Source: Ostreococcus lucimarinus
Lineage: Eukaryota
Length of the DNA: 64,000 nucleotides
Direction: 5' to 3' (one strand)
Assembly: GCA_000092065.1 (NCBI GenBank)
Contig: CP000598.1
Part shown: one piece after another, positions 1-64,000 of the stretch
Layout: every line of letters starts with the position of its first letter
How positions within the stretch are numbered: position 1 is the stretch's first letter
Position numbers and translations under genes: made by a program
The notes under the pieces: model-generated
Told to the model about the DNA's origin: nothing
Seen by the model: the letters and a program-made list of their open reading frames with translations, nothing else
Database searches by the model: none

Positions 1-59
1 CCGAAGAGTCCATTGGTATTGAAGTCAAAATCAACAGGGACGTACTATATTCTGCTGCG

Positions 60-446
60 ATGCTTCTGAAAGATCACGAATCCCAGCTGAACCAAGAACT
101 GGCGAGGCGCGCGCGCGAATGGAAGCTTCTGTTTAAGAATTTTGGAAAAGTGAAATTCAACCAGACGCTTGAAGAAATGGTTCAGGTGGAGCTCACCTCG
201 CCTGAAGGCGCGGACGCTGATTTAACACGCCGTGCTAAAAAATTTGTGGATTGGTGCGTGGAATCTTCACAGCAGCTGAGCCGAGGGGAGTTTAACCAGC
301 GTCTTCCTGGGATTACGGAAACGGCATATATCAGCCTAAAATCCCTCGCACAGAAGTCTGCCAGTTCGCTCGTTAAGATCGCACAAAAAACAGCTGCATC
401 GAGGCGTAGCAAAACAAAGACGTCAATATTCGGGTTTGCGCGCTAA
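60..446 (+). CDS. hypothetical protein, 3' portion; the frame is open back to the window start
   Basis: 128-aa ORF with no in-frame stop upstream to position 3, so the gene probably starts outside the window. No recognisable motifs. Confidence 0.3.
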   Translation: MLLKDHESQLNQELARRAREWKLLFKNFGKVKFNQTLEEMVQVELTSPEGADADLTRRAKKFVDWCVESSQQLSRGEFNQRLPGITETAYISLKSLAQKSASSLVKIAQKTAASRRSKTKTSIFGFAR

Positions 447-775
447 ATCCGCCAACCGAACGCCAGAATTGTTATGTTACGCTCGATGATAACATGGTTG
501 GGTTGGGGCAAATGCCCACAAATCAGCGTCAGGCGAAGGAAGACAGGTGCGTCTGCAAATTCCAAATTCTCGGCAGAACAAGTTCGTCGACTGGAAGAGC
601 TCGGCCGGTTTGGAGACAAACCCGCCATATTGGAAGAGCACTTCGCTGCCTGAGGGTACAGAAGATGTAGCTAATCAGAAGCGTGCGACCGTTAAGACCT
701 TGGGGATTCGACTCGCTTAAGATTTCGGCACCCTCGCTTAAGATTTCTCCAGAACGAATCGTGTGAGTGAAGTGG

Positions 776-1273
776 TCAAGCCAAGCCACGCAACTCATCT
801 ACCGTAAATTGATACTTGTCGAGACTGCGCTTCGAAGGCAGCGTGCCGCGCGCTCGAGCATTCTTGAGGCACGTCTTACGCAGTATTCTTTTCGCTTGCT
901 GCTTGTAATAACTGAGTTGTCTGTAGTTACCATCGCCGCCGACCCGCTTCGGCGTATATTGAGCTCTGCTGTAGGCCGGACTCCCGTCCACGTTCTCGTG
1001 GCACGCGTGTTTCTGGCTGCGTCCAGCAACTCGGGAGTTGAATAAGCCGTCGCGCTTCTCTCTCATGTAGGCACTTTTACGTTGATGGAGCTCTCCAGCT
1101 GGAATGTCCTTTTCGAGAACTCTCACGTCCGCGTCGCCAAACTTGAAGATTGGATGTCGTGCGTATTTATGCGAGGCAAGGCGCGCTCTGAGCGAACCTG
1201 TCGTCGATCCGATGTACGTCTTGTTACATTTCGCATTATCGCTAAACATTTCGTACACGCATCCCGACGGCAT
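776..1273 (-). CDS. GIY-YIG nuclease-domain protein
   Basis: The N-terminus reads 'VYEMFSDNAKCNKTYIGSTTGSLRARLASHKY', matching the GIY-(10-11 aa)-YIG...R...H signature of GIY-YIG endonucleases. The C-terminus is basic. Confidence 0.5.
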   Translation of the reverse strand: MPSGCVYEMFSDNAKCNKTYIGSTTGSLRARLASHKYARHPIFKFGDADVRVLEKDIPAGELHQRKSAYMREKRDGLFNSRVAGRSQKHACHENVDGSPAYSRAQYTPKRVGGDGNYRQLSYYKQQAKRILRKTCLKNARARGTLPSKRSLDKYQFTVDELRGLA

Positions 1274-1453
1274 TTGTCCTGATTACCTATCCATCCCTAA
1301 GAAAATATTGTTGCCAAAAGTGCTCCTCCTGTGGTTTGCAGTCACATTCGAGAGACCATAGGTACTCGTGTCGCTGCGTGGGGTGCAAGGTCCGGGGTGT
1401 AGATATCGAACCGCCTGATTTCACACCTGGACGTTCGTGATCCGACGAGACCT

Positions 1454-1641
1454 GACGAAATGACGAACTTGTTTTGTCGTCCCCAAATTCGTCAGCCCGT
1501 CGTTCGGTCACACTTTGTGTGTACCAATGATGAAAATGACGAAATGTTAAAATATTTTAATGTTTATTTTTATTTTAGATCTATGACAAGCAACAGTGTA
1601 GACCTTTATGAAAACAGTTCGTCATTCGTCATTTCGTCAGG
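1454..1641. repeat. inverted repeat (cctgacgaaatgacgaa ... ttcgtcattcgtcatttcgtcagg) flanking an AT-rich core; a possible hairpin, terminator or MITE-like structure
   Basis: Reverse-complementary arms of about 20-25 nt at 1454-1471 and 1617-1641, with a third 'gacgaaatg' copy at about 1537. It lies between two minus-strand genes. Confidence 0.45.
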
Positions 1642-1706
1642 ATCCAAACCATGGTCTTTTCGGTGTCTTGTTGAGTCTTCATATTGCAAATGTACGAATC
1701 ACAAAA

Positions 1707-2282
1707 TTAGTATGAACACCAGACGACCGCCGGCGCGAGCTCCGTCTCCCCCGTGTACCCATTGTTCTTCAGCCACTCGAAGCACCCGTCGCGGTCAATT
1801 TCCCAATAGACGCCCTTCTCGTCCCTACCTTGCCTCAGGTGGTCCTCTTCCATTGGGATCCTGTGGCCCTTTTCCTTCTTGAAGAAGTCCTTGAGCTTAT
1901 TGCCGACCTTCGTCGCGCTATCTTGGCCACGCGCAGCCGCTGGCAACCACGCCTGGTATTCGATGAAGATGTCACTGTTGCGGATTTTATTTCCAACCCA
2001 CTTCTCAGGGAATTCAACAGTGACGCAATGCTCAAACCATCGAGTGAACTTGGGCATGCATCCACGCTTCATTTCCGAATACGCGTCGGTCGTAGGTCTC
2101 GTGCGCTCCACATGATAACCGGTACGGAGAAGTTTATATTTATTAATTAAAGACTCGCGCGTGTTGGCGCTAAATGATTTTATTGCTGCCGAGAGACTCA
2201 AGTTTGGCCGTCGTTTGAGTCGCATCGATGGGTCGCGCCCGCCGATATAACGCCGGCGTTTCGGACACGATCTTGAAAACAA
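1707..2282 (-). CDS. hypothetical protein
   Basis: 191-aa ORF with non-repetitive composition ('KGVYWEIDRDGCFEWLKNNGY'). No family recognised. Confidence 0.35.
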   Translation of the reverse strand: MFSRSCPKRRRYIGGRDPSMRLKRRPNLSLSAAIKSFSANTRESLINKYKLLRTGYHVERTRPTTDAYSEMKRGCMPKFTRWFEHCVTVEFPEKWVGNKIRNSDIFIEYQAWLPAAARGQDSATKVGNKLKDFFKKEKGHRIPMEEDHLRQGRDEKGVYWEIDRDGCFEWLKNNGYTGETELAPAVVWCSY

Positions 2283-2302
2283 GCACTGGTTGACTTGATT
2301 GA

Positions 2303-4834
2303 TTAGGAAACCTTATCCGTGCCTTTTACGCTGAGCCCGGTCATGGACGGCTTCGTCGGCATGGTGAACGCGGTGTAGTCCGCCGCCGTGGGCACCGTGA
2401 TGCTCGTGTCGTACGACATCCCGGAGCACGCCGACGCATCGGCGGGAGCAAGCATTTCGACACCACTTTCGAGTTTCAAGACGTACCGGTCGCCAGTCGA
2501 TGGTTGTTTGAACGTGGTGCCATCGGGGATCAGGACATCCGGACGGCGATGGTAACCATTGTTGTCGTCGCACTCCTCGTTGCCATACTGGTCGACCTCG
2601 GGCGCCGCGCGCGAACCAGTCATCGGATTGAAGCAAATGAACGGCGCGTCGCCCAACCAACCGCCTTCGTAACGCACGTTGAGATTCACCCCGGAGTAGT
2701 CGGTACCGGATGGAGAGCGCAGCAACACGGCGTCCGTGGGTATCTTGCCTTGAAGCTGGAGAGGCGCATCCATGAACTTCTTTGACGCGGAGTCCGAAGG
2801 ATCTTCGAGCCACGCCATGCCCTCCCAATTGCTTGAGCTCCACTCGTAGTGCACATCCAATTTGTTGGGTTCCTCGCAAACGTCGGTAGTGGCGGTGCAA
2901 CTCAAAGTGTCGAGGTTCGCAGGTGTAGCTTCGAAGAGAACCATATGAACTTCTCCCGAGTCAAAGAATGAGTTGGTTGGGTCCATTACGACTTCAGCGC
3001 CGAGGGTGCCGGAAACGTCTTCCTTCAACGAGCCGGTATCTTTGTCGAAGACGTACTTTTTATAAGTGCTTCGAGCGTCGTTGTATCCGTTCGGCGAGCC
3101 GTAGAACTGGCTGTCGTGACTGCTCGCACTCGATAGCTTCGTCTGGTCGATACACCGCTCGCCGCACGTGAGTGCGAGGTGGCTGCTGAGCGACCCAGGG
3201 GGGACGGTTTGCGCGTCAGACACTTTGAAGTGCGTCAGGTTAAGCAAACTCGCAGAGCCTCGGCCGAAGATGCTTCCCCAGCAGCGTATGATTTGGTTGT
3301 CAATGTCAGCCATCGTGAGCGCACGCGGAGTCGTGATTGAGTTCGTGTTCAGCGATCCACCGTTCCAAGTTCGCTTCGACGACAACACGAGTGCGTTCGC
3401 GTCGGAGTCATACCTGAACTTGACCTCAACTTCTGCAGCGTTAGTGTCATCCCAGAACCAGCCTGTGATCGTCGCCCCTTGGTAGTCGCTTGCGCTTCGC
3501 ACCGTCGCCGTGAACTTGTACAACACCCCGCGTGAGACTTTGAGCCTCTTGTTCACGTTCAGTATCGGATCATCCCAATCGACAATTTCCTCTACTACGT
3601 TCCCGTCGGTGAACGCGGTTTGAGCGATAGTCTTCTCGGCGGTACTGAGCGCGGTGTCGGAAATGTAGTCGTAATCGGAAATGTAGAGATTGCCCGGATA
3701 GTGCAGATCAGCATTATACGTCTTGCCGTCGCTGCCTGTAGCCTGAAGATGCACGTAGCTTTGAAGGTTCACCTTCGCCCCGTTGCTGTCGTACGCGCCG
3801 TAGCGCTCACCGAAGAACGATCTGTTCTCGAGTTCATCGCAGAATGACTGCCCGTACGCCTTCGTCTTGACGAGCGTAGCGGTAGTCACCAATTGACCCG
3901 CTTGTGTCGAACCATTATCAAAGTCGATGGTCTGGAAAGAGGCCTTCGTGATGTCGTTTTCTGCGCGCGATTTAGCACCCGCGGTGAATGAATTGCTGCC
4001 TCGTGTCACCTCTTCCCACCACGTGACCCCGGTCGCCGTGCAATCCGAATCCGCGTCGGTGGTTTCGCACTCGCGACGAACCACACCTTTGATGCGTTGG
4101 GACGCGGTCGAGCCAGTCGGCGATTGGTACGTAAAGGTAAAGTTTTTCACCAAGATTTTGTCAGACTTGATGGCGACGTCATCGCGCTTGACGATCATTT
4201 CCGTGTCGATGTTCGGCATTTCTGGGGTATCGCTGAGGGCTACCCAGACGTTCGTCTTGAAATCACGGGTATCGCTCGCGTCGTCGATGTCTGGGCCCGT
4301 GGCGTTGACGACCCAACGGTACGTAACCTTACCCTTGATTCGGTCGCCGTCGCTGTTGTCACAGTGGAAAGGATCGATCTCAGCGATGTATGGGCCAGTG
4401 TTCAGGTTCGCCGTCCAGTTCACCGAGGCGACGTAGCAAAGAACCATGTTTGGTATCTGGAAAATTTCGGTACTTACAGCGTCGACGAACGTCTCCGCCG
4501 GCGGCGCCGTGGCGTAGTCGGACGTCGAAGAGAACGAAGACACTTCGAGAGGCGTCACCTCGACGAGCGAACGACCATCGATTCGAGACGAACCAGAAGA
4601 CGTCGTCGAAACACCCTCTGACGGGATCATGGTGACTTTACGCGGCGTCAACGCCGCCTTGAGCGCGTTCGTCTTCGCCGCGCCCGACAGCCCGCTGACG
4701 GTGGTCGGGGTCGGGGCCGGGGCCGGGGCCGGGGTCGCGTCGTCATCCCTGAGCCCGATGCCGAGGCCGGTGCCAAGGGCGACCACCACGGCGGCGACAC
4801 CAACGATCGCGATCGCAACGCCACGTCTCACCAT
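2303..4834 (-). CDS. large secreted or membrane-anchored Ser/Thr-rich glycoprotein, function unknown
   Basis: 843-aa uninterrupted ORF. The hydrophobic N-terminus 'AIAIVGVAAVVVALGTGLGIGL' is followed by an (AP)n/PT linker. There are many N-x-S/T sequons and scattered Cys. The codon usage is coherent. Confidence 0.6.
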   Translation of the reverse strand: MVRRGVAIAIVGVAAVVVALGTGLGIGLRDDDATPAPAPAPTPTTVSGLSGAAKTNALKAALTPRKVTMIPSEGVSTTSSGSSRIDGRSLVEVTPLEVSSFSSTSDYATAPPAETFVDAVSTEIFQIPNMVLCYVASVNWTANLNTGPYIAEIDPFHCDNSDGDRIKGKVTYRWVVNATGPDIDDASDTRDFKTNVWVALSDTPEMPNIDTEMIVKRDDVAIKSDKILVKNFTFTYQSPTGSTASQRIKGVVRRECETTDADSDCTATGVTWWEEVTRGSNSFTAGAKSRAENDITKASFQTIDFDNGSTQAGQLVTTATLVKTKAYGQSFCDELENRSFFGERYGAYDSNGAKVNLQSYVHLQATGSDGKTYNADLHYPGNLYISDYDYISDTALSTAEKTIAQTAFTDGNVVEEIVDWDDPILNVNKRLKVSRGVLYKFTATVRSASDYQGATITGWFWDDTNAAEVEVKFRYDSDANALVLSSKRTWNGGSLNTNSITTPRALTMADIDNQIIRCWGSIFGRGSASLLNLTHFKVSDAQTVPPGSLSSHLALTCGERCIDQTKLSSASSHDSQFYGSPNGYNDARSTYKKYVFDKDTGSLKEDVSGTLGAEVVMDPTNSFFDSGEVHMVLFEATPANLDTLSCTATTDVCEEPNKLDVHYEWSSSNWEGMAWLEDPSDSASKKFMDAPLQLQGKIPTDAVLLRSPSGTDYSGVNLNVRYEGGWLGDAPFICFNPMTGSRAAPEVDQYGNEECDDNNGYHRRPDVLIPDGTTFKQPSTGDRYVLKLESGVEMLAPADASACSGMSYDTSITVPTAADYTAFTMPTKPSMTGLSVKGTDKVS

Positions 4835-5330
4835 CGTCGCGCGTTGAAATGCGGCGACGACAAGTGGCGACGGTGACGCGATCTGCCCGCACGCAATTCA
4901 ATTCCTTCGGGTCACCTTATCTTTTGGAGCCCCGGAGATGCGACTGTTTACCAATACGATGGTTCCCTTTTTTCGGTCGCGAAAGCGCGCGGTCGCCGGG
5001 TCAACCAACACCTTCATCTCCGGGGGGGATCGGAGATTGTTTTTTACGGTCGCGCGCGCGGTCGCCGCGGACGCCCCCGCCCTCGTCGACGCCGCGCTGA
5101 CTGTCGCGCGCTGACTGACACGCGCTGACCGACGCGCGCGCGATCGAACGCCGCGAGTGGGGAAAGGCGAACGCGCGACGTCGTCGCGCGCGCCCCCGCG
5201 CGTCCCGGACCGAACCGCGCGTCGTCGTCGTCGCCGTCGCCGTCGCGCGCGTACGCTTCGGACCGCGAAAATCGTTTTTCGTCGCGGGGGGACTGCGGTG
5301 CGGGTCGTCTCACACTTCGGGACGCCGACG

Positions 5331-5669
5331 ATGGTGTCGTCCGGCGACGCCGACGTCGACGACGCGGTCGAACGACGCCATCGGCGCGGTCGCGGTCGCG
5401 CCGTTCGCGATCTTCTGCCGTCGTCCTCGGCGGCGCGCGCGAACACCGTCCCGCCGTTTGAAGCAACCGGTCGAGGCGCGCTCCCGAGGTGGTTTTGCAA
5501 GAGCTGTCGGAAAGCGCTCGACGTGTTTCGTGATTTCGACGGGGAGCTGAAGACGTGTCGACTGTGTTTGCGCGCGCGCAAGAAAGACGCGAAACGCAAA
5601 CGCGCGCTACGGCGGGCGGACGCGAAAAGGTCGGGCGACGGCGACGGTAAAAAAGGCGCGGCTTCGTAG
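5331..5669 (+). CDS. small basic Cys4 zinc-ribbon-like protein (speculative)
   Basis: About 112 aa from the ATG at 5331, with 'WFCKSCRKALDVFRDFDGELKTCRLC' (CxxC-x17-CxxC) and a Lys/Arg tail. It lies in a very GC-rich block where long ORFs arise by chance. Confidence 0.2.
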   Translation: MVSSGDADVDDAVERRHRRGRGRAVRDLLPSSSAARANTVPPFEATGRGALPRWFCKSCRKALDVFRDFDGELKTCRLCLRARKKDAKRKRALRRADAKRSGDGDGKKGAAS

Positions 5670-5968
5670 AGAAGCCGAACGCAGGGAACGACGACGAGTC
5701 GCGGATGCGCGCGAAACGATCGATCTTTGATTCGACACGCCTTCGGTATAGTAGTGTGTTTTGCTCTGTAGCCTCGCGTGTTGTAACTACCGTTGTACAT
5801 TTACATCAATGCGTCGTCGCGTTCGCGGCGATTTTACGTCGTCGTTCGTTCGCGACGCTTCGTTGGACATGGCGCTTCGACACAGAAGAATCCGACGCGC
5901 GCACAGTCCGTGGTGTCGCGCGCACGTCATCGCACACGTCTCATTTCTTATTTCTCCGCTCCAACTCG

Positions 5969-6334
5969 CTATCCTTCTGTCATAAAGCACACCCGGTCCG
6001 CGTCCGGGACGACGTCCTTCTCGTACTCGACGTTCGCGCAGTACATGTGTATTCGAAACAGCGCGCACCCCGTGCCGCACATGCCCGCGTGCACGTGATC
6101 GCCTCGAAAAAATACGACGGCGCCGTTCGGCACGGGCACGAAGTCCGTTGCCTTGGTCGCGTTCATGGGTATCGGCTTCGACACGATCATCGAGATCTGC
6201 TTATGGTCGGAACACTTTCGACCGTCGAGATCCGTGTGCCAGTCTTGGCGCTTCGTCTTGCTCTCGCCCTTCGGGGAGTGGCAATAGATGACGCTCGCGC
6301 CGCGTCGGTCGCCGCTCTCCTTCAACCCGCTCAA
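5969..6334 (-). CDS. 2OG-Fe(II) oxygenase-like domain (prolyl-4-hydroxylase-like). The upstream part, about 6428..6650, is in another frame, so the gene is split or frameshifted
   Basis: 'WHTDLDG' is an HxD motif. 'PNGAVVFFRGDHVHAG...R' supplies the second His and a distal Arg in jelly-roll spacing. The upstream 'MFDPSKERYAVFERCLTDARMKTIRREIIDANP' is in a different frame. The two frames are separated by a roughly 60-nt zone that is closed in both, which suggests an intron or a frameshift. Confidence 0.35.
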   Translation of the reverse strand: MSGLKESGDRRGASVIYCHSPKGESKTKRQDWHTDLDGRKCSDHKQISMIVSKPIPMNATKATDFVPVPNGAVVFFRGDHVHAGMCGTGCALFRIHMYCANVEYEKDVVPDADRVCFMTEG

Positions 6335-7362
6335 GAGCCACCCCTTGCGCGACGCCCGCGCGCTTCAGCGCGGCGCCGCAGTACGGATGGAACCGACGCG
6401 AGGTCTCGGGCGCTTCCCCGCGCGCGTTCACGACGTGCGTCCAGCGACTCTTCGTCCACGCCCCGCCCTTCGCTTCGCGCGCGTCGGTCGAGGGTTGGCG
6501 TCGATGATTTCTCGACGGATCGTCTTCATCCGTGCGTCCGTGAGGCACCGCTCGAACACGGCGTAGCGCTCTTTGGACGGATCGAACATGGCCGCGCCGT
6601 GTGAGGTGCACTGTTTCCCCTTGATCTCCGCCGCGCTCGCTCCCGCCGCGCGCGCGTGTCCAGACCCACGGCGTACGCGAGACGGCGCGTCGTCGCCGCG
6701 CTCGTCGGCTTCCACGCGTTCGGGAACCTGACGTGTTTGGGTAACCCACGAACGGCGCGCGCGGCGAGCGCCTCCAGGCGCGCGCGCCGCGCGGGAACTC
6801 TTCACCGTGCGCGCGTTTCCACTCGGCGAACACGCCGAGGGCGAGCGCGACTACGCGTCGACGGTGCGTTCCGCGAGTTCGCACCCGCGCCGGCGACGCC
6901 TGATCGTCTCGGCGCGCGATCGTCGCGGCATGGGACGCGTTGGAGGGCGGGGGTCGGGACGCGTCGCGGTTTCCCGCGCCGCGCGTCGCGCGTCGTCGGG
7001 TGCTGCGGGGACCGACCCCGCGGTTTTGTGCGAAATGAAATCGTTCGTCTAACCGTACTGCTGCGAGTAGTCTCGGTCGTTCAAGTAAAGGTGGCGCGCC
7101 CAGTGCTGGTCGGCCGGAAACACCACGCGCGAGGGGAGGGGCGGCTGAAAATTCGGTTTCTGAGGTATTCTCGAGCGCGTGGTTGTCCCTCCCGAGCGCG
7201 CGTTTCGCCGTGGAATCGTCCTTCGTCGAGTGCTCGTCGAAGCGTGACTCACCGTCGTCCGCTGACGTGGCGTCACGAGTCGATACGCGATTTCGCGGGT
7301 CACTCTCCCCGATTCGTGAACCGCCAAACGTAAATTAATATCTTTGCGCGCGAAAAAAGATC

Positions 7363-7380
7363 TTTTGACAGCTGTCAAAA
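7363..7380. promoter_or_regulatory. perfect 18-bp palindrome TTTTGACAGCTGTCAAAA (contains an E-box-like CAGCTG core)
   Basis: Read directly from the sequence. It lies in an intergenic GC-poor pocket about 500 bp upstream of the BCCT transporter gene. Confidence 0.3.
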
Positions 7381-7502
7381 AGCCGTTCGAATGCGCGAAC
7401 GCTCGAATGGCGCCGCGCCAGCAGTTCGCCGCGCGCGCGACGAGGCGACGAGTCGATCGACCCGATTCATTGATTTCCAAACATCTTTGATTCGCGATAA
7501 AA

Positions 7503-7528
7503 CGCTCGCTCGCTCGCTCGCTCGCGCC
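7503..7528. repeat. (GCTC)n microsatellite
   Basis: 'cgctcgctcgctcgctcgctcgcg' read directly from the sequence. Confidence 0.8.
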
Positions 7529-7876
7529 ATGAGTGAACCTACGGAAACGAAAACGGCGGACCCGTTGAATTGGAAGAATGAGGAAAACGTCAAGCGCTTC
7601 GTTCGACCGAGTCGCTGGTTGTCTCTCGATATCGCGGGCTACCCGGTGCGTGACACATTTCTGTCGATCGAATTTCGCTCGCGCGTCCTGCGCGAAGCGC
7701 GCGCGTAGGACGCGTTTGGGTCGAATGCACCGCGGCCCGATTTTCGAAATTATTTCGCGCGCGATGACACCTTCGTCACGAGTATCGTCGCTTCTGGCGA
7801 CGTGCGCGCGCAAAGACAACGAACTGGCAAATACAAAATCCATCATCGACTGACTCGCGAATCCCGCGCGACGTAG

Positions 7877-10102
7877 ATGTTGCGCATCAACTGGGTCTCC
7901 GCCGCGCTCGCGTCCTCCCTGCTCTGGGGCTTCATCATCTGGGTGCTCGTCGACGAGACGGGATCGTCAAGCGAAGTGACGCGTTGGACGAAGTGGATCA
8001 CGAGTAACTTTACGTGGCTGTACGTCGTCACGCAGGATGTCTGGTTTATCTTCATCTTGTATCTTTTGGGTACAAAGTACAAAGACGTGAAACTCGGTCG
8101 CGACGACGAAGAACCCGCCTTTGACTATTACGAATGGTTTTCCATGATGTTTGCGTGCGGTATCGGCGTTGGTCTGTACACTTTCAGCGTCATGGAACCC
8201 ATCAGCTACTACCGCGGCGTCGTGTCAAAGCTTCCGATCGTCAACGACGATCAGCGCGCGCAGCAGGCGATCACGCTCACGCTCTTCCACTGGGGCCTTC
8301 ACGGTTGGATTCCGTACGTCCTCGTCGCGATGACTTTGGGCGTCGTGTGCTACCGTCACGGACGTCCGATGACTATCCGCTCCGCGTTTTATCCGCTCTT
8401 CGGCGAAAATATCAACGGTCTCTTCGGCGACGCGATCGACGCGTTGTCCATCGCGACGACGACGTTCGGCGTGTGCACGTCCCTCGGGCTCGGCGTCACG
8501 ACGATCGCGTCTACGATGAACCGCTTGAACAGCGATGTGGATCCAAACGATGACGCCACCAAGATCCTAATCATCTGGTTGATCACTGCCGTCGCATGTA
8601 CGTCGGTCATTTTGGGTTTGAAGAACGGCATCAGAAGGCTTTCCAAGATTACGTTCTCCATCGGTCTCATCTTGCTCTTTGGAATCATCGTCGCGGACAA
8701 CCCTTGGTTCTTACTCAACTCTTTCGTGCAATCGATGGGTCATTACGTGCAATGGGTCACGCAGCTCGGCTGGGACACGGACACGTGGCCCGCGTCCGAA
8801 GCCATCATGCGCGACACGGGCGCTTGGCACTACCTCGCTTGGGGCGCCAAGGGTGAGAGCGATGCGATCGCGCGGACGCTTTCGACGCGTGGCGCCACCG
8901 CCCTGACCGACACTGAGCTTAACACCATGTGGGGCGTGCGAACCGACGACGGTTTCATGAACACGTGGACCCTCTTCTATTGGGGGTGGTGGATTTCGTG
9001 GGCCCCGTTCGTCGGCATGTTCATCGCCAGGATCTCGCGTGGTAGAACCGTCGGTGAAGTCATCAAGGGTGCATTCATCGCGCCTATTTTGTTTGGTTTC
9101 TTTTACCTCACCGTTTTGGGCTCCCTCGGAATCAAAATGGAGCGCATCGCCGAGCTCGCGTTGACGACGGCGCCGGCGGACGTCGACTGGCGAAGCGGCG
9201 ACGTCAAGTGCACCACCCTCGGGTACGCCGCTGACGGGACGCCGACCACCGCCGGATCGATTCAGCTCGCGAAAGAGGGCTACTACGCTCTGTCGTGCCG
9301 TCCGACATCGTCGCACATCCTTGACATCGTTGAGCCTTACGGCAAATTATCGACGCTCTTTCAAGCGATGATTCTCATCGCCATCATCCTGTACTTTATC
9401 ACGTCGTCGGATTCTGGATCGTACGTCGACGACTTGATCTCCGCCATGGGCTACGAAAATCCGCCAGTGTTGCAAAAGGTTTACTGGGCGTGCACCGAAG
9501 GCGCGCTCGCGCAAGCTTTGGTGACTTCCGGCGGCTTGAAAGTGGTGCAAGGCGTCTCCATCGTCTGCGGTTTGCCGTTTACGTTTGCTCTCAACTTTAT
9601 GGTCGTCTCTCTCTGGCGCGCGCTGAAGGATGAATTCAACGACGAGGCGCAACAAAAAACTCGCAAGGGGTTCAATACGTGCATGCTGGACGTCCTCGAA
9701 GGGTACGAGCCGGAAACCGCAGGCGCGAACGCGCCGGATCGCAAAACGCGCGTCGTCGCCGCATTGAAAAATTTCATCTACCCGTTCGACGCGATTCGCA
9801 AGGCGAAGATCGCCGTGGGGACGGATGAAAAATTTGCCTCCATCAACGCCGCCGTGGTCACTGGCGTGCTGTGGACTGCGATCGGTCTCCTCGCGTCCAC
9901 GAAAGCCGGCGCGGGCGCGCACTCCGTGGCGTGGCTCTTCTACCTCATCTTGATTTTCTGCATCGCGAACATTCGCCGAGAAGTTCGCGCGTCCAGAAAC
10001 ATTCTCGGTAACATCATGGAGGATTACACCGCCGCTGCTTTGTATCCGCTCGCGCTCGCGCAGATGGAACACGAGGCTGAATCCGACCCGAAGCTGGCGT
10101 AG
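7877..10102 (+). CDS. BCCT-family (betaine/carnitine/choline) transporter
   Basis: 741 aa with multiple TM segments. The BCCT signature is 'WTLFYWGWWISWAPFVGMFIARISRGRTVGE', and 'MFACGIGVGLYTFSVMEP' is the glycine-rich TM motif. Confidence 0.85.
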   Translation: MLRINWVSAALASSLLWGFIIWVLVDETGSSSEVTRWTKWITSNFTWLYVVTQDVWFIFILYLLGTKYKDVKLGRDDEEPAFDYYEWFSMMFACGIGVGLYTFSVMEPISYYRGVVSKLPIVNDDQRAQQAITLTLFHWGLHGWIPYVLVAMTLGVVCYRHGRPMTIRSAFYPLFGENINGLFGDAIDALSIATTTFGVCTSLGLGVTTIASTMNRLNSDVDPNDDATKILIIWLITAVACTSVILGLKNGIRRLSKITFSIGLILLFGIIVADNPWFLLNSFVQSMGHYVQWVTQLGWDTDTWPASEAIMRDTGAWHYLAWGAKGESDAIARTLSTRGATALTDTELNTMWGVRTDDGFMNTWTLFYWGWWISWAPFVGMFIARISRGRTVGEVIKGAFIAPILFGFFYLTVLGSLGIKMERIAELALTTAPADVDWRSGDVKCTTLGYAADGTPTTAGSIQLAKEGYYALSCRPTSSHILDIVEPYGKLSTLFQAMILIAIILYFITSSDSGSYVDDLISAMGYENPPVLQKVYWACTEGALAQALVTSGGLKVVQGVSIVCGLPFTFALNFMVVSLWRALKDEFNDEAQQKTRKGFNTCMLDVLEGYEPETAGANAPDRKTRVVAALKNFIYPFDAIRKAKIAVGTDEKFASINAAVVTGVLWTAIGLLASTKAGAGAHSVAWLFYLILIFCIANIRREVRASRNILGNIMEDYTAAALYPLALAQMEHEAESDPKLA

Positions 10103-10458
10103 TAACGTCGACGCCGTCCAAGACTTCTTTTTTCCAAACCGTCCTTTTATTAATCGAGCTCGATGACGACGAGTCGCAGACTTTTCGTTCATCAAGAGCA
10201 ATCAAATCACGTTGGGTGAGCGATCACCGTTCACGGGCCCGCGAGGCCGGTGAGCTTTTACCATCGGTTGACCTGCGTCGTCGTCACCCGTACGCGTTGG
10301 AACAAATCATACGTGTTGTGCGTGTTGTCCACCGTCGCCGCTCGAACTGCATCCAGCGTCGACGGTGCTCGTTGTTGTGTTTGACTTTATTACATTTCTC
10401 TCATCGGTCCTACGTAATACTTTGGCTGACATGAATTAATTTAATAACCACAAGAAAT

Positions 10459-11085
10459 TTACTTTACGAAACCGTCGTCGTCCGCGCGCCGCGTCCGCGC
10501 GTTCGCGTCGTTCATCTTGAAAACACCCGCGAGATACCGATAGATGAATCCAGAGTACGGTACCACCGCTCGCCGGTCTCTCGCTCGCGACGCGTCGCCG
10601 ACGGCGGTGGACGTCGTGCGACGTTCTGCGTCGGGAACGCGCATGGCCTCCGACGCGCCCGGGACGTAGTTTTCGTCGCGCGTCGTCTTCGTGTCACCGC
10701 CACGTCCGACCGATTTCTTTGACGCCTTCACCGACTTGAGGAAATGCTTTTGCGCGTGCGATCTGATTTGCGCCGCCGTCCTCGTCCCGACGTGTGTTTC
10801 GATCCGTTTCCAGTCGCGATCGTACAACTCGAGCGCGCGTAAAAACTTGTCGTGTTCGATCCTCGTCCACGGCGCGCGCGTCTTCGTTCGCACGTACGGT
10901 TTTCGCGGTTTCTTTGAACGCATCAGCGGCGCGCGCGCCGTGGTGGCTCTCGCCCGCGCGGCTTCGTTCTCGCTCGCGATTTTTCGTACGGCGGCGTCGA
11001 CGAGCGCCCGCACCGAGAGCGACGACGACGACGACGGCGACGTCGTCGCGTGTTTTTCGCTGTTTGGGCGGTCGTCGTTCGTCAT
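10459..11085 (-). CDS. MYB-related (single Myb/SANT repeat, SHAQKYF class) DNA-binding protein
   Basis: '[48 protein letters not shown]' is the canonical SHAQK(Y/H)F Myb-like domain of the plant/algal RVE/CCA1-like family. It has a Ser-rich N-terminus. Confidence 0.8.
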
Positions 11086-11775
11086 CGGCGACGGCGCGTC
11101 GGCGTCTGCCGCGTGACGAACTACAAACGCCCGATGAGACTCCGAGAAGACGACGACGCGCGCGGACGCGCGTCCAATCTCCAGGGCGCGTCGTCATACA
11201 ACCACTTTATATAGAATAATTCGAATTATTATACTGCCTCAAAATCAATATAATGACGACACGCATACCAGTTTACCGTAGAAATGGTAATAGCCCTTTC
11301 GCCAATCGAAGCTCGCGGGTAAGGTCGGTCGATACACACACGTCACGTTTCCTCAGGCTGAGAGCGCCACGCCTTTTGACGCGAGCGATACTGCCTTGAG
11401 CCTTTCTTCACGAGTTTCACCGTAGCGCATCGCACAAGAAAACACAAAAACTCAGCCCTGCGTAGACAGACGAGGGTGGCGCCGGAGTATGACGGCGAAA
11501 CGCGCCGCACGAGTTCAACGGGTTTCTCTCCAGAGCACTGGAACGGCGCGTTTTTTGTCGCGAATCCACGCAGCCCTTCTCTACCGCCGTAAAAGGTAAG
11601 TGCTTGTTGAAAAGCCGTGATTGCTTGCTGCTGCGTTGTCGCGTCAGCCGCTTCGCGCACGTATAAGCCCGCCGCGAGCCGTGAAAGTAAACGGGTACTC
11701 CGTGATGAGCGCTGTTTTTGGAAATCGGGATCCTCGTGGCTCCCAACGTTGTTAGCGAAAGGATGGAACGTGCAT

Positions 11776-12108
11776 TCAGACCGTCGCCGTGTTCGGCTCC
11801 CGTATATTTGCCACGCACTCGTCGTGCGTATACTTCACCTTGTAGTAGGGGTCGTTTTGCTTGCGCTGGTTCGCAACGAAACCCCGGCCGCGACCACGTC
11901 GAGCACACGATCGTTGCCGTGATAACCTGCGATGGTTGCGCGTAAAATGCGAGCAGCGCACCGCAGCGAAGGCAGCACCGCTCAACGCGTACCGGAGAAA
12001 GGTATACGAAGCGATCGCCGCGGGCGTCGCGAGATACGTTTGGTATCCTAGTTTGAGCGGTCTATCGGCGTCGTAGAAAACTTCCGGGGCGGGGAGTATG
12101 GAGTTCAT
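11776..12108 (-). CDS. hypothetical small membrane protein (possibly an exon of a larger gene)
   Basis: 110-aa ORF with a hydrophobic segment and 'NQRKQNDPYYKVKYTHDECV'. The overlapping 163-aa ORF in another frame suggests an unresolved exon structure. Confidence 0.2.
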   Translation of the reverse strand: MNSILPAPEVFYDADRPLKLGYQTYLATPAAIASYTFLRYALSGAAFAAVRCSHFTRNHRRLSRQRSCARRGRGRGFVANQRKQNDPYYKVKYTHDECVANIREPNTATV

Positions 12109-12387
12109 TCAGCCAATGCTTACTCGCCGTAGTCGGTTCATCTGTCGACATGCGTGCTGTGACTCAGGATGCGCGGCAGTGGCGCGTATCGTTAGACTTG
12201 CGACGGTGTGTCTCGCCAGAAATCAAAAGCACACATTTATTGAGTCGGGATGGCGTGGTGTTGTAAGTATTTACGTGGATTTAGCTCATGGCTATTAAAT
12301 GCACGCCGAGGAAGTATGCCACACATACGACGCATCGTGAGTGCGACAAATCTAACATTGCTACCGCGAGAACGTTCGAGTGTGTCT

Positions 12388-13344
12388 TCAAATCAGCGCG
12401 ACGCCAGGAGACCACGGAAAGCGTCCCGCGAATCGTCGCCGAGGACACGCGTCTAAATACGTCCAAAACGATTTGAGTGATTTCACCGTTGAGCTATATG
12501 ACGCGCGTTCGTTGAACGGATCCAGTGCTTGCCCCGTCGACCCGACGTCGTTTCGACACCCGTACGGATCGCGCGCGAACGCATCGCACGCTTTCGCTTC
12601 GCGCGTCGCCAGTTCGTTTTCGTTCACCGCCGCGGTACCGATGTAGGTCATATTGCTCCAGGAATACCCCATCGCGTCGAGATGAAGCTTTTCGAACCGC
12701 GCGCGCTCGACGTGAAACCCGACGACGGTGATCTTTGAAGGAAACTTTCGAGCGAGTTGAAAGAACCGACACACGCTGAATAACGCGTGCTCGAACCCGT
12801 CGTTCGCGTGTTCTTCCGTGAACGTCCTAGACTCGACCTTCGCGTCGACGCCGAACCAATCGTTCGCCCTGGCGACTTGCCAATACGAGCTCGCCCGAGT
12901 CATCACCGCGCCGGCGTCGATTGATTTTCCTCCACTGAAAACGAGCACTGCGTGTGGGTTCCTCGCTGCCTCGCGAACACCGATCTCGATGTGTTCGACC
13001 AGCGACCGTACGTATCCTTCCGACGACGTTTGATCGCGCTCTAAAGCCCAGTCGCCCGGGTCTTCCGCGGCTTTCGCGAAATCGCTACCCAAGTAAACCG
13101 CGCGCGCGGGAACGACGACGAGCTCGTCCACGTCCGTCACCGCGGGCACTATCTTCTTCTCCTGTGCGCTCAGTCGCATCACCGTGTGCGTGATCGCTGC
13201 TCGCGGCGCATGATTCGTCCTCCTGAGCGCTTCTATCGTGACGCAACACACGCACAGAAGAAACCAGAGCGAACGTTCGAGGTTAAGAATCCTCGTCGCG
13301 CGCTTCGCCCACATCCGAGCGTATCGAGTGAACGCATACGTCAC
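12388..13344 (-). CDS. DUF218 (YdcF/ElyC/SanA-like) domain protein
   Basis: 'VVPARAVYLGSDF...HAVLVFSGGKS...' resembles the DUF218 core (a conserved ...SGG... after a beta-strand). The N-terminus is hydrophobic. Confidence 0.4.
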   Translation of the reverse strand: MTYAFTRYARMWAKRATRILNLERSLWFLLCVCCVTIEALRRTNHAPRAAITHTVMRLSAQEKKIVPAVTDVDELVVVPARAVYLGSDFAKAAEDPGDWALERDQTSSEGYVRSLVEHIEIGVREAARNPHAVLVFSGGKSIDAGAVMTRASSYWQVARANDWFGVDAKVESRTFTEEHANDGFEHALFSVCRFFQLARKFPSKITVVGFHVERARFEKLHLDAMGYSWSNMTYIGTAAVNENELATREAKACDAFARDPYGCRNDVGSTGQALDPFNERASYSSTVKSLKSFWTYLDACPRRRFAGRFPWSPGVALI

Positions 13345-13543
13345 GCGATCGCGGACTCGCGATGCGTACGTCGACGCGTTCGGCGCCGCGACGTCGTCGA
13401 CTCGTCGGCGGACGCGCGCGCGTGTCCTTCGTCGCGCGCTGTGCAGGGCCGGAGTTTTTCACGCCCTCGGCTGCGTCAAACAAAAACCCGTCCTCCGAAA
13501 CACACCGGCGTCCTCACACCGCCGCGCTCGCGGCGTCGCCTCG

Positions 13544-15880
13544 ATGCGTCTGCGCGTCGCGTCGCTCTTCTCCGGCATCGGCGGTCTCGATCTCGGGCTC
13601 GAGCGCGCCGGACACGACGTGGTGTTGCGCGTCGAGCGCGACGCGCACTGTCGCGAGTTGCTTCGACGGCAATACCCCGACGGCGCGCTCATGGACGACG
13701 TCGCCGCCGTCATGCCGCGCGATCTCGACGGCGTCGATCTGCTCGCCGCCGGGTTCCCGTGCAACGATTGCTCGTTCGAAAACGCGGCGCGACCGGGTTT
13801 GGAACACGGCCGCGACACGCGTCTCGTGCGACACGTCTTTCGCCTGCTTCGCGAGAGACGCGTGGAGTGGGTGCTCCTGGAGAACGTCGTCGGGCTTTTG
13901 CGTTGGCACAGGCGGCGTCGTCGGAACGAGCGCCAGGGAGAGAACACGTCGCGGTCGCGCGATGCGCGTGCGCGGCCGCCGGCGATCGATCACATCGTCA
14001 CCGAATTCGAAAAACTCGGCTACCGCTGGGCGTATCGCGTGGTCGATTTGCTCGCCTTTGGCGTGCCGCACAAGCGCCGACGCGTCTTCATCGTCGCGAG
14101 CGCGCACGGCGACCCGCGAGACGTGCTTCTGAGTCAAGACTCGCAGTGTCAAGGCCGGTGCGAGACTTTCGCGGCGCACGCGCGCGTCCACCGCCGTCGG
14201 TGTTACGACTGCTTCAACGCGCCGCCGCGCGACGCCGCGACGGTCGAAGCCGTGTCCATCGACGTCGGCGAGAACAGACGACCGCCTCTGCGCGACATTT
14301 GCCAGTGCTTGACGACGTCGAACGGGCGGCGGACGTGCGTGGTGACGCGCGCGGCGAACGACGCGCGCGAGACGTCGACGACGCGCGCGCTCGCCGTCGA
14401 GGACGCCGAACGCCTGATGGGATTCGAGCCGGGGTACACCGCGTCGTGCTACCCGATCGCCGACGCCAACGGGCGCGCGCCGATGAGTTTCAACGTCGAC
14501 GCGCAAACGCGCAAACGGTTCGCGTTGTTGGGGCTCGCGTGCGCGGTGCCTCAGAGTGCGTGGCTCGGCGAGCGCCTGCGAAACCCGTACGCCGTCAAGT
14601 TTCCGTACGCCGCGCTGTGCGCGCCGTTCCGCCGCGCGTGTCCGGGCGGGGACGACGACGACCAGGAAGGCGCGTGGCCGCTCGCAGCGTACAACGTATT
14701 CGAGCTCGACGACGCGGACGAGCCGAGATGGAAAAGCCGCCGACGCGCGCCGAAGACGCTCTCGGAATCCCCCGTCGTGCGCGCGTTCGTGCCGCTGGGT
14801 GAGTTTTTGAAGTTTCAACGTCGCGCGCGGGACGTCGATCCCGAAACTTTGCGCACGTACGCGCGGCGACTCCGCGCGAGCGGCCACGACGACGTCGACG
14901 AGCTCGTGCGTCTCGCGTTGCTCGGCGACGAGCGACGCGATGGCAAGCGTCGGCGGATCGCGGCGCCGCACGTCGGTACTACCGTTCGTCGCGCCGAATC
15001 CGTCTGGTCGTCGAGCGACGACGAACGCGATGATTCCCGAGACGACGATGCGATGCCGACGTTCGGCGCGCGCGCGTGGGTGCGGTGGCGAGGCAAACGC
15101 GGCGACGTGGCGACGCGTTGGCCGTGTCTCGTGCTCGACGCGGGCGAAGATGGGGTGCGAGGCGTGACGACGCATCGCCACGTGGTATTTTTCGACGCCG
15201 CGCGTTCGCACGCGCGCGTCAGATCGACGGATATCGTCGGCCGATTTGGTGGAGACGACGACGACGGCGACAATATATCAGAACGCGCGGACATCGTCGG
15301 CGCGATCGAGCGCGCGAGGGTGTGGAAACGCGACGATCGAAATCACGAGTACGACCCGATCGCGTGGTCGTTTCGCGAACCGACGGCGTGTCTCGAGTGC
15401 GCAACGTGTCGCGAAGACGCGCCGCCCGCGGTGTCGACGCCCGATCGCAGTCGCGGCGGCAACGACGGTGTGTTGTCGCGAAGTCTTCGATCGAGCTTTG
15501 CGTCGGATTCAAAAACATCATCATCATCGAAGTGTCCGCAAGCGACGGAAATAATTCCTCGCGCGCGCCTCGGGCACGTCGGCGCGACGCTCGCGTTGCG
15601 CCGCGGCGACGCCGTCGGACGAAGACTGCGCGTGTTTTGGCCCATCGAAAACGCGTTTTTCGCGGGCACGATCGCGGCGTTCGACAAACAAACGTACACG
15701 TTTCGCGTCGATTACGACGACGGCGACGTCGAGGTGGCGTTCAAGCCGTGGATGGAGTCGGTGTGGCCGCTGAGGGGTGAAGATGAGTTCGCGACGTGTG
15801 GGGTGAAAACCCCTCGTGCGATCACACCATTCAATCAAAACACGCCAGAAATCTGCGAAGCACCAAAGACTCACTTTTAA
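13544..15880 (+). CDS. DNA (cytosine-5)-methyltransferase with C-terminal PWWP/Tudor-like reader domains
   Basis: Motif I is 'LFSGIGGLDLG', motif IV is 'GFPCNDCS' (catalytic Cys), motif VI is 'ENVVGL', and the C-terminal part of the catalytic domain is 'LMGFEPGY...LLGLACAVPQSAW'. After the domain come 'AWVRWRGKRGDVATRWPCLVLD' (PWWP-like) and 'FWPIENAFFAGTIAAFDKQTYTFRVDYDDGDVEVAF' (Tudor/Agenet-like). The track ORF starts at 13238, but motif I lies immediately after the ATG at 13544. Confidence 0.8.
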   Translation: MRLRVASLFSGIGGLDLGLERAGHDVVLRVERDAHCRELLRRQYPDGALMDDVAAVMPRDLDGVDLLAAGFPCNDCSFENAARPGLEHGRDTRLVRHVFRLLRERRVEWVLLENVVGLLRWHRRRRRNERQGENTSRSRDARARPPAIDHIVTEFEKLGYRWAYRVVDLLAFGVPHKRRRVFIVASAHGDPRDVLLSQDSQCQGRCETFAAHARVHRRRCYDCFNAPPRDAATVEAVSIDVGENRRPPLRDICQCLTTSNGRRTCVVTRAANDARETSTTRALAVEDAERLMGFEPGYTASCYPIADANGRAPMSFNVDAQTRKRFALLGLACAVPQSAWLGERLRNPYAVKFPYAALCAPFRRACPGGDDDDQEGAWPLAAYNVFELDDADEPRWKSRRRAPKTLSESPVVRAFVPLGEFLKFQRRARDVDPETLRTYARRLRASGHDDVDELVRLALLGDERRDGKRRRIAAPHVGTTVRRAESVWSSSDDERDDSRDDDAMPTFGARAWVRWRGKRGDVATRWPCLVLDAGEDGVRGVTTHRHVVFFDAARSHARVRSTDIVGRFGGDDDDGDNISERADIVGAIERARVWKRDDRNHEYDPIAWSFREPTACLECATCREDAPPAVSTPDRSRGGNDGVLSRSLRSSFASDSKTSSSSKCPQATEIIPRARLGHVGATLALRRGDAVGRRLRVFWPIENAFFAGTIAAFDKQTYTFRVDYDDGDVEVAFKPWMESVWPLRGEDEFATCGVKTPRAITPFNQNTPEICEAPKTHF

Positions 15881-15996
15881 ACGCTTTGGTTGTGGCGTAT
15901 AACCAACGATGGAGGAAACTTCAACAACACGTCAACTCTGCTCGCGCGTTGTTTTCTCAAAGCGCTTTGACGAAGACTATCTCAATGCGAAACTTG

Positions 15997-16914
15997 TCAG
16001 CAGTTGACAAAAAATAGTTTACAAAGATTTCGCGCGCGCTCGATGACTTCCATTTCGTCGTGCGTAGCGGCGAACTCCAATTCAGGCCACGTCACTAGAG
16101 GCGCGCGCTTTCCCGCGTGCGCGTTATGATTCTTTCGTCGTTCGATGGCGCCTTTGAAATCCAAGTCTTCACACCCGATGAAATGAGAACGCGCGCATAA
16201 CATTTCGAACAGTTTTGAATCGTTCGCGTCCTCAATTTTGAACCAACATTCCGCCGCTTCGTATCCAAGATTTGTGTATGTCGTCCACCACTCTAAACAT
16301 TGCACGTCGTGTCGCAAAGAGTTGAAAACGCTTATGTTGACCTCAAAATCGCGACGAATGTCCTTACCAGCCATTTCAGAGTTGAAATTTGTATCAAATT
16401 GCCACTTCGTTCCTCTGCAGCTGCGTATCACTTGGAGCGGATGTCGAACGATGAGGAAAGTATTCGTGAATACTTCGATTGATCTAATGGGAAATTGTGG
16501 TGAACTCGCCAGCCAGTTTGAGCTTCCGTTCACTCCGAATGTCTCGTGACCTATGTCTACGCCAACATCGCGAAATACTTGAGATACAAAGCCGGTTCCT
16601 GAATAGCCGGCTCCGGTTATGAGAGCTGCGGACGCGATTGCGGATTTGTCGCCCACCCGTACCGGTTTTGAACGACGTCGGAACGACGTCTCGCTGAGAG
16701 CATCTTCTGAGAGACATTGGTCTAGGCATGCGGCACAAACCGTTTCTGATGCAGTAACAAAGAACGAATCGTTCAAATTAACGTACCCCGTTAGCAATAA
16801 GGCGAGAATAGTCGACAGAAATCCACCGACCCTGGTAAAGCGCTCTCTGACTTTGACGAGCGAATACTCGTCACGAGTGACTCGAACTTCACACGCCAGC
16901 GGCGATTCGATCAT
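15997..16914 (-). CDS. type II membrane sulfotransferase-like protein
   Basis: An N-terminal TM anchor is followed by 'AALITGAGYSGTGF', a 5'-PSB-like P-loop (cf. the PKSGTT of carbohydrate sulfotransferases). 'IVRHPLQVIRS' is a 3'-PB-like RDP..vvS motif. Confidence 0.4.
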   Translation of the reverse strand: MIESPLACEVRVTRDEYSLVKVRERFTRVGGFLSTILALLLTGYVNLNDSFFVTASETVCAACLDQCLSEDALSETSFRRRSKPVRVGDKSAIASAALITGAGYSGTGFVSQVFRDVGVDIGHETFGVNGSSNWLASSPQFPIRSIEVFTNTFLIVRHPLQVIRSCRGTKWQFDTNFNSEMAGKDIRRDFEVNISVFNSLRHDVQCLEWWTTYTNLGYEAAECWFKIEDANDSKLFEMLCARSHFIGCEDLDFKGAIERRKNHNAHAGKRAPLVTWPELEFAATHDEMEVIERARNLCKLFFVNC

Positions 16915-17432
16915 TTGAGATCACCACACATTGCCATAGCCATAAAATCGTCAGTGAATGACGCACACGAACGGTTCTGTGTGACTTGCACGGCTGCACG
17001 GCCCAACAGGGGCGACGGTTCGATTGTTTTTACAGCTTCATTTATTACATACGAAAAGAGGCAGCTTTGCGTTGAGGCGACTTGAACCTAAGCTTTTCAT
17101 CTCCACTAGGCCACACCAATGTTCGCGTCGCAGTAGACGTGCAGGACAGACATTCGAATCGGTGCAACGTCGCGCTGTGAGTGGAAAGAACGACGCGGAG
17201 TGGTACGCCTCGATGAATCGTCACACTCTGTCTTATGATGCGCGGATTCACGCGCTGTCGGCGTTCATCGCACGAGTTCTGCTCGCACGCAAATGCGAAG
17301 GCGTACCAAAAGCTATTTCGTGTAGCCCTTTGACAACGACTGGAGGATGGCTGTGCGACCGTTTGGCGCTCGACGCGATTTCCAATTCTGTGTCGATCAC
17401 CCTAAGTAAATCGTAATCTTCTTGTGGGAACG

Positions 17433-18542
17433 TCAGGAATACGTGCTGCACAATTCTGTGACTTGTGCTTTTGCAGACGCGTCGTGAAGTGGATTCACCT
17501 TTAACCAATGCTTGCAGCGAGTACAGTAAATGTCGGTTTGGTTGTCGGTTGTTTTGGCGTTCCAATCTCGTTCCAATCTCGCGCCGATGTCCAGTTCTTC
17601 TGTATCTGAAATCGATTCAACGAAATCTAAGAGTAAATAACATTTGTACCCTTGAAGTCGGATGATTTCCTCCATTAACTCAATCGCTCTGTGAAGACTA
17701 AAGCTCGTGCGCTCGCGATACCACACCGCGGTGTACTCAAAAAACACATTTTTCACCGTTTTCGTTCTGAAGATGCGCATGCCGGACGACAAGACGCTCA
17801 GTTCATTACCTTCCGTATCTATGGCCAATATTTCAACGTCGTCATCATTCAAAGGGATGTCATCGAGCGCGATTGACGACACGATTTTGTGTCCAGCGCC
17901 GACGCCTTCGGCGTGTGTGTGAAACGTGCCAGAGCAAGTGTTGATCGGGGTGTCGATCGCGATCGGCACATCGCTGACGTAGTTGTTATACAACGAAACC
18001 CGTCTGACGAACTGCCGTGGGTACAAGGAAAACGTTTCCTGAATGCCAGAAACACAGAGAGGCAGAGGTTCTACGGCGTACACTCGGTACCCGCTGAGCA
18101 TGAAAATCACGCAGAAAAAGCATTCATGCGCTCCGATGTTTATTGTTGCACCTCTACCACGGGACACACTAGAAATCGCATTAGATTTGTATTCGACTGG
18201 CGTCGAAGCCAATAGATTGCGCAGAATTTGTTGAATTTTCAATTCGCCTCCGTTCACTGGTAACCACTCAAACGTGTCTTCCCTCTTCAGCACGATAGGG
18301 AGATTTACGTAACCGTACACTTCAGTTTTTACGTCCGCCTTGTCTTTGACGAGGGTATGCGTGTCTTCGACGCCGTTTAAGGTGATTTCGCTGATGTTGG
18401 TGTGGCGAGGCGTGAAAACGACCTCTTGTTCGGGGCTCGCTGACACGCTGTAGTTGACACCACGTCGGAGCAGCGTAGGAATAATAAAGAGCGAAAGGAG
18501 AAGCGTATGTTTCGCACGCACTGAAACTTGCAGACTCTGCAT
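17433..18542 (-). CDS. FkbM-family methyltransferase, type II membrane topology
   Basis: N-terminal signal anchor. 'ATINIGAHECF...RVYAVEPLP' is the FkbM DxGAN...afEP motif, and 'ILAIDTEGNELSVLSSG' matches the LKIDvEGaEl.vL.G motif. Confidence 0.55.
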   Translation of the reverse strand: MQSLQVSVRAKHTLLLSLFIIPTLLRRGVNYSVSASPEQEVVFTPRHTNISEITLNGVEDTHTLVKDKADVKTEVYGYVNLPIVLKREDTFEWLPVNGGELKIQQILRNLLASTPVEYKSNAISSVSRGRGATINIGAHECFFCVIFMLSGYRVYAVEPLPLCVSGIQETFSLYPRQFVRRVSLYNNYVSDVPIAIDTPINTCSGTFHTHAEGVGAGHKIVSSIALDDIPLNDDDVEILAIDTEGNELSVLSSGMRIFRTKTVKNVFFEYTAVWYRERTSFSLHRAIELMEEIIRLQGYKCYLLLDFVESISDTEELDIGARLERDWNAKTTDNQTDIYCTRCKHWLKVNPLHDASAKAQVTELCSTYS

Positions 18543-18839
18543 GACCCAAGCGTCGTTCCGGTGAGTGACGTTCGCTGTATGTCGAGCTGTTCTATGTTAA
18601 GTCAAACTGATATGAAGCTCATCAGTTATCGCGTCCTTGAAGAAAAATCTAATAATACGTCGAATAAACCAGTCACGGCTCGTTGCGTATCGGTACTTGA
18701 AAGTGCGCGCATATACAAGTGTACTTTACACTTCAAAATGTTTTCAACGCCTGGAGTGATATTGCTACAAAATTCACCTACTAGATCAGCCACTCGCCTC
18801 GTTTGCGAAGCGAGAGCTTTCGCCGGTGTCTGCGAGCAT

Positions 18840-20162
18840 CTAACGCTCTCCTGGTAGTATCGTTGCGCGTTGATCTATCGCTTGCCCTGTTGGATCCCAG
18901 GAAGGGTATCTCGTCATATTCGATAAGCGCAACGCCAAGGGCGTGTAAAATTGCTCGGCGTTCTCACCGGCTTTGACGAGCTCGTCGACCCTTCTCATGC
19001 GCGCGCCATACGCGCGTACTGGATCGTTCAAACAAAACAATCGCAATTCTTGCATCGTTTGTTCACAAGTCTTATTTGTACCGCTCTTAATGTTTCCTAT
19101 GAAGTCATCGAATCCACCGTATTCCGTCGCCGTCATCATTTTTAGGATATACTGAGGCGGGAAACAATAATTCGTCGCGTGGAATCCTCGACCGAGAACG
19201 TGTTCCATGCGCCCTCGAGGAAGGAGCATTTGGTCGAGGCGATTCGCTACGGTCACACCGGGATCACCGAGCGTCCACGGCATGTTACGCGCCGGAAAGT
19301 CGGATCGAAATGCGAAATTTAGGTTTCCGTACGGAAACCAAATGCCGAAATTACCCGGCAACGCCGTTTCGCAGCGCGCTGCTTTCCAAACGTCTTCCCT
19401 CGCCGGTATCTCGTCCACGTGACCAAAAATAACGAGCGTTTTCTCGTCGTAGCGTTTGGCGAGTTCCCGCGCTATGGCGCTCTCTTTCTCTGCTTCGAAT
19501 TGGAAATTGACCCCGTTCGGCGCCGCGGCGCCGGCTTGCGCGTGTTTGAAAATTTCCACCTTGTCGCGAATCGATTCAAACCTCGCCGTCTGTAATAATG
19601 ATTCAAGCGCGTCAAAAGTGGCTTCGCCTTTGTGCGTGACGTTCGACGTCACGGCGATAAACTTATCGACGACAGGGTGTAATTCGTACAGACGAATCTC
19701 CAACGTATCGACTTCGCCGCCGCCGAAGAGGAAAACATCCACAATATTCCTAGGTTCGTCTAAAGTTTTGCCAGCGTCGCACTCGAATTGAACGCTTGAT
19801 GCGGGTTGTAATGCTATGGAGGAATCGTCATAATCTGTGGGACTCAGAGCCGACGGAAACTGCGCGCGCGTGAGCAGTTCGATCACCCGACGGTGATCGC
19901 TCGATATGCGAACCAACTCTTCACACAGATCACTCGATGGCGCTAACGGTTCATTGAACGCACGAGGCGTGTTCTCATCTGCCGTTTCGCTCACGCTCGC
20001 GTCGATCGATTCACTCTGGTCACCTACTGTGCCGTTCACCGTGACTCCTGTGATGCGAACCAACTCTCGTGGAAAGTCGAAATCGACGTAGAGGTGCACG
20101 TACGCGTAAGTCAGCGTGACGACGACGAAAGCGACGATCTGAAACGCGCGCAGCTGTCTCAT
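18840..20162 (-). CDS. glycosyltransferase family 17-like (GnT-III-like), type II membrane protein
   Basis: 'DVFLFGGGEVDTLEIRLYELHPVVDKFIAVTSNVTHKGE' matches the GT17 core (ELDLLEIRL.EL...VD.FVIVES..TFTG). It has an N-terminal TM. Confidence 0.55.
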   Translation of the reverse strand: MRQLRAFQIVAFVVVTLTYAYVHLYVDFDFPRELVRITGVTVNGTVGDQSESIDASVSETADENTPRAFNEPLAPSSDLCEELVRISSDHRRVIELLTRAQFPSALSPTDYDDSSIALQPASSVQFECDAGKTLDEPRNIVDVFLFGGGEVDTLEIRLYELHPVVDKFIAVTSNVTHKGEATFDALESLLQTARFESIRDKVEIFKHAQAGAAAPNGVNFQFEAEKESAIARELAKRYDEKTLVIFGHVDEIPAREDVWKAARCETALPGNFGIWFPYGNLNFAFRSDFPARNMPWTLGDPGVTVANRLDQMLLPRGRMEHVLGRGFHATNYCFPPQYILKMMTATEYGGFDDFIGNIKSGTNKTCEQTMQELRLFCLNDPVRAYGARMRRVDELVKAGENAEQFYTPLALRLSNMTRYPSWDPTGQAIDQRATILPGER

Positions 20163-20378
20163 GGTGCATGTATGTGACTTGAACCACTTAAATCGAGGAC
20201 GTTACCTTCGTCGACGGTGCGTCCTCGATCGAGCCCCCGAGTGCGGCAACGCGACCGCAGGTCCGCCACTTCGCGGCGTCAACTTGACGCGCGAGAGTCG
20301 AAGAATAAGCGCTTCACGCGTATCGATCGTTGTGTGAGGTAGTGGCTTAAACAGAAGACCAGGTGCGCTGGCAACTGA

Positions 20379-21401
20379 ATGGCTGAACTATCCACGGGGA
20401 AAGTCGAAACCGGCTTGGTGAGCCCAACGATGGGCGTTCGAACCGCCTCGCTGGCGTCGCGAAAGCATCAAGCGCTGGCGCTTTTCATCTTGACGATCCA
20501 AAACACCGCCTTGGTGCTCGTGACGAAGTTTTCGTATAGAAAATCTGCGACGCCTTACGTCGTGTCCACAGTCATCGCGAGCGCCGAGCTCGTCAAACTC
20601 GCTTTGAGCTATATTTTGTTGGTCGCGTCCGACGGACAAAGCGCCGCCCGGGACGCGCTCCGCGAGGTGCCGTCCAACGCGACGCGGCTCGCGGTCCCAT
20701 CCGTGCTGTACGTAATACAAAACAACCTCCTTTTCGAGGGCGTGCGGTTGCTGAGCCCGACCGCATACATGGTGTGTTCGCAGAGCAAAATTCTCACGAG
20801 CACGATTTGTAGCGTCTTGCTCCTAGGAACGCGAATCACGCGTAAACAATATGTAGCGTTGTTGGTCCTCGCGTGTGGGATGATCATGGTACAGAACGAA
20901 GAAGGACGTGGACGCGATTTGCCGTCGGATAGAGCGCAGGTGAGACAAACTGTGCGAGGTATGGTCGTCGTGCTCACCGCCGCGTTTACGTCTGGCTTCG
21001 CGGGGGCGTATTTAGAGAAAATGTACAAAGAAGTGGGCGCTCAAAAGCGATCGGTATGGTTCCGCAACGCACAACTGGCGTGCTTTTCACTTCCAGTGGC
21101 GTTGATCGGATCAGTGTGGCGCGATGGAGAGCGCTTGCGCGCGAACGAAAGCGTGTTTCAAGGATACGACGGCGTCGTGTTGCTCGTCATCGCGCTACAA
21201 GCCGCCGGTGGTTTAGTCGTCGCGGCGGTGTTGCGATACGCGGGAAACGTGCTCAAGTGCTTCGCCGTGTCTATTTCTATATGTAATTGCGCCCTCGCGA
21301 CGACGGTGTTTGCCAACGACGGACACAACCTGAGCGTTACGGCATCTCTCGGCATAGCGCTCGTCATCGGGTCGACGTTTCTTTATTCAAACGTAGTGTA
21401 G
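20379..21401 (+). CDS. Golgi nucleotide-sugar transporter (SLC35A / UDP-Gal/CMP-Sia transporter family)
   Basis: A 340-aa polytopic protein. 'SVLYVIQNNLLFEGVRLLSPTAYMVCSQSKILTSTICSVLLLG' matches the Nuc_sug_transp signature (P..LY.lQNNL.yvAl..L.aatyQV.yQlKIlTTA). Confidence 0.85.
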   Translation: MAELSTGKVETGLVSPTMGVRTASLASRKHQALALFILTIQNTALVLVTKFSYRKSATPYVVSTVIASAELVKLALSYILLVASDGQSAARDALREVPSNATRLAVPSVLYVIQNNLLFEGVRLLSPTAYMVCSQSKILTSTICSVLLLGTRITRKQYVALLVLACGMIMVQNEEGRGRDLPSDRAQVRQTVRGMVVVLTAAFTSGFAGAYLEKMYKEVGAQKRSVWFRNAQLACFSLPVALIGSVWRDGERLRANESVFQGYDGVVLLVIALQAAGGLVVAAVLRYAGNVLKCFAVSISICNCALATTVFANDGHNLSVTASLGIALVIGSTFLYSNVV

Positions 21402-21538
21402 TGATTATATCATTCTGTGCGTTTAAACAAGAAAGATCAGGTATTTTCAAACGAGTGTAGCGGCGCGTTTTTATGCCTTCTATCTTCAAACGCGGAGCTA
21501 GAAATACCAAATCTCATCGACGCTACTAGAGTTCCTCA

Positions 21539-22375
21539 TCAGACTGATCGATATTCATCCGTAAATTCGATTTGACTACCGACTAAACTCGATGCTAGAG
21601 ACCGCCGTGCTACATCGCACGGTTCCGTTTGGCAGTAATCGCGTCGAATTGACAAACACGCCGAGTCTTCACATCGAAATATGGTACCTCGATAAACTTC
21701 GCCCGCTGCAGTGCTCAGTTTACCGACTTGGTAACTCGCAGACGCCATCTGTATTCTACACTCCGACCACGACCAACGATCGCCGCATGTATTCTCGCTC
21801 GGTGGGTGGGTACTGATACAATTTTCGTATGCATTTGCCATCGTAGCGAAACTATCCAAGGCTTCTCTCGGTATGATGGTGAACGTGTCCGTCATAAAAG
21901 AAACTTCTCGACCTGATCCAACACTATTCCCGTCCACTTCGTCGCGATAGATCACCATTCCATTGAGAACAAGATTTCTTTTAAGCCCATACCACGTCTC
22001 TCCAGGCGGCAGTCTAGCGTAATATTCTATGTCTGTCCTCGTCAGGATGAAGTGATCGAACTCAACGTCACTTCGATTTCCGTACGCTTGTACGTCTCGC
22101 AAACACTCGCGCTGTCGATAAACTTGGGGATACCCTGCAGAAACGCACCCTACCTCGCCTACGCGCCCGTGTGGTTCCACGTCGTAGACGCGCAGAGATT
22201 CTAGCGAGAACCAAGAACGTAGCTCGGTTTCGACGTCGACGTTCACGCCCTTCTTATCAAGATGTAGAAATACGTGGACTTTTCCGCCGATCAAAAGTGG
22301 AGCAAGTACGGCGTCGTATATATGATCTTGGATATCCTTGCGCACGAGAGTGCGCACCTGACCAACGATGCACAC
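21539..22375 (-). CDS. hypothetical protein (possible glycosylation-related enzyme)
   Basis: A 278-aa ORF in the GC-poor block with coherent composition. No family recognised. Confidence 0.3.
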   Translation of the reverse strand: MCIVGQVRTLVRKDIQDHIYDAVLAPLLIGGKVHVFLHLDKKGVNVDVETELRSWFSLESLRVYDVEPHGRVGEVGCVSAGYPQVYRQRECLRDVQAYGNRSDVEFDHFILTRTDIEYYARLPPGETWYGLKRNLVLNGMVIYRDEVDGNSVGSGREVSFMTDTFTIIPREALDSFATMANAYENCISTHPPSENTCGDRWSWSECRIQMASASYQVGKLSTAAGEVYRGTIFRCEDSACLSIRRDYCQTEPCDVARRSLASSLVGSQIEFTDEYRSV

Positions 22376-22709
22376 CGCGAAAGTCGGCGCGTGTGCTTTC
22401 GGCGCGTCGTCTGCTGTTCGATCGCCCGGTTGGTCAACGCGCAGGTGTGAAGAACCGCGACGTCCATGGTTTTTTCACCCGAGCGGCGAGCGTTAACGCT
22501 CAGCTTCCGATCATGAGCATTAATCCGTCGTGCGCATGCGAATGCCGTCTCAAAGTGGAGGCGTGGTATCTACATTCCGACTGGTTAAACGTGCCGCCGA
22601 CTCGTAATTCGAGTCACGTATCATCGGCCTTTTTTTCTTCTCTCAGCAAGGGCGTGCAAGGCACGTCAGTCGACGACGATCGTTTTAAAAAACCGCACAC
22701 TGCGCACGC

Positions 22710-23795
22710 GTGCATGCCACTAAATCTCTATCTTCGAAGCCGCGCGCGCGCATGGGATCGCGTAAGCAACGCGTCGCCGTTGTCCTGGCGCTCGTTGCCC
22801 TCGTCGCTGGAGGTGGACTAGTGAAACAGCTGGACACGCGCGGGTGTTCGAAAGATACTTCAGCCGCGACGGTAAGTGGCGCTTCGTCATCAGCTCAACC
22901 ACGCTCGACGGGAGCTGAATCGCGAGACAATAAACGCGAGACGCCACCTATCGATGCTGTCTCCGCGACGAAGATTGATGATCGAGCTGAAAAGTACGCT
23001 ATAATCGTCCCTATGCACGCCGTCACGCAGCTCGAAGTCATGAAAACCACGTGGAAAATATTTCCACCTTGCGCTGCCGATGCGCGAGCCGCACAAATAA
23101 TTGATTTGATTTTCTTATCCGACGTAGACCTCTCGTCGCTCGACGTCACAGGGGGTCACTGCTTTCAGCGAGTGTATCGCCTGCGACCGTTCATCCCGAG
23201 CTGCTACAACGTATACGCACAAGCACCACCGTATTGCTTCTTCACGATGATACTTCATCTCGACTTAGACCGTACGTACGACGCCATACTTCAAGTAGAA
23301 GCTGATTCCGTGCCCGTGAAATCCAATTGGTTGGACGCCGCCGTGGAAAACATATTAAAGCCGACATCGGGCGAAGTGTGGATACACGCAGCGAAAAATG
23401 AACGCGGTGGAAACAATTTCAACGGTAATGGCGCGTACAACTTGCAAAATGACGAATTTCGTCAATTCATAATAGGTTACAGGGAATGGTTTTACACAAA
23501 GGCGGTCAACTCTGGCGACACGGCGTTCGATACAAACATGATTACGTTTGCAAAAGAAGTGGGGTCTTTCGGAAATTTCTCCAACACGCATCTGCGTGCG
23601 TCGAAAAGTCTTCGGAACTGCGATCTCATGTCCCTGACAGCGTGTCGGTCGGCGGTGGATGCGTCCACGTGGGGCGGCGCGACGCCTGAAGCTCTTTTCG
23701 TTCACAGTCACGATCTGAAAGATCCTTCGCGAGTGAGGAGTCAAATCTTGGTGGAAATGCTTGGTAGAGACGATGGTATACGGCAATTCAAATGA
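22710..23795 (+). CDS. hypothetical type II membrane protein
   Basis: 'RVAVVLALVALVAGGGLV' is a signal anchor, followed by a Ser-rich stem and a globular domain of unknown family. Confidence 0.35.
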   Translation: MHATKSLSSKPRARMGSRKQRVAVVLALVALVAGGGLVKQLDTRGCSKDTSAATVSGASSSAQPRSTGAESRDNKRETPPIDAVSATKIDDRAEKYAIIVPMHAVTQLEVMKTTWKIFPPCAADARAAQIIDLIFLSDVDLSSLDVTGGHCFQRVYRLRPFIPSCYNVYAQAPPYCFFTMILHLDLDRTYDAILQVEADSVPVKSNWLDAAVENILKPTSGEVWIHAAKNERGGNNFNGNGAYNLQNDEFRQFIIGYREWFYTKAVNSGDTAFDTNMITFAKEVGSFGNFSNTHLRASKSLRNCDLMSLTACRSAVDASTWGGATPEALFVHSHDLKDPSRVRSQILVEMLGRDDGIRQFK

Positions 23796-24307
23796 GTATG
23801 CTTGCGACTATTGAGTTTTCGACATGCTGATGATTTCTTCGTACAGGGCGTCCCACGCCGCCGGAAGCGCTCGCCCGCACTTATCGAGAAGAGTGTACGG
23901 ACAGCGGACACCCATGGCAACATTATTCACGCGTATCGGACGCAGATCTGCATCAAACAAATCTTTATTCAACGCATAACGATTTACTTGCCGCTGCTGC
24001 ATGGTCACTTCTAATTGACCGATGCGTAGGACCTCCTTGAAGTTTGGAGTCTCTGTATGCAAGAACATCGTGTCGCCGCAGTCGCCCAAAACGCCAACTT
24101 CCACATAACTCTGCGCTCTCAAAATCGAGCGGACGTCCTCCTTCGGTCGCGCGATGGTGAAAATGTGAACCTATAAAACCGCGCGTGTGCGTCGTACGAC
24201 GCCGAAGTGCTAGTAAATGTTGCCCACTCCGACTGCACCGGTCGTTCTCACGCGTCCATCGACGCCGATACGCGCCGCGTCGCGGTATGCGTTTATCGAA
24301 AAAGTCT

Positions 24308-24361
24308 GAATGACCCCCTGAAATTTCAGGGGGTCTATGAGTCACTAGACCCCCTGAAATG
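24308..24361. repeat. nested palindromes (CCCCCTGAAATTTCAGGGGG; the left arm of a roughly 62-bp palindrome disrupted by an LTR insertion)
   Basis: Read directly. The right arm 'tctgacatttccagggggtc' lies at 24571-24590. Confidence 0.6.
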
Positions 24362-24393
24362 TCAGATACTTTCTAGACCGTCTAGAAAGTGTC

Positions 24394-24567
24394 TGCGAGC
24401 TATACCTTATAAATTGTGATCAATCGGGCCTAGTGCGTCGATAAGTGATGATGATTACAAGGAGCTATCATTGATTAGTTCATTAATGAGTGTTAACTCG
24501 TCAATTAGTCATCCTAGGTTAACTAGGGGAAGCTATACTTCATATTTTACTCTTCAGATTTCTAACA
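24394..24567 (-). mobile_element. solo LTR of a copia-like retrotransposon (5'-TG...CA-3') flanked by a 5-bp target-site duplication GTGTC
   Basis: 174 bp, about 95% identical to the LTR at 55885..56059 (shared 'caatcgggcctagtgcgtcgataagtgatgatgattacaaggagctat...ttcagatttctaaca'). GTGTC is present at 24389-24393 and at 24568-24572. Confidence 0.6.
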
Positions 24568-24687
24568 GTGTCTGACATTTCCAGGGGGTCGAATCAGTAA
24601 GATCCGTGTTCATGCCTAGAGATTTGAGCGCTCGGTGACAGCGGCAGCTTCCTGAAACGCTCCTCCAGACCCGGACGAGAGCGAGCC

Positions 24688-25674
24688 GTGAAGCCGTGCG
24701 CAAAAGTTCGGCGGTCGTCGATAGGTCTGGCAACGTCGGTCATGCGTTGGTTGAGGGGACGTGGTGTCAAGGCGATAATGTGCGTCGCCCTTGTCGCAGG
24801 TTTCGCCAAGGTACCAGATCTGCACGTCAATAAGTATACTATGACACAGACACTGCAAGGCGACGGCTTTGGTTCACAGTTTCAAAATATCACATCTACC
24901 GCGGCTGCTCTGCACGTCAATAAGTGTACTATGACACAGACACTGCAAGGCGACGGCTTTGGTTCACAGTTTCAAAATATCATATCTACCGCGGTTTTCG
25001 CTCAAACCTTGAACAAACACTTTTGCGTGACCCCTATCGAAAGCATGGAGCACAACTACGACAATCGCTCAACGTTCCTTCGAGAAGTCAGCGAACTGAT
25101 TAATTTACCAGTACTTTCAAGTCAAGAGGACATGGACATTGAAAAGTGCGAGGTTAAAAAAGGCTGGCTGGATAGCTACATAGTTCAGGAAGCAAATCAG
25201 TTGGACGTTCGTACAAAATTGGGTAACATTCGAAAGCAGTTCTTGGGTAACAAGCGCTCGTTGTCGGAACTTCGTAAACACGCTGCCGTGCACATCAGGA
25301 GGCAGAATTCTTTTGATAATCGAAACACTGTTTCTCATGATGAAGTCGTGTGCTTTGTGATGAGGGAAATTCTCACTCAAAACAGCAATATTCAGTTTCA
25401 TGTATTTAGCCAGGGCGATATTTCGGAGTTTTGGCGCTACCAGAACGATTCAAGAATCGTCCTACGTCTCGACGAACCCATCAACGTGACGTTCACTGAA
25501 ATGGTTGTCGCCAAAATTTTGGTCACAGCCACGTCGTCATTTAGCTATGCAGCAGCACTTCTCTCAGAGGGTGAGATATGGGCCCCAAGACCGTTCTGGC
25601 ACAACTACCCTTCCTTCTGGAAGACATATCAGCTTTCTCGTACATTGTCTAACTTTGAGACATGCCTACCATGA
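24688..25674 (+). CDS. GT11-like alpha-1,2-fucosyltransferase-like glycosyltransferase carrying an internal in-frame tandem duplication
   Basis: 'LQGDGFGSQFQNIISTAVFAQ' matches GT11 motif I (GGLGNQMFQYAFA), and the C-terminal 'ATSSFSYAAALLS' matches the (S/T)TFS..A motif. There is an N-terminal TM. Confidence 0.5.
   Translation: MKPCAKVRRSSIGLATSVMRWLRGRGVKAIMCVALVAGFAKVPDLHVNKYTMTQTLQGDGFGSQFQNITSTAAALHVNKCTMTQTLQGDGFGSQFQNIISTAVFAQTLNKHFCVTPIESMEHNYDNRSTFLREVSELINLPVLSSQEDMDIEKCEVKKGWLDSYIVQEANQLDVRTKLGNIRKQFLGNKRSLSELRKHAAVHIRRQNSFDNRNTVSHDEVVCFVMREILTQNSNIQFHVFSQGDISEFWRYQNDSRIVLRLDEPINVTFTEMVVAKILVTATSSFSYAAALLSEGEIWAPRPFWHNYPSFWKTYQLSRTLSNFETCLP
24821..25000. repeat. 2 x 90-bp tandem duplication inside the GT11-like CDS (in frame, duplicating motif I)
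   Basis: 'tgcacgtcaataagt[a/g]tactatgacacagacactgcaaggcgacggctttggttcacagtttcaaaatatca[c/t]atctaccgcgg' occurs twice, at 24821 and 24911. Confidence 0.8.
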
Positions 25675-26986
25675 TACCAGTTTTAATTGTGGGGTGTTAA
25701 TGCTATCGTTTGTGAGACACACTCGAGCGCCCTGTAGACTACTCGACTCTATCGCAGTACAAGTTCAGACAACACCAGGCAGAGGGCGTAGGCTAAGCCC
25801 CTTTTGCCCGTTCCCTCTGCCGCACTCTAAGAGCCTACTGCTGTCACAATGGTGCACGCGCTAGTAAGTATATTTTTCCTTCGGGGGTAACCTAGGCGAG
25901 TTTTTCTTATTCTAAAGCTAGTTAGTCAGAGTACTTTTTTATTTTGTGATGGTGACCGAATACAGCGAACACGGTGAAGTCGTCACGTGTGCAAGTCAGT
26001 GGCAGTGGCGGGTTAATGACTTTTCTAGATGAATTCTTTAGTTTGTACAATTCATTGGACATCGATGACCATGTTGATTGGCAGATGTTTAGCACTGCAT
26101 TACACGAGTACGTGTTGCTGCTTTGAAAACAATCGGTGGTGACGATTTGTGAGACGAAACAAGGAGCGTATATCTGTGACGTCAGAATACGACGATGCAC
26201 GGCATAACATCTTGGAAATTGAGCGCACGTGAACTCTCTGACATAGCACTGCATCGCAAGAATCTCTTAGTCGTCGTTGAGCGTTGTAAAACACCACACG
26301 CGCGTCAGCGTACATTGTCTGTACAAACTGTCAAATTGTGATTGCGTGAGTACTTTGACGCTCAAGTGAAATCGAAGAAAAAATCCAGGTCCAACATGTT
26401 ATTCAAAACAACTTATTCATGCGTGTAAGTGCATGCAATGGCCGAAAGAGTCAGCGTTGCGGAATCCAGTCAAAGCAAGTTCAGGCTTCCTCAAAACGTT
26501 TAACATAATTTTTTGAATTCTATTCCCGGGTCCATTGGGCGTGAGGGTCGGCGCCACGTTTGCGAAACAGTCAAAATCACGCATGTCGACGAATCATGAC
26601 TCATCACGCAGTCCCTCCGCCCCAGCATGATGTTCTGAAATCTGTGACGATCTTTGACGACCGAGTGCGCCGTCGACACGTGCTGCACACCGCTGGAAAT
26701 CGGTGAACGATGTTAAAACGAGTGTTGAACGCGTGATCGTCGTTTCACAAGCGCGTGCACGGGTCGTGTGCGATCGCTCGCTCATCAGATGACGCATTTC
26801 TGAAAATGGGCGAAATAATGTGCGTGTATGTAACCAGTCACTAAAGTGCCTACCTAGGTTACGATTTTGTCAGTTTCGGATCAAAACCGATTGCTGATGG
26901 TGATCTTGATTATGAGCGCGCACAGAGCTGATTCTACCATCATAACGAATCATCCTGACACTTTCTTCACCACGAACTGTCTGTCT

Positions 26987-27958
26987 CTACAACCCCTGGC
27001 AGAGCACTTGAGCAACATGCCGCATGTGGCGAAATCGCATGTTCAAGAATAAATCGTCGGCGCAATCATGATTCAAACCTCTTGGGAGGTATTCAAAGCC
27101 CAACGAGGTGATAAAGTCGCGAAGTTCATGCTCGCCATGCTGATCAGCGTAGCCGGTAACCACTAGCTCCGGTTGAATCCAGACAACTCGTTTCGATAGC
27201 CAATGCCGAGCCCCTTTGATAATCTCTAAGTCATGGCCCTGTGCGTCAATCTTCAACATGTCGATATATTGGACGCGGCCACCTTGAACACCTAGAGACT
27301 CTGACTTTGGAACTGACACGGACCAAGGCAGAAGGGTAAAGAAATCATGAAGATTCCAAACAGGGACCTGAATTTCATTCTGCACGTCAAACTTGACCGG
27401 TTTGTGTAAGCTTGATGTCCCTGGATCACCAGCGGTCGCGTAAAATGTCTGCAAGTGTAGAGGAGAAGAGCCCATCGCCACACAAGATAAAAAGTAGCGT
27501 TTGCCAACTAAGTCCAACGGCACACAGAGGTCTCCTGTGGAGCAAGCACAACCCTTCAGTATGTTCTTGCAACTTGTCGGATTAGGCTCAAACGCAAAAA
27601 CTGTCAGCTGATCCGGATCGGAAGTGCTGCTGAACCATAAGGCGGAGTTTGGAGCGTTGTAAGACTCACCAATAGATATTTTCACACGCCGCGTATGCCT
27701 CGGCAGTGCAATTTTTCCACGCCGCAGGTGCACTGGAAGTAAGGCACGCGTGGCGTGACGAGTGCGCGAGATATCTTTGATACGTTCGGCCCCTACGAGT
27801 GGATCACTTTTTGGTTCTTCACAGCTACTCCCAAGTGAGTCGCTGTACGATTCAGTCACAGGAAGTCCGCGTGCTGACGCAAACGCAAGGAGTACGAGCG
27901 AACCCAGCGAACCGAGCAAACAGCCCGCAACCAACCTAAATTTCATACTGAATTTCAT
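26987..27958 (-). CDS. FkbM-family methyltransferase, type II membrane topology
   Basis: 'VFAFEPNP' and 'IDMLKIDAQGHDLEIIKGA' are FkbM motifs. The probable start is the Met at 27958 ('MKFSMKFRLVAGCLLGSLGSLVLLAFA', a signal anchor). The track ORF extends to 28195, but its first 79 aa look non-coding. Confidence 0.5.
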   Translation of the reverse strand: MKFSMKFRLVAGCLLGSLGSLVLLAFASARGLPVTESYSDSLGSSCEEPKSDPLVGAERIKDISRTRHATRALLPVHLRRGKIALPRHTRRVKISIGESYNAPNSALWFSSTSDPDQLTVFAFEPNPTSCKNILKGCACSTGDLCVPLDLVGKRYFLSCVAMGSSPLHLQTFYATAGDPGTSSLHKPVKFDVQNEIQVPVWNLHDFFTLLPWSVSVPKSESLGVQGGRVQYIDMLKIDAQGHDLEIIKGARHWLSKRVVWIQPELVVTGYADQHGEHELRDFITSLGFEYLPRGLNHDCADDLFLNMRFRHMRHVAQVLCQGL

Positions 27959-28694
27959 TCTGACAGGGACTCGCACGTTCTCGTGTCGCTTAAAGCCCGT
28001 ATTTTGCTCCATCTCTTCGCGGTCTAAATACTGTATAAAGTGGGTGTGTAGTACGCTCTTTTCCGTTCTTCGGCCTGGGTGTTCAGTATGCTGTTTCCGG
28101 TCTTCAGTTTCTTCATCTCGACGGCTTCGGGGCGACCACTTTGGCCGGCGACGAGTTTGCCCTGTACCATAGGACATCGTGGCCGCACACAGCATTTCGA
28201 GGCCTATATATTATAATATCTCTTGTTTTTGTCAGAGGCCTATTTCTCAGAAACATCGTGTCCTTATGCGAAAATGAGGTGGATTAAGAGATGCGAAATT
28301 CGAAAATAGAATCGGCGATTTATTCCGATAAGGGCCGTTTTTTCCCACATCGGAATGAATCGGGCCTTTGTATTCCGAAAAGATACTTGTCAAAATAGCG
28401 CGACTCGTCACGTGACGAGTTAATTTTAGGGGGTCCTATTCCGACAACGCTATTCCGGCTATCTCTTTTGAAAAACTAGCGACGCGAAATGAAGACGCGC
28501 AGTCGCCCCACTAGTGCGCGTCACTTGTTGAACTCGTTCTTCACCGAACGGGGTTTTAAAGACGTACATGTGTCCTCAGGGAACCGCATGCGGATTGTCG
28601 TCGATCTCCTTTGACCTCGGACGCTGAGGCCTCGGACCTTAAAGTCCCCGCTTCCGACGTAAAAAGTTCTGTCAGTGCGAGTTTTAGCCACGCT

Positions 28695-30980
28695 ATGAAC
28701 TGGAGACTGAGTATGTCGGAGTCGAAGTCGTTGTTGATTCTTCTCGTTGCATATGCATTTTGCAGCTCGACTCTCTTGATTCTCAATAAAGTTGCGTTGC
28801 AGACCATAAACTCGGGTACATTTTTGCTCCTACTACAGTGCGTGTTCACTTGTATGGCTCTTGGGACTCTCGACCATTTTGGATTTACTTCGGCTATTTC
28901 GCCTCTGGAGGCAGCCGAGCGCGAGCGATTTACTGTGGTGGTTGCCCTGTTCGTGACAACTCTATTTGCCAACATGAAATGTCTACAACTCGCAAACGTC
29001 GATACCGTTATCTGTATCCGCATGACGTGTCCTTTGTTAGTGAGTTTGCTCGATTATCTCTTTCTTGGAAGGGAGCTGCCCACTCGCACTTCAACCCTAG
29101 CATTGGTTGCAACTTGTGTGAGCTTTGCCTCATTTTTACTCGTTGAACAGAACTCTTCATGGATCACAATATTTTGGCTATCATTTTGGTACTGTGCTAT
29201 GGTATTTGAGACCGTATTCGTCAAGTTTGTTGTCAGTGACTCGTCGCTTTCAACAGCGGCACAGTCCTTCTATCAAAATTTACTTGCGATCCCGGTGTTG
29301 ACAGTGATATGGTTTTCCACAGAGATCCCAACTAGTGTTTTTGAACAAATTTCTTTGTCTACTTCGGAATTCTCCTTGGTTCTGTCCACTTGTATTCTCG
29401 GGTTAGGGATGAGCTACTTGTCGTTTGCTGTGCGTGAACGGGTATCGGCGACGAGCTTTTCAATGCTTGGTAATACGTGCAAGTTGATAACAATTCTAAC
29501 GAATTATTTACTATGGGAAAAACATGCTACAGGTGTTGGAACTTTTGCAGTCCTTTTCTGTCTTGCATCCAGTACCTTTTATCGCCAGGCGCCGTTGCGA
29601 CATCCTATTAATCATAAGGCGCAGTCATGGTTTCCCGCCCCTTGTACCATCAAGGCTACTGAAGAAGTCAATATGAGGATCATTGCAGCTGGGTTACTCG
29701 GTATCCTGGCGCTTGGCTTGCACTTTACTTCATATTTTCGTAGTTCTGTGAACTGGAACCTTGAAGAACAAACAGGTGTTTCTGGCGTTTCAGGAAAATT
29801 ATTTACTGGTGCACAAGTGCGGCAGTATTTTCCTTCGCATGACGATCGTCCTTCCAAGAAAAATCGTTCGACCTCTTCTCCCTTCTTTTCTGATCATATG
29901 TCTTGCGAAAATTGGGCCGTTTGTACCACCATCTTCGTCGAGTCAGACGCAGTGCGTGACGTTTGTAAAATACTACCGTCGTACTGCCTACTTGTCGTCG
30001 CAGATAAGAAAGGTCCACTAGAATACTTCATCGACGGGAACTGCACGTTCGCATACTTATCTGTAGAGCAACAAGAAGACATGTTAACAGACTCAGACTT
30101 CATCACAGAAACGCCGTGGAATCACTTTGGGCGGAAAAATCTAGGGTACTTGTTTGCAATAGCGAATGGTGCGAAGATGATATGGGATTTTGATGATGAC
30201 AATCAAATAATCAGTTCAAAATTTTTTCTCGATCAGGCAGGAGAGCACCAACTAGTTACAGTCGAACCAATTACTTCGATGCTGAATCCTTACCCCTTAC
30301 TTGGTGCCGAAAAGTTTTCCTGGCCTCGTGGTTTTCCACTCGACGGTATAAAAAACGAGGCATCACAACCAAGCGTTGACGATCTACGAGTTTCTGTCGT
30401 CGACTTCGAACGTGTCGGAGTACTGCAATCACTGGCGAATAATGATCCAGATGTTGATGCTATTTACAGGCTTCAGAGAGACCTGCCTTTCAGCTTCAAA
30501 GGCTGGTCGAGTCCTGCAAGTGTTTTCGTTTTGCCAGGCGCTTCTTTTGCTCCCTGGAATGCTCAAGCCACCCTTTTCAGGATGCGGGATGCACTCTGGG
30601 TTTCGTATTTACCTATCTCTATTCATGGTAGGGTATCTGATATATGGAGATCATACATAGCGCAGCGACTTTTGCGGAACGTGTGTATTCACATCGCCTT
30701 CGCTGTGGAGCCACTTGTTGTGCAACATCGAAATCAGCATTCCTACCTTGCCGATTTCGATGCGGAGCAAGATTTGTATTACAAATCAGGTAAACTGATC
30801 GAGCTTCTTGGAGAGTGGACCGCAAAATCTTCCTTTCCTCAAGAGCAGATTGTGGAGCTCTTCAGGATTCTGTATGAACATGATTATGTTGGAATCAAAG
30901 ATGTTCGAATGATCGAACTCTGGATTTCAGAGCTCAACCGAGCGGGATACATCTTTCCAAAGAGCTGCAGTGTCCGCTAG
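28695..30980 (+). CDS. fusion protein: an N-terminal TPT/NST-type nucleotide-sugar transporter domain joined to a C-terminal STELLO/DUF288-like glycosyltransferase domain
   Basis: The first roughly 330 aa contain about 10 TM helices (drug/metabolite-transporter-like). After an extra TM ('IIAAGLLGILALGL') comes 'NHFGRKNLGYLFAIANGAKMIWDFDDDNQI', which matches the STELLO-like (DUF288) W..KN.GYL.AI..GA..I.D.DDDN motif. The 2.3-kb ORF is uninterrupted within AT-rich sequence. Confidence 0.55.
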   Translation: MNWRLSMSESKSLLILLVAYAFCSSTLLILNKVALQTINSGTFLLLLQCVFTCMALGTLDHFGFTSAISPLEAAERERFTVVVALFVTTLFANMKCLQLANVDTVICIRMTCPLLVSLLDYLFLGRELPTRTSTLALVATCVSFASFLLVEQNSSWITIFWLSFWYCAMVFETVFVKFVVSDSSLSTAAQSFYQNLLAIPVLTVIWFSTEIPTSVFEQISLSTSEFSLVLSTCILGLGMSYLSFAVRERVSATSFSMLGNTCKLITILTNYLLWEKHATGVGTFAVLFCLASSTFYRQAPLRHPINHKAQSWFPAPCTIKATEEVNMRIIAAGLLGILALGLHFTSYFRSSVNWNLEEQTGVSGVSGKLFTGAQVRQYFPSHDDRPSKKNRSTSSPFFSDHMSCENWAVCTTIFVESDAVRDVCKILPSYCLLVVADKKGPLEYFIDGNCTFAYLSVEQQEDMLTDSDFITETPWNHFGRKNLGYLFAIANGAKMIWDFDDDNQIISSKFFLDQAGEHQLVTVEPITSMLNPYPLLGAEKFSWPRGFPLDGIKNEASQPSVDDLRVSVVDFERVGVLQSLANNDPDVDAIYRLQRDLPFSFKGWSSPASVFVLPGASFAPWNAQATLFRMRDALWVSYLPISIHGRVSDIWRSYIAQRLLRNVCIHIAFAVEPLVVQHRNQHSYLADFDAEQDLYYKSGKLIELLGEWTAKSSFPQEQIVELFRILYEHDYVGIKDVRMIELWISELNRAGYIFPKSCSVR

Positions 30981-31357
30981 CAAGGTTTAGGATCGGTAAA
31001 AATAAAATTACACGCGTGTCGGTATTCGTTTCGTCGCTTCCGTCGGTTGCGCGCCACCGCTGGGCATTTGAAGTTAGCACTTCTCGATCGCCACGCGCGC
31101 GTTGTGGCGTCGTCGCGACTTATTAGCACTTCCGACGGCGCGCACGTATTAGGGACGTGGAGTGGAATACATACGTAGTTTTCTAATAACGAAAGAAGGA
31201 ATTCGACTCACAAATAAAACAAGTCATGAACACAAACACTTGGACGCGATGCGATGAACCGCAACGACCGTGGACGCCGTGTGGCTCACGCGTCGTATAT
31301 AGCACTTCGCTTCTCTCAACGACGACAATGAGAACCGCGGGAGCATCTACTTGTTTT

Positions 31358-32602
31358 TCACTCTGGAAACAAGGTACGCGTTTTTCTTCTCCAGTGCTTC
31401 AAGATATCGGCAATTGTGTTTGTGATGTTTGGGTCAGGAATCCACCCCGTCAGCTCTCGTATTTTCCTATTATCTGACAAAAGTATCTTCTCATCGTAAA
31501 GCCGCTCACGTGCACCATCAAACAGCGTCGTGATGTCTGGTCTTGTTGACAGTGAAATCGCTGTGTCTAGGATGTCCTTCATTGAAAGTGCGATGCCACT
31601 ACCGATGTTGTACGACTCTCCAGGCTCTCCAAGGTCTACAAGTTTCGTTACCACTCGTGCAGAATCGCGGAGGTCAGTTATGTCCCTTTTTGTGGTAATG
31701 CGCCCATGTCTCACCACTGGGCTTTGCAATCCGAGCTCGATCATTGCTATCTGCCGACAAAACTCTTGAGGTGCGAGACTCTCAGTCCCACCCGCTGAAA
31801 CTTGGATAAAAAATCGAGCGGTGACGACGTGCATGCCGTGGCTGTGCACATATTGCTGAGCAAGTAGGTCTGCTGCAACCTTGCTTACTCCATAAGGAGA
31901 CACGGGCGCCAATGGTGCTTCTTCAGGTATGGCCCCTTCCCACGTATCAGCAGTTTTTCCATATTCTGTGCTTGAACCAGCCAGCAGAAAGCGCGTTTTG
32001 TTGGAGAGTCCTGCAAATCGCACTGCTTCTAGCATGTTGAAGGTGCCTTTGATGTTGGTATCTAAAGTCAGCTCAGCGGAGTCATATGAAACCCCGTTGA
32101 TTGCTTGTGCAGCAAAATGGAAAATAACTGTTGGGCAGATTTCTGCGACCACCTGTTTGACACGAGTTCCGTCCAGAATGTCTCCACGAACGAGCTGTAT
32201 GTTGTTCAATTCGCCTGCCAAATTTGACAGGTCAGATCGGTATCGCACAAGACCGTGAACCTCATACTTTCCTTCCTGTATCAACTGTTTCACAACGTAG
32301 CTGCCTATCATTCCAGACACACCTGTCACGAGAGCTCTTGGTCTTGCAGATAGAGCACTCAAGCAAGGCGTGTAATCTTTACTCTTTGCATTAAGATTTG
32401 TAGCAAAAGAGGATTCCTCACGGTACATATGAGTTTTTGAAGGTTGAACATTGTATCGTGAAGTAACCGGGCTTGAAAGTCCTGATTTGAATTGCACAGC
32501 CTGATATGACGGATGTAACACAACAGCTGCTAAAACAAACGATGAAACAGCCAATATTCGTGCAGTCTTTCCCAGCGTGTGCTTGAAGCGACTGTCGCGC
32601 AT
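31358..32602 (-). CDS. NAD(P)-dependent nucleotide-sugar dehydratase/reductase of the extended SDR family (GDP-mannose 4,6-dehydratase/RMD-like), with an N-terminal membrane anchor
   Basis: 'LVTGVSGMIGSYVV' is a Rossmann GxxGxxG. 'YEVHGLVRYRS' resembles the GMD motif 'YEVHGIVRRSS'. 'GSSTEYG' and the 'YGVSK' YxxxK catalytic pair are present. Confidence 0.65.
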   Translation of the reverse strand: MRDSRFKHTLGKTARILAVSSFVLAAVVLHPSYQAVQFKSGLSSPVTSRYNVQPSKTHMYREESSFATNLNAKSKDYTPCLSALSARPRALVTGVSGMIGSYVVKQLIQEGKYEVHGLVRYRSDLSNLAGELNNIQLVRGDILDGTRVKQVVAEICPTVIFHFAAQAINGVSYDSAELTLDTNIKGTFNMLEAVRFAGLSNKTRFLLAGSSTEYGKTADTWEGAIPEEAPLAPVSPYGVSKVAADLLAQQYVHSHGMHVVTARFFIQVSAGGTESLAPQEFCRQIAMIELGLQSPVVRHGRITTKRDITDLRDSARVVTKLVDLGEPGESYNIGSGIALSMKDILDTAISLSTRPDITTLFDGARERLYDEKILLSDNRKIRELTGWIPDPNITNTIADILKHWRRKTRTLFPE

Positions 32603-33083
32603 AGATAGCTGTCCTTAGCAAGTGATGACTATGTTATACTTCGAAGGTGTGCGGGACAAAATTCGCGACTGCCCTTGAGCGGCACGGAATGAGTTCAACA
32701 AGTGAGGCGCGCTGGCAGGGCGACGGCGCGCGTATACGTGTCGCGTCTCTTCATTTGCCATCATTTTTTATGTACAGTACAAGGGGGCTAGTAGTACTTT
32801 AGTAAAGTAATTGTACTAATTGTAGTCATGATTGGTCGTTGTGCAGCATTGAGTCATGATTCGTCGTTTTACCCCTCCCAAACGTTGGCGGTATTTAGCC
32901 AGATCCGAATGTACACAGTCAGACGGTCGCTCTTGGGTCATGACTTGTCAAATGGGCTCAAAAACTCGCCCCGGCCGTGATCACCACAATGCCCTGACGC
33001 TCACTTTTTCGCTCAAAACGCTATCCTATGCCAAACGATGCCCGCACAACGGAGGACGCAGTCAAACGACTACAAACACTAGC

Positions 33084-34277
33084 ATGGCGTCCGTAGCGTC
33101 CGTTATCGCCGCCAAGCGCGCTGGCTTCATCGGTATGGGTCGTCTGGGATTGTGTACCGCCCTCAAGTTTGAGCAAGCGGGTTGGGATGTCTGTGGGTCT
33201 GACGTCTTTCCGTCGTACGTTGAAAGTATCAACGACAAGAGTCTTCGAAGCAAAGAGCCCGGAGTCGAAGAGGCTTTGCGAAAGAGCACGCGTTTGCGAG
33301 CGACTCTGAATCTCCTTGATGTCCTAGAGCATGCCGATATCGTTTTCATTCTCGTCGCGACTCCAACCAGCGCGGGCGAAGAGGCCTACGACACGACAAC
33401 TCTGAGCAGGGTCTTGAGTGATATCGCTAAATTAAGGCCGACAAACAAACACATCGTGATTTGCTGCACAGTGTTGCCTGGTTACATCTCGAACATCGGT
33501 AGTTACCTTATCGAAAGTTGCACTGGATGTAGTTTGAGTTACAATCCAGAGTTCATCGCCCAGGGTGAGATCATGAAGGGCCTCAGTGAACCCGACGTGG
33601 TGCTCATAGGGGAAGGAAGCGAAGAAGCCGGTGATATTCTACAGTTTTTATACGAGACCGCGACGTCCAATGAGCCTCGGATCTGTCGCATGTCTCCGCA
33701 AAGCGCTGAGATAATGAAACTAAGCGTAAACTGCTTTGTTACCACGAAGATCAGCTTCGCCAATATGATTGGTGACATTGCTGACGCGACGCCTGGTGCA
33801 GACAAATTCGACATCCTTAGAGCCGTTGGTCAGGATACACGTGTCGGCCACCGGTGCATCCTTCCAGGTTACGGCTTCGGAGGTCCTTGCTTTCCACGTG
33901 ATAATAGAGCACTCGGAATGTACGCACGCAAGGTTGGAATCACTCCTTCAATTTGCGACGCGACGGATGAATACAACCGACTTCACGCGGACGCCATGGT
34001 AAAGGCTCTTTTGGAACAAAAACTAGAGCATTATACCATCAGTGATGTTGCTTACAAGCCACAGTGTCCGGTGGATATTATTGAAGAGTCGCAACCACTC
34101 GAAGTGGCCAAGAGACTTGTTCAAGCAGGCAAGCGAGTCGTTATACGCGATCGACCCGCCATCATCGAGCTCGTACGCCGCGCTTACGGGCGTATGTTTA
34201 CCTACGGAGCATACAAAGTACCTAACGAAGAACCAAATACTTCTGCTGGCAACCCGTTATCAAGCTACGCGAGGTAA
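33084..34277 (+). CDS. UDP-glucose 6-dehydrogenase-family nucleotide-sugar dehydrogenase
   Basis: 'GFIGMGRLGL' is the NAD-binding GxGxxG. 'GYGFGGPCFPRDNRALG' is the catalytic Cys motif (canonical GFGGSCFPKD). The three-domain layout matches the UDPG_MGDP_dh family. The track ORF starts at 32856, but the first in-frame Met before the Rossmann fold is at 33084. Confidence 0.8.
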   Translation: MASVASVIAAKRAGFIGMGRLGLCTALKFEQAGWDVCGSDVFPSYVESINDKSLRSKEPGVEEALRKSTRLRATLNLLDVLEHADIVFILVATPTSAGEEAYDTTTLSRVLSDIAKLRPTNKHIVICCTVLPGYISNIGSYLIESCTGCSLSYNPEFIAQGEIMKGLSEPDVVLIGEGSEEAGDILQFLYETATSNEPRICRMSPQSAEIMKLSVNCFVTTKISFANMIGDIADATPGADKFDILRAVGQDTRVGHRCILPGYGFGGPCFPRDNRALGMYARKVGITPSICDATDEYNRLHADAMVKALLEQKLEHYTISDVAYKPQCPVDIIEESQPLEVAKRLVQAGKRVVIRDRPAIIELVRRAYGRMFTYGAYKVPNEEPNTSAGNPLSSYAR

Positions 34278-34446
34278 GCTCAACCATGTTCACGTTTCAA
34301 CGCTGTCACCAACTCACCGCGTGTCTGATGCGCTGGTGGCCAGATCTTTTGATTTAATATCTATCCATGATATAATCACAGATCTTTCACATCTTAGCCA
34401 CCGTGCTCGTCGTTTCCTCGGATCTCGCACGAAGTTGAGATAAATT

Positions 34447-34686
34447 TCATGTATAAATTACTCACCCTAATATCATACTGCATACACTTTAAGTGCGTCG
34501 ATAAAGAGCTTTGAGGTCGTGACAACGGCTGGAATCTACGAACCTGTTTCACGCATCAAAGTCCACCATGCTTTGAACCCTGCGGTTTGTGGCGCGTGAT
34601 GAGCAAGTAGCAAGTGCCACCCAAACCTGCGTTCTATGGTGCGCACGAGAGCATCCGGCATAGCCGCGAACCACGGCTCTTTTTTG
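34447..34686. repeat. dispersed repeat family B, copy 1 (a longer copy lies at 39543..40078)
   Basis: 'catgtataaattactcaccc...ctgcatacactttaagtgcgtcgataaagagctttga...gaaccacggctc' has high identity to 39590-39620 plus 39860-40078. The start motif 'ccttcgggggtaacctaggcgag' is also found at 25876. Confidence 0.6.
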
Positions 34687-34976
34687 TATGTGTACGATGT
34701 ATATGATTTGTATGTGTATGATTTGTTCGGGCGTTTTTTCCTTCGACTAATTTTGTCATCATCATCGAAACGGAACGTTTAATTCGAGCTCTCCACATTT
34801 TAGGGCTAATTTTGGGAAAAGTGTGACTGTCCATGTATAGACACAACACCAAACTCGATTAAAAAGCTCCTCAAAAAATGTGCGGGAATTGTCTCGAGTG
34901 TGTGGCGCTTGCGATTGTGGCACGCGTTGAAGCGACTCGCGGTACGGCACGTACGTAGTCTTGAACACGAATATAT

Positions 34977-36575
34977 GTGAATACGATTCACGTTCGAACG
35001 CTCTTGGAGTTGCGCTTCGACATGCTACTGAAAGTAGCTTGCGATTCCGGTACTATGGCTCGCCGAACGGTCATTCTGTTTGCGGTTGTGGCCGTGTTGC
35101 TTTGGAGACTGTTCTTGTTCGATATTGGTGACAGCAGATTTAAAAGTATCACACCACATCCATCACCGGAGCAAAGACGACAACAAAATCACCGAGCAAG
35201 ATTTTTAGAGCTCACACATAACGAAACCTACAAAACCGCAAATGTCGAAGAGAGGAACGATGAACATTTCAAGATGGAACGATATGAAGAATCACCTGCA
35301 AGATTACAAGCGTCAGCTAATTTGGATACACAGAGCACCCGCGTCTTGGTTTTAAGTTGGCATGGTGGTACCGCGAAAGACACAGCGATGCAACTTCATA
35401 ACGCTGGAGTTCGTCGCGAAAATATCGTGTGTGGAGGCATTATTTGGTACGAGAAAGTCCTCGATTCTGCTCCTTGCGTAAGAGATCATGCATTATCTGA
35501 GGCTTTGAATCGATTGACACAGCGTGTAAGAGGTTTTCCCATGGCTATCGATCCAGCAGACGAGAAATGGTTGGATGATTTCGCAGCTGAGGCTAGCGAG
35601 ATGCTATCTACGTTCCATGTGCTCTGGGCGGACTTTCCTACCGCCCTTTGTCTTCTATTAAACAAGATTGCCCCACATAAATTGATAGTACGCACAACGC
35701 ATCGTTTTGATCACCAGGTGGCTCATTCGAAGATAAATCACACGTCATTTGTACGTAAAAGCCTCATGCGCGTTCTACGCGAGGCGCCAATACTTCTTGC
35801 TGGGAGCGAGTACGATCGGGCATACATGAAGTTCTACACATGTCGTGAACCTGAACGTCTATTCATAACATGGCCAACACAGTATTTGGAGAGTTTGGGC
35901 GCATCGCGTACACTTACGAACGAGTCATGCTTCATCTTGTGGGGGGGGTCGAACAACGAAGGTAGTTCAAGCATATCGATTACATTTGATAGAATACGAG
36001 TCCTCGGGCGCACTATGGAGTCACAAGTTCCCATGAAAAGTCGCCCAACGAGTTTTGCTCACGCTTCGGAATTTGCAACAGAGCAAGCCGTAGTATATTT
36101 CCCATACAGTATGCCGAGTTCCGCATTTCATGAACTTTACGCGAGTGGTGTCCCCCTTTTCGTGCCATCGTTGACTTTCATGCTCGATGAGTTTTCAAAA
36201 AACCGTGGCTATCCTCACAAAGTAGCTGGTAATGTCCCTTGTGCTTCACCATCTTTTTACGAAAACGCTGAGGCAGTGGAGTTCTGCTGTCTTGACGATA
36301 CTGGGGTATGTCATGATCCAAATTCATGCGATCCTGAAGCGCTGAAACAATGGGTATCATTAGGTGACCTTTACACCACCCCGCATGTGACGTATTTCGA
36401 CAGTGCCGAGCATGCTGTGGAACTCATGAGCAACTGGATGAAGCATCCAGACCAACGGGATCGAACGATCGAGGACATGGAGTCACACAACGTTGCTAAC
36501 CTTCGATGGAATGCTCGTGTCGTTCAAGCCGCAATTCGTCATGTCAAACAAAGCAGCGCGCTTGAACTGGATTGA
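34977..36575 (+). CDS. putative type II membrane glycosyltransferase (GT-B-like C-terminus)
   Basis: 'RRTVILFAVVAVLLWRLFLF' is a signal anchor. The C-terminal 'VVYFPYSMPSSAFHELYASGVPLFVPS' resembles the GT1/GT4 donor-binding E...G.P motif. The last roughly 47 codons are duplicated at 40078..40213. Confidence 0.4.
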   Translation: MNTIHVRTLLELRFDMLLKVACDSGTMARRTVILFAVVAVLLWRLFLFDIGDSRFKSITPHPSPEQRRQQNHRARFLELTHNETYKTANVEERNDEHFKMERYEESPARLQASANLDTQSTRVLVLSWHGGTAKDTAMQLHNAGVRRENIVCGGIIWYEKVLDSAPCVRDHALSEALNRLTQRVRGFPMAIDPADEKWLDDFAAEASEMLSTFHVLWADFPTALCLLLNKIAPHKLIVRTTHRFDHQVAHSKINHTSFVRKSLMRVLREAPILLAGSEYDRAYMKFYTCREPERLFITWPTQYLESLGASRTLTNESCFILWGGSNNEGSSSISITFDRIRVLGRTMESQVPMKSRPTSFAHASEFATEQAVVYFPYSMPSSAFHELYASGVPLFVPSLTFMLDEFSKNRGYPHKVAGNVPCASPSFYENAEAVEFCCLDDTGVCHDPNSCDPEALKQWVSLGDLYTTPHVTYFDSAEHAVELMSNWMKHPDQRDRTIEDMESHNVANLRWNARVVQAAIRHVKQSSALELD

Positions 36576-36800
36576 AAATGCTGGTCGATACAAAGAAGCT
36601 GTGGGGGCGATACTTTGGACATCGTATTCAATATCTTACTTGGCGTACCTCGCCATGTAGAGTCTCACGCCTAGCGTATGTACGCGAAGTGAAAATAGAT
36701 TTGAGTTTTCATTTAGTGTAACTCGATAGCGGGTTTTCCATGGTGGTGTTCGGGATGGGCGCTACTCCCCCTGCCGTAGTATCGCATATTTCGTAATCGA
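36436..36800. repeat. segmental duplication unit (second copy at 40078..40440)
   Basis: A roughly 365-bp near-identical copy covering the 3' end of the 34977..36575 CDS and its downstream sequence. Confidence 0.85.
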
Positions 36801-37431
36801 ACAACTGCCCGTACGTTCCTCGCACTAAGTGAACAATCGCCACCCGGTCGAAAACTGTCACTTTCTTCCCCCGTCGCACGAGTCGTTTCGCGATTTCGAG
36901 CAGCTGGGACTCTTCGATGATATCCACAGGACAATTCGATTCATATGCGACGTAGGATACCTTACACCTATCGAGATCTAGCCAGGTAACACCGTGCCTC
37001 AAATCATCAAGTGTTTGTTCTCGGGGTTCAAGTCGCTAATATCACTCAAAAAACCGACTGAGCGCGCTTGTGTCGTACGCTTGATCTCCAGAGTCAGTGG
37101 GCGTGGCGACGAGGATGAAGACCATATCGACGCGATCGATCACTTCACGCAGCTTTAAAGTTGCGCGCAGATGTTTGCTCGATCGAAGCGCTTCCTCGAC
37201 TCTTGGCTCAGTCAAACGAAGCGTGATTTCGTTGATGCTGTCCACGTGCGCCGGAAAGACATCCGAACCAACGATATCCCAATCAGCTTGTTCACACTTG
37301 AGAGCCGTACATAGTCCGAGTCGGCCCAGACCGACGAATCTGGCGCGCGTTGTTTGCAAGATCGATCGAGTGGTAGCCATCTTCGCTCTGCGACGTTGCA
37401 ACGTCAGAGACGGCGACTGGCCCAAGATCAC
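36709..37431 (-). pseudogene. UDP-glucose 6-dehydrogenase paralog, internally deleted (N- and C-terminal fragments only)
   Basis: The 129-aa ORF 'ARFVGLGRLGLCTALKCEQADWDIVGSDVFPAHVDSINEITLRL...FILVATPTDSGDQAYDTSALSRFF' aligns to the N-terminus of the 33084 gene. The 97-aa ORF '...CPVDIIEESQLLEIAKRLVRRGKKVTVFDRVAIVHLVRGTYGQLFDYE...NPLSSYTK' aligns to its C-terminus. The central catalytic domain is missing. Confidence 0.7.
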
Positions 37432-37652
37432 TCCACTCTCTTAAAGCATGTCTCTTTCTGGACTTTATTATCCCTGGTACTTTGTTAGGTATATGTCGTA
37501 GGAACGCAACCGCGGACCACAGCCTCGGTGTTGACTCACCACTGCTTTCCTCTGCGTCGAAACTACCGCAACAACGCTCTTGACACGCGCACTAACATTA
37601 AGTACACCGGTCGTGAGCGACGCCATGCGCGAGTCGAATGAGTTCGTGAAAA

Positions 37653-38298
37653 CGTTTTACGATGATCGCCCTTGTAACATTCGGCTCGAAGGAATACTTT
37701 GAAGAAGTGACGCGGCGTAAATATTTCGTCGAGAACCACACTTTGGCATTCGCAAGTCTCGACGCGTACGAAAACAATCTGTTCTCGAGGTTGGTTGCGG
37801 TATAGGGACCGCGACACAAAGTTTTACTGAAGCTGGCGCGGTTTACACAGGCATCGACGTTTCCTTGCGAAGTGTAGAACTCGCTGAGAAGCGACTCAAA
37901 CTGTTCAAACTCAATGGTGAGGTGCGCGTTGCAGATATACAGACCGATGAATTCATGCACGACCATTTTGATCCTCTTTTTAGTTTCGGAGTTCTGCATC
38001 ACATCGCCGATGTACAACCCGCCGTGAAGGATATTTCATGACTCTCAAACCGGGAGGCGAGTGCAAGCTGATGATGTACGCAAATAATTCTTGGAAAAAA
38101 ACTTGGAAAAAGACTTTCGTCGACTCGGGATTGGACCAATTTGAACCACAATCTGGAGTTCCAATCACTCACACTTACAAAGCCAGTGTCGTGCAATCAT
38201 CAAGCTCGTTTGTGAAATCAAACTCGAGCGATCGTCGTCGACCGTCCGCGCTCGCCGAAGGGTGCGGGCGCAACGCAGGTGAGAATTCGCCCCAGTAG
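37653..38298 (+). pseudogene. class I SAM-dependent methyltransferase with at least two frameshifts
   Basis: Frame 1 reads 'MIALVTFGSKEYFEEVTRRKYFVENHTLAFASLDAYENNLFSRLVAV*'. Frame 3 reads 'VLEVGCGIGTATQSFTEAGAVYTGIDVS...DPLFSFGVLHHIADVQPAVKDIS*' (motifs I, post-I and II). A third frame gives 'LKPGGECKLMMYAN' (motif III). The frame changes are near 37790 and near 38037. Confidence 0.55.
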
Positions 38299-39364
38299 GC
38301 GCTCAAGTCGTTATTCGAGTACCAACGCACGGTTTCCGCGAGACCGACGTCCCAGGACTTTTCTTGTCGCCATCCGAGCGCTAAAAGCTTTGAGCAATCG
38401 ATGAAATATCTTCGGTCGTTGAAGGCTCGATCGCTCACGTGCTCGATGGTCGTTTCCGGGTCGCGATCGAGGAGCTTACAGACATCCCGAGCGACGGACA
38501 AGATCGTCCGCTCTTCGCGCGAGCCGATGTTATAAATCTGCGCCGTCGTCCCGCGGTGGAGAATGACATCGAACGCCGAAGACGCATCGTCAACGTGCAT
38601 GTACGAACGCGTCGCGTCGCCGTCGCCGTGTATCGAAATCTTTTCCCCGCGTTTCGCGAGGATTGAAAACTTTGGAATCGCCTTCTCTGGATACTGATTC
38701 GGCCCATACACGTTGTTTCCGCGAGTGATGATGTACGGTAGTCCGTACGAGCGTCCATACGCCATGACGAGCATCTCCGCGCCCGCCTTGGTCGCGGCGT
38801 ACGGGTTGGTGGGCGTCAGGAGCGACGCGTGCTCGGTGTTTGAATCCATGAGATTTTCCCCGTATACCTCATCCGTGGACACGTGCAGGAATCGTCGAAT
38901 TTCGGTCTTCTGCGCTCGCACGCACGCCTCGAGTAACGCGTGCGTGCCCTCGATGTTATTCTTCGTGAACTCGTACGAGTTCCCGAAAGAGTTGTCCACG
39001 TGACTCTGCGCGGCGAAGTGCATGACGGTGTCGATGCGCTCGCTTTGCAAGACGTAACTCAATAAATCGAACGAACGCACATCGCCCTTGACGAACCGCA
39101 CGTTCGCGCATTCTTTCGCGCGCTCGAGATTTTTCAAGCTCGAGCAATAGTCGAGCTTGTCCAGGATGACAATCTGTCGAGCGCGACGAGTCGTTCGCGG
39201 TCAGTCGTTCGCGCGAGAGATGGGTGCAAAGTCCGTGCGTTGTTCGACGCACGCGCACGGGGTCGAAATCGTGCGCGCACCGTGTACTCGGGATGCCTCG
39301 ACGCGAGGCGCTCGGCGACGTGCGAGCCGATGAAGCCGGCGCCACCGGTGAGAAGGATGCGCAT
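38175..39364 (-). CDS. UDP-/dTDP-glucose 4,6-dehydratase (RmlB/RHM-type), two exons: 39281..39364 and 38175..39173
   Basis: Exon 1 is 'MRILLTGGAGFIGSHVAERLASRHPEYT' (GxxGxxG). Exon 2 is 'IVILDKLDYCSSLKNL...HFAAQSHVDNSF...YAATKAGAEMLVMAY...NVYGPNQYPEKAIPKF', the hallmark of 4,6-dehydratases. Splicing restores the conserved '(Y/H)PEY-x-IVxLDKLDY' junction. Confidence 0.8.
39174..39280 (-). other. spliceosomal intron (phase 0, GT..AG, 107 nt) of the 4,6-dehydratase gene
   Basis: On the minus strand the intron begins GTGCGCGCAC and ends ...CTCGACAG. Removing it joins 'HPEYT' in frame to 'IVILDKLDYCSS'. Confidence 0.7.
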
Positions 39365-39542
39365 GCGGGCGGACGGGCGTCTCGGTCGAGCGCGTCTAGA
39401 TTTTCGCAGATTATCTCGACGACATGCTCGCGAATACCGCGCGCGCCTCGAGGGCGTTCGCGAGTGCTGCGCGCGATGTCCACGCGACGCCGCGCCTTTT
39501 GACGCCACTCGCACCGGCGCGCAGAAAACGAACGGCGGTTCG

Positions 39543-40078
39543 GCGGGGCGCGAAAGTGATTACTCCTTCGGGGGTAACCTAGGCGAGCTTCCCGTATTCA
39601 TGTACAAATTACTCACCCATATATCATACCTGGTATTGATCCGACACGCGTCAGAGATAACGGGGAGAATAAAACCACAGAAATTCATGTACACGCGGCA
39701 CTTCGACAAAGTCTTTCGATCGTTAAAGCACTGGTGACCCCTCTACCCTCCACGTTCTGTCAGAGGCTAGTTCTGTGAGTCTCTCAGTCTGTATTCTTTT
39801 ACACCGAAGGTCGCTCCGAGGACGAAACTATCTTGTGTTTATTTTTGGATCTGGTCTACTGCATACACTTTAAGTGCGCCGATAAAGAGCTTTGACTTCG
39901 TGACAACGGCTGTCATCTACGAACCTGTTTCACGCATCAAAGTCCACCATGCTTTGAATCCTGTGGCTTGTGGCACGTGATGAGCAAGTGCCACCCGAAC
40001 CTGCGTTCTATGGTGCGCACGAGAGCGTCCGCACGAGAGCATCCGGCATGGCCGCGAACCACGGCTCTTTTCTGGATG
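39543..40078. repeat. dispersed repeat family B, copy 2 (longer)
   Basis: It starts 'ccttcgggggtaacctaggcgag', as at 25876, and contains 'catgtacaaattactcaccc' and 'ctgcatacactttaagtgcgccgataaagagctttga...gaaccacggctc', matching 34447..34686. Confidence 0.6.
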
Positions 40079-40213
40079 AAGCATCCAGACCAACGGGATC
40101 GAACGATCGAGGACATGGAGTCACACAACGTCGCTAACCTTCGATGGAATGTTCGTGTCGTTCAAGCCGCAATTCGTCACGTCAAACAAAGCAGCGCGCT
40201 TGAACTGGATTGA
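39968..40213 (+). pseudogene. duplicated 3' gene fragment (C-terminal 47 codons of the 34977..36575 glycosyltransferase)
   Basis: The 81-aa ORF ends 'WMKHPDQRDRTIEDMESHNVANLRWNVRVVQAAIRHVKQSSALELD', which differs by 1 aa from the C-terminus of the 532-aa protein. The sequence upstream of it is repeat B. Confidence 0.7.
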
Positions 40214-40440
40214 AAATGCTGGTCGATACAAAGAAGCTGTGGGGACGATACTTTGGACATCGTATTCAATATCTTACTTAGCGTACCTCGCCGTGTAGAG
40301 TCTCACGCCTAGCGTACGTACGCGAAGTGAAAATAGATTTGAGTTTTCATTTAGTGTAACTCGATAGCGGGTTTCCCATGGTGGTGTTCGGGATGGGCGC
40401 TACTCCCCCTGCCGTAGCATCGCATATTTCGTAATCGAAA
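40078..40440. repeat. segmental duplication unit (copy of 36436..36800)
   Basis: Near-identical over about 363 bp. Identity stops at 'cgtaatcgaa' in both copies. Confidence 0.85.
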
Positions 40441-40450
40441 AGTTAACGTG

Positions 40451-40533
40451 CCCATCGAGTACTAATCAATGATAGCTACTTGTAATCATCATCACTTATT
40501 GACGCAGGCCCGATTGATCGCATAGTATTAGGT
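40451..40533 (+). mobile_element. truncated, degenerate LTR fragment of the copia-like family
   Basis: 'actaatcaatgatagctacttgtaatcatcatcacttattgacgcaggcccgattgatcgcatagtattaggtatagctcgca' matches the 3' half of the LTR at 55885..56059 in reverse orientation. Confidence 0.45.
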
Positions 40534-41006
40534 ATAGCTCGCATTTCGAAAATAATGTATGAGGGTAAAATAATGAATTTAATTAACGTCGACGTTTGTC
40601 GCGCCGTCGCGCGCCACTTCGCGCCGCGCGCGCGTCCGGGCGGCGCGGAGTCAACCGATGTTTCCGCGTATCGTGATATCCGACCGTTTAAGTTTGAATT
40701 CTGTGCGTGGGTGTTGACGGAACACGACCGTTGGAGCTCGATGGGCACGTTAACTTTTGGGCCAGATTCTGTCGCGTATGACGCACCCTCGCGCGCGCCG
40801 AAGCGCGTCTCCGACCGTGTCGACGGCACGGAAAGGTTGTAAGAAGGCTTCTCAGCGATCTTCAGCCTCGCTGGGAGGAGCAGAGGCAACGACGGCTCCC
40901 GCTTGCGACGACGAAGACTGGCGCGCTCAAGTGGCCAAAGATGCTCGTGAGGTTGCCGTTTCTTTGCTCGCGAACAAACGTCGCCGGGAGGTTTCTGTTT
41001 CTGATA

Positions 41007-41210
41007 CTATACTATACTTAGGGCTAGCTCATTCAGGCGATGTGAAACGTCCGTGACGACGCGCTCATACGTAAATTCTTGCATGAATGCGCGAGCATTT
41101 GCTGTGATTTCACGCAACCTCGTTAGCGATTCGCCATCGGTGTTCGCCACAATCTTCGTTTTCTCAGCCAAATCGTGCAAATCTTCGGATATTCCGATGA
41201 AGTGTATCAC
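41007..41210 (-). pseudogene. C-terminal fragment of a GT90 (CAP10/POGLUT-like) glycosyltransferase paralog
   Basis: 'HFIGISEDLHDLAEKTKIVANTDGESLTRLREITANARAFMQEFTYERVVTDVSHRLNELALSIV' is about 90% identical to the C-terminus of the 48623..49828 protein. No upstream catalytic region is present. Confidence 0.7.
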
Positions 41211-41423
41211 ATCTACTAGCTTGTCGCTGTAAGTGATCGATTTCTAAAAAAGTTGCACGAGGTAAAAACACCCCGGCGGAGTCCTCACCCTTTACCCATA
41301 CTCTTGAGTCATGAACGGCCAAAACCGAGCTAAATTTAGCGAAGCCCGGGCGAACCACGATTCATTCCTCCGTGAAGGACGTCCGCGTGCCCGAAGATTC
41401 CGACGCCAGCATACATCGCGGAG

Positions 41424-43796
41424 TTGATGGGACGGTTAAAAAGTATCCTCGTCCTCGATCGCCGAAGAGCGAGAACTCTGATCTCGTTAGTCTCGTTAGT
41501 CTCGCTAGTCTCGTTGTGTTTCGCCGCCCTGCTATCGGTGAACAAACATGCCGGTTGGCCGCGAAAAGGCGATCCTCCCACGCCCTCGTTGGACTCGATG
41601 AAAGATATCGAGTCAGAACGTTTCGACAGAACGGCCTATTCTGCTGAAATCAAAATCGCGATTGTCTTCGGTACGCGACCAGAGGCTGTGAAAATGGCTC
41701 CGGTGATTCAAGCGGTGGCCAGATCGTCGACTCTGAGTGCGATACTGATCTCCACGGGTCAACACAAACAGATGCTTGAGCAAGTTCTGCGCCAGTTCAG
41801 CTTGCAAGATAAAATTCAACACGAGCTAGCGCTGATGAAGCCAAATCAACAGCTCGCAGAGCTCACATCGAGCGCGGTGCGCGCGGTAGACGGCGTGCTA
41901 CGTTCGTCAAAACCAGACGCGGTGCTCGTGCAGGGCGATACAACGACAGCGTTTATCACGTCTTTGGCGGCGTTTTACTTGAAAATACCAGTTGGACACA
42001 TCGAAGCGGGTCTTCGTACGCGTGATATCTACTCACCCTTTCCCGAAGAAGTCAATAGACAGTGTATCTCAGTTATGGCGACGTATCACTTCGCACCCAC
42101 CGAACACGCGGCAAAAAATCTGTACGACGAGGGTAGACGCACGAATGTGTTTACAACCGGTAACACTGTTGTCGATGCCCTATATGCAATTTTAAAGACT
42201 GAACCGAGTGATCGAGTGATTGAGCTATCCAAAGTCGTGAAGACTGTATCCACTCTGCGCGACGTGAGGCTGTTACTTCTCACCGCTCATCGACGTGAAA
42301 ACCTTGGCGAACCCATACTCAACATCTTCACAAGCATAGAGAAGCTTCTGCAAGAATACCCTGACGTCGTCGTGATTTATCCCATTCACTTGAACCCTAT
42401 GGTGAAGCACTTAGCAGAACAGCACTTCGGCGTTGATACATTCCACAGCCTTGTACAGTCGGACCACGCGCCGCCAACGACTACGCACTTACGGCGATTG
42501 CTGATAGTACCACCTCTAGACCATGCAGATTTATTATTCATGATGAAAGAGAGTTTTTTCGTCATGACAGATTCGGGAGGTATCCAAGAGGAAGCGGTCA
42601 CTCTAGGAAAACCGGTGTTAGTGCTCAGAGACACAACAGAGAGACCAGAAGGAGTGCTCGCGGGCGCCGCAAAACTAGTTGGTCACGGTGCAGAAAGTAT
42701 ATACACCGAAGCGGCGTCTTTGCTGAAAGATCCCGATTCTTATAGATCCATGTCAGGCTCGAAGAAAACTTATGGCGATGGGAATGCTGCTGGAAACATC
42801 GTGCGCATCCTCGAGACAATGTTGAGAACGCCGCCGCCAAAGACACTTCCAGTATCGTCTTCGTTTCATAATGAACACTCCACTGCGCCGTACGAGAATG
42901 TGGTCGTCGTGACGGTTTGGAAACGTAAAACAATCACACAAGTGATGAAAATGATAAGCAAACAGACGACGCTGATGACGAAAAGAACTGCCATCGTTGT
43001 CGTTCAAAACGGGGAGCACGTGGATATTAGCGACGCGCTTCATCGATGGAATAGCTCAGAGGCTTGGTCGGGTGTTCCACCACACGTATATCACGTGCAT
43101 TCTAAAGTTGAAACGGGTTATTACGGTCGCTTTCTCGCGCCGATGTTCGTACAAACGACTCCACACGCAACGTTTATTGTTTTGGATGATGACGTTATGT
43201 TCGGATCGAGGTACTTTGAGAACATGCTGCGTGTCGTCGATGAAGGCTTTTTGGCGACGAGAAATGGTAGATTTTTGAACGAAAAGTTTTTAGAATTCGA
43301 TTGGCGAGGTCACTGGAAAGAAGGTCCGGTTGATACGTTTGACGAAGATGATGAATACGATTTTGGAGGTCATTTGTGGGCTGGGAGGATGGTCTGGTTA
43401 CAGGCCGCGTTTCGCGCGCCCCCTCCTTTACTTTACAATGCGGAAGACTTTTGGATAAGTGCTGTATTGCAAACAACCTTGGGCATCGGTACAAAGCGCG
43501 CGAGATGCCCTCGACCGGAAAATGGAGGCGATCTAGAACTTTGTGCTTGCAGCATGAAACAAGCCGGAAAGCACGAAGCCCCAAATCTTGGAAGTGACAA
43601 AATCAACGAGAGAAGATCAAAACGTCACGATGCGATGAAAACTATCGCCAAGCACTACGACTACGTGACGTTGTCTTCCAGGCGACGGTCGGCGGTTGAA
43701 GATGTTAAAAATCGCCACGAAGAAATACGTATGGAACGTTTTCACGCCGACGAGGAAACGTTGGAAATGTTTCAGCAGTGTCTTTACTGGTATTAG
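41424..43796 (+). CDS. bifunctional protein: a non-hydrolysing UDP-N-acetylglucosamine 2-epimerase (WecB-type) fused to a C-terminal GT-A-like glycosyltransferase domain (GT64-like, DxD)
   Basis: The N-terminal TM anchor is followed by 'KIAIVFGTRPEAVKMAPV', 'GHIEAGLRT', 'TDSGGIQEEAVTLGKPVLVLRDTTERPE', the canonical Epimerase_2 motifs. The extra roughly 330 aa carry 'NGYYGRFLAPMF...ATFIVLDDDVMF' (a DxD motif) and 'GGHLWAGRMVWLQAAF'. Confidence 0.75.
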   Translation: MMGRLKSILVLDRRRARTLISLVSLVSLVSLCFAALLSVNKHAGWPRKGDPPTPSLDSMKDIESERFDRTAYSAEIKIAIVFGTRPEAVKMAPVIQAVARSSTLSAILISTGQHKQMLEQVLRQFSLQDKIQHELALMKPNQQLAELTSSAVRAVDGVLRSSKPDAVLVQGDTTTAFITSLAAFYLKIPVGHIEAGLRTRDIYSPFPEEVNRQCISVMATYHFAPTEHAAKNLYDEGRRTNVFTTGNTVVDALYAILKTEPSDRVIELSKVVKTVSTLRDVRLLLLTAHRRENLGEPILNIFTSIEKLLQEYPDVVVIYPIHLNPMVKHLAEQHFGVDTFHSLVQSDHAPPTTTHLRRLLIVPPLDHADLLFMMKESFFVMTDSGGIQEEAVTLGKPVLVLRDTTERPEGVLAGAAKLVGHGAESIYTEAASLLKDPDSYRSMSGSKKTYGDGNAAGNIVRILETMLRTPPPKTLPVSSSFHNEHSTAPYENVVVVTVWKRKTITQVMKMISKQTTLMTKRTAIVVVQNGEHVDISDALHRWNSSEAWSGVPPHVYHVHSKVETGYYGRFLAPMFVQTTPHATFIVLDDDVMFGSRYFENMLRVVDEGFLATRNGRFLNEKFLEFDWRGHWKEGPVDTFDEDDEYDFGGHLWAGRMVWLQAAFRAPPPLLYNAEDFWISAVLQTTLGIGTKRARCPRPENGGDLELCACSMKQAGKHEAPNLGSDKINERRSKRHDAMKTIAKHYDYVTLSSRRRSAVEDVKNRHEEIRMERFHADEETLEMFQQCLYWY
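41483..41518. repeat. 9-bp tandem repeat (ctcgttagt)x4 inside the N-terminal anchor coding region
   Basis: It encodes (SLV)n, 'ISLVSLVSLVSLC'. Read directly from the sequence. Confidence 0.7.
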
Positions 43797-44069
43797 TAGT
43801 GACATCCTCTTCTTGGTAGCGCTCTTGCGCGCGGCAATCTCGCGACATATTCAAGAGATGTTTAGCCTTAGTAATCTAGTACGTAGTGAATAAATACTAT
43901 CAGTTTTAGAGCGAACGCTATAAGTTTTCACGGCGATGTCGTTCAAGGGTGAGTACGAGGTCACTCCGGCTTCATACACGGTCGCTATCGATTCAAAGCT
44001 CACACGACGCATACGATCGCCATTTCCCATCCCCGGTGCGCATTACCGCGAACGCATCGCGCACAAATA

Positions 44070-45116
44070 GTGGTGAGTATGGCGAAACCGAACCCCGGGC
44101 GGTTGAAAAGTTCGTTCCCGGCTGTTGCGTCACTTGTTAAGAGGAGTACTTTGGTGACTGTTTGCGCCTTCTGCGCCGCCTGTATCGCGTGCTGGTACAT
44201 TCGTACAGCTTTGAGTGAATCTCCTGTACGTGACAATAACGCAGCTCGTTCCAGCAGATTTAACTGCGGCGTCCGGCAGGCTCAGCTTCTATCGGTCGAT
44301 GGAAATCCGTGGCTTTTTCATTCGGGCGATGCGATCACTTCTACTGTTAAGGCGAAGGGCACTTTCGAGCCAGCGATAAGCAATTTGATTCGGCGTCAAC
44401 TCAGTATTGCAGATGGAATGATGGTCGATATAGGTGCAAATGTCGGTGTTATGACGAGTGTTGCGCTTTCTCTGGGCCGCGAAGTGGTCGCCGTGGAGGC
44501 ACTCCCGGATAACGCGAATCTGTTACGCTGTAGCGCAGATCACAACGGCTGGACCACGCTGTTGAAACTACATAATACGCCACTTGCTGATCCTGCGTCA
44601 AAATCCGAACGGTTTTGTGTGTGCCGGCCTATTGGAAACCCGAGCGACGGTATTCTAGTACCGTTTACTCAGTTTGCAGATCATCCTTTCTGTGGAGGTG
44701 GCCAAAGAAAAACAAAAGGAGCGACGGGGCACTGTGCCGAAGAAATGAAGTCCATAACCCTTGATGAAATACTAGGCAGTGGTTCGAATCCTATCGCCTT
44801 CATGAAAATGGATATTGAAGGAAATGAGTGTCGCGTCTTGAAAGGCGCGGCGGCGACCTTACATGGTGGCAACCCATGTACAATTTTAACTGAGTATAAT
44901 CCTGGTCTTCAGCAATATACCAATTGTACACTCATCGACATGATCGATCACATGAAGCTATTAGGTTACTTACCGCACACTTTTCAGCGACAAGGATGCT
45001 CTTTGAAGGAGCTTACATCCGTTCAGGCAGGAAAAATGAGCGCGCCAGGATCGGTGCATAATATTTGCTGGAAACCTCTTTTAGTTCCCAAACATTGCGT
45101 GAAAAAAGCGAGCTGA
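44070..45116 (+). CDS. FkbM-family methyltransferase, type II membrane topology
   Basis: 'MMVDIGANVGVMT' is the DxGAN.G motif, with 'VVAVEALP' and 'FMKMDIEGNECRVLKGA'. The signal anchor is 'LVTVCAFCAACIACWYI'. Confidence 0.7.
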   Translation: MVSMAKPNPGRLKSSFPAVASLVKRSTLVTVCAFCAACIACWYIRTALSESPVRDNNAARSSRFNCGVRQAQLLSVDGNPWLFHSGDAITSTVKAKGTFEPAISNLIRRQLSIADGMMVDIGANVGVMTSVALSLGREVVAVEALPDNANLLRCSADHNGWTTLLKLHNTPLADPASKSERFCVCRPIGNPSDGILVPFTQFADHPFCGGGQRKTKGATGHCAEEMKSITLDEILGSGSNPIAFMKMDIEGNECRVLKGAAATLHGGNPCTILTEYNPGLQQYTNCTLIDMIDHMKLLGYLPHTFQRQGCSLKELTSVQAGKMSAPGSVHNICWKPLLVPKHCVKKAS

Positions 45117-45718
45117 AACATCGTTCCAACGCATAGAATAAGTACGCTCTAAGGTGATATTCGTAAATCTGTTGCGCTCCAGGTATGACCACAGATCAAG
45201 CCCTAAAACATGGCAAGCGCGTAGGAAGTTTGCGAGGTCCCTCATACCCCACCCCGTTCATAGATACATAGCTTTCGCGGCCATAGTAGAGATAGAGCGT
45301 GGAAGGGCGAGGACTATCGCGCGTGTACGTGGCGCTAAAGGCGCGTGCACTCCTTCTGTAAAGTTTGTAAAGTAGTGTCCTAGAGTGTCGTAGACTTATT
45401 ATTTAGGTCGACCGCGCTCCTGGCGTTGCCGTGTCGTCAGTGCCGTGCGCCTGGCGAGAGTTAACTACGATTTGTACTCATTCATGGGGTTGCAAACGTG
45501 AGCACTGGTTGTCGAAAGTTCGCACCGCACCACACGAACCACCTGACTCAGTAAACCCGGTCCAAACACCGAACGGGTCGCCAGTCGTCCGCCCCTGTAC
45601 AGTAGCAGGGCGCACGACTAATACTCGTTTCGACGCTTCAGAGAAGAACCTACGATCGGCATTTAGCTTGGAAAGAAGGCTTCATGATCAATATCTAGGC
45701 GTCGAGTAGACGGAAGGC

Positions 45719-47044
45719 ATGAAGAAGACGTCTTCGAAGCGTCTCACAAAGTTTTCAGTCTGTCCCGTGGGACTCATCTTAACTTATGGTGTGCTGAAAC
45801 TAACGGGTCAAAGTTTCGAAGGCGATCTGCACGTCAATAGATTCAACGGTTCCGTTAGCGCCTTGTACACTGACCGTCGGGAATCTTGCTGGTTTCAGCG
45901 TTACGCTGATTTCCACGCGAACGCTGTGCGACGATCGCAGGAGGGTCAGTGCGTACCGTCCTTGATATACGTCTGCGACAAGCTCTGTGGGGGTGTAGGT
46001 GACCGAATGAGTGGTATCATGAGTGCGTTTTATCTCGCCGTCGTATTGGATAGGGCATTTTTCATTGAGTACAAGTCTCCTTTCCCGCTAACGCACACTT
46101 TGGTTCCGAAGACAGTTCGATGGGACCATAAACATAAAAGCAAGCGCGTATGCGCTTCGACGGGGTTCAAAGAGACCGAAATTTTCATGGTGGATTCCAA
46201 AGTCCCCTCAAAGGACCTCGAAAGGATCGAAGCGTTGCAAAGAGCTGGAACACCCACAATTAGACTTCACATCAACCGGTACTATGTCGGAATTTTTTTG
46301 TGGTCAGATCCTCATCAGTCTACACGAACACGATCTGATGGCGTGGCCGAATATTTTAAGGGCAAAATGACGCAATACCGTAGTTCACAGTGTGGAAGCA
46401 CGCTTGCACATGATTCGAGTGCTGCTCATACTTTTAGTTTTGCGTTTACTAACCTGTTTCACTTTGCGCCCAACGTCAAACGTCGAGCCTTAGAAATGCT
46501 TCAAGAGCTTCGTCTTCAAGACAATTCACCTTTCATCGCCGTCCACGCACGGATCGGTGGAAAGATGAAACGTTCAAATCGAGTCGTTGGTTGGATTGAC
46601 CCGAAGCGCCACGATATTGAGGATGTGACAAAGTTTTTTGACTGTGCAGAAATGAAGCGACAGCTGCTCGTGGAACACACACGCGATAACGCAAAGGATT
46701 CGTTGACCACTCATGTCGCTCCAATAGTTTTATTTTCTGATAGTGACGAACTAAAAAGTTCAGCTTTGGTGTCGGCTCGAGGCGTGCGCACTGTGCACAG
46801 TACCAATGTTTTTCACATCGACAGAAGTTGGAGCGTCTTCAAGCGGAGTATGCGAAAAGGGAATATGGATACTTTTGCTGAGCTTTATGTTCTATCTCAA
46901 GCATCGTGTATTGTTGGATCGAATAGTACTTACAGCGGCTTAGCTTCCTCGATCACGTTTCCTCCTCACCCGTGCTTCTCGTACTTTGATGATTGCACGA
47001 ACGCGCGTTGGGACTTTTGGACCGCCACTGAACGTCGTGTCTAA
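45719..47044 (+). CDS. putative fucosyltransferase-superfamily glycosyltransferase (GT11/GT23/GT65/GT68-like GT-B)
   Basis: 'CGGVGDRMSGIMSAFYLAVVLDRAFFI' resembles the GG(L/F)GN(R/Q) motif I. The C-terminal 'IVGSNSTYSGLAS' resembles the STFS motif. There is an N-terminal TM. Confidence 0.4.
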   Translation: MKKTSSKRLTKFSVCPVGLILTYGVLKLTGQSFEGDLHVNRFNGSVSALYTDRRESCWFQRYADFHANAVRRSQEGQCVPSLIYVCDKLCGGVGDRMSGIMSAFYLAVVLDRAFFIEYKSPFPLTHTLVPKTVRWDHKHKSKRVCASTGFKETEIFMVDSKVPSKDLERIEALQRAGTPTIRLHINRYYVGIFLWSDPHQSTRTRSDGVAEYFKGKMTQYRSSQCGSTLAHDSSAAHTFSFAFTNLFHFAPNVKRRALEMLQELRLQDNSPFIAVHARIGGKMKRSNRVVGWIDPKRHDIEDVTKFFDCAEMKRQLLVEHTRDNAKDSLTTHVAPIVLFSDSDELKSSALVSARGVRTVHSTNVFHIDRSWSVFKRSMRKGNMDTFAELYVLSQASCIVGSNSTYSGLASSITFPPHPCFSYFDDCTNARWDFWTATERRV

Positions 47045-47071
47045 TGCCGCAACTCGAAGCGGATCAATCTA

Positions 47072-48313
47072 CTAGACTGCGTTGGCGACTCCAAGGAGAC
47101 TGAGCGCGTGATCGAGAGAAGTACGAAAACGTTCAGGCGGTATCATAAAGTCGCGTTTCAGTTCGGTCAGACAGGCACTTTCAAAGCACTCCGCAATGGT
47201 CTTCGTAACGGCGTGCGTTTGATCGCCGAGAGCGTACGTGTGGAACAATCCGGCGTTCCGTGCGATTTTTGCGTAGAGCTCATAGTACCAAACCGTCGAA
47301 GGAAAGAGCTCAATGACTGCGCTTTCTCGTTGCATGAATATAACGTTCGTAAGATCGGCGCCATGCGATGAAATGAGCAAGTCTGTTTCTGACATGAGGG
47401 ACACTTGCTCCTTGAAAGAAAGCGTATCGAGCCGAACAGTTTTGTACCAAAGTCGACGCTCATCCAATATTTCTTGTAATTCGCCTACGTTAGTGACACG
47501 TCTCTTCTTTCTATCAATCAGTGTCACTCGCAAATCCGCTCTGTTTATTCGTTTCGGGTTGATTTTGAGATTGCCATACACTCGGTCTCGAAATAATTGA
47601 GCGTCATATGGGCCTTGAAGTAAACCTATCATAGTTCCAGCGACGACAACTCTTCTGGCACAAATAGGCGATGTCAACTCGTCACCATAAACGACCCTGA
47701 CGTCGCCAAAGATCTGCTGAGTCAAACTATCAATCCAACTTTGAGCGGGCGGCCGCTGTCTAAAAATTATCACGACAGAAGAGCTATCCGAATTCTCTAG
47801 CGTCCTGAGAGCGCTGTGAAAAAAGAACATGGCAGATTGCGCGAAATGAAAGGGATTTGCGCCGCGTTTGTCGTCTGGAGCGATCACGAACAGATTCGAC
47901 GTGTGGTTCTTATTGAGAGCGTGCGTGAAAATCACCGGGTCGACTTTTACGTCCACGTACGCCCTCAGTGGTAGCTGGTGAAACTTTGACATATCCACCG
48001 TGGGTAAGTTGGAAAGTCTACTGATTTCATGCCCGTCCGATTTGAGCGTCGTAAGCGCTGTCGAGACCAAAAGTCCACCACGTGTGACGCATACATCTTC
48101 TAACACGCAATACTCGTCGTAGTCGGGCGTCGTGAAGCAACTCGAATTAGTTCTCTGTGACGTCACGTACCTTTGAGATCTGAGCTGAGTAGACCCGTAG
48201 AAGAGCGCTGATGAGAGGAAAAACGCACGCATCATTCGTGTTCGCTCACGGCGTTTCACCGGCATCGCACTGTCCTTGACGTCGATATCTCGCTCTAGGG
48301 TGTGGAATCTCAC
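47072..48313 (-). CDS. glycosyltransferase family 61 (DUF563)-like
   Basis: 'SFKEQVSLMSETDLLISSHGADLTNVIFMQRESAVIELFP' matches the GT61/DUF563 signature (sF.EQv.l...tdvliGvHGAGLTn.lF..p...viEl.P). The N-terminus is hydrophobic. Confidence 0.7.
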   Translation of the reverse strand: MRFHTLERDIDVKDSAMPVKRRERTRMMRAFFLSSALFYGSTQLRSQRYVTSQRTNSSCFTTPDYDEYCVLEDVCVTRGGLLVSTALTTLKSDGHEISRLSNLPTVDMSKFHQLPLRAYVDVKVDPVIFTHALNKNHTSNLFVIAPDDKRGANPFHFAQSAMFFFHSALRTLENSDSSSVVIIFRQRPPAQSWIDSLTQQIFGDVRVVYGDELTSPICARRVVVAGTMIGLLQGPYDAQLFRDRVYGNLKINPKRINRADLRVTLIDRKKRRVTNVGELQEILDERRLWYKTVRLDTLSFKEQVSLMSETDLLISSHGADLTNVIFMQRESAVIELFPSTVWYYELYAKIARNAGLFHTYALGDQTHAVTKTIAECFESACLTELKRDFMIPPERFRTSLDHALSLLGVANAV

Positions 48314-48622
48314 GTATACCGAAGTGCTATCAACGCCCGTTCCGTTGTTTCACGCGACGCCATATCCGCGCAGCAGCTTTAATGCGCATCCAAAGTTAAA
48401 GTTTCATAGTAGAGCGCATCGAGTTATCGTGAGCACCACTCGTCTTAGAGTACACCACGTGTCAACAAGTGCGGCGTGCCTCTCGATTTTGAAATTTCTG
48501 CGCAAACGAGGGCGCCTTTCGCTCGTTCGCATACTCGTTCCACTCCGCGACGCGTTCGATTTACAACGGCACGCTCATACACATAGACTCGGGTAAATCG
48601 CAGTGATTATGAGCTTTTCGAC

Positions 48623-49828
48623 ATGTCCACCGCAGCCATGAAAACCTCCGCACGTCGGCTCGGTTTGCGCGTGCTGTTGGCTTTTTGGTTGTTGAAGTTT
48701 GTATTGTCTTTGCAGTTCATAACACGCGGATGCGAGCGCTCGGTGAAGTATTTGAGCGAGATGTGGATGCGAGAAGATGCTTGGACGCACTGTCGGAACT
48801 GCTGCGGCGACGTGAGGGAACGAATGCTGAAGTTCAGTTCATTTGGCTTGGGTAAAGACGTCGCGTGTTTCACCATTCATCCGGAGGCGACTTCGCCGTC
48901 GTCGTACACCTTCGTCGCACGCAGGCGTGAACCGCTGAATCGTAGCTACTTTAAAAGTGCCCTGCGGTTTCTCCGAGACGTCGCTGTGGAACGGCGACAG
49001 AACCAAGGAGAACGAAGCGACGTGGCTCTACGACTCCTTTGGGTGATTGACGACGATGCCTCTATGCCGAGGGAGCTGAAACGGGAATTGAAATCCTTGA
49101 ACACTTTCATTCTGGCGCATTCTATCAATGTGGATTGTTTCACCGACGAATCAGTCGTGCTCGCGCCAAACTTCCACTTCATCAAGCGCGACGGGTTCAA
49201 ACCGTTGCTTCGGAATCTGCGTGAACGTGAGATTCCGTTTGATGAACGCAAATCCGACGTATTCTGGAGAGGCTCGACGTCTGGTATGTCAACAAAATGC
49301 GAAATAGAAGAACCCGCTCGCGTCGACGTGAACGAAAGGGTTACCGCGTGCGTTGAACTTCCGCGCGTGCGAGCGGTGCAATCATCCATAAATGTTCCTT
49401 GGCTCGACGTCGAGATCACGCGAAGGGTACAATCGTGTAAAGGACAAACAAATGTACGCATTAGCCCGCACGTATCGGAACAGCATTGGATCACGCACAA
49501 AGGTATCCTCGAAATCGATGGAAACGTCGACGCGTGGGGAAACCGTTGGCGCATGGAAAGCGGGAGCGTCCTGTTCCTCGTCAAGTCAAATTTCAAGCAC
49601 TATTACAGCGACAAGCTGGTAGATGGAGTACACTACATCGGAATATCTGGAGATTTGCACGATTTAGTGGAAAAAACGAAGATTGTGGCGAACACCGATG
49701 GCGAATCGCTAACGAAGTTGCGTGATATCACAGCAAATGCTCGCGCGTTGATGCAAGAATTTACGTACGAGCGCGTCGTCAAGGGCGTTTCCCATCGTCT
49801 GAATGAGCTAGCCTTAGGTATGGTATAG
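48623..49828 (+). CDS. glycosyltransferase family 90 (CAP10/POGLUT/KDELC-like)
   Basis: 'DVFWRGSTSG', 'KGILEIDGNVDAWGNRWRMESGSVLFLVKS', 'VHYIGISGDLHDLVEKTKIVANTDGESL' match the Glyco_transf_90 core (ffWRG......yKY..diDG...s.r......sgSvvlk......hY.P...d.sdL.ek). Confidence 0.75.
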   Translation: MSTAAMKTSARRLGLRVLLAFWLLKFVLSLQFITRGCERSVKYLSEMWMREDAWTHCRNCCGDVRERMLKFSSFGLGKDVACFTIHPEATSPSSYTFVARRREPLNRSYFKSALRFLRDVAVERRQNQGERSDVALRLLWVIDDDASMPRELKRELKSLNTFILAHSINVDCFTDESVVLAPNFHFIKRDGFKPLLRNLREREIPFDERKSDVFWRGSTSGMSTKCEIEEPARVDVNERVTACVELPRVRAVQSSINVPWLDVEITRRVQSCKGQTNVRISPHVSEQHWITHKGILEIDGNVDAWGNRWRMESGSVLFLVKSNFKHYYSDKLVDGVHYIGISGDLHDLVEKTKIVANTDGESLTKLRDITANARALMQEFTYERVVKGVSHRLNELALGMV

Positions 49829-49854
49829 TATTAAATATTACGATCTAGCGACAA

Positions 49855-50056
49855 CTACTGCCGAATTCTTTCAGAGCGGCGAGTAAAACCATCGCGCGAA
49901 CCAAGCGCGAACATCTTGATCGTCAGCGCTATCGACAGAAATTTCCATATTAGTCGACGTTGGGTGCTCAAAGTTTGAACACGTGAAACCAAAATTGAGG
50001 TCCGGTAGAAAGTTGTGAAGCAAAGCGTTCTCGGCAAGTACACCATTTTCGAGCAT
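49855..50056 (-). pseudogene. gene fragment paralogous to the middle of the 51001..53277 glycosyltransferase
   Basis: 'LLHNFLPDLNFGFTCSNFEHPTSTNMEISVDSADDQDV..RAWFARWFYSPL' aligns to 'LLHKLLSSHNFGFFCSNFMHPTVENLELSIDEEGNLVC...RRWLRDWFYGPI'. Confidence 0.5.
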
Positions 50057-51000
50057 CAGACTGAAATACGCCTGGAGATCGTACTCTGGCGGCGTTCTTC
50101 ATAGACACCTCGAGGTGCGTCAATGCGTCAGAGCTTCCCAGGCCGACGCTGAGTAGAACGTTTGTTGCACATCTCTCACCGCACGGACGTCCAAGCGCGA
50201 GATGTCCCGGTAGAACATGGAATGCGCGTTCTTCACCGCGCCAACGTTGCAGTTCCTGATATCTCCGTTCAAGGTACTCTTGTACTGAAACAAATCGCGC
50301 GTGTCATCCACCGCGCTCACGTCCCAGTTCGCGATCGGCACGCTCGACGACGCGCTCCCGCCGACGTCGCCCCCGTGGCGTCGCCGCCGAGACAGTTAGC
50401 GTCGGCGATCGCGAATATCAGCGACCAATACGTCATGAACGGCGACACGTACCTGCTCGCCGAGCTCCACGCCGTGCGTGCCCCTTCCGCGCGCGTCGTC
50501 CCGACGACGCCCGCGCCCGTGGGCACCGTCCGCATCCTCGTCCGCGAGAATCGCCGCCATTCGCGTTTCGACGCGTTCTCCTTCTTCGCGCGTCGCGCTC
50601 GCGCACCCGCGTCGTCGGCGTCGTAATCCCTCGTCGCACAGCGCGCGACGATCGGTGCCGCGCTCGGCGCGCGAACGACGCTCGCGCGCGCGCGGTTCTG
50701 GGGCTAAAGTTTCCACGTCGGTTTGGACGTTAGGCTCTCCCTCGAAGGTGCCATGGGTGTGTAGAGGGCGTTTGGGGCGCCGAAGGGGGATAACCGCCGT
50801 CACAAGGCGTGGGGACGTTCTCCGCGTCCGCTACGCACGACGCGCGCGAGATCATCTTCACCGCGCACCCGGATCGACGCACCGAGCGAGACGCGCGCCT
50901 CGCCGACACCCTCCTCTAAAACGGACCGCGACGGCTCTGTTTCGCGTGACGCTCCGCATTACGAGCGACCGCGTCCGCGGGGACGCGGCGCGCACGTCGC

Positions 51001-53277
51001 GTGATGTTCGCGTGCGATGCGCGGGCGACTCTGCCCGCGCATCGAACGCAGCGGCGCGCGCGACGACGAGCGCTTCCGATAGTACTCGTCGCGCTGTGCG
51101 CGTGCTGGCTGTGCAGAGAGCGCACGCGCGAGCGCGCCCGAGAAAGCGATGATGTTGCACTCCAACGTAAAAAGTCGCGAGTGGTCGTCGAACCGTGCAT
51201 CGGAGGTCGGCTTGAAGCGTCGATAGCCGACGAACCGGAATCGATTCGCTTCGCTACGTTTGCCTTTGCGCGGAACGCTGGCAAAAGATGGAGCGTGGAA
51301 AGCACGAAGATAGCTTTGCGGCTCATGTACTCGTCGTTGGCGAGATCGCAAGCAAGGAAACCGCCGTGTTTACACGTGTACACGGACACGCCGGGCGTGA
51401 TTCCGCTCAAGACCACGTTTGGCACAGAGGTTGACGTAATCACGCACGCGTGCGACTCGCAGTCTTTTCCGCCAAACGCTTACACGAACGTCGGGCCGTG
51501 GGCGGCGCTTTCACGAGCGAAACTTGATGCTGTAGAACATTTAATGACGGTGTTCGGTGCGAGGGTGATATGGATCGATCTCGACACTCTCGTCTTCGTA
51601 GACTTGGGACAGACGTTCAGGCAAAGCTCGTCGTGGGTCGTGGGTTACCAAAGAGGCGCGCACTGCGAGGGAATAAGAGCATGTTTTCATTCCGCGCACT
51701 CTTCGGTTCGACCGGAATTCGACGCACTCGGAGATCTCTGGTCGCTCGATCGCGAAACAATAGCAAAGGTCAGAGACTTTGAACGGAGGAGGATTACGTC
51801 CAGCGCGAGGACGCCACCGAAATACGATTTACAAACGTATTACGGACAGATGCTCGAGGAAGAAATGTTATCGAGCGATGTGTTGCTGCACAAACTTTTG
51901 TCGAGTCATAACTTTGGTTTCTTTTGTTCCAACTTCATGCATCCGACGGTTGAAAACTTGGAACTTTCAATTGACGAGGAGGGGAATCTCGTCTGTCCTC
52001 GACGGCCGGATGTCAAAATGGGCGAACGCGTGGGCGCGATTTCGTTCACAGCCAAGACGTTTCAAAGTATGTTTTCCGCAGACGGCGATGTATTCGAAAA
52101 CATAGCGCATCCCGGAGCGCGACGATGGCTGCGCGACTGGTTTTATGGTCCTATCGCTAGAGGGAGCAACGGCTCGGCGCGCCCCGGCGTCGACAAAAAC
52201 GTCGATTCAAAGCCGAAGACTGATCACGAGCGAATGGTTTTCACGCCAATGAAGCCATCGAGCGATAGGTACGACGACACAGATATCGTTTCAGTTAAGC
52301 GATGGTACGGTCGGCTCGGCAATAGGGTACGGATATTTGCGATGATGCTCGAGGACGCGCTGGTCCGCGGTTGTCACGTGCGCATACTCGACGACATACT
52401 ACCGGGATGGAGATCAGAAAATACGTTTTTCGCAAACAAACAGATCGATGGTGTGCGGAATAAGCGTGCTGCGAAGAAGTGTCAGAAACTGAGCGGGCGT
52501 CGCTGGTACGATACGTACCTCAAATCGAAAGATGCGCTTCGTCAACAGAACGGTTTTGCAGACGACCGAATGTCTATACCAGACGGGTCTGTCGTAACCA
52601 ATGCTATCTCGCGTTACTTTGAAACGAACGTGACGCACGCGTTTGGTCGTGCCTGCGAGAGTGTCGGCGATGATGTGCTCGCGGTGCACGTGCGCGCGGG
52701 AGACATCGTCAGCGGCTCCTACAGTCGTTGGACGGGTCATTTCGTTGCGAAAGAGCCGTCAAAGCACACGACGTACGGACCTTTTCCGACGTCGTACTAC
52801 GCGAGCGTGCAGAGTTACGCTTCGGAATCGGCATTACAAGTGCGAGTTTTCTGCGAAGACTTGAACAATCCAACGTGTATGTTTTTTCAACAGCTCGCCG
52901 CGGTACTTCCAAACGTCACCATGAGACTTGGACGGGACTTGATTTCTGACTTGGTGGAGTTTAACTGCGCCGCTCGCGTAGCGTTTTCGTACGGCTCGTT
53001 TCGAGATGCGCTAGTTCTAAGAAATCGTCCTTTACGAACGCACGACTTTTTCTTTGACAGAAATGAAGCCGAGACTACGTGCTCGCGCGCGTCGCGTGGA
53101 TCGAGCGCGCGACACCGCCGGTATTTCTTCGCGTTGAAAAGCGACGAAATAGAGTATCAAAAATGGATTCGCCGGAATAACTGGCGCAACACGGCGAGGC
53201 AGCGCCACTTGGTTGACAAACACTATCAAATTGGTTTCGTTGAATGCGAGAACCGTGGAAAGGATTTCTTCGGGTAG
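51001..53277 (+). CDS. two-domain glycosyltransferase: an N-terminal GT-A-like nucleotide-diphospho-sugar transferase domain and a C-terminal O-fucosyltransferase/GT23-like GT-B domain
   Basis: The TM anchor is 'LPIVLVALCACWL'. 'ARVIWIDLDTLVFVDL' is a DxD-type motif. The C-terminal half has 'WYGRLGNRV' (GG.GN(Q/R) motif I) and 'LAVHVRAGD' (the HxR.GD motif of POFUT/FUT8-type enzymes). The start is uncertain in the GC-rich 5' part. Confidence 0.45.
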   Translation: MMFACDARATLPAHRTQRRARRRALPIVLVALCACWLCRERTRERARESDDVALQRKKSRVVVEPCIGGRLEASIADEPESIRFATFAFARNAGKRWSVESTKIALRLMYSSLARSQARKPPCLHVYTDTPGVIPLKTTFGTEVDVITHACDSQSFPPNAYTNVGPWAALSRAKLDAVEHLMTVFGARVIWIDLDTLVFVDLGQTFRQSSSWVVGYQRGAHCEGIRACFHSAHSSVRPEFDALGDLWSLDRETIAKVRDFERRRITSSARTPPKYDLQTYYGQMLEEEMLSSDVLLHKLLSSHNFGFFCSNFMHPTVENLELSIDEEGNLVCPRRPDVKMGERVGAISFTAKTFQSMFSADGDVFENIAHPGARRWLRDWFYGPIARGSNGSARPGVDKNVDSKPKTDHERMVFTPMKPSSDRYDDTDIVSVKRWYGRLGNRVRIFAMMLEDALVRGCHVRILDDILPGWRSENTFFANKQIDGVRNKRAAKKCQKLSGRRWYDTYLKSKDALRQQNGFADDRMSIPDGSVVTNAISRYFETNVTHAFGRACESVGDDVLAVHVRAGDIVSGSYSRWTGHFVAKEPSKHTTYGPFPTSYYASVQSYASESALQVRVFCEDLNNPTCMFFQQLAAVLPNVTMRLGRDLISDLVEFNCAARVAFSYGSFRDALVLRNRPLRTHDFFFDRNEAETTCSRASRGSSARHRRYFFALKSDEIEYQKWIRRNNWRNTARQRHLVDKHYQIGFVECENRGKDFFG

Positions 53278-53705
53278 GCTGAGAGCGGTTGCATCGGCTC
53301 AAAGTGGCATAGTGCTTGAAACTAATTAAGCGTCTTGTGTCTGTCAGTCATAACCACCTTTGCGAGAGGCGATTGTCCGTCATGGTCGTCGGTTCAGCCG
53401 TGCATAGGAATCATTTTAGCGATAGCAAAGGGAGCGAATGGTACACGATCAAGGTGGTCGAGCTTCTCACGCGACGCGGCCACGACATCGTGCAGCGGCT
53501 GAGCGCGCTCCCGGATGACGATTTCGTCTATCTGGCGAACGCGCGGTACTTTTTTCCCACTGGCGGCGGGTACGGAGGACAGGCGAGCATTTGCGTCGAA
53601 AGACTCGGTGGAACGTCGAGCTGGTGGCGCTGGTTTCGTCATCGAAAAGTTGAGCGCTGACTCGAAAGGACGTGCCCAGTGATTTACAAGAGTGTCTATC
53701 ACTTA

Positions 53706-54743
53706 CTACGAGTTTAGGGAATTTTCCACGCCCTCAATACCACCATCGAAGCGAATGAATGCGAATTCGACGCACATTTTGTGCAATAGTGAATACTTGA
53801 TATTCGGCTCTTTGTGGAAAATGTAAAAGTTTTCGTCGTGAAGGCGTCGGAAGAAACGTTTCGCCACCGGCTCGCGCAAAGGGTCGAGCGCGCCGCGGCC
53901 GAAAAGTTGATCGCCGACGATCAGAGAGAGCCACGATTGATGTACTTCTTTCAAGTTCGAGTCAATCGTGCCCGCGTGTATTTCCACGAGCATTTCATCG
54001 ACGCGCACGTCGGCGTCGATCCAGCTGCCGTAAGTGCTCCATTCGCAGCCTTCGCAGTCAATTTTTAATACGTCTATCGTCCTTCCTTTGTGACCGAGCG
54101 CGACGACGACGTCGGCTAAACTTTTCAAATCGCTCCCATCGGGTTCGCGCGCGCCTCCTAATCCCCATGGTTGAAAGTGGACACCGCACGGTTTGTTTCG
54201 CGGGTTCGACACCGTGTGATCGAACACGTGTATTTCGCACGCGCTCGACACGTCCCGCATGATCGCTTCTTCGAAACTAAAGTCATCGAAACTTCCGACG
54301 CTATATATCAAACCGTCCGCCCCCCGCGCGCGCAGACGGTTCGGGTCGCACAAACACTTCCCACCCTCGCCAGCTGGACCGACGCGCTCTTCGCGCGCGC
54401 ACGTCACGGCGGGCTCCACGTTGTCTTGGTACCAACCGTCGGCTCTCTGCGTACCTCCGCGCGAGACGGTGTCGAAGAGCGCGTAGCGCTTGAGCTTATC
54501 GGCGTTGATCGCGTTGATCGCGCGATCGAAGGCGGCGTCGACGTCTTTTGCGATCGGCGCCGTCGAACGCGTCGGCTTCGGTTGTGCGCACGAGTGCTGT
54601 TCTTCGACCCGAGCACGCACGGGTTTGGCGAGGTGATACCGTGTGAACAGGGTGAAACACGCCGCGAAAAGCAGCAACGCGCTGATTTCTCGCGCGCGCT
54701 TCGATCGTGCGAGGACGGAGCCGTTCGAAGCGAGACGAATCAT
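53706..54743 (-). CDS. FkbM-like methyltransferase, type II membrane topology
   Basis: The anchor is 'ALLLFAACFTLF'. 'LIYSVGSFDDFSFEEAI' and 'IDVLKIDCEGCEWSTY' match the FkbM LKIDvEG motif. Confidence 0.45.
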   Translation of the reverse strand: MIRLASNGSVLARSKRAREISALLLFAACFTLFTRYHLAKPVRARVEEQHSCAQPKPTRSTAPIAKDVDAAFDRAINAINADKLKRYALFDTVSRGGTQRADGWYQDNVEPAVTCAREERVGPAGEGGKCLCDPNRLRARGADGLIYSVGSFDDFSFEEAIMRDVSSACEIHVFDHTVSNPRNKPCGVHFQPWGLGGAREPDGSDLKSLADVVVALGHKGRTIDVLKIDCEGCEWSTYGSWIDADVRVDEMLVEIHAGTIDSNLKEVHQSWLSLIVGDQLFGRGALDPLREPVAKRFFRRLHDENFYIFHKEPNIKYSLLHKMCVEFAFIRFDGGIEGVENSLNS

Positions 54744-54900
54744 GAAACGAACGACGAATACTGCGGGAAGAGAAGTGAGGTGAGTGATTACGCACGTGAC
54801 GAGAATGATACACTATGATGCGATTTCGAGACTACATCACTACACGTTGAGCTAGAATCTACGTACGATCGATCGCGCCAAATGGTTTCCACCGACTTCT

Positions 54901-55779
54901 TCACGACGCATAAATGTCCCCTCCCCGCGACATTTCGCTGTAGTGCTTCGTCGCTCGAGGCAGCTTAAAGTGCAACAACACCTCCTCGTCTGTGCGCACG
55001 TCCGCGACGCGTCGACTCGCCGCGCTCAACGCGTCTCTATGTTGCACGCGCCAACGGAACTCGATCGAATCTCCATCCGCGATGCTTTCGTAGAGCAACG
55101 CGGGCCCGGTGTAGTACAACGAATGATAAAAGTGTTGTCGGTCGGCGACGTTCGCGGCGATTTTGTCCATCGCGCGCGCGAAAACATCCAACCCGGGGAC
55201 CGCCACCATGAACGCGTTCCACACTTGTTTCGGCCCGCCCGCGAGTTTGTACACGCGTCTGTCGTACACGAACAACGCGTCGTGGCGCATATCGTGGGTC
55301 AATTCGTCGAGAGACTTCACCAGTAAAATGTCATCGTCCATCCAAGCGCCGCCTTCGGTGTACAGAATGCAGTACCGCAACAAATCAGCCTTGAACGCGA
55401 GTGGTTTTAGTGCTCTGTACGCGCGTAAATATTTTTTGCAGTTCGTTTCTATATACTCGGCTCCGCCGTACACGTCGTACGTCTTCAACGTCCACGTCGG
55501 GTTGAGTCGCGTGGTGATTTTTAACGGGAACGACGAATCGTTCGGTAACGTCAGGGTGTGCAACTTGCGAGGTAAAGGCTTTGTGTCAGTCGTCGTTGTC
55601 CATAACACCGGTACTGGTACGTCGTTCCAATGACTTTGTAAACCTCGCCAAAATGCTTGAAGCAAAAGTATACTTGCTATGGTGACGAATAGTACGAACG
55701 CGAACGTTCGTGTAGTCTTGCGACGAATATAGCGTGAGACGATGGTAAACGACTCGTTCCAAATGCCTTCGCCTTTCAT
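54901..55779 (-). CDS. glycosyltransferase family 32 (Och1/alpha-1,6-mannosyltransferase-like, DxD)
   Basis: 'KADLLRYCILYTEGGAWMDDDILL' is the GT32 signature (kaDllRy.iLy.yGGiYlDtD). The anchor is 'FAFVLFVTIASILLL'. Confidence 0.75.
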   Translation of the reverse strand: MKGEGIWNESFTIVSRYIRRKTTRTFAFVLFVTIASILLLQAFWRGLQSHWNDVPVPVLWTTTTDTKPLPRKLHTLTLPNDSSFPLKITTRLNPTWTLKTYDVYGGAEYIETNCKKYLRAYRALKPLAFKADLLRYCILYTEGGAWMDDDILLVKSLDELTHDMRHDALFVYDRRVYKLAGGPKQVWNAFMVAVPGLDVFARAMDKIAANVADRQHFYHSLYYTGPALLYESIADGDSIEFRWRVQHRDALSAASRRVADVRTDEEVLLHFKLPRATKHYSEMSRGGDIYAS

Positions 55780-55884
55780 ATCTCGCGAGGAGAAATTTGT
55801 GACGAAGAAGCCCTCGTTCGCGCGAAACGTTTCGTTCAGAGTGTTGCGGAATCCGCCGGCTTGCCTTATTAAAGGCTCGTTACA

Positions 55885-58563
55885 TGCGAGCTATACCTTA
55901 TATGATTGTGAGCAATCGGGCCTAGTGCGTCGATAAGTGATGATGATTACAAGGAGCTATGATTGATTAGTTCATTAATGAGTGTTAACTCGTCAATTAG
56001 TCATCCTAGGTTAACTAGGGGAAGCTATACTTCATACTTTACTCTTCAGATTTCTAACACACCTCCTTAGCTTTCTCTAGTCTGAGGGCTTATCAATCAA
56101 TACCTTTGAAAGGTTGGATTTCCTCACTTTCGACCTTCTCGAGATATTCTTGAAATGTGTGCAGAGCGTCACTCTTCACCATACCTTCACTCAACCTCTG
56201 GTTGATGAAGTCTCGTATGTCCTTTGAAGATATATGACTTAACATTACGTTGAAGTGATTAGAACACTCGTGAACGTCTGTTGTACCTGAAAAGTTCTTC
56301 TTGTTCGGCAATATCTTTGTCAACATATCGGCTAGATTGTATGACGATCCGATGTTGAATGGCTGTATAATCCCTTCTCTGTGAGCATAATGTTGGAGCC
56401 AAGCGTATCTTATTTCCATATGCTTGTTTGACTTTGACGACATCGTCTCCATCGCTTGTCGAATGGCTGTCGTGTTGTCACAAAACAATGGTACCCTGGA
56501 AAGTTTGAACCCAAGTTCTCTAAGTAACAAGATTTGAAAGAATAAATCTTTCGCGGCTTCATACATTGCCATAAACTCTGCTTGCGCTGAACTCGTGGCT
56601 GGTATTCCTTGCAGTTTGCTCTTCCAATTGGTAGGGCCGCATGAAAAAGATATATACCCCGATGTGGATTTTCTTCCGCATCTATCTTTCGAATTTAAGG
56701 ATAACTTTTGGCCTGCCCAATCCGAGTCTGTAAATCCTGCAAGTCTCACTATACCATTGCATTCAGCACCGTTGTAGGTTAATGGAATATTGGGGTTCCT
56801 CTTGAGATATCCAACTGCTCTGCATAGAGCGCTAAATTGTTTATGCGTTGGGTTACTTGCTACTCTTCCAGCTAGGCTGCATACCACAGCAAGATCCGGG
56901 CGAGTAGCTGTATTGAACCAATTCAGACTTCCCAACACTTGTTGATATGTTGTCCGTTTCATCCTGTCTACTGCATCTGTGTCATCCTCCTTGGCGAGAA
57001 CAAACATATCTGATGGTAGTAACGGTGAATCGCGAGCATTGATGTCTTGCACTGGGCATTTTGCTAGGAATTGCGCAATCGAATATTCTTGGCTCAGTGT
57101 GTAGCAGTGCTTCTCTAATCTGTGCATATTAATGCCGTTATACACTTTGCACTGTTCAAATTGCGATACTTTGTAGGTGTCTGAAAACTCGGTGTGGAAA
57201 CGTTCAACTTTTTCATTGTCCTGAGCCAATATTAGGAGATCATCCACCAAGACTGAAATGATCAGAAATGGTTTACCATGATTCATCTTAACAAATAAGC
57301 AGCTATCTTTGGCTAGTTGGGTTAAACCAATAGACCTTAGTGTCTTGGTTACATGAAGATACCAACATCTTCCAGCTTGCTTTGTTCCATATAGAGGTCT
57401 CTTTAATTTGTAGACTACTCCTTTCGGAAGCGGATGAGATCGTGGTGCTTTGATGAATATATCATCTAAAAGCTCTCCTTGAGTATAAGCTTGGGATACA
57501 TCTATCGTAAAGATGTCCCATCCTAAGATTGCCGCAATATTGATGAGTATCCTAAACGTGGTCATGGAAGCAACAGCACTAAATGTGTCGTGGTAGTCCT
57601 TCAACCAAACTTGGGTGAATCCTTGCACTACCAATCTAGACTTAAGGGAACCATCTGGTTTTACCTTATCTACCCATTTGGATCCACAAATATTTGCATC
57701 TCCGGCTTCATCAATACTGACCTCCATTAATGTGGTTTCGAGCAATCCATTGAGCTCTTTTGCTCTGCTCTCTGAGAAATCCACACTTGACTCATCAATA
57801 ATTTTACCGTATTCTTCGCCTTTTGCGACGGCTGTGGCTAGCACACTGTGTGCTGCCCTATTTGTCGAATCAGCGTTATTTAGCGCAGGATTCAATTTTA
57901 CCGTTTTATCGCCATAACTCCCGCCCTGAAGCTGGATATGCGAATACTTAGAGAACTTGGGTTCAAACTTTCCAGGGTACCATTGTTTTGTGACAACACG
58001 ACAGCCATTCGACAAGCGATGGAGACGATGTCGTCAAAGTCAAACAAGCATATGGAAATAAGATACGCTTGGCTCCAACATTATGCTCACAGAGAAGGGA
58101 TTATACAGCCATTCAACATCGGATCGTCATACAATCTAGCCGATATGTTGACAAAGATATTGCCGAACAAGAAGAACTTTTCAGGTACAACAGACGTTCA
58201 CGAGTGTTCTAATCACTTCAACGTAATGTTAAGTCATATATCTTCAAAGGACATACGAGACTTCATCAACCAGAGGTTGAGTGAAGGTATGGTGAAGAGT
58301 GACGCTCTGCACACATTTCAAGAATATCTCGAGAAGGTCGAAAGTGAGGAAATCCAACCTTTCAAAGGTATTGATTGATAAGCCCTCAGACTAGAGAAAG
58401 CTAAGGAGGTGTGTTAGAAATCTGAAGAGTAAAGTATGAAGTATAGCTTCCCCTAGTTAACCTAGGATGACTAATTGACGAGTTAACACTCATTAATGAA
58501 CTAATCAATCATAGCTCCTTGTAATCATCATCACTTATCGACGCACTAGGCCCGATTGCTCAC
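55885..58563. mobile_element. truncated Ty1/copia retrotransposon rearranged into a palindrome: the RT core is flanked by roughly 640-bp inverted copies of its own 3' end (RNase H C-terminus + PPT + LTR)
   Basis: Arm A, 55885..56526, is the reverse complement of arm B, 57948..58563. The arm B ORF 57938..58378 encodes the same 146 aa as the C-terminus of the minus-strand pol ORF. The LTR TGTTAG...GCTCGCA sits at 55885..56059, with the PPT-like 'gctaaggaggtg' next to it. Confidence 0.8.
56093..58015 (-). CDS. copia-type pol fragment (reverse transcriptase + RNase H). gag, PR and IN are absent
   Basis: 'YVDDLLILAQDNEKVE' is RT motif C (the YVDD box). 'ATSSAQAEFMAMYEAAKDLFFQILLLRELG...CDNTTAIRQA' is the copia RNase H. 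The first roughly 25 codons of the ORF are the antisense of arm B and are not genuine. Confidence 0.8.
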   Translation of the reverse strand: MSNGCRVVTKQWYPGKFEPKFSKYSHIQLQGGSYGDKTVKLNPALNNADSTNRAAHSVLATAVAKGEEYGKIIDESSVDFSESRAKELNGLLETTLMEVSIDEAGDANICGSKWVDKVKPDGSLKSRLVVQGFTQVWLKDYHDTFSAVASMTTFRILINIAAILGWDIFTIDVSQAYTQGELLDDIFIKAPRSHPLPKGVVYKLKRPLYGTKQAGRCWYLHVTKTLRSIGLTQLAKDSCLFVKMNHGKPFLIISVLVDDLLILAQDNEKVERFHTEFSDTYKVSQFEQCKVYNGINMHRLEKHCYTLSQEYSIAQFLAKCPVQDINARDSPLLPSDMFVLAKEDDTDAVDRMKRTTYQQVLGSLNWFNTATRPDLAVVCSLAGRVASNPTHKQFSALCRAVGYLKRNPNIPLTYNGAECNGIVRLAGFTDSDWAGQKLSLNSKDRCGRKSTSGYISFSCGPTNWKSKLQGIPATSSAQAEFMAMYEAAKDLFFQILLLRELGFKLSRVPLFCDNTTAIRQAMETMSSKSNKHMEIRYAWLQHYAHREGIIQPFNIGSSYNLADMLTKILPNKKNFSGTTDVHECSNHFNVMLSHISSKDIRDFINQRLSEGMVKSDALHTFQEYLEKVESEEIQPFKGID

Positions 58564-58798
58564 CTTAGTCGGCTTAAGTATTATTCATATTTTCGGCTAT
58601 CTCTTCGTCGGCCTAACAGCGAAATTTCCCTCTTTTGCACGTCCGGTTCGCCCAGCTCAGCCGCTTAACGAGTTCATTTCAACTTGAAATTTTCAAGGTA
58701 AAAAAGGCAACCTAAACGCTGTACTCAAGGTCCAACCTTAGTGTGCACCTAGACGTGTACCCACCGGTTCTCCTCCCTTCATCTCTTCCTCGCCGTTT

Positions 58799-60196
58799 TT
58801 GAAGTGTCACGCGCCGTCACTTAAGACGGCGATGCCCCGCCAGTTCCGTCTTCCGCCTCGCTCTGAAAGTTTGCTATTTAGTAGTGACTGTGCAAGAGGG
58901 GCACATGCCACAAGCCACGGTGGTAGACGAGGGGTGGGCCGACATAGACAAAATCACTGCGTAGTCCTCGCGTGGCGTCTTCTAACTCTCACTTGCGCGA
59001 TTTCCGTGTGTGCTTTGTTGGTCGCTCGCGGCCTGGAAAACATTCGTTTGTACCGTGCTGGGAACTTTGTTAGCTCTTTGGCACACGTATTGGACAGGGC
59101 AGTCGGTGTGGAGAAACTCGAGGAACTTCAGAAAGTGTGCACGCGGAGTACGGCGATAGAGGAGACATACCTGGTGACTGGCGCAGCTGGTTTTATCGGA
59201 AGTTACGTCGCACGAGCGCTCAACGAGCGTCGTGTACGAGTCGTTGGTTTAGATAACATCAACGGCTACTACCCGAGGGCTTTGAAGAGAAATCGGATTT
59301 CAAAGCTCGCAGAGGTTGGCGTGCACGTGGTGGAGGCGGACCTCAATGACTCTTTGACACTCAGGGGGATTTTAGATACGTGTAGAGTGACGACAATCGT
59401 ACACTTGGCAGCACAAGCGGGCGTGAGATATGCAGTGAAAAATCCAGGGTCGTATGTTCACTCAAATGTCGCAGGTTTTGTTTCACTGCTCGAAGAAGTA
59501 GTGAAGACAAGTCCTATACCAAGAGTGATCTTTGCCTCGTCGTCGAGTGTATATGGGTTGAACACAAAGCTTCCGTTTAGCGAATCGGATGTAACTGATT
59601 CGCCAGCGTCACTATACGCCGCAACCAAAAAAGCGAATGAACTCTTGGCGCGCACATACAATCATATTCATGGTGTTGCATTGACGGCGCTGCGCTTTTT
59701 CACAGTCTATGGGCCGCACGGTAGACCTGATATGGCGTACTACTCGTTCGCGAATAATATCAGGGCAGGGCAACTTGTGAATATATTTAGAAGTGCCGAT
59801 GGCAGTGAACTTGCACGTGACTTTACATACATAGATGATATTGTTCGTGGTATCATTGCAGCATGCGATACAAGCGAGGCTAGTGGGAAGAAAGCAGATG
59901 GTTCGAACCCACCTTTTAGGGTATATAATCTTGGCAACACGCATCCGGTGACGGTGAGCGACTTCGTCTCGAAACTTGAACACGCCCTTGGCATGGTGGC
60001 CAAGCGCAACTACTTGCCCATGCCCAAGACTGGGGATGTCCCTTACACACATGCCAACATCAGTGCTGCTGAACGTGACTTGTCGTACAAACCCAGAGTT
60101 GATCTTGATACTGGTCTTCAATATTTCGCGGAATGGTACTTAGGTTACTATGATAGTGGCGCGAACAGTGAGGACTTCAAGTACATACCACTGTGA
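58799..60196 (+). CDS. UDP-glucuronate 4-epimerase (GAE-type, membrane-anchored)
   Basis: 'YLVTGAAGFIGSYVA' is the GxxGxxG. 'YAATKKANE' is the YxxxK pair. 'FFTVYGPHGRPDMAYYSFANNI' matches the GAE signature FFTVYGPWGRPDMAYFFFT. The N-terminal TM is 'VVLAWRLLTLTCAISVCALLV'. Confidence 0.8.
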   Translation: MKCHAPSLKTAMPRQFRLPPRSESLLFSSDCARGAHATSHGGRRGVGRHRQNHCVVLAWRLLTLTCAISVCALLVARGLENIRLYRAGNFVSSLAHVLDRAVGVEKLEELQKVCTRSTAIEETYLVTGAAGFIGSYVARALNERRVRVVGLDNINGYYPRALKRNRISKLAEVGVHVVEADLNDSLTLRGILDTCRVTTIVHLAAQAGVRYAVKNPGSYVHSNVAGFVSLLEEVVKTSPIPRVIFASSSSVYGLNTKLPFSESDVTDSPASLYAATKKANELLARTYNHIHGVALTALRFFTVYGPHGRPDMAYYSFANNIRAGQLVNIFRSADGSELARDFTYIDDIVRGIIAACDTSEASGKKADGSNPPFRVYNLGNTHPVTVSDFVSKLEHALGMVAKRNYLPMPKTGDVPYTHANISAAERDLSYKPRVDLDTGLQYFAEWYLGYYDSGANSEDFKYIPL

Positions 60197-60259
60197 TGCA
60201 TCTGATCTGAAGAACCGACCACGAGATTTGGAGATGAACGCTTTAGCTTCCAATAAAAT

Positions 60260-61267
60260 CTAAAAGCATGACATGTCTCGCTGCCCAGATACATCGCACT
60301 CCTGTTGAAAGTATTTCTCCCAAAGCTCTTTGTGAGGTGTGTATCGACACCAAGGTTTCGACTGACCTGACCAATGGAGAACTCTCGCTTCATTCAGTAC
60401 CGACGCTCTAAGCCCTTTTTTGTAGCCGACTCCATCAACATTCCAATGCGATGGAATTGACTCGAAGGAATCGCCAAACACTAGCAACAAGGGAGGCTGA
60501 CTTCCATGGCTATATAATTTCGACACTGAGTTCATCTTCAACCAAGTCTCTACAGTTGAAGTAATTCTCTTACGCCGCCAGCTTTCAAGGTCGATTAGGA
60601 GTACCCCGGCATTGAAAGAATGCATTTTTTCACGAAGACCTGACGATTTTACCGCCGCATTTGAGAAATTGAGCAGACTACCGAGGGGGACACTTCGCTT
60701 CACAGCAGCAATGACAGATGTTGAAGACGAACGTAAATTTGCGTCATGTAACCTGCATATGTCACCTTTGACAATAATGTCAGTATCCAGATAGACTACT
60801 TTCTGGACGTCTGATAATATTTCTGCAAAGTAGAAGCGGGCATAGTTGAAAGCGTTTTGCAGCCTCCACTCTTTTCTGCTGTGTACAGTTATATTAGCTC
60901 GAATCATATCTTTGGAAAATTCGTGTAGTTCCCAGATGAAGGGTATTGCTCGGCTGTAGCAATTCAATTGCACACTAGCATCAGTGAGAGCATCGCGTGC
61001 AGTGAAGATGTGAAACCGTATCCGATGAGGTGACGCGGTGGCCGAAAGCACTGAACTGATCACAGGCCCTAACGTAAATAACTGAGTAGGATCGCAGGCA
61101 AATGCTATGTGAACCAGGGACTGAGCGTTCGGTATCTTTCTCCGAGGAAACACACGTATTAGAACGAACACGAAAAGCAAAATTCGACATATCGTGATGC
61201 TCGTGCGTGCGACTCTCACCGTATTGTTGAACCTAATAGAGGGGCGCAACATGTATGACAGTTTCAC
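60260..61267 (-). CDS. glycosyltransferase family 8, GATL/GAUT-like (putative galacturonosyltransferase)
   Basis: 'NYARFYFAEILSDVQKVVYLDTDIIVKGDI' is the DxD motif. 'FNAGVLLIDLESWRR' and 'ARVLHWSGQSKPW' match the plant GATL/GAUT GT8 core. The anchor is 'ICRILLFVFVLI'. Confidence 0.8.
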   Translation of the reverse strand: MKLSYMLRPSIRFNNTVRVARTSITICRILLFVFVLIRVFPRRKIPNAQSLVHIAFACDPTQLFTLGPVISSVLSATASPHRIRFHIFTARDALTDASVQLNCYSRAIPFIWELHEFSKDMIRANITVHSRKEWRLQNAFNYARFYFAEILSDVQKVVYLDTDIIVKGDICRLHDANLRSSSTSVIAAVKRSVPLGSLLNFSNAAVKSSGLREKMHSFNAGVLLIDLESWRRKRITSTVETWLKMNSVSKLYSHGSQPPLLLVFGDSFESIPSHWNVDGVGYKKGLRASVLNEARVLHWSGQSKPWCRYTPHKELWEKYFQQECDVSGQRDMSCF

Positions 61268-62204
61268 GTCAGGTTTGACGTTTCAAGTCGTCCACTGCTG
61301 TAGCCGAACCATGCTGAGCTCAAGTCCACGAGCGTGGCCGAATCTCGCCTGAACGTAGTTTCGCTTTAGATGTCTTTCCAAACACTGCTTTACTAGAAGC
61401 CTTCGACACCGTCAGATTCTGCGGTCGATGTAGTAGAAGATCGGAGCGAACAAATAGAAAAGAAAGGGCAATATAAGAGGGTGCGCAACATTCAGTTCAT
61501 TGAATTCATTCAATTGAACCAATCAATTGACCTTTCAACGTTTTGTCTCTCACCTCGGATCCACCTGGATCTGACGTCGTGAACAGATCGTTCGGATTCT
61601 CGTGGGTGTCGGCTTCGAAGGGCATGAACCCTATCGATAGTGCGCCACCCCGAGCTGTGTTGTACCTCATGTATGTTAGATTTCTCAGTTTACGCTCGGC
61701 GGCATAGCGTCATACCGTTCTTTATAGAGCCACTTGTAGATTTAATGTTGTCTGTCCCTTACAATGATGTACACCCTGAGCATGTTGAATGTGCCAGATA
61801 GGGTCAATCACATCGCTCAAGAAGCTAGTACAGAACGTTGATCATGATGAGCCGGAAGTATATTTTTCTGGTGAAGTGATATCACTGGGCAGTATCACTG
61901 GCGGCAAGCACAGTGCTGAATGGTCAGTACCCTTCGGAGAAACTCTAGATATATATTTTAATTCGCGATTCTAACGTTGCCGTGGGAAGTCTTGAATTTT
62001 CAGTCTCTATACCGCTCGCATCGATCCAGGAGCGTTTATGGCGGTTGTAAATGTGCCACTTTCTGGTGGTCTTGTCAACAAGGATCCATGTTTGGCTGCA
62101 AAACCCAAGCACAGTCACTGTCCGATCACCGTCCGATATCCCATCTAGCGTCTGGTATCCTCCTTTGACAAGCGCAGAAACGTTTCTCGTAGACCGTTGT
62201 CTAT

Positions 62205-62621
62205 TTATGAAGCCATTTCCATGGCGACTGACAGCATGACAAATCTGGAGTACTGGCTTTTAAGTCCATTCATGGGCATAAACACCAACAGCTCGCCGAG
62301 TGGAATTTTATAAGGCACGGTCATCCAAAACGGTTTATCTTCAGCCTGCATGTATCTCAAGCCCACACGTATACCATCAGAGTTTGCTTTCGGACCGACG
62401 TCGCGCAGCAGCTCTCTCGCCCACGTTGACAGATCGAAGCGTCTACTATCCGTGACTTGGTTTGTGAACGTTTGAGAGTCGACTCGAACCCGTCGATCGC
62501 TTTGAGCAGCTCGTGCGTACTCTCGCACCACCAGCAACGCGCTCACGACGGTGAAAATCTTAGCAGCGGCAATATATTTTCGAGTTGCGCACATTTTCTG
62601 GGCTGCTGTGACGAGTGACAT
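62205..62621 (-). CDS. hypothetical secreted or membrane protein (possibly the first exon of a longer gene)
   Basis: A 138-aa ORF with the signal-anchor-like 'IAAAKIFTVVSALLVV'. No family recognised. Confidence 0.25.
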   Translation of the reverse strand: MSLVTAAQKMCATRKYIAAAKIFTVVSALLVVREYARAAQSDRRVRVDSQTFTNQVTDSRRFDLSTWARELLRDVGPKANSDGIRVGLRYMQAEDKPFWMTVPYKIPLGELLVFMPMNGLKSQYSRFVMLSVAMEMAS

Positions 62622-62640
62622 CAGAATCTACAGGCGAAGC

Positions 62641-62700
62641 TCGCACCGTCTAAGTGCGTCGATAAGTGATGTCGATTACGAGTATGAGGGATAATGACTC
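62641..62700 (-). mobile_element. diverged LTR-related fragment
   Basis: 'ctaagtgcgtcgataagtgatgtcgattacgag' is similar to the 'ctagtgcgtcgataagtgatgatgattacaagg' of the copia-family LTR. Confidence 0.3.
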
Positions 62701-63177
62701 ATGAGATGAACCCAATCCCGCATTACACTGGTGCTAATGTTAGATAATCTATGAGAAACCTTGGGTTTATGAGTCGCGATGGTTGCCGCGCGAGCTTGTC
62801 CGATGCTGACTCATACACGCTAAGTCTATATGTAGGTCTAGGTCGTGTAGTATAGACATAGGCGTTAGAACCACTATAATACGGGATTGGCTTCATTCAT
62901 GTGCTTATCTCTCATCACATGCCATGGGATTTTGACTCGTTCAGAGCAACATCAGTAGGGTTTCAGTGACCGTTCATGACTCAATAAATCGTTGACCAGT
63001 CATAACTCGCCAACAGGGACTGTGCCGAGACGCCGAGCTCCCTGCGTCGCCATCGCGGCAGACGTCGCCTCCCCGCGCGACGACGGCGGGGGGGGGACGG
63101 CGCCAACGCGGCGCGGGACGCCGTCGCTGCGACGTGAGAGTCGCGACGACTCGTCAAACCCGGCCGCGACGTGATAT

Positions 63178-63837
63178 ATGCAGCCGGAAGATGCCGGGGA
63201 AGGGGTGACGGTGCCCTCCCAGGTTGGCGATGACGCGCTCGGAATCGTCCCCGTCGACGAGTACGAGACGGTGTTTTCGTTTCCAACCGTCGGAAAGGAC
63301 TCTGAGCTGTGTGTTACGCGATGTCACGGGTTCTGGCTGACATTTTACGTGGACGATACTCGCTCTGTCAGTGGCCAAGGCCCGCGAGCGAACAAAACCA
63401 AGTACGCCAGGAGCATGCGAGCTTTCAAGGTGCGAGCTTCCAAGCGCGATCCGCCGAAGTTTTTCGTATCGACACCGCCTGCGGGATTGTTCTCACATCG
63501 AGATATCGTTTGGCAATGTGATGTTCAGTGGCCTTACGAGAAAAGCGCGAGTAATTGGCTGCACGCCGTGATCCCGGCGGAGAGGTTGCTAGATTTCCGA
63601 CGCGGCGTGCAGTGCGACGCCGCCACAGAGTTCCGCGTTTATTCTAGATACAAGAAAGGGAGGGGAACAAACAGCGTGGGGTCATTATACACGAATATAA
63701 CCATCTGGCATTGCTTTTGTGGTCCTGAAGACCATTCGGTTGATGCCAAGGAAAAGTTTGCCAAGCTCTGCAGCGGGAAGGCGAAGCGCATCTCGAGAAA
63801 GGTGGGCTGTCAATGTCGTTTAGGGTTTAGGGTTTAG
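63178..63837 (+). CDS. hypothetical protein, 3'-truncated by the telomere (the in-frame stop is supplied by the telomeric repeats)
   Basis: A 219-aa ORF of unknown family. The frame reads into (TTTAGGG)n as ...LGFRV* with no native stop codon or 3' UTR. Confidence 0.35.
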   Translation: MQPEDAGEGVTVPSQVGDDALGIVPVDEYETVFSFPTVGKDSELCVTRCHGFWLTFYVDDTRSVSGQGPRANKTKYARSMRAFKVRASKRDPPKFFVSTPPAGLFSHRDIVWQCDVQWPYEKSASNWLHAVIPAERLLDFRRGVQCDAATEFRVYSRYKKGRGTNSVGSLYTNITIWHCFCGPEDHSVDAKEKFAKLCSGKAKRISRKVGCQCRLGFRV

Positions 63838-64000
63838 GGTTTAGGGTTTAGGGTTTAGGGTTTAGGGTTTAGGGTTTAGGGTTTAGGGTTTAGGGTTTAG
63901 GGTTTAGGGTTTAGGGTTTAGGGTTTAGGGTTTAGGGTTTAGGGTTTAGGGTTTAGGGTTTAGGGTTTAGGGTTTAGGGTTTAGGGTTTAGGGTTTAGGG
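63819..64000 (+). repeat. telomere: about 26 x TTTAGGG (plant/green-algal type), G-rich strand running 5'->3' to the window end
   Basis: Perfect tandem heptamers from 63819 to the end of the window. Confidence 0.95.

Follow-up and report, generated by a model that had tools for sequence, protein, structure and literature searches.

A polymorphic Ty1/copia-type solo LTR within a palindrome at a putative gene-cassette junction of Ostreococcus lucimarinus

Solo LTRs of the Ty1/copia group (Pseudoviridae) are characterised by TG…CA termini, by a 5-bp target-site duplication (TSD) and by the polymorphism of empty and filled sites, and they derive from elements in which homologous LTRs bound an internal region with a polypurine tract (PPT) and a pol gene, the integrase domain preceding the RVT_2 reverse transcriptase. 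The 5-bp duplication is made by the integrase of these elements. Short inverted duplications of a different origin are produced by fold-back, or snap-back, synthesis: in yeast, templated inverted duplications of ~5–34 bp arise by fold-back at double-strand breaks (PMC11724301), and comparable products are described for SD-MMEJ in Drosophila (PMC5728401). At the scale of whole chromosomes, the available parts of the studies on O. tauri chromosome 19 (PMC5082852) and on O. mediterraneus (PMC13390643) describe the small outlier chromosomes of the Mamiellales as low in GC, rich in transposable elements (TEs) and in glycosyltransferase and methyltransferase genes, and subject to large indels and cassette swaps between close relatives, with LTR elements at rearranged sites. 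These chromosomes have been linked to antiviral resistance, and the mechanisms of their rapid structural change are poorly known.

The window, namely the whole stretch of 64,000 nucleotides of O. lucimarinus contig CP000598.1 that was analysed, contains an LTR-interrupted palindrome whose neighbouring genes encode a nucleotide-sugar transporter, FkbM-type methyltransferases, glycosyltransferases and epimerases. The window belongs to chromosome 18 of strain CCE9901, the small outlier chromosome. Its gene setting matches the one given for Mamiellales outlier chromosomes in the available parts of the two studies (PMC5082852; PMC13390643), which deal with large deletions and translocations and with long inverted repeats; at a finer scale, those parts do not describe a short palindrome that is interrupted by an LTR exactly at a cassette junction. 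The components of the locus, a copia solo LTR, a repair-type inverted duplication and the turnover of a cassette on an outlier chromosome, all belong to kinds already known, and the locus is a well-resolved example and no new class. What it adds is a palindrome whose centre is a structural-variant junction on a hypervariable chromosome.

The insertion and its duplication occupy the following positions:

24389–24393, no strand: left copy of the TSD, GTGTC, present once only in the empty-site contigs L150, L151 and L154
24394–24567, minus strand: solo LTR of a Ty1/copia retrotransposon, 174 bp, whose sense strand is the window minus strand (5'-TGTTAG…CTCGCA-3')
24568–24572, no strand: right copy of the TSD, GTGTC, on the same basis as the left copy

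The first-pass annotation had called a 174-bp solo LTR with GTGTC on both sides and had proposed looking for the site without the LTR in other strains. Both the coordinates and the 5-bp TSD are borne out by the sequence and by natural empty alleles. Contigs with the fucosyltransferase-like (FucT-like) gene that lies downstream, or with its upstream neighbour, were drawn from metagenomes and read archives, and three independent samples (contigs L150, L151 and L154, from JGI 3300026465, ERZ27294866 and ERZ27294867) have one GTGTC and no LTR; they read GTCTAGAAAGTGTCTGAAATTTCCAGGGGGTC at the site and …GTCTAGAAAGTGTCTGAAATTTCCAGGGGGTCGAATCAG… across the junction, and downstream of the site they are 98–99.8% identical to the window. 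The LTR is present in ten samples (L001, L002, L003, L152, L153, L155, L156, L157, L167 and L168), a count that takes in contigs starting within the LTR and running into the right arm of the palindrome. Furthermore, position 24576 is polymorphic, with C in the filled and A in the empty alleles. Since the empty sites carry a single GTGTC, both insertion and duplication are proven. The LTR insertion is real and so recent that it is still polymorphic in nature, and we regard it as practically certain that it is genuine together with its TSD. A scan of the GTDB genomes with a 25-mer of the empty site gave no match, as expected for a prokaryote collection.

The 174-bp element belongs, as a solo LTR, to a Ty1/copia family. 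As read and sliced directly from the sequence, it runs TGCGAG…TAACA on the window plus strand, and other copies of it are found in the window at 55885–56059 (97% identity), at 58412–58563 (98% identity, 22 nt missing) and, as a half copy, at 40461–40543 (88% identity), while in contig L139 the 3' LTR that follows a full-length 1320-aa pol is 92.5% identical. In an alignment of nine LTR copies, all those of full length share the TG…CA termini, and in the window as well as in metagenome contigs, copies that are 92–98% identical adjoin a PPT and an RVT_2 pol gene. In internal copies the PPT AGAGAAAGCTAAGGAGGTG lies directly 5' of the LTR, so that the LTR sense strand is the window minus strand. 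In particular, the 640-aa minus-strand open reading frame (ORF) abutting the LTR at 55885 matches RVT_2 with E = 1.2e-43, and in the 1320-aa polyprotein of L139, a relative of the window pol, an rve match is listed ahead of RVT_2. The element differs from typical Ty1/copia solo LTRs in that its LTR is very short (174 bp), and the family differs in that the copies recovered here do not include an intact one with two LTRs, the contigs breaking inside the LTR. As a transposable-element finding, the solo LTR is routine.

The other copy of the family in the window is rearranged:

55885–58563, minus strand: 5'-truncated, rearranged copy of the same copia family, with the RVT_2 match given above and a 619-bp inverted duplication

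The last 619 bp of this copia (pol C-terminus, PPT and LTR) are present at 55908–56526 and at 57945–58563 as an inverted duplication of 100% identity with a spacer of 1.4 kb, which may have arisen recently by a fold-back rearrangement or else be an artefact of the assembly. Another inverted arrangement is found in L140 (7770–8069; also in L142, L146 and L149), in which two LTRs of an 80%-related copia family stand head-to-head and form a ~300-bp inverted structure right after the pol gene. In L165 (9706–10100), and only there, a leader of ~150 bp and then the start of a new gag (MSEAF…) come after an LTR, so that either two elements in tandem share this LTR or the assembly wraps around at the join; the sequence adjoining the LTR, TCGTACGATTCTGCC, is unlike the usual tRNA-iMet primer-binding site. 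This copia lies beside housekeeping genes (2-oxoglutarate dehydrogenase), so the region is not of the outlier type.

The sequence into which the LTR inserted is organised as follows:

24312–24335, no strand: P1, a perfect 24-bp palindrome, GACCCCCTGAAATTTCAGGGGGTC, made of the outer 12 nt of the arms
24348–24378, no strand: left arm of the long palindrome, found in the LTR-bearing haplotype only and absent from L150, L151 and L154
24379, no strand: palindrome centre (C), also the point at which the haplotypes H1 and H2 diverge
24380–24393, no strand: centre-proximal part of the right arm, before the LTR, common to all cassette-carrying haplotypes
24573–24590, no strand: distal part of the right arm, after the LTR and the second TSD copy, delimited by the sequence and by comparison with the empty alleles

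When the LTR and one GTGTC are removed, the site reads GACCCCCTGAAATGTCAGATACTTTCTAGAC-C-GTCTAGAAAGTGTCTGACATTTCCAGGGGGTC. A near-perfect palindrome of roughly 62 bp had been predicted for the restored site; the palindrome is there and measures 64 bp. Its two arms (31 and 32 nt), reverse complements of each other but for one mismatch and one 1-nt indel, flank a single central C at 24379. The further palindrome that had been noticed ahead of it corresponds to the perfect 24-mer P1, which joins the reverse complement of the arm's outer 12 nt to a direct copy of them and is separated from the long palindrome by a 12-nt spacer, TATGAGTCACTA. The whole cluster can also be described as four copies of a unit of ~18 nt, GACCCCCTGAAATKTCAG, in alternating orientation. 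With a minimum arm of 10 nt and a maximum loop of 8 nt, the 64-kb window contains four perfect hairpins, three of them in the palindrome cluster (mean in shuffled sequences, 0.83), and the restored site, folded as single-stranded DNA, reaches –42.2 kcal/mol (z = –11.5 relative to shuffles); the cluster is thus far beyond chance. Where the right arm is interrupted by the LTR, its inverted copy in the left arm runs on without a break and is free of LTR sequence, which indicates that the palindrome would predate the LTR. An Rfam search gave no family covering the palindromes, and the reading as a known structured RNA is unsupported. A Helitron 3' hairpin was considered and rejected: CTAG does follow the hairpin at 10–12 nt, yet the next base is A, not T, and there is neither a 5' TC end nor a family. 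The literature gave nothing specific on MITEs or palindromes in Ostreococcus. Palindromes occur in two related contigs: L166 carries at 5102–5566 a MITE-like element of 465 bp, which is bounded by 27-bp terminal inverted repeats (TIRs; GGCCGACTAAGAGCACCGTAG…), contains GATAACTTT iterons and, at its centre, a perfect palindrome of 42 bp, and abuts a truncated copia, and L139 carries at 4430–4500 a homologous 40-bp perfect palindrome, 70 bp past the copia 3' LTR.

Comparison among the recovered contigs distinguishes the LTR-bearing haplotype of the window (H1) from two others, H2 and H3, and brings in three further features:

23808–24166, minus strand: 3' stump of a methyltransferase gene (703-aa FkbM-type, intact in H3), with a small minus-strand ORF at 23808–24122
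24167–24311, no strand: GC-rich orphan filler of 145 bp, between the end of H3 homology and P1
24742–25674, plus strand: FucT-like gene, first of the cassette, 100% identical to XP_001422303.1 (O. lucimarinus CCE9901)

In H2 (L150, L151 and L154), homology to the window starts at GTCTAGAAAG (24380), that is, exactly at the symmetry centre. The 561 bp recovered on the left of this point are unrelated to the window left of the centre and match neither the rest of the window nor the other fetched loci; they lack both the left arm and the 24-bp palindrome. This left flank contains iterons, namely three copies of GTACCAGCTC, three of CGGTTCTCGCG and a 19-nt doublet that abuts the junction; the ACCGG at the junction is part of this 19-nt repeat unit of H2 itself. 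From these alignments, the palindrome centre very probably coincides with the haplotype breakpoint. H3 (five samples, L158–L162) carries the upstream gene and is collinear with the window only to 24166, beyond which it has the intact methyltransferase gene (703 aa) and a UDP-glucose dehydrogenase gene, until homology to the window resumes near 36603. Since H3 homology stops at 24166 and resumes at ~36603, the interval from 24167 to ~36602 is a 12.4-kb cassette replacing ~2 kb, and the site would be the left junction of a glycosylation-gene cassette of ~12.4 kb that truncates the methyltransferase gene, taking the place of most of it as compared with H3. The cassette end reads GTCTAGAAAGTGTCTGA…, and the segment unique to the window's haplotype is 24167–24379, comprising the 145-bp orphan (which matches neither the flanks nor any of the fetched loci significantly), P1, the 12-nt spacer and the left arm. 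None of the retrieved contigs has the complete palindrome without the LTR.

Other structural variants affect this cassette. L002 lacks 32780–40543, a variant that ends at the half LTR at 40461–40543, and L167 joins 26607 to 32937 (26608–32936 missing), which makes three large presence/absence variants (24167–36602, 26608–32936 and 32780–40543) relative to near-identical metagenome contigs; cassette content thus differs among wild genomes that are ~98–99% identical in shared sequence. On a smaller scale, 45 bp right of the palindrome, L151 (615–640) and L154 have CTAGAGAATCTCTA in place of ATGC (~24612–24617 in the window), a polymorphic and independent change that creates a 17-bp palindrome, AATCTCTA-C-TAGAGATT, and has the form of a templated inverted duplication. 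Inside the FucT-like coding sequence, a 90-bp in-frame tandem duplication (30 aa) lies at 24819–24994, and wild alleles have one or two 90-bp copies (268/280/298 vs 310/328 aa).

The account of the whole site that we favour, and to which we give slightly less than an even chance, is that a copia element inserted into a pre-existing palindrome which was itself the scar of a fold-back or template-switch junction; the palindrome would thus be a junction scar and not a mobile element. A broken end would have been repaired and joined, and fold-back or template-switch synthesis would have copied the cassette's own end, the left arm (31 nt) and P1 (2 × 12 nt) being short templated inverted duplications of it. 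A Ty1/copia element integrated 10–14 bp right of the centre of the 64-bp palindrome, a 5-bp staggered cut by its integrase duplicating GTGTC, and recombination between its two LTRs would have cut the once-complete element down to a solo LTR, leaving the duplication intact. The scar is favoured because the inverted copies are short (31 and 12 nt), lie beside their template and are found at a junction with filler DNA; the two lengths fit the range of ~5–34 bp reported in yeast (PMC11724301). In addition, the junction joins sequences that are non-contiguous in other haplotypes, H3 ending at 24166 and H2 beginning at 24380, and a local propensity for events of this type is suggested by the micro-duplication of L151 and L154, by the 619-bp inverted duplication and by the head-to-head LTRs of related contigs. 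The H2 junction has a 6-bp palindrome, ACCGGT, and the arm contains GAAATTTC; the observed centre, GAC-C-GTC, is 1 nt off the simple prediction. The likeness to the fold-back duplications of yeast and Drosophila (PMC11724301; PMC5728401) lies in inverted copies of 12–31 nt that adjoin their template at a junction of unrelated sequences, with a second small polymorphic example 45 bp away. The differences are that the event is deduced here from natural haplotypes and not seen as a repair product, and that the junction shows no clear priming microhomology and includes two pieces that count against a scar: the 145-bp orphan beside the palindromes, which is not templated from the flanks, and the 12-nt spacer, for which the scar model has no explanation. 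Moreover, a C of the right arm is missing from three of the four repeat units, so copying in one step needs extra mutations. The nearest other homologues for the locus are proteins of ~50% identity, which provide no outgroup for the palindrome; the direction of change between H1 and H2 is therefore unpolarised, and H2 could be derived by breakage or insertion at the centre.

That last possibility leads to the reading in which the palindrome, whatever its origin, is old and fragile, H2 being the derived state: a cruciform or hairpin at its centre was cut, or another element inserted there, the right half was joined to unrelated sequence, and the LTR in H1 is an independent second event. We consider this rather unlikely, although the breakpoint falls exactly at the symmetry centre, where centre-break models of palindrome instability predict it, only one event per lineage is needed instead of two in H1, and the iterons of the H2 left flank could be the end of another repeat element. 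Against it, H2 has no left arm within 561 bp upstream, no contig carries the complete palindrome minus the LTR, and the position of the junction ACCGG inside the 19-nt unit of H2 suggests native continuity and not a fresh insertion end. The proposal of the first-pass annotation that the cluster belongs to a MITE or foldback family takes here the form of an element of ~100 bp with 13-bp TIRs (GACCCCCTGAAAT) and a GAAT target duplication, into which the LTR landed. Such elements are likewise small and nearly all palindromic with terminal inverted repeats, and in fact GACCCCCTGAAAT and ATTTCCAGGGGGTC stand at the outer ends with GAAT on both sides, the ~18-nt unit is repeated four times in alternating orientation, the 24-bp palindrome resembles an internally deleted derivative keeping only the termini, and palindrome-centred MITE-like elements do occur in related Ostreococcus contigs (L166 5102–5566, with its 27-bp TIRs). 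The proposal is not supported, however, and we consider it decidedly improbable: the cluster is single-copy in the sequence covered, with no other copy in ~150 kb of Ostreococcus sequence (the 64-kb window and ~90 kb of non-redundant related sequence, a sample with which up to roughly 100 copies per genome are still compatible), it has no similarity to the real MITE-like family of L166 and L139 (score within shuffles), and H2 has exactly half of the unit, the right arm, and not all or none of it. The match of the 4-bp GAAT flanks has a chance of 1/256, and GAAT fits no consensus of the superfamilies with 4-bp TSDs, such as TTAA, nor is it TA. A scan of JGI metagenome contigs and of IMG/VR with the 16-mer CCCCCTGAAATKTCAG, a pattern too short for this use, gave 120 and 15 stretches, nearly all of them chance or bacterial-terminator-like; the related match was L116 only, the same contig as L002.

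Two further readings concern what the palindromes do and leave their origin aside. They could be a functional cis-element (a protein-binding site, an insulator or a terminator) of the FucT-like gene or of its upstream neighbour, the LTR then being a regulatory mutation. The site is intergenic between two same-strand genes, 150–430 bp upstream of the FucT-like ATG, which itself lies 175 bp downstream of the LTR, and the right arm is kept in all haplotypes with this gene; nevertheless, H2 does without the left arm and the 24-bp palindrome, the identical protein (P0055) is encoded on both haplotypes, no Rfam family matches and no similar motif stands upstream of other window genes, which makes a cis-element very improbable. 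Relative to the downstream gene the LTR has an antisense orientation, and a promoter of its own would point away from that gene. The other reading, at which the first-pass annotation had hinted and which is compatible with any origin of the palindrome, is that the copia integrase of this family prefers palindromes prone to form hairpins or cruciforms. As judged from the sequence, attraction of the integrase by such a target is possible; as an explanation of the site, we hold it to be unlikely. A mismatch-tolerant finder detected hairpins scoring at least 14 at only three loci in ~150 kb (the window and non-redundant loci), and all three are within 0–100 bp of a copia or LTR boundary: besides the window site, they are the 40-bp palindrome of L139, 70 bp from the 3' LTR, and the 42-bp palindrome of L166, 92 bp from the truncated copia, the proximity of the last two having a chance of ~3e-4 as estimated from locus lengths and given one palindrome per locus. 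Retroviral integration, furthermore, is reported to be more frequent near some non-B DNA motifs, inverted repeats among them (PMC9962126), which speaks in the same sense. The sampling weakens this evidence, in that the loci were chosen for their copia content and the window site for its palindrome; the palindromes of L139 and L166 form one MITE-like family, and ordinary nesting of TEs in tolerated regions explains both; in these two loci the copia is beside the palindrome and not inside it; and five other boundaries (55885, 58563, 40543, L165 and the L140-type loci) have no palindrome nearby. The window site represents one insertion event, from which alone a structure preference cannot be shown. 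Targeting of tRNA genes as in Ty1 is rejected, there being no tRNA gene in the window. The broader claim that the copia family of Ostreococcus has a preference for integrating at or next to long palindromes able to form hairpins or cruciforms, fold-back scars thus becoming landing pads, appears to us even more doubtful; if true, rearrangement on the outlier chromosome would be coupled to later TE accumulation, and the connection of copia with palindromes would have to hold across the genome to be of wider interest.

Under the favoured sequence of a repair scar followed by an insertion, the locus would add modestly to the evidence for a contribution of fold-back or template-switch repair to the hypervariability of outlier chromosomes. 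It offers a base-resolution view of one cassette junction, in which a truncated gene, filler DNA, inverted duplications and a later retrotransposon are all segregating in the wild, and a marker that can be tested by PCR, based on three haplotypes and on the presence or absence of the LTR.

Some other repeats were observed elsewhere in the window. A 368-bp direct repeat of 97.5% identity is found at 36434–36801 and 40072–40439, and fragments of a UDP-glucose dehydrogenase pseudogene lie at 36709–37431, paralogous to the intact gene at 32856–34277 and to the gene of H3. An inverted repeat pair of 229 bp, 90% identical and with copies 8.4 kb apart, is present at 41004–41232 and 49603–49831, and a 56-bp tandem repeat at 63818–64000 runs off the end of the window.

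Follow-up and report, generated by a model that had tools for sequence, protein, structure and literature searches.

In the 64,000-nucleotide stretch of Ostreococcus lucimarinus DNA that we analysed (contig CP000598.1, assembly GCA_000092065.1; hereafter the window), a single open reading frame (ORF) joins a nucleotide-sugar transporter to a STELLO-like domain. The gene sits in a glycan-gene island on the small outlier chromosome of the species, chromosome 18, and its two neighbours are an FkbM-family methyltransferase and an anchored dehydratase-like protein. The features of the locus are:

26987..28195, minus strand: FkbM-family methyltransferase, divergent upstream neighbour
28695..30980, plus strand: whole fusion ORF, 761 aa plus stop, identical in independent contigs
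28713..29591, plus strand: nucleotide-sugar transporter domain, residues about 7-299, 10 membrane helices (hydropathy, AlphaFold model, profile matches)
29592..29657, plus strand: linker, residues 300-321, short, poorly conserved, K/R-containing, predicted to be cytosolic
29658..29747, plus strand: eleventh membrane helix (TM11), residues 322-351 (hydropathy, AlphaFold, homologue comparison)
29748..29909, plus strand: predicted luminal stem, residues 352-405, with a conserved GVSGxLFxGxxxR motif
29910..30629, plus strand: GT75-related GT-A and core region, residues 406-645
30630..30962, plus strand: Pfam STELLO (PF03385) match, residues 646-756, profile positions 1-111 of 387
31358..32602, minus strand: GMD/RmlB-family SDR (nucleotide-sugar 4,6-dehydratase-like) with an N-terminal hydrophobic anchor, convergent neighbour

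The longest version of the frame in the ORF listing runs from a TTG (28611..30980, plus strand; 789 aa). Its first ATG, at 28695, gives 761 aa, and an alternative ATG at 28713, the start used by metagenome gene callers (P0001, 100% identical), gives 755 aa. The sequence-only reading had proposed a single frame at the same coordinates as the 761-aa version, and its view that a fortuitous read-through is unlikely is upheld: with stops expected at 0.049 per codon at the local base composition, the probability of 789 open codons is ~5e-18, and the remaining five frames carry 23-42 stops over the same stretch. That reading had also called the region AT-rich, which it is not in absolute terms (GC ~45% in the ORF and 46-48% around it). 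The continuous frame was found again at 98-100% identity in at least nine independent metagenome or SRA contigs (L001-L006, L010-L012), and is therefore no sequencing error of the CP000598.1 assembly. An AlphaFold model of the fusion (mean pLDDT 87, pTM 0.72) places the helices as hydropathy does. The presence of the transporter and the STELLO-like domain in one ORF is thus confirmed.

The N-terminal half shows the ten membrane helices of the DMT fold, located in residues 7-293 by hydropathy and the AlphaFold model alike, and Vrg4, a GDP-mannose transporter, is its top match among solved proteins by both sequence and profile (family profile against Vrg4, 7e-13); the ten-helix transporter domain first read from the DNA is borne out as one of DMT/SLC35 fold. 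A conserved YRQAPLR closes the domain. Pfam EamA (PF00892) is matched only when the N-terminal half is scanned alone (35.1 bits against a cut-off of 28.2), the whole protein giving no match at E<=0.01, and PF03151 (TPT), which stand-alone homologues at 38-42% identity do match, has no match in the fusion protein. Named relatives of this half carry automatic labels only ("GDP-mannose transporter", "solute carrier family 35", "sugar phosphate transporter domain"), with no characterised protein among them; to judge from its sequence, it belongs to an uncharacterised algal/protist subfamily. Vrg4-type positions are kept in part: Y20, FYQN192-195 (Vrg4 FYNN) and GNTCK259-263 (Vrg4 GALNK), in which N195 and K263 are the equivalents of Vrg4 N221 and K289. 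The GDP-sugar transporter motifs FYNN and GALNK (GXLNK) are nevertheless incomplete, with N220 replaced by Q, N288 by C and Y281 by F (F255). Since the Vrg4 substrate motifs are kept only partly, a GDP-sugar as the substrate is a guess; the half may work as a purine-nucleotide-sugar carrier, and its motifs do not suffice to place it in the GDP-mannose transporter group.

The linker that follows differs in length among homologues through in-frame indels, and leads into TM11. This additional helix between the halves, already claimed from the sequence, is present in every fused homologue examined: each fusion keeps a hydrophobic stretch of at least 19 residues there, the position was hydrophobic in 16/16 fusions checked, and in most the flank towards the transporter is the richer in K/R. 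TM11 matches the signal-anchor of stand-alone type-II STELLO-like proteins, and in STELLO-like proteins that stand alone or are fused to SDRs, the N-terminal anchor is followed by the same GVSGxLFxGxxxR motif as in the stem here.

In the enzyme half, residues 406-645 carry DDD500-502, WPRGFP with R545, DPDVD584-588 and NAQA622-625; residues 646-756 carry R646, D649, Q677, R679, H682 and a C-terminal helical bundle. The latter stretch matches PF03385 at 72.2 bits (gathering threshold 27.8, E 4.8e-20). It should be noted that the profile is not covered in full, the protein ending 5 residues past the match, and that this holds for all homologues scanned. The module order is that of STELLO, namely a type-II anchor (TM11), a GT75-related region with DxD motifs and the DUF288 match, as compared with the STL1/2 architecture given in PMC4906169 rather than by direct alignment. 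The STELLO/DUF288-type motif pointed out by the sequence-only reading, KNLGYLFAIANGAKMIWDFDDDN, is indeed encoded at 30135-30203, but it belongs to the GT75-related DxD region and lies outside the Pfam STELLO match. The half also has the elements of the GT75 fold (GT-A, core and helix, DDD motif, nucleophilic/autoglycosylated Arg); the similarity to STELLO/DUF288 or to glycosyltransferases on which the earlier reading depended is clear. The NCBIfam prokaryotic naming models gave no match for the fusion.

Mapped onto the GT75 enzyme MtdL, the nearest solved enzyme, DDD500-502, R545, D586, Q624, R646, D649, R679 and H682 correspond to D109-111, R159, D195, Q229, R257, D260, R289 and H292, and these catalytic positions are invariant across nine aligned fusions. 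Equally invariant in the nine are three replacements of residues essential in MtdL: D87 by F478, S228 by A623 and the Mn ligand H287 by Q677. We therefore do not class the fusion as a GT75 mutase, and its chemistry cannot be read from GT75. As a transferase the C-terminal half is putative; it is nearest to a sugar-nucleotide mutase family, without three of the essential residues of that family.

A search for the same fusion elsewhere, as the earlier reading had proposed, recovered it in at least 16 diverged protein clusters, in which linker lengths vary, the frame is kept and no linker contains a stop or frameshift. Ten of these clusters, at 32-58% identity, are in frame across linkers of 72-118 residues, and six more are 50%-identity clusters (P0074-77, P0086, P0129); both domains occur together in 27 of the proteins collected. 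Synonymous divergence is saturated against P0003 (pS above 0.75). Comparison with an 80%-identical relative shows purifying selection on both halves (dN/dS ~0.2): the ratio is 0.23 in the transporter part and 0.17 in the enzyme, against 0.67 in the linker. Two independent assemblies (L009, L013) show an 80%-identical relative in which the first ~240 codons run in the opposite orientation to the remainder of the gene, so there is at least one lineage in which the fusion can be dispensed with or broken. A neighbour-joining tree of the transporter halves, in which rooting is unreliable, places three fused clades among stand-alone transporters. One contig (P0120/L090) encodes the reverse order, a STELLO-like domain, a membrane helix and then a transporter, for which the sequence predicts the same topology. 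With the order permuted, the domains would have been fused independently at least twice, and direct selection for a physical coupling of transport to use would follow.

The reference model of the gene, XP_001422304.1 ("GDP-mannose transporter, partial"; 293 aa), covers the transporter only. The annotation should be regarded as having cut the gene short, and the model should grow from 293 to 755-761 aa. Poly(A) tails or transcript-like ends were sought in six contigs with the identical gene and none were found; the contig ends are strain-variable junctions and therefore uninformative on mRNA structure. From the conservation of the fusion across its homologues, we infer a single mRNA.

The SDR neighbour shares 49% identity with the SDR of P0040, which is itself joined to a STELLO-like domain, and 55% with one of the two SDRs that a 1428-aa protein of L041 carries along with a type-II anchor and a STELLO-like domain; STELLO and SDR are combined in at least seven more clusters. 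Because this type of SDR is fused to STELLO-like domains elsewhere, the neighbour is a probable pathway partner. The C-terminal extension of this epimerase ORF had no PDB or Pfam match. On the other side, the 49%-identical orthologue in L014 likewise has an FkbM gene upstream of it, and in P0240 a STELLO-like protein is fused to FkbM. STELLO-like domains are joined to genuine transferase modules as well (GT2/GT92-like, GT90, GT31-type and O-FucT). A viral origin was rejected, a pattern scan of IMG/VR having given no relative. In O. tauri, the small outlier chromosome controls prasinovirus resistance, with glycan changes implicated (PMC5082852).

Four other explanations of the locus have to be weighed. 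One might suspect a frame open by chance, a chimeric assembly or a pseudogene in decay on an outlier chromosome that is prone to rearrangement and given an inversion inside the gene of a relative, but the probability of the open frame, the same ORF in at least nine independent contigs, the dN/dS in both domains and the catalytic positions, all intact and invariant, make this next to negligible. It is quite improbable that the frame is continuous but yields two proteins, a transporter and a type-II STELLO-like protein, through an internal promoter or start, premature termination or proteolysis in the linker. Constraint is weakest in the linker (dN/dS 0.67), AlphaFold confidence falls below pLDDT 50 at residues 313-318 and 351-366, Met327 stands directly before TM11, the reference gene model ends after the transporter and a relative has a truncated version after inversion. 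Met327 is, however, not conserved, and the linker has acquired neither stop nor frameshift in at least 16 diverged clusters despite its free variation in sequence and length; genes separated by a spacer would not hold one frame over saturated synonymous divergence, and the fusion of permuted order retains the bridging helix too.

The remaining two alternatives concern the enzyme half. If TM11 did not span the membrane, the GT75-like domain would be cytosolic and act before transport, as plant RGP/UAM mutases do at the cytosolic Golgi surface; in its favour, the plant RGP/UAM and bacterial MtdL proteins, as classical GT75 members, are soluble or cytosolic, and the O. lucimarinus protein has a modest charge bias about TM11. 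We consider this highly improbable in view of the hydrophobic stretch in every fusion, the K/R residues on the transporter side in most, the stand-alone homologues that start with a signal anchor followed by the same stem motif, the luminal catalytic domain of STELLO (by protease protection and BiFC; PMC4906169) and the reverse-order fusion, which likewise adds exactly one extra helix. It is unlikely, with somewhat more to be said for it, that the C-terminal domain, instead of being a transferase, works on the nucleotide sugar itself, as a GT75-type pyranose/furanose mutase or in some other modifying role, so that import would be coupled to luminal conversion of the donor (e.g. a GDP-6-deoxyhexose to its furanose form) for use by a separate transferase. 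The nucleophilic Arg (R545), the proposed base D649, D586, R646 and the DDD are all kept, STELLO-like domains are repeatedly joined to dehydratase-like SDRs, which are themselves sugar-nucleotide-modifying enzymes, and MtdL works on GDP-sugars while the transporter half resembles a GDP-sugar transporter most. Set against this, mutase activity in MtdL requires each of D87, S228 and the Mn ligand H287, and the family here has F, A and Q at these positions without exception, and Arabidopsis STELLO still works with the equivalent of the GT75 self-glycosylation Arg mutated, whereas its DxD aspartates are required (PMC4906169). The fusions of STELLO-like domains to transferase modules have also been counted against a mutase, and fit either role.

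We therefore favor, as the probable reading, one ~85 kDa polypeptide of the ER/Golgi membrane in which a 10-helix SLC35/DMT antiporter carries a complete type-II STELLO-like protein on its cytosolic C-terminus. The C-terminus of the antiporter would continue through the cytosolic linker into TM11 as a signal-anchor, and from there through the luminal stem to the catalytic domain of GT75 fold. The transporter would bring in a nucleotide sugar from the cytosol, most likely GDP-linked, in exchange for a nucleoside monophosphate. Tethered at the luminal mouth of its own transporter, the enzyme would bind the nucleotide sugar through the DDD and the conserved Arg, Asp, Gln and His residues and then pass the sugar to an acceptor in the lumen, possibly after the neighbouring membrane-anchored, dehydratase-like SDR has altered it. 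As the equivalent chromosome of O. tauri controls prasinovirus resistance, the likely product would be a variant of a cell-surface glycan.

Direct handover from Golgi nucleotide-sugar transporters to specific glycosyltransferases is debated, the evidence being FRET and BiFC of separate mammalian proteins (PMC9368800), and a conserved, genome-encoded fusion offers a simple experimental system for transporter-enzyme coupling at a fixed 1:1 stoichiometry. The recurrent links of STELLO-like domains with a Vrg4-like transporter, GMD-like dehydratases, FkbM methyltransferases and other GT modules also suggest hypotheses on STELLO biochemistry, such as a donor that is GDP-linked and possibly 6-deoxy or methylated. 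More tentatively, the fusion could be a "Rosetta stone" that gives the STELLO-like family a dedicated transporter, Vrg4-like and probably for GDP-sugars, and with it a GMD-like dehydratase in the lumen: with its SDR neighbour it would form a Golgi module that imports a GDP-hexose, converts it to a deoxy or otherwise modified sugar and attaches this to surface glycans, as an interchangeable cassette of the hypervariable prasinovirus-susceptibility chromosome. The corrected annotation adds a candidate effector on a chromosome implicated in prasinovirus resistance (PMC5082852).

Among known systems, Arabidopsis STELLO1/2 (PF03385/DUF288) share the module order from TM11 on and the PF03385 match well above threshold. 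STELLO is a type-II Golgi protein whose luminal catalytic domain was shown experimentally and whose DxD aspartates are required (PMC4906169, Zhang et al. 2016), and the orientation predicted for the fusion enzyme, with indirect support from helix parity, the K/R bias and the N-terminal anchor of stand-alone homologues, is the same. STELLO proteins matter in plant cellulose synthase assembly, and no member of the family has a demonstrated donor or acceptor (PMC4906169). The fusion differs in that a whole 10-helix transporter stands in place of the short cytosolic tail, in that the long C-terminal part of the model (beyond profile position 111 of 387) is absent, and in that no cellulose-synthase-complex role is known for such a protein in Ostreococcus. 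GT75 enzymes (MtdL, PDB 7XPR-7XPU; plant UAM/RGP, 8CID; PMC9937993) share the DDD, the PRGFP Arg, D195, Q229, R257, D260, R289 and H292; in contrast to the fusion, which is membrane-anchored and predicted to be luminal, they are soluble and cytosolic, the sequence identity is only ~23%, and D87, S228 and the Mn-ligand H287 have become Phe, Ala and Gln. Vrg4 (PDB 5OGE, 5OGK; PMC6789118), the best match among solved transporters, shares the 10-helix DMT fold, and its Y28, N221 (the guanine-selective Asn of FYNN) and K289 (of GALNK) recur as Y20, N195 and K263; the fusion has FYQN for FYNN, GNTCK for GALNK and Phe for Y281, and adds an eleventh helix and a 410-residue predicted luminal enzyme.

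A precedent in gene structure is O. tauri ostta19g00600, a transporter-GT92 fusion gene model that lies in a sugar-gene cluster on the small outlier chromosome of this sister species and is annotated as GT92, not STELLO; it is a transcribed gene whose expression rises 2^6.6-fold in virus-resistant lines (PMC5082852). Transporter, STELLO and GT2/92-like parts are combined in two metagenomic proteins (P0008 and P0072), and a search with P0072 (transporter, STELLO and GT2-like) found no named Ostreococcus protein. The sequence-only reading knew of no description of the architecture; a full-text literature search likewise yielded no account of a nucleotide-sugar transporter fused in nature to a glycosyltransferase, but a single sentence in Yau et al. 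2016 (PMC5082852) mentions the O. tauri GT92 protein with a transporter domain, its architecture not being analysed there. The same proposed logic, a transporter and an enzyme that uses its cargo held together in the membrane, applies to the mammalian Golgi complexes SLC35A2-UGT8, SLC35A2/A3-MGATs and SLC35A2-B4GALT1/4 (reviewed in PMC9368800); whereas those are separate polypeptides whose association was detected by FRET, PLA or BiFC, the link in O. lucimarinus is covalent and encoded in the genome.

A single open reading frame of 789 codons occupies 28611..30980 (+) in the ORF listing, and translation from its first ATG, at 28695, gives a continuous frame of 761 aa to 30980; this confirms the sequence-only reading, which had reported one ORF there fusing a nucleotide-sugar transporter to a STELLO-like glycosyltransferase, the motif it quoted being encoded at 30135-30203. 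Metagenome gene callers use the second ATG, at 28713, yielding 755 aa (P0001, a metagenomic protein cluster 100% identical to ours). At a stop-codon frequency of 0.049, computed from local base composition, the probability of 789 open codons is ~5e-18, and each of the remaining five frames has 23-42 stops over that length; together with low dN/dS in both domains, this bears out the view that a fortuitous read-through is unlikely, although the description of the region as AT-rich was overstated in absolute terms (ORF ~45% GC, surrounding windows 46-48%). The same unbroken ORF, 98-100% identical, is present in at least nine independent contigs of different samples (L001-L006, L010-L012), which excludes a sequencing or assembly artefact. 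Contigs of other samples carry an identical gene: L003 and L004 both begin at 28691 and, relative to the window, have added 3' intergenic sequence just beyond ~31070, while L005 and L006 stem from two different runs and share their end points, 28447 and 31062. These boundaries and insertions suggest that strains differ around the gene.

XP_001422304.1/ABP00621.1, a protein record titled 'DMT family transporter: GDP-mannose, partial [Ostreococcus lucimarinus CCE9901]', falls in the same 90%-identity cluster as the window protein. This 293-aa model, on a 149,386-bp record, spans residues 7-299 only, so that the C-terminal 460 residues are absent from the annotation; the full-length ORF mends the truncated gene model. 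The origin of the window matches O. lucimarinus chromosome 18, the 150-kb small outlier chromosome (SOC) (Table 1, PMC5082852), and the remainder of the window is a glycan island typical of the SOC:

18840-20162 (-), GT17
20379-21401 (+), CMP-Sia/UDP-Gal-type transporter
26987-28195 (-), FkbM methyltransferase
31358-32602 (-), 4,6-dehydratase-like SDR
32856-34277 (+), nucleotide-sugar dehydrogenase (TIGR03026, 2e-65)
38175-39137 (-), 4,6-dehydratase-like SDR
41424-43796 (+), WecB-type UDP-GlcNAc 2-epimerase with extension
44070-45116 (+), FkbM methyltransferase
47072-48313 (-), GT61
48623-49828 (+), GT90
22710-23795, 24688-25674, 34977-36575 and 45719-47044 (all +), island ORFs without Pfam match

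The last four, of 328-532 aa, gave no Pfam hit at E<=0.001 and may be lineage-specific SOC genes. Within the 790-aa ORF at 41424-43796, residues 76-464 form a WecB-type non-hydrolysing UDP-GlcNAc 2-epimerase (TIGR00236, 8e-128), followed by a C-terminal extension of ~325 aa without Pfam or PDB sequence match; this may be a further enzyme fusion in the same island. The conserved domain of the 32856-34277 dehydrogenase begins at residue ~88, so either its ~88-aa N-terminal extension is unexplained or the real start codon lies further downstream. GC content is 57-65% at 4000-16000 versus 46-53% in the glycan island (16-50 kb), and the long ORFs overlapping on both strands at 4000-16000 (e.g., 13186-15880 and 13514-15211) probably just result from the high GC.

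The AlphaFold prediction, made from 38 homologues (mean pLDDT 87, pTM 0.72), shows ten membrane helices (residues 7-293), a disordered segment, a long helix at 322-351 (TM11), a second disordered segment and an alpha/beta domain (406-749), and Kyte-Doolittle hydropathy is consistent with its helices. The predicted 10-TM transporter and extra TM were thus both recovered. The N-terminal half matches EamA at 1.8e-8 when scanned by itself; it matches the GDP-mannose transporter Vrg4 at 0.007 with phmmer and 7e-13 with a family profile, with a Foldseek TM-score of 0.77-0.80. Vrg4 Y28, N221 and K289 have counterparts in Y20, N195 and K263, whereas FYNN is FYQN, GALNK is GNTCK and Y281 is F255 in the window protein. 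Named relatives of this half carry automatic labels only, and among annotated stand-alone homologues the nearest are green-algal and protist proteins labelled 'sugar phosphate transporter domain', all of them uncharacterised.

The C-terminal half was correctly assigned as STELLO/DUF288-type: Pfam STELLO scores 72 bits (cut-off 27.8) at residues 646-756, a match limited to profile positions 1-111 of 387. It also matches MtdL, a bacterial GT75 GDP-sugar pyranose/furanose mutase (PMC9937993), at 1.6e-10 with phmmer and 7e-30 with a family profile. MtdL D109-D111, R159, D195, Q229, R257, D260, R289 and H292 are kept as D500-D502, R545 (in WPRGFP), D586 (in DPDVD), Q624, R646, D649, R679 and H682, respectively, while D87, S228 and the Mn ligand H287 are replaced by F478, A623 and Q677. 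Since all these positions, kept and differing, are invariant among nine aligned fusions, the domain looks catalytically competent, though it is no canonical GT75 mutase.

In the type-II Golgi proteins STELLO1/2 of Arabidopsis, a short cytosolic tail and a single membrane helix precede the GT75-related and DUF288 regions; protease protection and BiFC place the catalytic part in the lumen, and the DxD aspartates have proved necessary (PMC4906169). Metagenomic stand-alone and SDR-fused STELLO-like proteins open in the same way: the ORF on contig L041 has an N-terminal hydrophobic anchor and then 'SGTSGQLFDGDRIRIF'. In the window protein this stem motif recurs after TM11, as GVSGKLFTGAQVRQY, indicating that the fusion is a full type-II STELLO-like protein in which the transporter replaces the short cytosolic tail. 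Nucleotide-sugar transporters are taken to have a cytosolic C-terminus, and the two topologies therefore appear compatible without further change: ten helices, cytosolic linker, TM11 and luminal enzyme. TM11 was found in 16 of the 16 fused homologues examined, with K/R enriched on its transporter side in most.

With the full-length protein as query, ten 90%-identity clusters carrying both halves were recovered (P0001, P0003-P0009, P0017, P0018), and identity to the query is 32-58% for nine of these. P0074-P0077, P0086 and P0129 emerged in addition when 1.84 billion cluster representatives were searched exhaustively; by a local HMM for each half, both domains occur in 27 of 332 collected proteins. 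The linker varies in sequence and in length (72-118 residues) and is never interrupted in the fusions compared. In comparison with a relative of 80% identity, the transporter part and the enzyme have dN/dS values of 0.23 and 0.17, and the linker has 0.67; the frame has also stayed intact relative to P0003, despite saturation at synonymous sites. In the 80%-identical relative itself the gene is broken. Two independent assemblies place codons 12-241, in inverted orientation, ahead of codons 217-758, and the short stretch shared by the two pieces is duplicated:

L009, 421-579 (-) / 793-2427 (+)
L013, 3-692 (-) / 906-2534 (+)

The called protein P0002 (568 aa) is thus a truncated transporter tail with TM11 and enzyme. 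The break in the gene fits known SOC plasticity. P0120 (L090 1-2268 (+)) has the reverse order, a STELLO-like domain, one extra membrane helix and a 10-helix transporter, likewise predicted to put the enzyme on the luminal side. If real, this is an independent fusion; it is known from one contig, where the ORF runs off the 5' end and GC falls from 71% to 52%, a gradient that a chimeric assembly may also explain.

The transporter subfamily is also joined to a GT37/xyloglucan-fucosyltransferase-like domain (P0039; 31 cluster members, weak Pfam match, contigs up to 400 kb), to an unknown 390-aa domain (P0031), to STELLO plus a GT2/GT92-like module (P0008, P0072) and to STELLO plus four different, unrelated C-terminal domains (P0074-P0077). 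STELLO-like domains are fused to GMD-family SDRs (P0040, P0109/L041, P0111, P0157, P0161, P0249, P0257, P0261), to FkbM (P0240) and to GT90, O-FucT, GT31-type and GT92 modules. The window gene converges with a GMD/RmlB-like SDR gene at 31358-32602 (-), and the N-terminal hydrophobic anchor segment of this SDR, ILAVSSFVLAAVVL, suggests a nucleotide-sugar dehydratase of type-II, luminal topology. The SDR shares 49% identity with the corresponding portion of P0040 and 55% with one SDR of the L041 protein (1428-aa ORF, L041 473-4759), and at least seven further clusters combine this SDR type with STELLO-like domains. An FkbM gene lies directly upstream of the fusion gene in the window and of its 49%-identical orthologue on L014. 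That separate window genes are modules fused elsewhere argues for one shared pathway in which transporter, STELLO-like, SDR and FkbM modules would act.

We propose that the transporter would import a nucleotide sugar in exchange for NMP, that this sugar may undergo luminal modification by the anchored SDR, and that the tethered STELLO-like domain would bind it via the DDD motif and transfer the sugar to a luminal acceptor, the tether fixing a 1:1 ratio and co-localising transporter and enzyme. The chances that the substrate is a GDP-sugar seem about equal either way, the Vrg4-like features and GMD-like partner being what points there. The main competing explanation is that the STELLO-like domain modifies the donor, as a mutase or another enzyme of that sort, which its nearest structural relatives and the SDR partners of STELLO-like domains would favour; substitution of three residues essential in MtdL (D87, S228, H287; PMC9937993) and the Arabidopsis R271A result (PMC4906169) speak against this explanation.

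The architectural interpretation is supported overall; its novelty stands in part. Full-text literature searches found no paper on a natural transporter-glycosyltransferase fusion analysed as such. One precedent is the O. tauri transporter-GT92 gene ostta19g00600 of Yau et al., listed in their S2 Table (mean count 4243, log2 fold change 6.6 in virus-resistant O. tauri), so such fusions are transcribed on an Ostreococcus SOC; the architecture is not discussed there, and a STELLO-type fusion is not mentioned (PMC5082852). Transporter-GT fusions on Mamiellales outlier chromosomes were thus barely noted before, and the new part is the combination of transporter and STELLO-like domain, built from two known families. 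The fusion gives concrete leads on the biochemistry of STELLO-type enzymes and is a natural test case for transporter-enzyme coupling, for which mammalian SLC35A2/A3 form non-covalent complexes with UGT8, MGATs and B4GALT1/4 (PMC9368800).

Follow-up and report, generated by a model that had tools for sequence, protein, structure and literature searches.

Duplicated blocks and dead gene copies as probable rearrangement scars on chromosome 18 of Ostreococcus lucimarinus

Introduction

The closest described system is the small outlier chromosome (SOC) of Ostreococcus tauri (chromosome 19). Duplications and translocations change the size and content of this chromosome, and both are correlated with virus resistance (PMC5498103; PMC5082852). 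Its non-genic repeats are transcribed and its expression is co-ordinately switched (PMC5082852), and its rearrangements were likened to chromothripsis by Blanc-Mathieu et al. 2017 (PMC5498103). Chromosome 18 of O. lucimarinus is 149 kb long with 53% GC and carries many sugar-metabolism and methylation genes (PMC3491373). Here we examined a window of 64 kb, meaning the whole stretch of DNA analysed, which comes from chromosome 18 (the SOC) of O. lucimarinus CCE9901, because its proteins exactly match CCE9901 proteins of one 149,386-bp record, its GC is 52% over its whole length compared with 53%, and its gene content is alike (STELLO, GT61, GT90, GT8, FkbM methyltransferases, epimerases and a nucleotide-sugar transporter).

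Like the O. tauri SOC, chromosome 18 is small and low in GC and carries glycosyltransferase, methyltransferase, sugar-nucleotide enzyme and transporter genes (PMC5498103; PMC5082852); both show internal duplications, inverted and tandem repeats, transposon remnants and strain-variable content, as well as genes apparently translocated from standard chromosomes. They are chromosomes of different species and synteny is not expected, and unlike the O. tauri work, the evidence presented here is nucleotide-level for single junctions and pseudogenes and comes from metagenome contigs rather than cultured strains. The SOCs of Bathycoccus and Micromonas share the size class, the lower GC, a predominance of genes for glycoconjugates and methylation, and species-specific genes with no collinearity; the paper describing them (Moreau et al. 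2012, PMC3491373) is confined to gene content, with no account of duplication junctions or dead copies. The dead copies also resemble unprocessed pseudogenes and relics of birth-and-death multigene families in having a functional parent nearby, in retaining flanking non-coding DNA, and in their disabling lesions, namely truncation, internal deletion, frameshifts and stops, although here several unrelated enzyme types share only pathway and chromosome. Finally, fungal dispensable chromosomes and Prochlorococcus genomic islands ("two-speed" compartments; PMC3491373, PMC5498103) are likewise fast-rearranging compartments with parasite-interface genes and with transposons at block borders. They differ in lineage and mechanisms, the likeness is one of working and not of membership, and no horizontal transfer was seen here.

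Results

Self-blastn of the window aligned 36434-36801 with 40072-40439 at 97.6% identity over 368 bp (E 9e-179), confirming the duplication that a preliminary description of this DNA had placed at 36436..36800 and 40078..40440. Identity was well above chance both for this pair and for the fragment-parent pairs, and the earlier coordinates lay within a few bases of those found here, apart from a slight offset in the 49.9-kb fragment. Copy 1 of the block comprises the last 47 codons of a glycosyltransferase (GT) gene, a 133-bp tail-to-tail spacer and, on the opposite strand, the last ~31 codons of a dead dehydrogenase gene. In copy 2, the orphan GT C-terminus occupies 40072-40213, forming the last 47 codons of the orphan reading frame previously noted at 39968..40213, and the orphan dehydrogenase-pseudogene tail lies at 40347-40439 on the minus strand. 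For repeat B, 34476-34690 aligned with 39857-40078 (85% over 229 columns, E 2e-72, window self-blastn), and a more sensitive blastn extended the match leftward (34446-34478 with 39597-39629, 91%); copy 2 contains a 14-bp tandem duplication and about 225 bp extra (39630-39856) without counterpart in copy 1. In both copies repeat B ends in GAACCACGGCTCTTTT, directly after which copy 1 has 1,743 bp (34691-36433) that are missing from copy 2, the same point of interruption as had been described. Repeat B copy 1 matched neither Rfam nor tRNA models, and a 7-bp indel within it (34602-34608) is polymorphic in the wild, being absent from contig L005.

As one of the two earlier alternatives proposed, copy 2 (39597-40439) reproduces 34446-36801 in partial or deleted form; its internal junction (40071/40072) is blunt and lacks the microhomology that the proposal had invoked. 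Compared with the L005 allele, copy 2 carries 6/201 substitutions in its repeat B half and 8/368 in its block half (11/201 and 9/368 against the window's own copy 1, Fisher p = 0.09), and the divergence of the two halves from an L005-like allele is thus equal, which fits a single event. Between copies 1 and 2, the 141-nt coding part differs by 2 synonymous and 1 non-synonymous substitutions and the non-coding part at 6/227 positions. Copy 2 is not very recent: it has diverged by 2.4-3%, while wild alleles of the parent block differ by ~0.2%. Since the copied block includes the tail of the dehydrogenase pseudogene, it is younger than that pseudogene.

The start of the parent GT (Table 1) is likely the ATG at 35055 (MARRTV...) or that at 35022. 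The protein matched no Pfam family, and structure prediction modelled it as a GT-B glycosyltransferase. Its last 47 residues are conserved in 10/10 homologues (48-63% identity), with W487, P491, R494, M501, Q517, A519, I520 and R521 invariant in all of them, and correspond to the terminal helix of the predicted fold. Because of this conservation and its predicted structural role, the C-terminus is ancestral gene sequence and not repeat-derived.

The dead dehydrogenase copy has an intact paralogue in the window (32856..34277), which clusters with O. lucimarinus ABP00622.1 and the exact protein of which is encoded on 10 wild contigs. The dead copy aligned to residues 77-212 and 390-473 of this gene at 50-57% identity; as previously noted, it is internally deleted (177 residues, 213-389, of the central domain), and it carries in-frame stops as well as a single change of frame; Pfam recovered its N-terminal domain with a trace of the C-terminal domain only. 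Independent wild contigs share these lesions and show no indels relative to the window. The frameshifted SAM methyltransferase was also confirmed: at least two frameshifts were found, one piece alone matched Pfam, and the joined conceptual protein forms a full-length Methyltransf_12/25/11 domain (E 1e-14). Because this stretch showed no indels against independent wild contigs (L001-L003), the frameshifts are not sequencing errors. The orphan GT90 fragment, 190 bp upstream of a UDP-GlcNAc 2-epimerase gene, is, as described earlier, a copy of the end of the 49.6-kb gene, which matches Pfam Glyco_transf_90; 41004-41232 aligned in inverted orientation with 49831-49603 (90% DNA identity, E 2e-84, window self-blastn). 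A further fragment, reported at 49855..50056 as copying part of the 51-kb gene, is indeed such a copy, but is older and slightly offset (57% amino-acid identity over 56 residues, 66% DNA identity), and the glycosyltransferase label of its parent, which had no Pfam match, is putative.

The reading frame of the dehydratase gene is split, and its interpretation as a broken gene was rejected, the gene being intact once the 107-nt intron is spliced; the spliced product aligned end to end with dTDP-glucose 4,6-dehydratases (6vlo, E 8e-87). With a GC3 of 73%, compared with 44-53% in neighbour genes, this intron-bearing gene is a candidate for translocation from a standard chromosome.

Table 1. Features of the duplicated region and of its fragments in the window
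Feature	Position	Strand	Description
UDP-glucose/GDP-mannose dehydrogenase gene	32856..34277	+	Intact; Pfam UDPG_MGDP_dh_N and central domain
Repeat B copy 1	34446..34690	+	Non-coding; in 777-bp dehydrogenase-GT spacer; ends in GAACCACGGCTCTTTT
Parent GT gene	35022..36575	+	Type II membrane protein, N-terminal anchor, GT-B (GT4-like) predicted fold
Duplicated block copy 1	36434..36801	+	97.6% identity to 40072-40439
UDP-glucose dehydrogenase paralogue	36709..37380	-	Pseudogene; tblastx and tblastn against 32856-34277 gene
Class I SAM methyltransferase	37625..38298 (start approximate)	+	Pseudogene; motifs in three frames, stop codons
NDP-glucose 4,6-dehydratase gene	38175..39364	-	Intact; one 107-nt GT..AG intron (39174-39280), CTGAC branch site
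Repeat B copy 2	39597..40071	+	Left 39597-39629, extra 39630-39856, main 39857-40071
Duplicated block copy 2	40072..40439	+	Orphan GT C-terminus, spacer, orphan dehydrogenase-pseudogene tail
Copia LTR (repeat A)	40432..40546	+	5'-truncated copy of ~174-bp LTR; ends at LTR terminus ...GCTCGCA
22-bp inverted repeat	40438-40459, 40737-40758	.	Perfect, 100% complementary arms; brackets 277 bp; blastn E 0.007
Orphan GT90 3' fragment	41004..41232	-	Last ~75 codons and stop of GT90 gene 48623-49828; tblastx
Old fragment	49931..50098	-	Homologous to 51808-51975(+) of 758-aa gene 51001-53277

In wild metagenome contigs, a cassette corresponding to 32812-39545 was found on nine contigs at 99.1-99.9% identity, with at least five unrelated left flanks and, in some haplotypes, flanking transposase genes. 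Two contigs (L001 and L014, from two independent assemblies) lack copy 2: to the right of the cassette comes an LTR, followed by the genes that lie at 53-55 kb in the window. Copy 2 was found on no wild contig, and its junction did not turn up in a metagenome scan, although the collection scanned was incomplete and lacked four JGI contigs in which repeat B is known to occur. The two contigs lacking copy 2 at that position suggest that it is polymorphic. One wild chimeric gene joins 34875-35261 (GT promoter region and signal anchor) to the body of the neighbouring epimerase (31362-32385).

Discussion

The duplicated blocks and dead copies are real and are local scars of the known rapid reshuffling of chromosome 18, a well documented and unsurprising case that is ordinary for this chromosome. 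We consider it very probable that the region consists of DNA-level rearrangement scars on a hypervariable SOC. A block of at least 34446-36801, holding repeat B, the GT and the tail of the already dead dehydrogenase, would have been copied ~5.15 kb downstream, the copy beginning directly after 39596 as in a tandem-type duplication, and 34691-36433 would have been lost from it by a later deletion or skipped while copying. Because the ends on either side of the missing stretch are joined bluntly, end-joining seems more plausible than homologous recombination; the right end of the copy would then have been broken and joined to the truncated copia LTR. Similar events may have left the GT90 fragment and the older fragment, and the two older paralogues, dehydrogenase and methyltransferase, would have decayed in place. 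We infer this order of events, with the fragments as by-products of the duplication, translocation and deletion by which the chromosome comes to differ between strains, and most likely non-functional relics. The birth-and-death turnover of glycosylation genes suggested earlier is supported by homologous fragments, real lesions and wild structural polymorphism around the block; in view of the divergence of copy 2, "ongoing" fits the chromosome as a whole, and for that copy itself it may only be presumed. In O. tauri the same process is associated with prasinovirus resistance through altered glycosylation genes, and by analogy the scars on chromosome 18 may bear on virus resistance.

It is possible, though on balance doubtful, that copy 2 arose in one step, a double-strand break near 39596 having been repaired by templated insertion or template switching, with 34446-34690 and 36434-36801 copied from the locus 5 kb upstream and a jump between these non-adjacent stretches, in which case a full gene duplicate never existed. 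The blunt internal junction and the equal divergence of the halves are what one event would produce, nothing remains of the missing 1,743 bp, other junctions in this region likewise show short homology or none, and the comparison of SOC rearrangements to chromothripsis (PMC5498103) points the same way; yet the data are equally compatible with duplication followed by deletion, and the ~225 bp (39630-39856) unmatched in copy 1 call for at least one further event under either model. The opposite polarity, with copy 2 as the original element and a later insertion of the 1.75-kb gene body into it, is hardly credible. The gene body does lie exactly between two parts that adjoin each other in copy 2, but the repeat-derived C-terminus that this would entail, one of two alternatives in the preliminary description, is refuted by conservation of the 47 residues and their eight invariant positions in homologues from unrelated contigs; in the predicted fold these residues also make up the terminal helix, and the block further holds the opposite-strand tail of a different gene.

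Retention of the fragments for a function seems improbable. The spacer could, for instance, terminate transcription in both directions or supply a 3' UTR module, or the fragments could yield antisense or small RNAs that would regulate the parent glycosylation genes during virus resistance, when the chromosome becomes active. Each orphan piece is indeed a 3' end with downstream sequence attached, and repeat transcription and co-ordinate switching are known for the O. tauri SOC (PMC5082852). However, there was no signal of a conserved RNA family or structure, the substitutions between the copies show no constraint, copy 2 is missing from the single wild haplotype spanning the site, and no gene is placed to use the block as a terminator. 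Very improbable, too, is an assembly artefact of the reference genome: repeats often cause misassembly and a perfect 619-bp inverted repeat in the window looks suspicious, but the copies differ by 2.4-15% plus indels, which rules out collapsed or duplicated reads, copy 1 and both pseudogenes with their lesions are reproduced in independent metagenome assemblies, and Logan contigs match 41133-48808 at 100%.

At its right end, copy 2 abuts the truncated LTR via an imperfect TAATYGA overlap. The LTR is opposite in orientation to that of the wild haplotype, a mismatch indicating that the history took more steps than the reconstruction covers. The 619-bp inverted repeat lies elsewhere, at 55908-56526 and 57945-58563. 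The first arm of the 22-bp inverted repeat lies on the junction between copy 2 and the LTR, and this repeat (40438..40758) may be a fold-back or inversion scar.

Results

Self-alignment of the window recovered the duplicated blocks that the preliminary description had placed around repeat B, a non-coding repeat 5' of the putative parent glycosyltransferase (GT) gene, at the identities listed in the table below. A more sensitive search extended repeat B further to the left (34446-34478 = 39597-39629), and the partial downstream copy (copy 2) was found to hold about 225 extra bases between this left piece and the main piece. In copy 2 the end of repeat B (...GAACCACGGCTCTTTT) is directly joined to CTGGATGAAGCATCC..., the sequence found at 36434, while in copy 1 the same two sequences lie 1,743 bp apart (34691-36433), and the interval absent from copy 2 contains the promoter region and most of the parent GT. 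At the junction 40071/40072 the next base of the left parent is T and the preceding base of the right parent is A. Since no bases are shared, the join is blunt rather than microhomology-mediated, and the microhomologies invoked earlier for a deletion in copy 2 were not borne out.

The copied block also carries, on the opposite strand, the final ~31 codons of the dehydrogenase pseudogene (36709-36801 = 40347-40439), indicating that the copying postdates the tail-to-tail placement of this pseudogene with the GT. Compared with copy 1 of the window, copy 2 has substitutions at 11/201 positions of the repeat-B half and 9/368 of the right half (Fisher p = 0.09); compared with the wild allele on metagenome contig L005, which likewise lacks the 7-bp indel, the counts are 6/201 and 8/368. 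These counts indicate that the two halves are equally old, as one event would predict, and the divergence of copy 2 is 2.4-3% against 0.2% among alleles of the cassette at 32812-39545. At its right end copy 2 adjoins a 5'-truncated repeat A via an imperfect TAATYGA overlap, and a perfect 22-bp inverted repeat (arms 40438-40459 and 40737-40758) is positioned on this copy 2/LTR junction. Within the nest of duplicated blocks, neither Rfam (E up to 1) nor a tRNA scan gave a match, so that repeat B is neither a known RNA nor a tRNA-derived SINE. A megablast search of a plasmid collection with 34000-41500 also gave no match, and exact-protein look-ups of the ORFs 40555-40842 and 39968-40213 and of the NCBI partial dehydrogenase model found none of them on record.

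Coordinates of genes, duplicated segments, relics and repeats (E values are from self-alignment of the window)
Feature	Position	Strand	Counterpart	Identity	E value
Intact UDP-glucose dehydrogenase gene	32856-34277	+			
Putative parent GT gene	35022-36575	+			
Duplicated block	36434-36801		40072-40439	97.6% over 368 bp	9e-179
Repeat B	34476-34690		39857-40078	85% including two indels	2e-72
Dehydrogenase pseudogene	36709-37380	-	residues 77-212 and 390-473 of the neighbouring dehydrogenase	50-57%	
Putative NDP-glucose 4,6-dehydratase gene	38175-39364	-			
GT90 fragment, putative relic	41004-41232	-	49831-49603, inverted (last ~75 codons of gene 48623-49828)	90% (DNA)	2e-84
Fragment near 49.9 kb	49931-50098	-	51808-51975	57% (amino acid)	
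Repeat A, solo	24394-24567				
Repeat A	55885-56059				
Repeat A	58412-58563				
Repeat A, truncated	40432-40546				

Repeat A, the ~174-bp LTR of a copia-like element, starts with TGT, ends with CGCA and lies after a polypurine tract downstream of an RVT_2 ORF, and its solo copy is bordered on both sides by a 5-bp GACAC target-site duplication. The family thus has the TG..CA ends, the polypurine tract at the 3' LTR and the 5-bp target-site duplication of copia-type LTRs. A perfect 619-bp inverted repeat (55908-56526 / 57945-58563), each arm of which contains the pol 3' end and an LTR, surrounds a truncated copia pol ORF (RVT_2, 56093-58015, minus strand). It reflects either a problem of the assembly or a rearrangement of fold-back type.

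Homology combined with disabling lesions classes the dehydrogenase, methyltransferase, GT and GT90 copies as unprocessed duplicated pseudogenes or relics. As had been proposed from first inspection, the UDP-glucose dehydrogenase paralogue is internally deleted; it lacks 177 residues, the central domain among them, and carries in-frame stops and a short frame change. The SAM methyltransferase described as frameshifted has its N-terminal part, motif I (VLEVGCGIGT) and LKPGG in three frames with stops between them; taken separately, only one of the pieces matches Pfam, and when joined they form a complete Methyltransf_12/25/11 domain (E about 1e-14). No indels were seen in either pseudogene on the wild contigs, indicating that the lesions are genuine and predate the haplotypes sampled. 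The copies of the GT and of GT90 each consist of a 3' fragment alone, the latter being, as described, a copy of the C-terminal end of a GT90 gene, and it is unlikely that the fragments have a function. A fragment had also been reported at 49.9 kb as a copy of part of the 51-kb GT gene. It is real, of greater age and slightly offset, and its parent has no recognisable family. No A-run is present at 40439 or below 41004, and the copied block extends into the coding sequence of the opposite-strand gene and is fused to upstream spacer DNA (repeat B). A processed (retro-copied) origin of the 3' fragments was rejected because they have no poly(A) tail and their content goes beyond a transcript.

The locus lies on a compact eukaryotic chromosome, not a bacterial one. 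Introns may account for split reading frames. A 107-nt GT..AG intron (39174-39280) with a CTGAC branch site separates the two ORFs at 38175-39514 (minus strand), and its splicing joins ...PEYT to IVILDKLDY.... The spliced 360-residue product aligned end to end with dTDP-glucose 4,6-dehydratases (6vlo, E 8e-87). With this canonical intron, the reading of 38175-39514 as a frameshift or pseudogene was rejected, and the predicted NDP-glucose 4,6-dehydratase gene is intact. Its GC3 is 73% compared with 44-53% in the neighbouring genes, and wild alleles differ in it by 12-16/kb compared with ~2/kb in the rest of the cassette. In O. tauri "recent translocations from standard chromosomes" have been reported (PMC5498103), and by its likeness to these cases the dehydratase gene may have moved in recently from a standard chromosome.

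The ORF containing the parent GT (34977-36575) had no Pfam match, and its label as a glycosyltransferase was a guess of the preliminary description, which holds for the predicted GT-B fold and does not hold for membership of a curated family. In the structural model, the protein has the two Rossmann-like domains and C-terminal helix of GT-B enzymes and resembles solved members of this class. A profile of the parent-GT family had no match among PDB sequences, and of the E-x7-E motif of GT4 only the second Glu was found by eye (HELYASGVP, E360), with Ser at the first position; a GT4-like likeness is therefore claimed at the level of the fold and not of the family. Ten homologues were found in public data, with 48-63% identity except for one of them, which is near-identical. 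The last 47 residues, the part present in copy 2, show conservation across all homologues (W487, P491, R494, M501, Q517, A519, I520 and R521 are invariant throughout) and make up the long helix at the end of the model, so that the C-terminus is original gene sequence. Copy 2 had been taken either as a deleted copy or as a sign that this C-terminus is repeat-derived. The conservation and the terminal helix refute the latter, and copy 2 is a partial or internally deleted copy. A scan of viral contigs found no relatives of the parent GT, and hence no sign of prasinovirus exchange.

Nine metagenome/Logan contigs were found to carry 32812-39545 at 99.1-99.9% identity, with ~2 differences/kb up to 38174. 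On the left, homology to the window ends within a few bases of 32812, 44 bp 5' of the dehydrogenase ATG, and at least five unrelated flanks precede the cassette: L005 has the window type; L001 and L002 have an FG-GAP repeat gene and a copy (97%) of window 6194-7040; L003, L006 and L012 share a third type; L004 has a DDE transposase; and L013 is of a fifth type. On L004 the DDE_3/DDE_1 transposase gene (3-1727) lies directly upstream of the dehydrogenase cassette. The left breakpoint is recurrent, as five or more flanks (L001-L006, L012, L013) join the cassette at the same few bases (32807-32824). A GTACTAATTGTA motif is found at this breakpoint (32813-32824), and the number of GTACTAATTGTA-like copies varies in the wild flanks; GTACTAATTGTA as a general recombination signal was rejected, since it occurs once in the window.

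On the right, two contigs from two independent assemblies (L001, L014) diverge from the window near 39545, a copia LTR starts ~100 bp past this divergence, and copy 2 is missing from this site in the haplotype. In L014 a 3.4-kb PIF/Harbinger-type element (L014 2869-6236; overlap of about 3 bp) splits the LTR; the element is absent from the window and encodes a 554-aa ORF (Plant_tran and DDE_Tnp_4 domains) and a second ORF of 443 aa; L014 next enters the window's 53316-55669 genes in changed order and orientation. Copy 2 was not found on the wild contigs, and a scan of metagenome contigs for its junction 26-mer was negative in an incomplete collection, which as a control also missed contigs known to carry repeat B, so that the negative scan is weak evidence.

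A further product of the same rearrangement process is a wild in-frame chimeric protein of 428 aa (P0011), encoded on L007 (162-1562) and L008, one a Tara contig and the other from elsewhere in ENA. Its 5' part corresponds to window 34875-35261 (92.5% identity), comprising 180 bp upstream of the GT and its first 69 codons, for a predicted signal anchor and stem. Its body is the catalytic part of the epimerase at 31362-32385 (98% identity), joined to the GT piece via an AGAG overlap.

Discussion

The small outlier chromosome (SOC) has been regarded as an "immunity chromosome" against viruses in the most abundant marine picoeukaryotes. ABP00655.1, ABP00661.1 and other predicted proteins of O. 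lucimarinus CCE9901 are exact matches to ORFs of the window and belong to one 149,386-bp record, which places the window on the SOC of a Mamiellales species with a sequenced genome. In O. lucimarinus the SOC is chromosome 18 (149 kb, 53% GC, 78 ORFs), the ORFs of which are enriched in enzymes of sugar metabolism and methylation (Moreau et al., PMC3491373). The window has a GC content of 52.3%, lower than that of the genome; the published values are 53% for chromosome 18 and >59% for the Ostreococcus and Micromonas genomes (PMC3491373). As is characteristic of an SOC, genes for glycoconjugate metabolism and methyltransferases dominate: Pfam matches include STELLO, GT61, GT90, GT8 and DXD-type (Gly_transf_sug) glycosyltransferases around the nest, three NAD-dependent epimerase/dehydratases, a UDP-GlcNAc 2-epimerase, the UDP-glucose dehydrogenase, FkbM and Methyltransf_22 methyltransferases, a nucleotide-sugar transporter and a copia-type reverse transcriptase. 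Structural differences within the species, another SOC character, are apparent here among metagenome assemblies rather than strains. For the O. tauri SOC, Blanc-Mathieu et al. (PMC5498103) reported duplications, translocations and "massive rearrangements of small repeats" and found its size correlated with virus resistance, and Yau et al. described repeats and LTR elements and rearrangement upon acquisition of resistance (PMC5082852); the association of SOC rearrangement or expression change with prasinovirus resistance is known for O. tauri only (PMC5082852, PMC5498103).

The best-supported account is duplication, translocation and deletion at the DNA level, with end-joining-type junctions and transposon LTRs at the block borders, acting on a chromosome that is already known for such behaviour. 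An assembly error was rejected because the copies have diverged and because copy 1 and the pseudogenes are reproduced in independent assemblies. Copy 2 may have arisen by duplication followed by deletion or by one-step templated repair with a template jump, and the data do not distinguish the two. It is a doubtful proposal, to which we give little weight, that the rearrangements are not decay alone and instead shuffle modules productively, yielding new Golgi glycosylation enzymes and gene neighbourhoods through end-joining of short cassettes and generating surface-glycan diversity under virus pressure. If so, the modules would be promoter and signal-anchor pieces at 5' ends and C-terminal/terminator pieces at 3' ends; P0011, an in-frame fusion of the 5' 387 bp of the GT with the body of the epimerase, would then count as a success, the failed or leftover products would be copy 2 and the GT90 fragment, and the 6.7-kb cassette (32812-39545), near-identical in at least five contexts, would be a unit moved or exchanged between haplotypes.

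The locus is a well-resolved new example of the known hypervariability of the SOC, observed on O. lucimarinus chromosome 18 and in part among wild haplotypes. What it adds is useful detail rather than a new phenomenon: blunt junctions, the contrast in age between copy 2 and the cassette alleles, a recurrent left breakpoint and an in-frame chimera whose signal anchor has been swapped; specialists should find no surprise here, and the current picture is unchanged. The junctions are resolved to the base pair (blunt or 4-5-bp joins, truncated LTRs), the relics are dated by their divergence relative to that among alleles, and alternative O. lucimarinus SOC haplotypes, including an in-frame chimeric gene, are already in public metagenomes, so that the question of SOC mechanism can be tested with existing data.

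Other features of the window were also recorded. Amid the glycosylation genes, the large ORFs 45719-47044 (441 aa) and 51001-53277 (758 aa) have no significant Pfam family, the former giving only faint O-FucT and xyloglucan fucosyltransferase matches; both may be further unclassified glycosyltransferases. Tandem repeats occur at 24819-24994 (two 86-bp units, 97.7%) and, with a perfect 56-bp period, at the end of the window (63818-64000).

Follow-up and report, generated by a model that had tools for sequence, protein, structure and literature searches.

A truncated Ty1/copia remnant carrying an inverted copy of its own 3' part at the telomeric end of Ostreococcus lucimarinus chromosome 18

Genes and repeats at the locus

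The window, i.e. the whole 64,000-nt stretch of DNA that was analysed (contig CP000598.1, GenBank assembly GCA_000092065.1), is the telomeric end of chromosome 18, the small outlier chromosome of Ostreococcus lucimarinus CCE9901. Two divergently transcribed sugar-metabolism genes lie there on either side of a remnant of a Ty1/copia element, the 3' part of which is present in two opposite orientations. The features are as follows (window coordinates, strand, description).

54901-55779, minus: glycosyltransferase (left flank) with a DXD sugar-binding region; the gene is co-oriented with the left LTR, 105 nt past which its ATG is located
55885-56059, minus: complete 3' LTR, 175 bp, sense TGTTAG...CTCGCA, ends TG...CA
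55908-56526, minus: left arm of the inverted repeat, the template copy, which continues without a break into the remainder of the element and into the final 23 bp of the LTR
56060-56092, minus: untranslated stretch between pol stop codon and LTR, with the polypurine tract (PPT) AGAGAAAGCTAAGGAGG; conserved in all related copies
56093-57944, minus: uninterrupted pol fragment, 616 codons and a stop, from the integrase-RT linker through RT and RNase H
56527-57944, minus: spacer, 1418 nt, unique; RT and the N-terminal half of RNase H
57945-57950, no strand: inner junction J1 (between 57944 and 57945), inverted microhomology of 5-6 nt, plus strand TACTTA, sense TAAGTA
57945-58563, plus: right arm, the inverted duplicate, sense on the plus strand; C-terminal half of RNase H, stop codon, PPT and LTR positions 1-152
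58412-58563, plus: LTR positions 1-152 within the right arm
58563-58564, no strand: outer junction J2, where LTR position 152 is joined to unique DNA upstream of the epimerase gene
58832-60196, plus: NAD-dependent epimerase/dehydratase (right flank); its ATG lies 268 nt beyond J2 and the gene is co-oriented with the right-arm LTR
24394-24567, minus: solo LTR of the same copia family, 97% identical, with the 5-bp TSD GTGTC

A preliminary description of this DNA, made from the letters alone, had proposed a self-comparison of the region. Carried out as a repeat search with direct string comparison, it yielded a single inverted repeat with two arms of 619 nt that are 100% complementary. The perfect inverted copy of that description is thus real, but its limits had to be redrawn: the right arm starts at 57945 and not at 57948, the left arm at 55908 and not at 55885. 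Past the arm ends the identity is at chance level (12/60 and 13/60 matches), so that neither end extends, and the 1418 nt between the arms are single-copy. The repeat search found no direct repeats within 54000-60500, in line with the earlier statement that this is not a normal element bounded by two LTRs.

Each arm is composed of three pieces: coding sequence for RNase H (431 nt), the stop codon with the polypurine tract (36 nt), and 152 of the 175 LTR nucleotides. We regard the left copy as the template, because it runs uninterrupted into the open pol frame of 616 codons and into a complete LTR end. The right arm ends inside the LTR, 23 bp short of the terminus as known from TSD-flanked copies (55885-55907 is not duplicated), and the duplicate is therefore not a copy of the element's true end, as had been supposed. 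Beyond it, toward the chromosome end, follow unique genes, a subtelomeric repeat and the telomere. The (TTTAGGG)n telomere repeat begins at 63818, i.e. 5254 bp past the right arm, which agrees with the telomere-proximal position claimed before.

The copia fragment and its family

The limits of the LTR were set from a solo LTR with TSD and by alignment to the LTRs of four related copies (L005, L006, L009 and L010). Its outer end adjoins host DNA and faces the glycosyltransferase gene. Upstream in the element sense, the minus-strand ORF 56093-58015 matches the Pfam RVT_2 domain (E 1.2e-43, 149.9 bits against a cut-off of 31.6; residues 106-333, window 57017-57700) and contains, on reading by eye, the copia-type RNase H motifs DSDWAG, AQAEF, CDN and ADMLTK. 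The pol fragment shares 84-98% identity with its nearest relatives and gave no match in a sequence search of the PDB. The window copy retains nothing of the 5' LTR, gag, protease or integrase. It is, as the preliminary description held, a truncated member of the Ty1/copia group of which only RT-RNase H and the 3' LTR are left, and not an intact autonomous element.

Intact members of the family exist. The intact form of the family is about 5.5 kb long and is represented by L009, with the structure LTR-gag-pol-LTR at about this length (rve at aa 217-337 and RVT_2 at aa 728-955 of pol), and by L006, which has a 1342-aa PR-INT-RT-RH ORF (rve 208-329, RVT_2 804-1031). In the intact relatives pol carries a DSGAS protease motif at its N-terminus, the domain order is PR-INT-RT-RH (i.e. 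integrase before RT), and an rve (DDE) integrase is combined with direct LTRs. The solo LTR L054 is flanked by the TSD CAATT. Copies near-identical to the arms are found in metagenomes (L014 at 99.4%, L020 at 99.2%, and the LTR of L031 at 176/176).

Rearranged members of the family were found as well. In L005, which is 98% identical to the window copy, some 30 nt have given way to a 69-nt inverted copy (100%) of a segment located 877 nt further downstream, which is a small version of the same event as the palindrome in the window. P0166/L010 has a tandem duplication in RT and L042-L045 are deletion derivatives. LTR breakpoints lie at about 139-141 in L002 and at about 145-148 in L008 and L011, against 152 in the window. 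An interpretation of the arm end as the R/U5 boundary, i.e. as an RNA 3' end, was set aside as unproven: realignment resolved L008 and L011 into a complete inverted LTR directly next to a truncated LTR, and the last ~25 nt of the LTR are the part that varies between subfamilies.

The two junctions

At the position that corresponds to J1, AAGTA directly followed by TTCGCATATCC is present in 10 out of 10 related intact copies and TAAGTA in six of these ten. The inverted microhomology at J1 is deduced from relatives that are intact across that point, and not from the ancestral allele; by chance, it would be expected with P = 0.0046 for at least 5 nt and P = 0.0013 for at least 6 nt.

A Logan contig that was assembled separately (L004, run SRR1179203) runs across J2; it begins 29 nt within the right arm and is 100% identical to window 58535-62328. 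Because this contig crosses J2, the inverted, truncated LTR really does adjoin the epimerase gene. J2 is the only junction confirmed in other data in this way, and its confirmation makes an assembly artefact less likely. The searches for J1 were negative: exact-product look-up in the Logan/ENA gene products returned neither of the two J1-spanning ORFs; the arm-contig product and seven guessed spacer-contig products, for which the contig ends had to be guessed, gave no exact match in such look-ups; a 36-mer over J1 was absent from the JGI metagenomes, and a 30-mer from the GTDB genomes and IMG/VR. A 30-mer over J2 was likewise absent from the GTDB genomes. We consider these negatives weak evidence, as the look-ups only succeed if the contig ends are guessed exactly, and as the allele may be private to the strain and would then be present in environmental collections only by luck.

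It is very unlikely, in our estimate, that J1 is a chimeric join made in assembly or cloning and that other sequence really lies between the RT fragment and the inverted LTR. Admittedly, a 100% identical inverted repeat has the classic look of a fold-back chimera and the absence of J1 from the four collections points the same way, but this absence weighs little for the reasons just given. Furthermore, an overlap of 5-6 nt is too short for an assembler to join on, chromosome 18 of CCE9901 has been reported at the same length (149 kb), and the contig that crosses J2 starts at the point where two different continuations of the LTR sequence would interrupt a de Bruijn graph.

Orientation of the LTRs relative to the flanking genes

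The palindromic remnant is immobile today and has two outward-facing LTRs, each of which points at one of the two flanking genes. This orientation is common in the family: at 16 of 19 distinct sites, both arms included, an LTR is followed at a distance of 16-376 nt by a co-oriented ORF (binomial p = 0.002). Pfam matches were obtained for five of the ten scanned ORFs downstream of family LTRs, namely one GT25, three methyltransferases and one NeuB. Three different copia insertions, in the window, L008 and L045, are found upstream of orthologues or paralogues of the window glycosyltransferase. A stretch of about 210 nt that precedes the glycosyltransferase and is conserved in L008 and L045 is missing from the window. 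The remnant might have been retained as a bidirectional promoter cassette, with the LTRs driving the glycosyltransferase and epimerase genes, and the copia family might act as a mobile, oriented promoter for the glycan- and methyl-modifying genes of the hypervariable small outlier chromosome; we hold this to be unlikely.

Origin of the inverted duplication

The right arm stops 23 bp before the LTR terminus and its LTR has neither an integrase-type end nor a TSD; it can therefore never have been an end made by integrase, nor is it a natural end of the element. One complex event can account for both junctions. The reading that we prefer, with a probability of about one half, is that a break in a resident element was followed by microhomology-primed fold-back synthesis of 619 nt and then by joining to distal DNA. 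Most likely the palindrome is what a rearrangement of a known kind has left behind, and not a new kind of element.

The sequence of events would have been as follows. The divergent glycosyltransferase and epimerase genes would have had a full-length copia element of ~5.5 kb between them, in minus orientation. Within its integrase-RT linker, a double-strand break or a collapsed fork would have produced a plus-strand 3' end with the sequence ...TACTT(A), which could then have folded back and annealed to the (T)AAGTA at 56521-56526, located some 1.4 kb further back either on its own strand or on the sister chromatid. Extension by ~614-619 nt would have copied the C-terminus of RNase H, the PPT and LTR positions 1-152 in reverse, after which the new end would have left its template and been joined to the distal piece of the chromosome at 58564. 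The 5' LTR, gag, protease and integrase (about 3.4-3.5 kb) would have been lost in the process, together with some adjacent host DNA. We infer the former presence of a full-length element, the order of these steps and the kind of polymerase involved, for which the candidate is repair synthesis by the host, either of the MMBIR type or as a snap-back by polymerase theta.

Such an origin fits the exactness of the inverted repeat, the unique 1418-nt spacer and the microhomology at J1. Also in its favour are the existence of intact family members, the smaller inverted copy in L005, the presence of J2 in a separate assembly, and the location on the small outlier chromosome, a kind of chromosome for which translocations and large deletions are on record. 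The fold-back or snap-back rearrangement put forward in the preliminary description is to that extent upheld: the 5-6 nt at J1 and the unique spacer of 1.4 kb resemble sequenced human fold-back junctions, which have spacers of 766-70,466 bp and microhomologies of 2-8 bp (Hermetz et al. 2014, PMC3907307). More generally, fold-back inverted duplications and microhomology-mediated template switching (MMBIR, FoSTeS, snap-back templated insertions by polymerase theta) share with this locus the single-copy spacer, the short microhomology and the position near a chromosome end. The locus differs from fold-back inverted duplications in that the tract measures only 619 bp and was afterwards joined again to unique distal sequence, in which genes and a telomere follow. 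The classical outcome is a terminal deletion, a dicentric chromosome or a translocation; no such sequel is seen here, and this counts against the fold-back reading. A dicentric chromosome with subsequent breakage is an unlikely source of J2, as it would require a break at a distance of only 619 bp from the fold.

Templated insertions by polymerase theta are typically much shorter than a tract of 619 nt. A templated tract of this length with distal rejoining is thus long for a snap-back of the polymerase-theta type, which also speaks against the fold-back reading. Another argument against it is that the right-arm LTR lies at the usual spot for the family, i.e. upstream of a co-oriented gene, where a second insertion would explain it too. 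The failure to find J1 in any of the other data sets searched also counts against it.

Two independent insertions of the same young family could have taken place head-to-head in the divergent promoter region, one element co-oriented with the glycosyltransferase and the other with the epimerase. A first deletion, by MMEJ at 5-6 nt, would then have removed both 5' parts and created J1, and a second, small deletion would have taken the last 23 bp of the right LTR with some flank and created J2. The site preference (16/19) argues for this, since the right arm, with 268 nt between it and the epimerase ATG, occupies exactly the position that one would predict for a fresh insertion; so do the three different insertions upstream of orthologues or paralogues of this glycosyltransferase, and circulating copies that are 98-100% identical to the arms, so that two elements could match over 619 nt. 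On the other hand, four events (two insertions and two deletions) would be needed against two for the fold-back, the right LTR has neither an integrase-type end nor a TSD, and the 619/619 identity would have to be a coincidence or the result of later gene conversion. We consider two insertions an unlikely explanation.

Decidedly unlikely, in our view, is an origin in the element's own replication, in which the reverse transcriptase would have made the nascent minus-strand cDNA copy itself at the 6-nt microhomology in the integrase-RT linker; the product would have been captured at a chromosomal break, or joined by integrase at one end and by end joining at the other, and a full-length element would never have been present at the locus. 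Polarity and topology fit: the nascent minus strand, which starts at the U5 terminus (55885), has the polarity of the window plus strand, and in the element sense the inverted copy is situated 5' of its template. The left end is a perfect LTR terminus. Rearrangements of a template-switch type are, moreover, numerous in the family (the inverted insertion in L005, P0166/L010, L042-L045, and the LTR junctions of L002 and L008/L011 near position 152). Nevertheless, copying should then have reached the 5' end of the template (full U5 and primer), whereas it stopped 23 nt short, and the flanking host DNA is not contiguous when compared with relatives (the missing stretch of about 210 nt), which implies that a deletion is needed anyway. 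In addition, the complete inverted LTR that abuts a truncated one in L008 weakens the notion of a fixed RNA-end hotspot.

Comparison with other elements, and stability of the locus

In several respects the element conforms to the Ty1/copia elements of Mamiellales outlier chromosomes: it shares RVT_2, the PR-INT-RT-RH order (in the intact relatives), 175-bp LTRs ending in TG...CA, a 5-bp TSD, and the location on a small outlier chromosome beside glycosylation genes. In O. tauri a ~5-kb Ty1/Copia element likewise adjoins a hexosyltransferase gene (bioRxiv 10.1101/2025.04.21.649811). What sets the window copy apart is that it has an inverted copy of its own 3' part instead of the 5' LTR, gag, protease and integrase, and so cannot transpose. 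With DIRS-type retroelements it has in common that the repeats are inverted instead of direct, but the window repeat includes coding sequence, is truncated at one end and represents a one-off rearrangement, not the architecture of a family; a DIRS-like architecture was rejected since the intact relatives have an rve DDE integrase and direct LTRs, and not a tyrosine recombinase.

Folding as single-stranded DNA pairs every one of the 619 positions of an arm with its mirror position (MFE -970 kcal/mol), from which the arms are predicted to be able to anneal if the region becomes single-stranded. In maize, Mu killer is an inverted partial duplication of MuDR that produces a hairpin RNA. The window locus is similar in that here, too, part of a transposon has become duplicated in inverted orientation by natural means, and transcripts reading through from one of the LTRs or from an adjacent gene would form a dsRNA stem of 619 bp (the pairing was computed for ssDNA). 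It might then have been kept as a source of hairpin RNA that silences the copia family, which is extremely unlikely: the RNAi genes (Dicer, Argonaute) appear to have been lost in O. tauri, the host lineage appears to be without them (PMC9871001), and a silencer like Mu killer was rejected on this ground. The exact structure is also absent from the collections that were searched (JGI metagenomes, GTDB genomes and IMG/VR).

Inverted Ty1 pairs and inverted Alu repeats, which act as fragile sites in yeast (Lobachev laboratory; PMC10164571), are comparable in that identical inverted transposon segments can anneal into a hairpin or fold-back. The arms in the window are 1.4 kb apart and fall in a class with low instability in duplex DNA, where distance between inverted repeats lowers their rearrangement potential (PMC10164571). 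The earlier designation as a potent fragile site is thus overstated. Widely spaced inverted repeats are potent only within long ssDNA, for instance after telomere uncapping (PMC10164571). Such a condition would be conceivable at 5.3 kb from the telomere, and recombination between the arms could flip the spacer.

Conclusions

Small outlier chromosomes have been reported to undergo translocations and large deletions, with a microhomology of 4 nt at one fusion site (PMC13390643), and the small outlier chromosome of Ostreococcus, with its rapid deletions and translocations, is tied to virus resistance (PMC5082852; PMC13390643). By itself the palindrome is one more transposon scar. Its value is that it illustrates, at nucleotide resolution, the remodelling of a picoalga's small outlier chromosome, here probably by microhomology-primed inverted templated repair inside a young and active copia family. 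The inverted repeat leads one to predict that the spacer would flip-flop, or that fold-back rearrangements would follow damage to the telomere. If the outward-facing LTRs do drive the flanking genes, the family would constitute a source of portable promoters for the genes that vary most between strains.

A perfect inverted repeat in a truncated copia element

Scanning 54000-60500 for repeats returned one inverted repeat and zero direct repeats, with arms at 55908-56526 and 57945-58563 that are 619 nt each, 100% complementary (identity confirmed by direct string comparison) and separated by 1418 nt. Beyond the arm ends the comparison gave 12/60 and 13/60 matches, i.e. chance level. The perfect inverted copy of the 3' part of the element, as reported in the preliminary description, is thus real. 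The view that only RT-RNase H and the 3' LTR are left agrees with our findings: the minus-strand ORF at 56093-58015 matches Pfam RVT_2 (E 1.2e-43) and carries copia-type RNase H motifs, only the C-terminal two of which (CDN, ADMLTK) lie within the arm, the left LTR is complete, and gag, protease and integrase are missing.

When the region was compared with the whole window by BLAST, 55885-56059 turned up again as a 175-bp copy (97% identical) at 24394-24567. It is bordered by a 5-bp duplication, GTGTC, and therefore represents a solo LTR, from which it follows that the family LTR measures 175 bp and has TG...CA ends. The right arm holds LTR positions 1-152 only and lacks the last 23 bp. It is an inverted copy of the 3' region, as described, but stops short of the element's own end, and it does not represent a natural end made by integrase. 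The window also contains a partial LTR-like fragment (40461-40544, 86-89% identical to the family LTR) and, ~250 bp from the solo LTR, a 90-bp tandem repeat in two copies (24819-24994, 97% match).

Main features of the structure
55885-56059, minus strand: left LTR, complete (basis: solo LTR at 24394-24567)
57944/57945: inner junction, J1; integrase-RT linker joined to antisense RNase H
58563/58564: outer junction, J2; LTR position 152 joined to unique DNA

Chromosomal context

The ORF at 58832-60196 is identical (344/344) to XP_001422311.1 of O. lucimarinus CCE9901, encoded on a 149,386-bp record; chromosome 18 is the small outlier chromosome of this species (149 kb, 53% GC; PMC3491373), and the GC content of the window is 52.3%. 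The neighbouring ORFs (glycosyltransferases, methyltransferases, sugar epimerases and dehydrogenases) are of the types recorded for such chromosomes, for which large deletions, duplications and translocations have been reported; one fusion site shows 4 nt of microhomology (PMC13390643). Several GC-rich islands (64-69% GC; among them 5000-7000, 13000-15000 and 50000-51000) stand out from the remaining ~45-58%, one of them containing an ORF (13238-15880) with C-5 DNA methylase, mono-CXXC and Tudor-like domains.

The telomere is indeed close: TTTAGGG x26 runs from 63818 to the window end and starts 5254 bp past the right arm. The subtelomeric repeat at 62299-63817, which includes a 30-nt LTR-like piece (62653-62682), is matched by five metagenome loci (L045 at 99.7%, L042, L024, L028 and L043), all ending at 62299. 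When the region is folded as single-stranded DNA, each of the 619 arm positions pairs with its mirror counterpart, so that a 619-bp stem can form, yet the label "potent fragile site" is unsupported as stated, as nothing shows instability. Spacing between inverted repeats reduces their ability to rearrange in duplex DNA, and widely spaced repeats are potent only in long single-stranded DNA, e.g. after telomere uncapping (PMC10164571), a condition that is conceivable at 5.3 kb from the telomere.

The junctions

Ten related copies are intact where J1 lies; all of them read ...AAGTA/TTCGCATATCC, and six, closest relatives included, have TAAGTA there; the window reads ...CTCTAAGTA/TTCGCATATCC, the left part being antisense of the RNase H region. 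Judged from this comparison, J1 bears a 5-6 nt inverted microhomology (chance 0.0046 to 0.0013). At 56521-56526, (T)AAGTA offers a pairing site for a plus-strand 3' end ...TACTT(A), and leftward extension from there yields exactly the right arm. The anatomy is shared by sequenced human fold-back junctions, where spacers are single-copy and span 766-70,466 bp and the inverted microhomology measures 2-8 bp (PMC3907307). Neither exact-product look-ups nor scans for the sequence in JGI metagenomes, GTDB genomes and IMG/VR recovered J1.

In the case of J2, a Logan contig (L004, run SRR1179203) equals window 58535-62328 with zero mismatches, ending 29 nt beyond 62299. It spans the junction, and the inverted, truncated LTR beside the epimerase gene is therefore real; its start, 29 nt inside the arm, is where a de Bruijn contig would be expected to break, should the LTR sequence continue in two different ways in the reads. 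Since J2 is real, 5-6 nt is too short for an assembler to join on and J1 carries a biological signature, an assembly artefact is very improbable.

The copia family and its variants

A protein search recovered relatives from marine metagenomes with 84-93% identity, and a metagenome contig scan gave 50 loci, several of them 95-100% identical to the window copy. Intact copies exist: L009 (~5.5 kb) is essentially complete (LTR, 420-aa gag with CCHC knuckle, 1266-aa pol, LTR) and L006 retains an uninterrupted PR-INT-RT-RH frame of 1342 aa. On the pol of L006, J1 falls near residue 711, ~380 aa past the integrase core and 93 aa ahead of RVT_2; judged against these copies, the window copy has lost ~3.4-3.5 kb, i.e. 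the 5' LTR, gag, protease and integrase.

Locus L005, 98% identical to the window element, carries a 69-nt, 100% inverted copy (1450-1518 / 2396-2464) of a segment 877 nt downstream, in place of ~30 nt in the integrase C-terminal region, and is a small-scale analogue of the window event. Other variants were observed as well. In L010 (protein P0166) ~120 aa at the RT start are directly duplicated in tandem (VAKGDDYSKVIDES...ILGWDI twice) in a pol frame of 1204 aa that is otherwise open. L042-L045 form a probably non-autonomous deletion-derivative subfamily joining window-equivalent 57702-57482, 56302-56068 and 55960-55885. L045 seems to be located close to a chromosome end, with its positions 163-1684 matching the subtelomeric repeat up to the first telomere-array bases (window 62299-63821), followed by ~1 kb of other DNA, the deletion derivative and a glycosyltransferase paralogue (81% identical). 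The orthologous glycosyltransferase locus of an environmental relative (L008 1987-2286, L011 7587-7840) holds a copy of a different copia subfamily (~85% identical); its 3' LTR, truncated at ~position 145-148, abuts a complete inverted LTR; these arms are 94% identical and hence no assembly fold-back. That subfamily also occurs in a Tara contig (L002; 3526 and 1745), where the LTR is broken at ~position 139-141 and joined to antisense protease-gag; this copy has a truncated 5' end and a 44-nt duplication beside a GT25 gene, and its left junction recurs in L034 and L035.

Origin of the structure

The most economical account, to which we assign a probability of roughly 0.5, needs two steps, an insertion and a later, complex repair event. 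In the latter, a break inside the resident element would have led to fold-back priming at the J1 microhomology and synthesis of ~614-619 nt, after which the new end would have become attached to the distal chromosome piece. Host DNA was lost too, since ~210 nt conserved upstream of the glycosyltransferase gene in L045 and in the orthologous contig L008 (95.8% identical over 1588 nt, rising to 97.5% in the first 890 nt) are missing from the window.

The preliminary description had proposed a snap-back or fold-back origin, and the J1 microhomology and the spacer fit such an origin. Snap-back of reverse transcriptase on minus-strand cDNA, with subsequent capture, has the right polarity and suits a family in which variants resembling template switches abound. 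A copy made in this way, however, would be expected to extend through the whole of U5, and loss of host DNA has to be invoked in any case, which makes this route improbable.

The family LTR ends lie 16-376 nt upstream of a same-orientation ORF at 16 of 19 distinct sites (binomial p = 0.002; L005, L006, L010, L013, L015, L016, L019, L023, L026/L031 and L048, with window 55885 and 58563), and five of ten scanned downstream ORFs have Pfam matches (one GT25, three methyltransferases, one NeuB). The pattern is suggestive of insertion targeted to promoters or of selection for LTR read-out. Both arms conform (105 and 268 nt), and near-identical copies are in circulation, as would suit two head-to-head insertions with two deletions; that scenario is nevertheless doubtful, as it needs four events and leaves the truncated LTR unexplained.

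Functional implications

A Ty1/Copia element adjoining a hexosyltransferase gene has been noted in the O. tauri literature. That the two outward LTRs are promoters of both flanking sugar-metabolism genes, the family supplying oriented promoters across outlier-chromosome genes, is unlikely. A role as hairpin-RNA silencer is extremely unlikely, because RNAi genes are apparently lost in O. tauri (PMC9871001). Overall, the small outlier chromosome of O. lucimarinus carries, inside a truncated copia element, a real inverted templated duplication that is probably recent and adds a fresh example to an already known kind of rearrangement.
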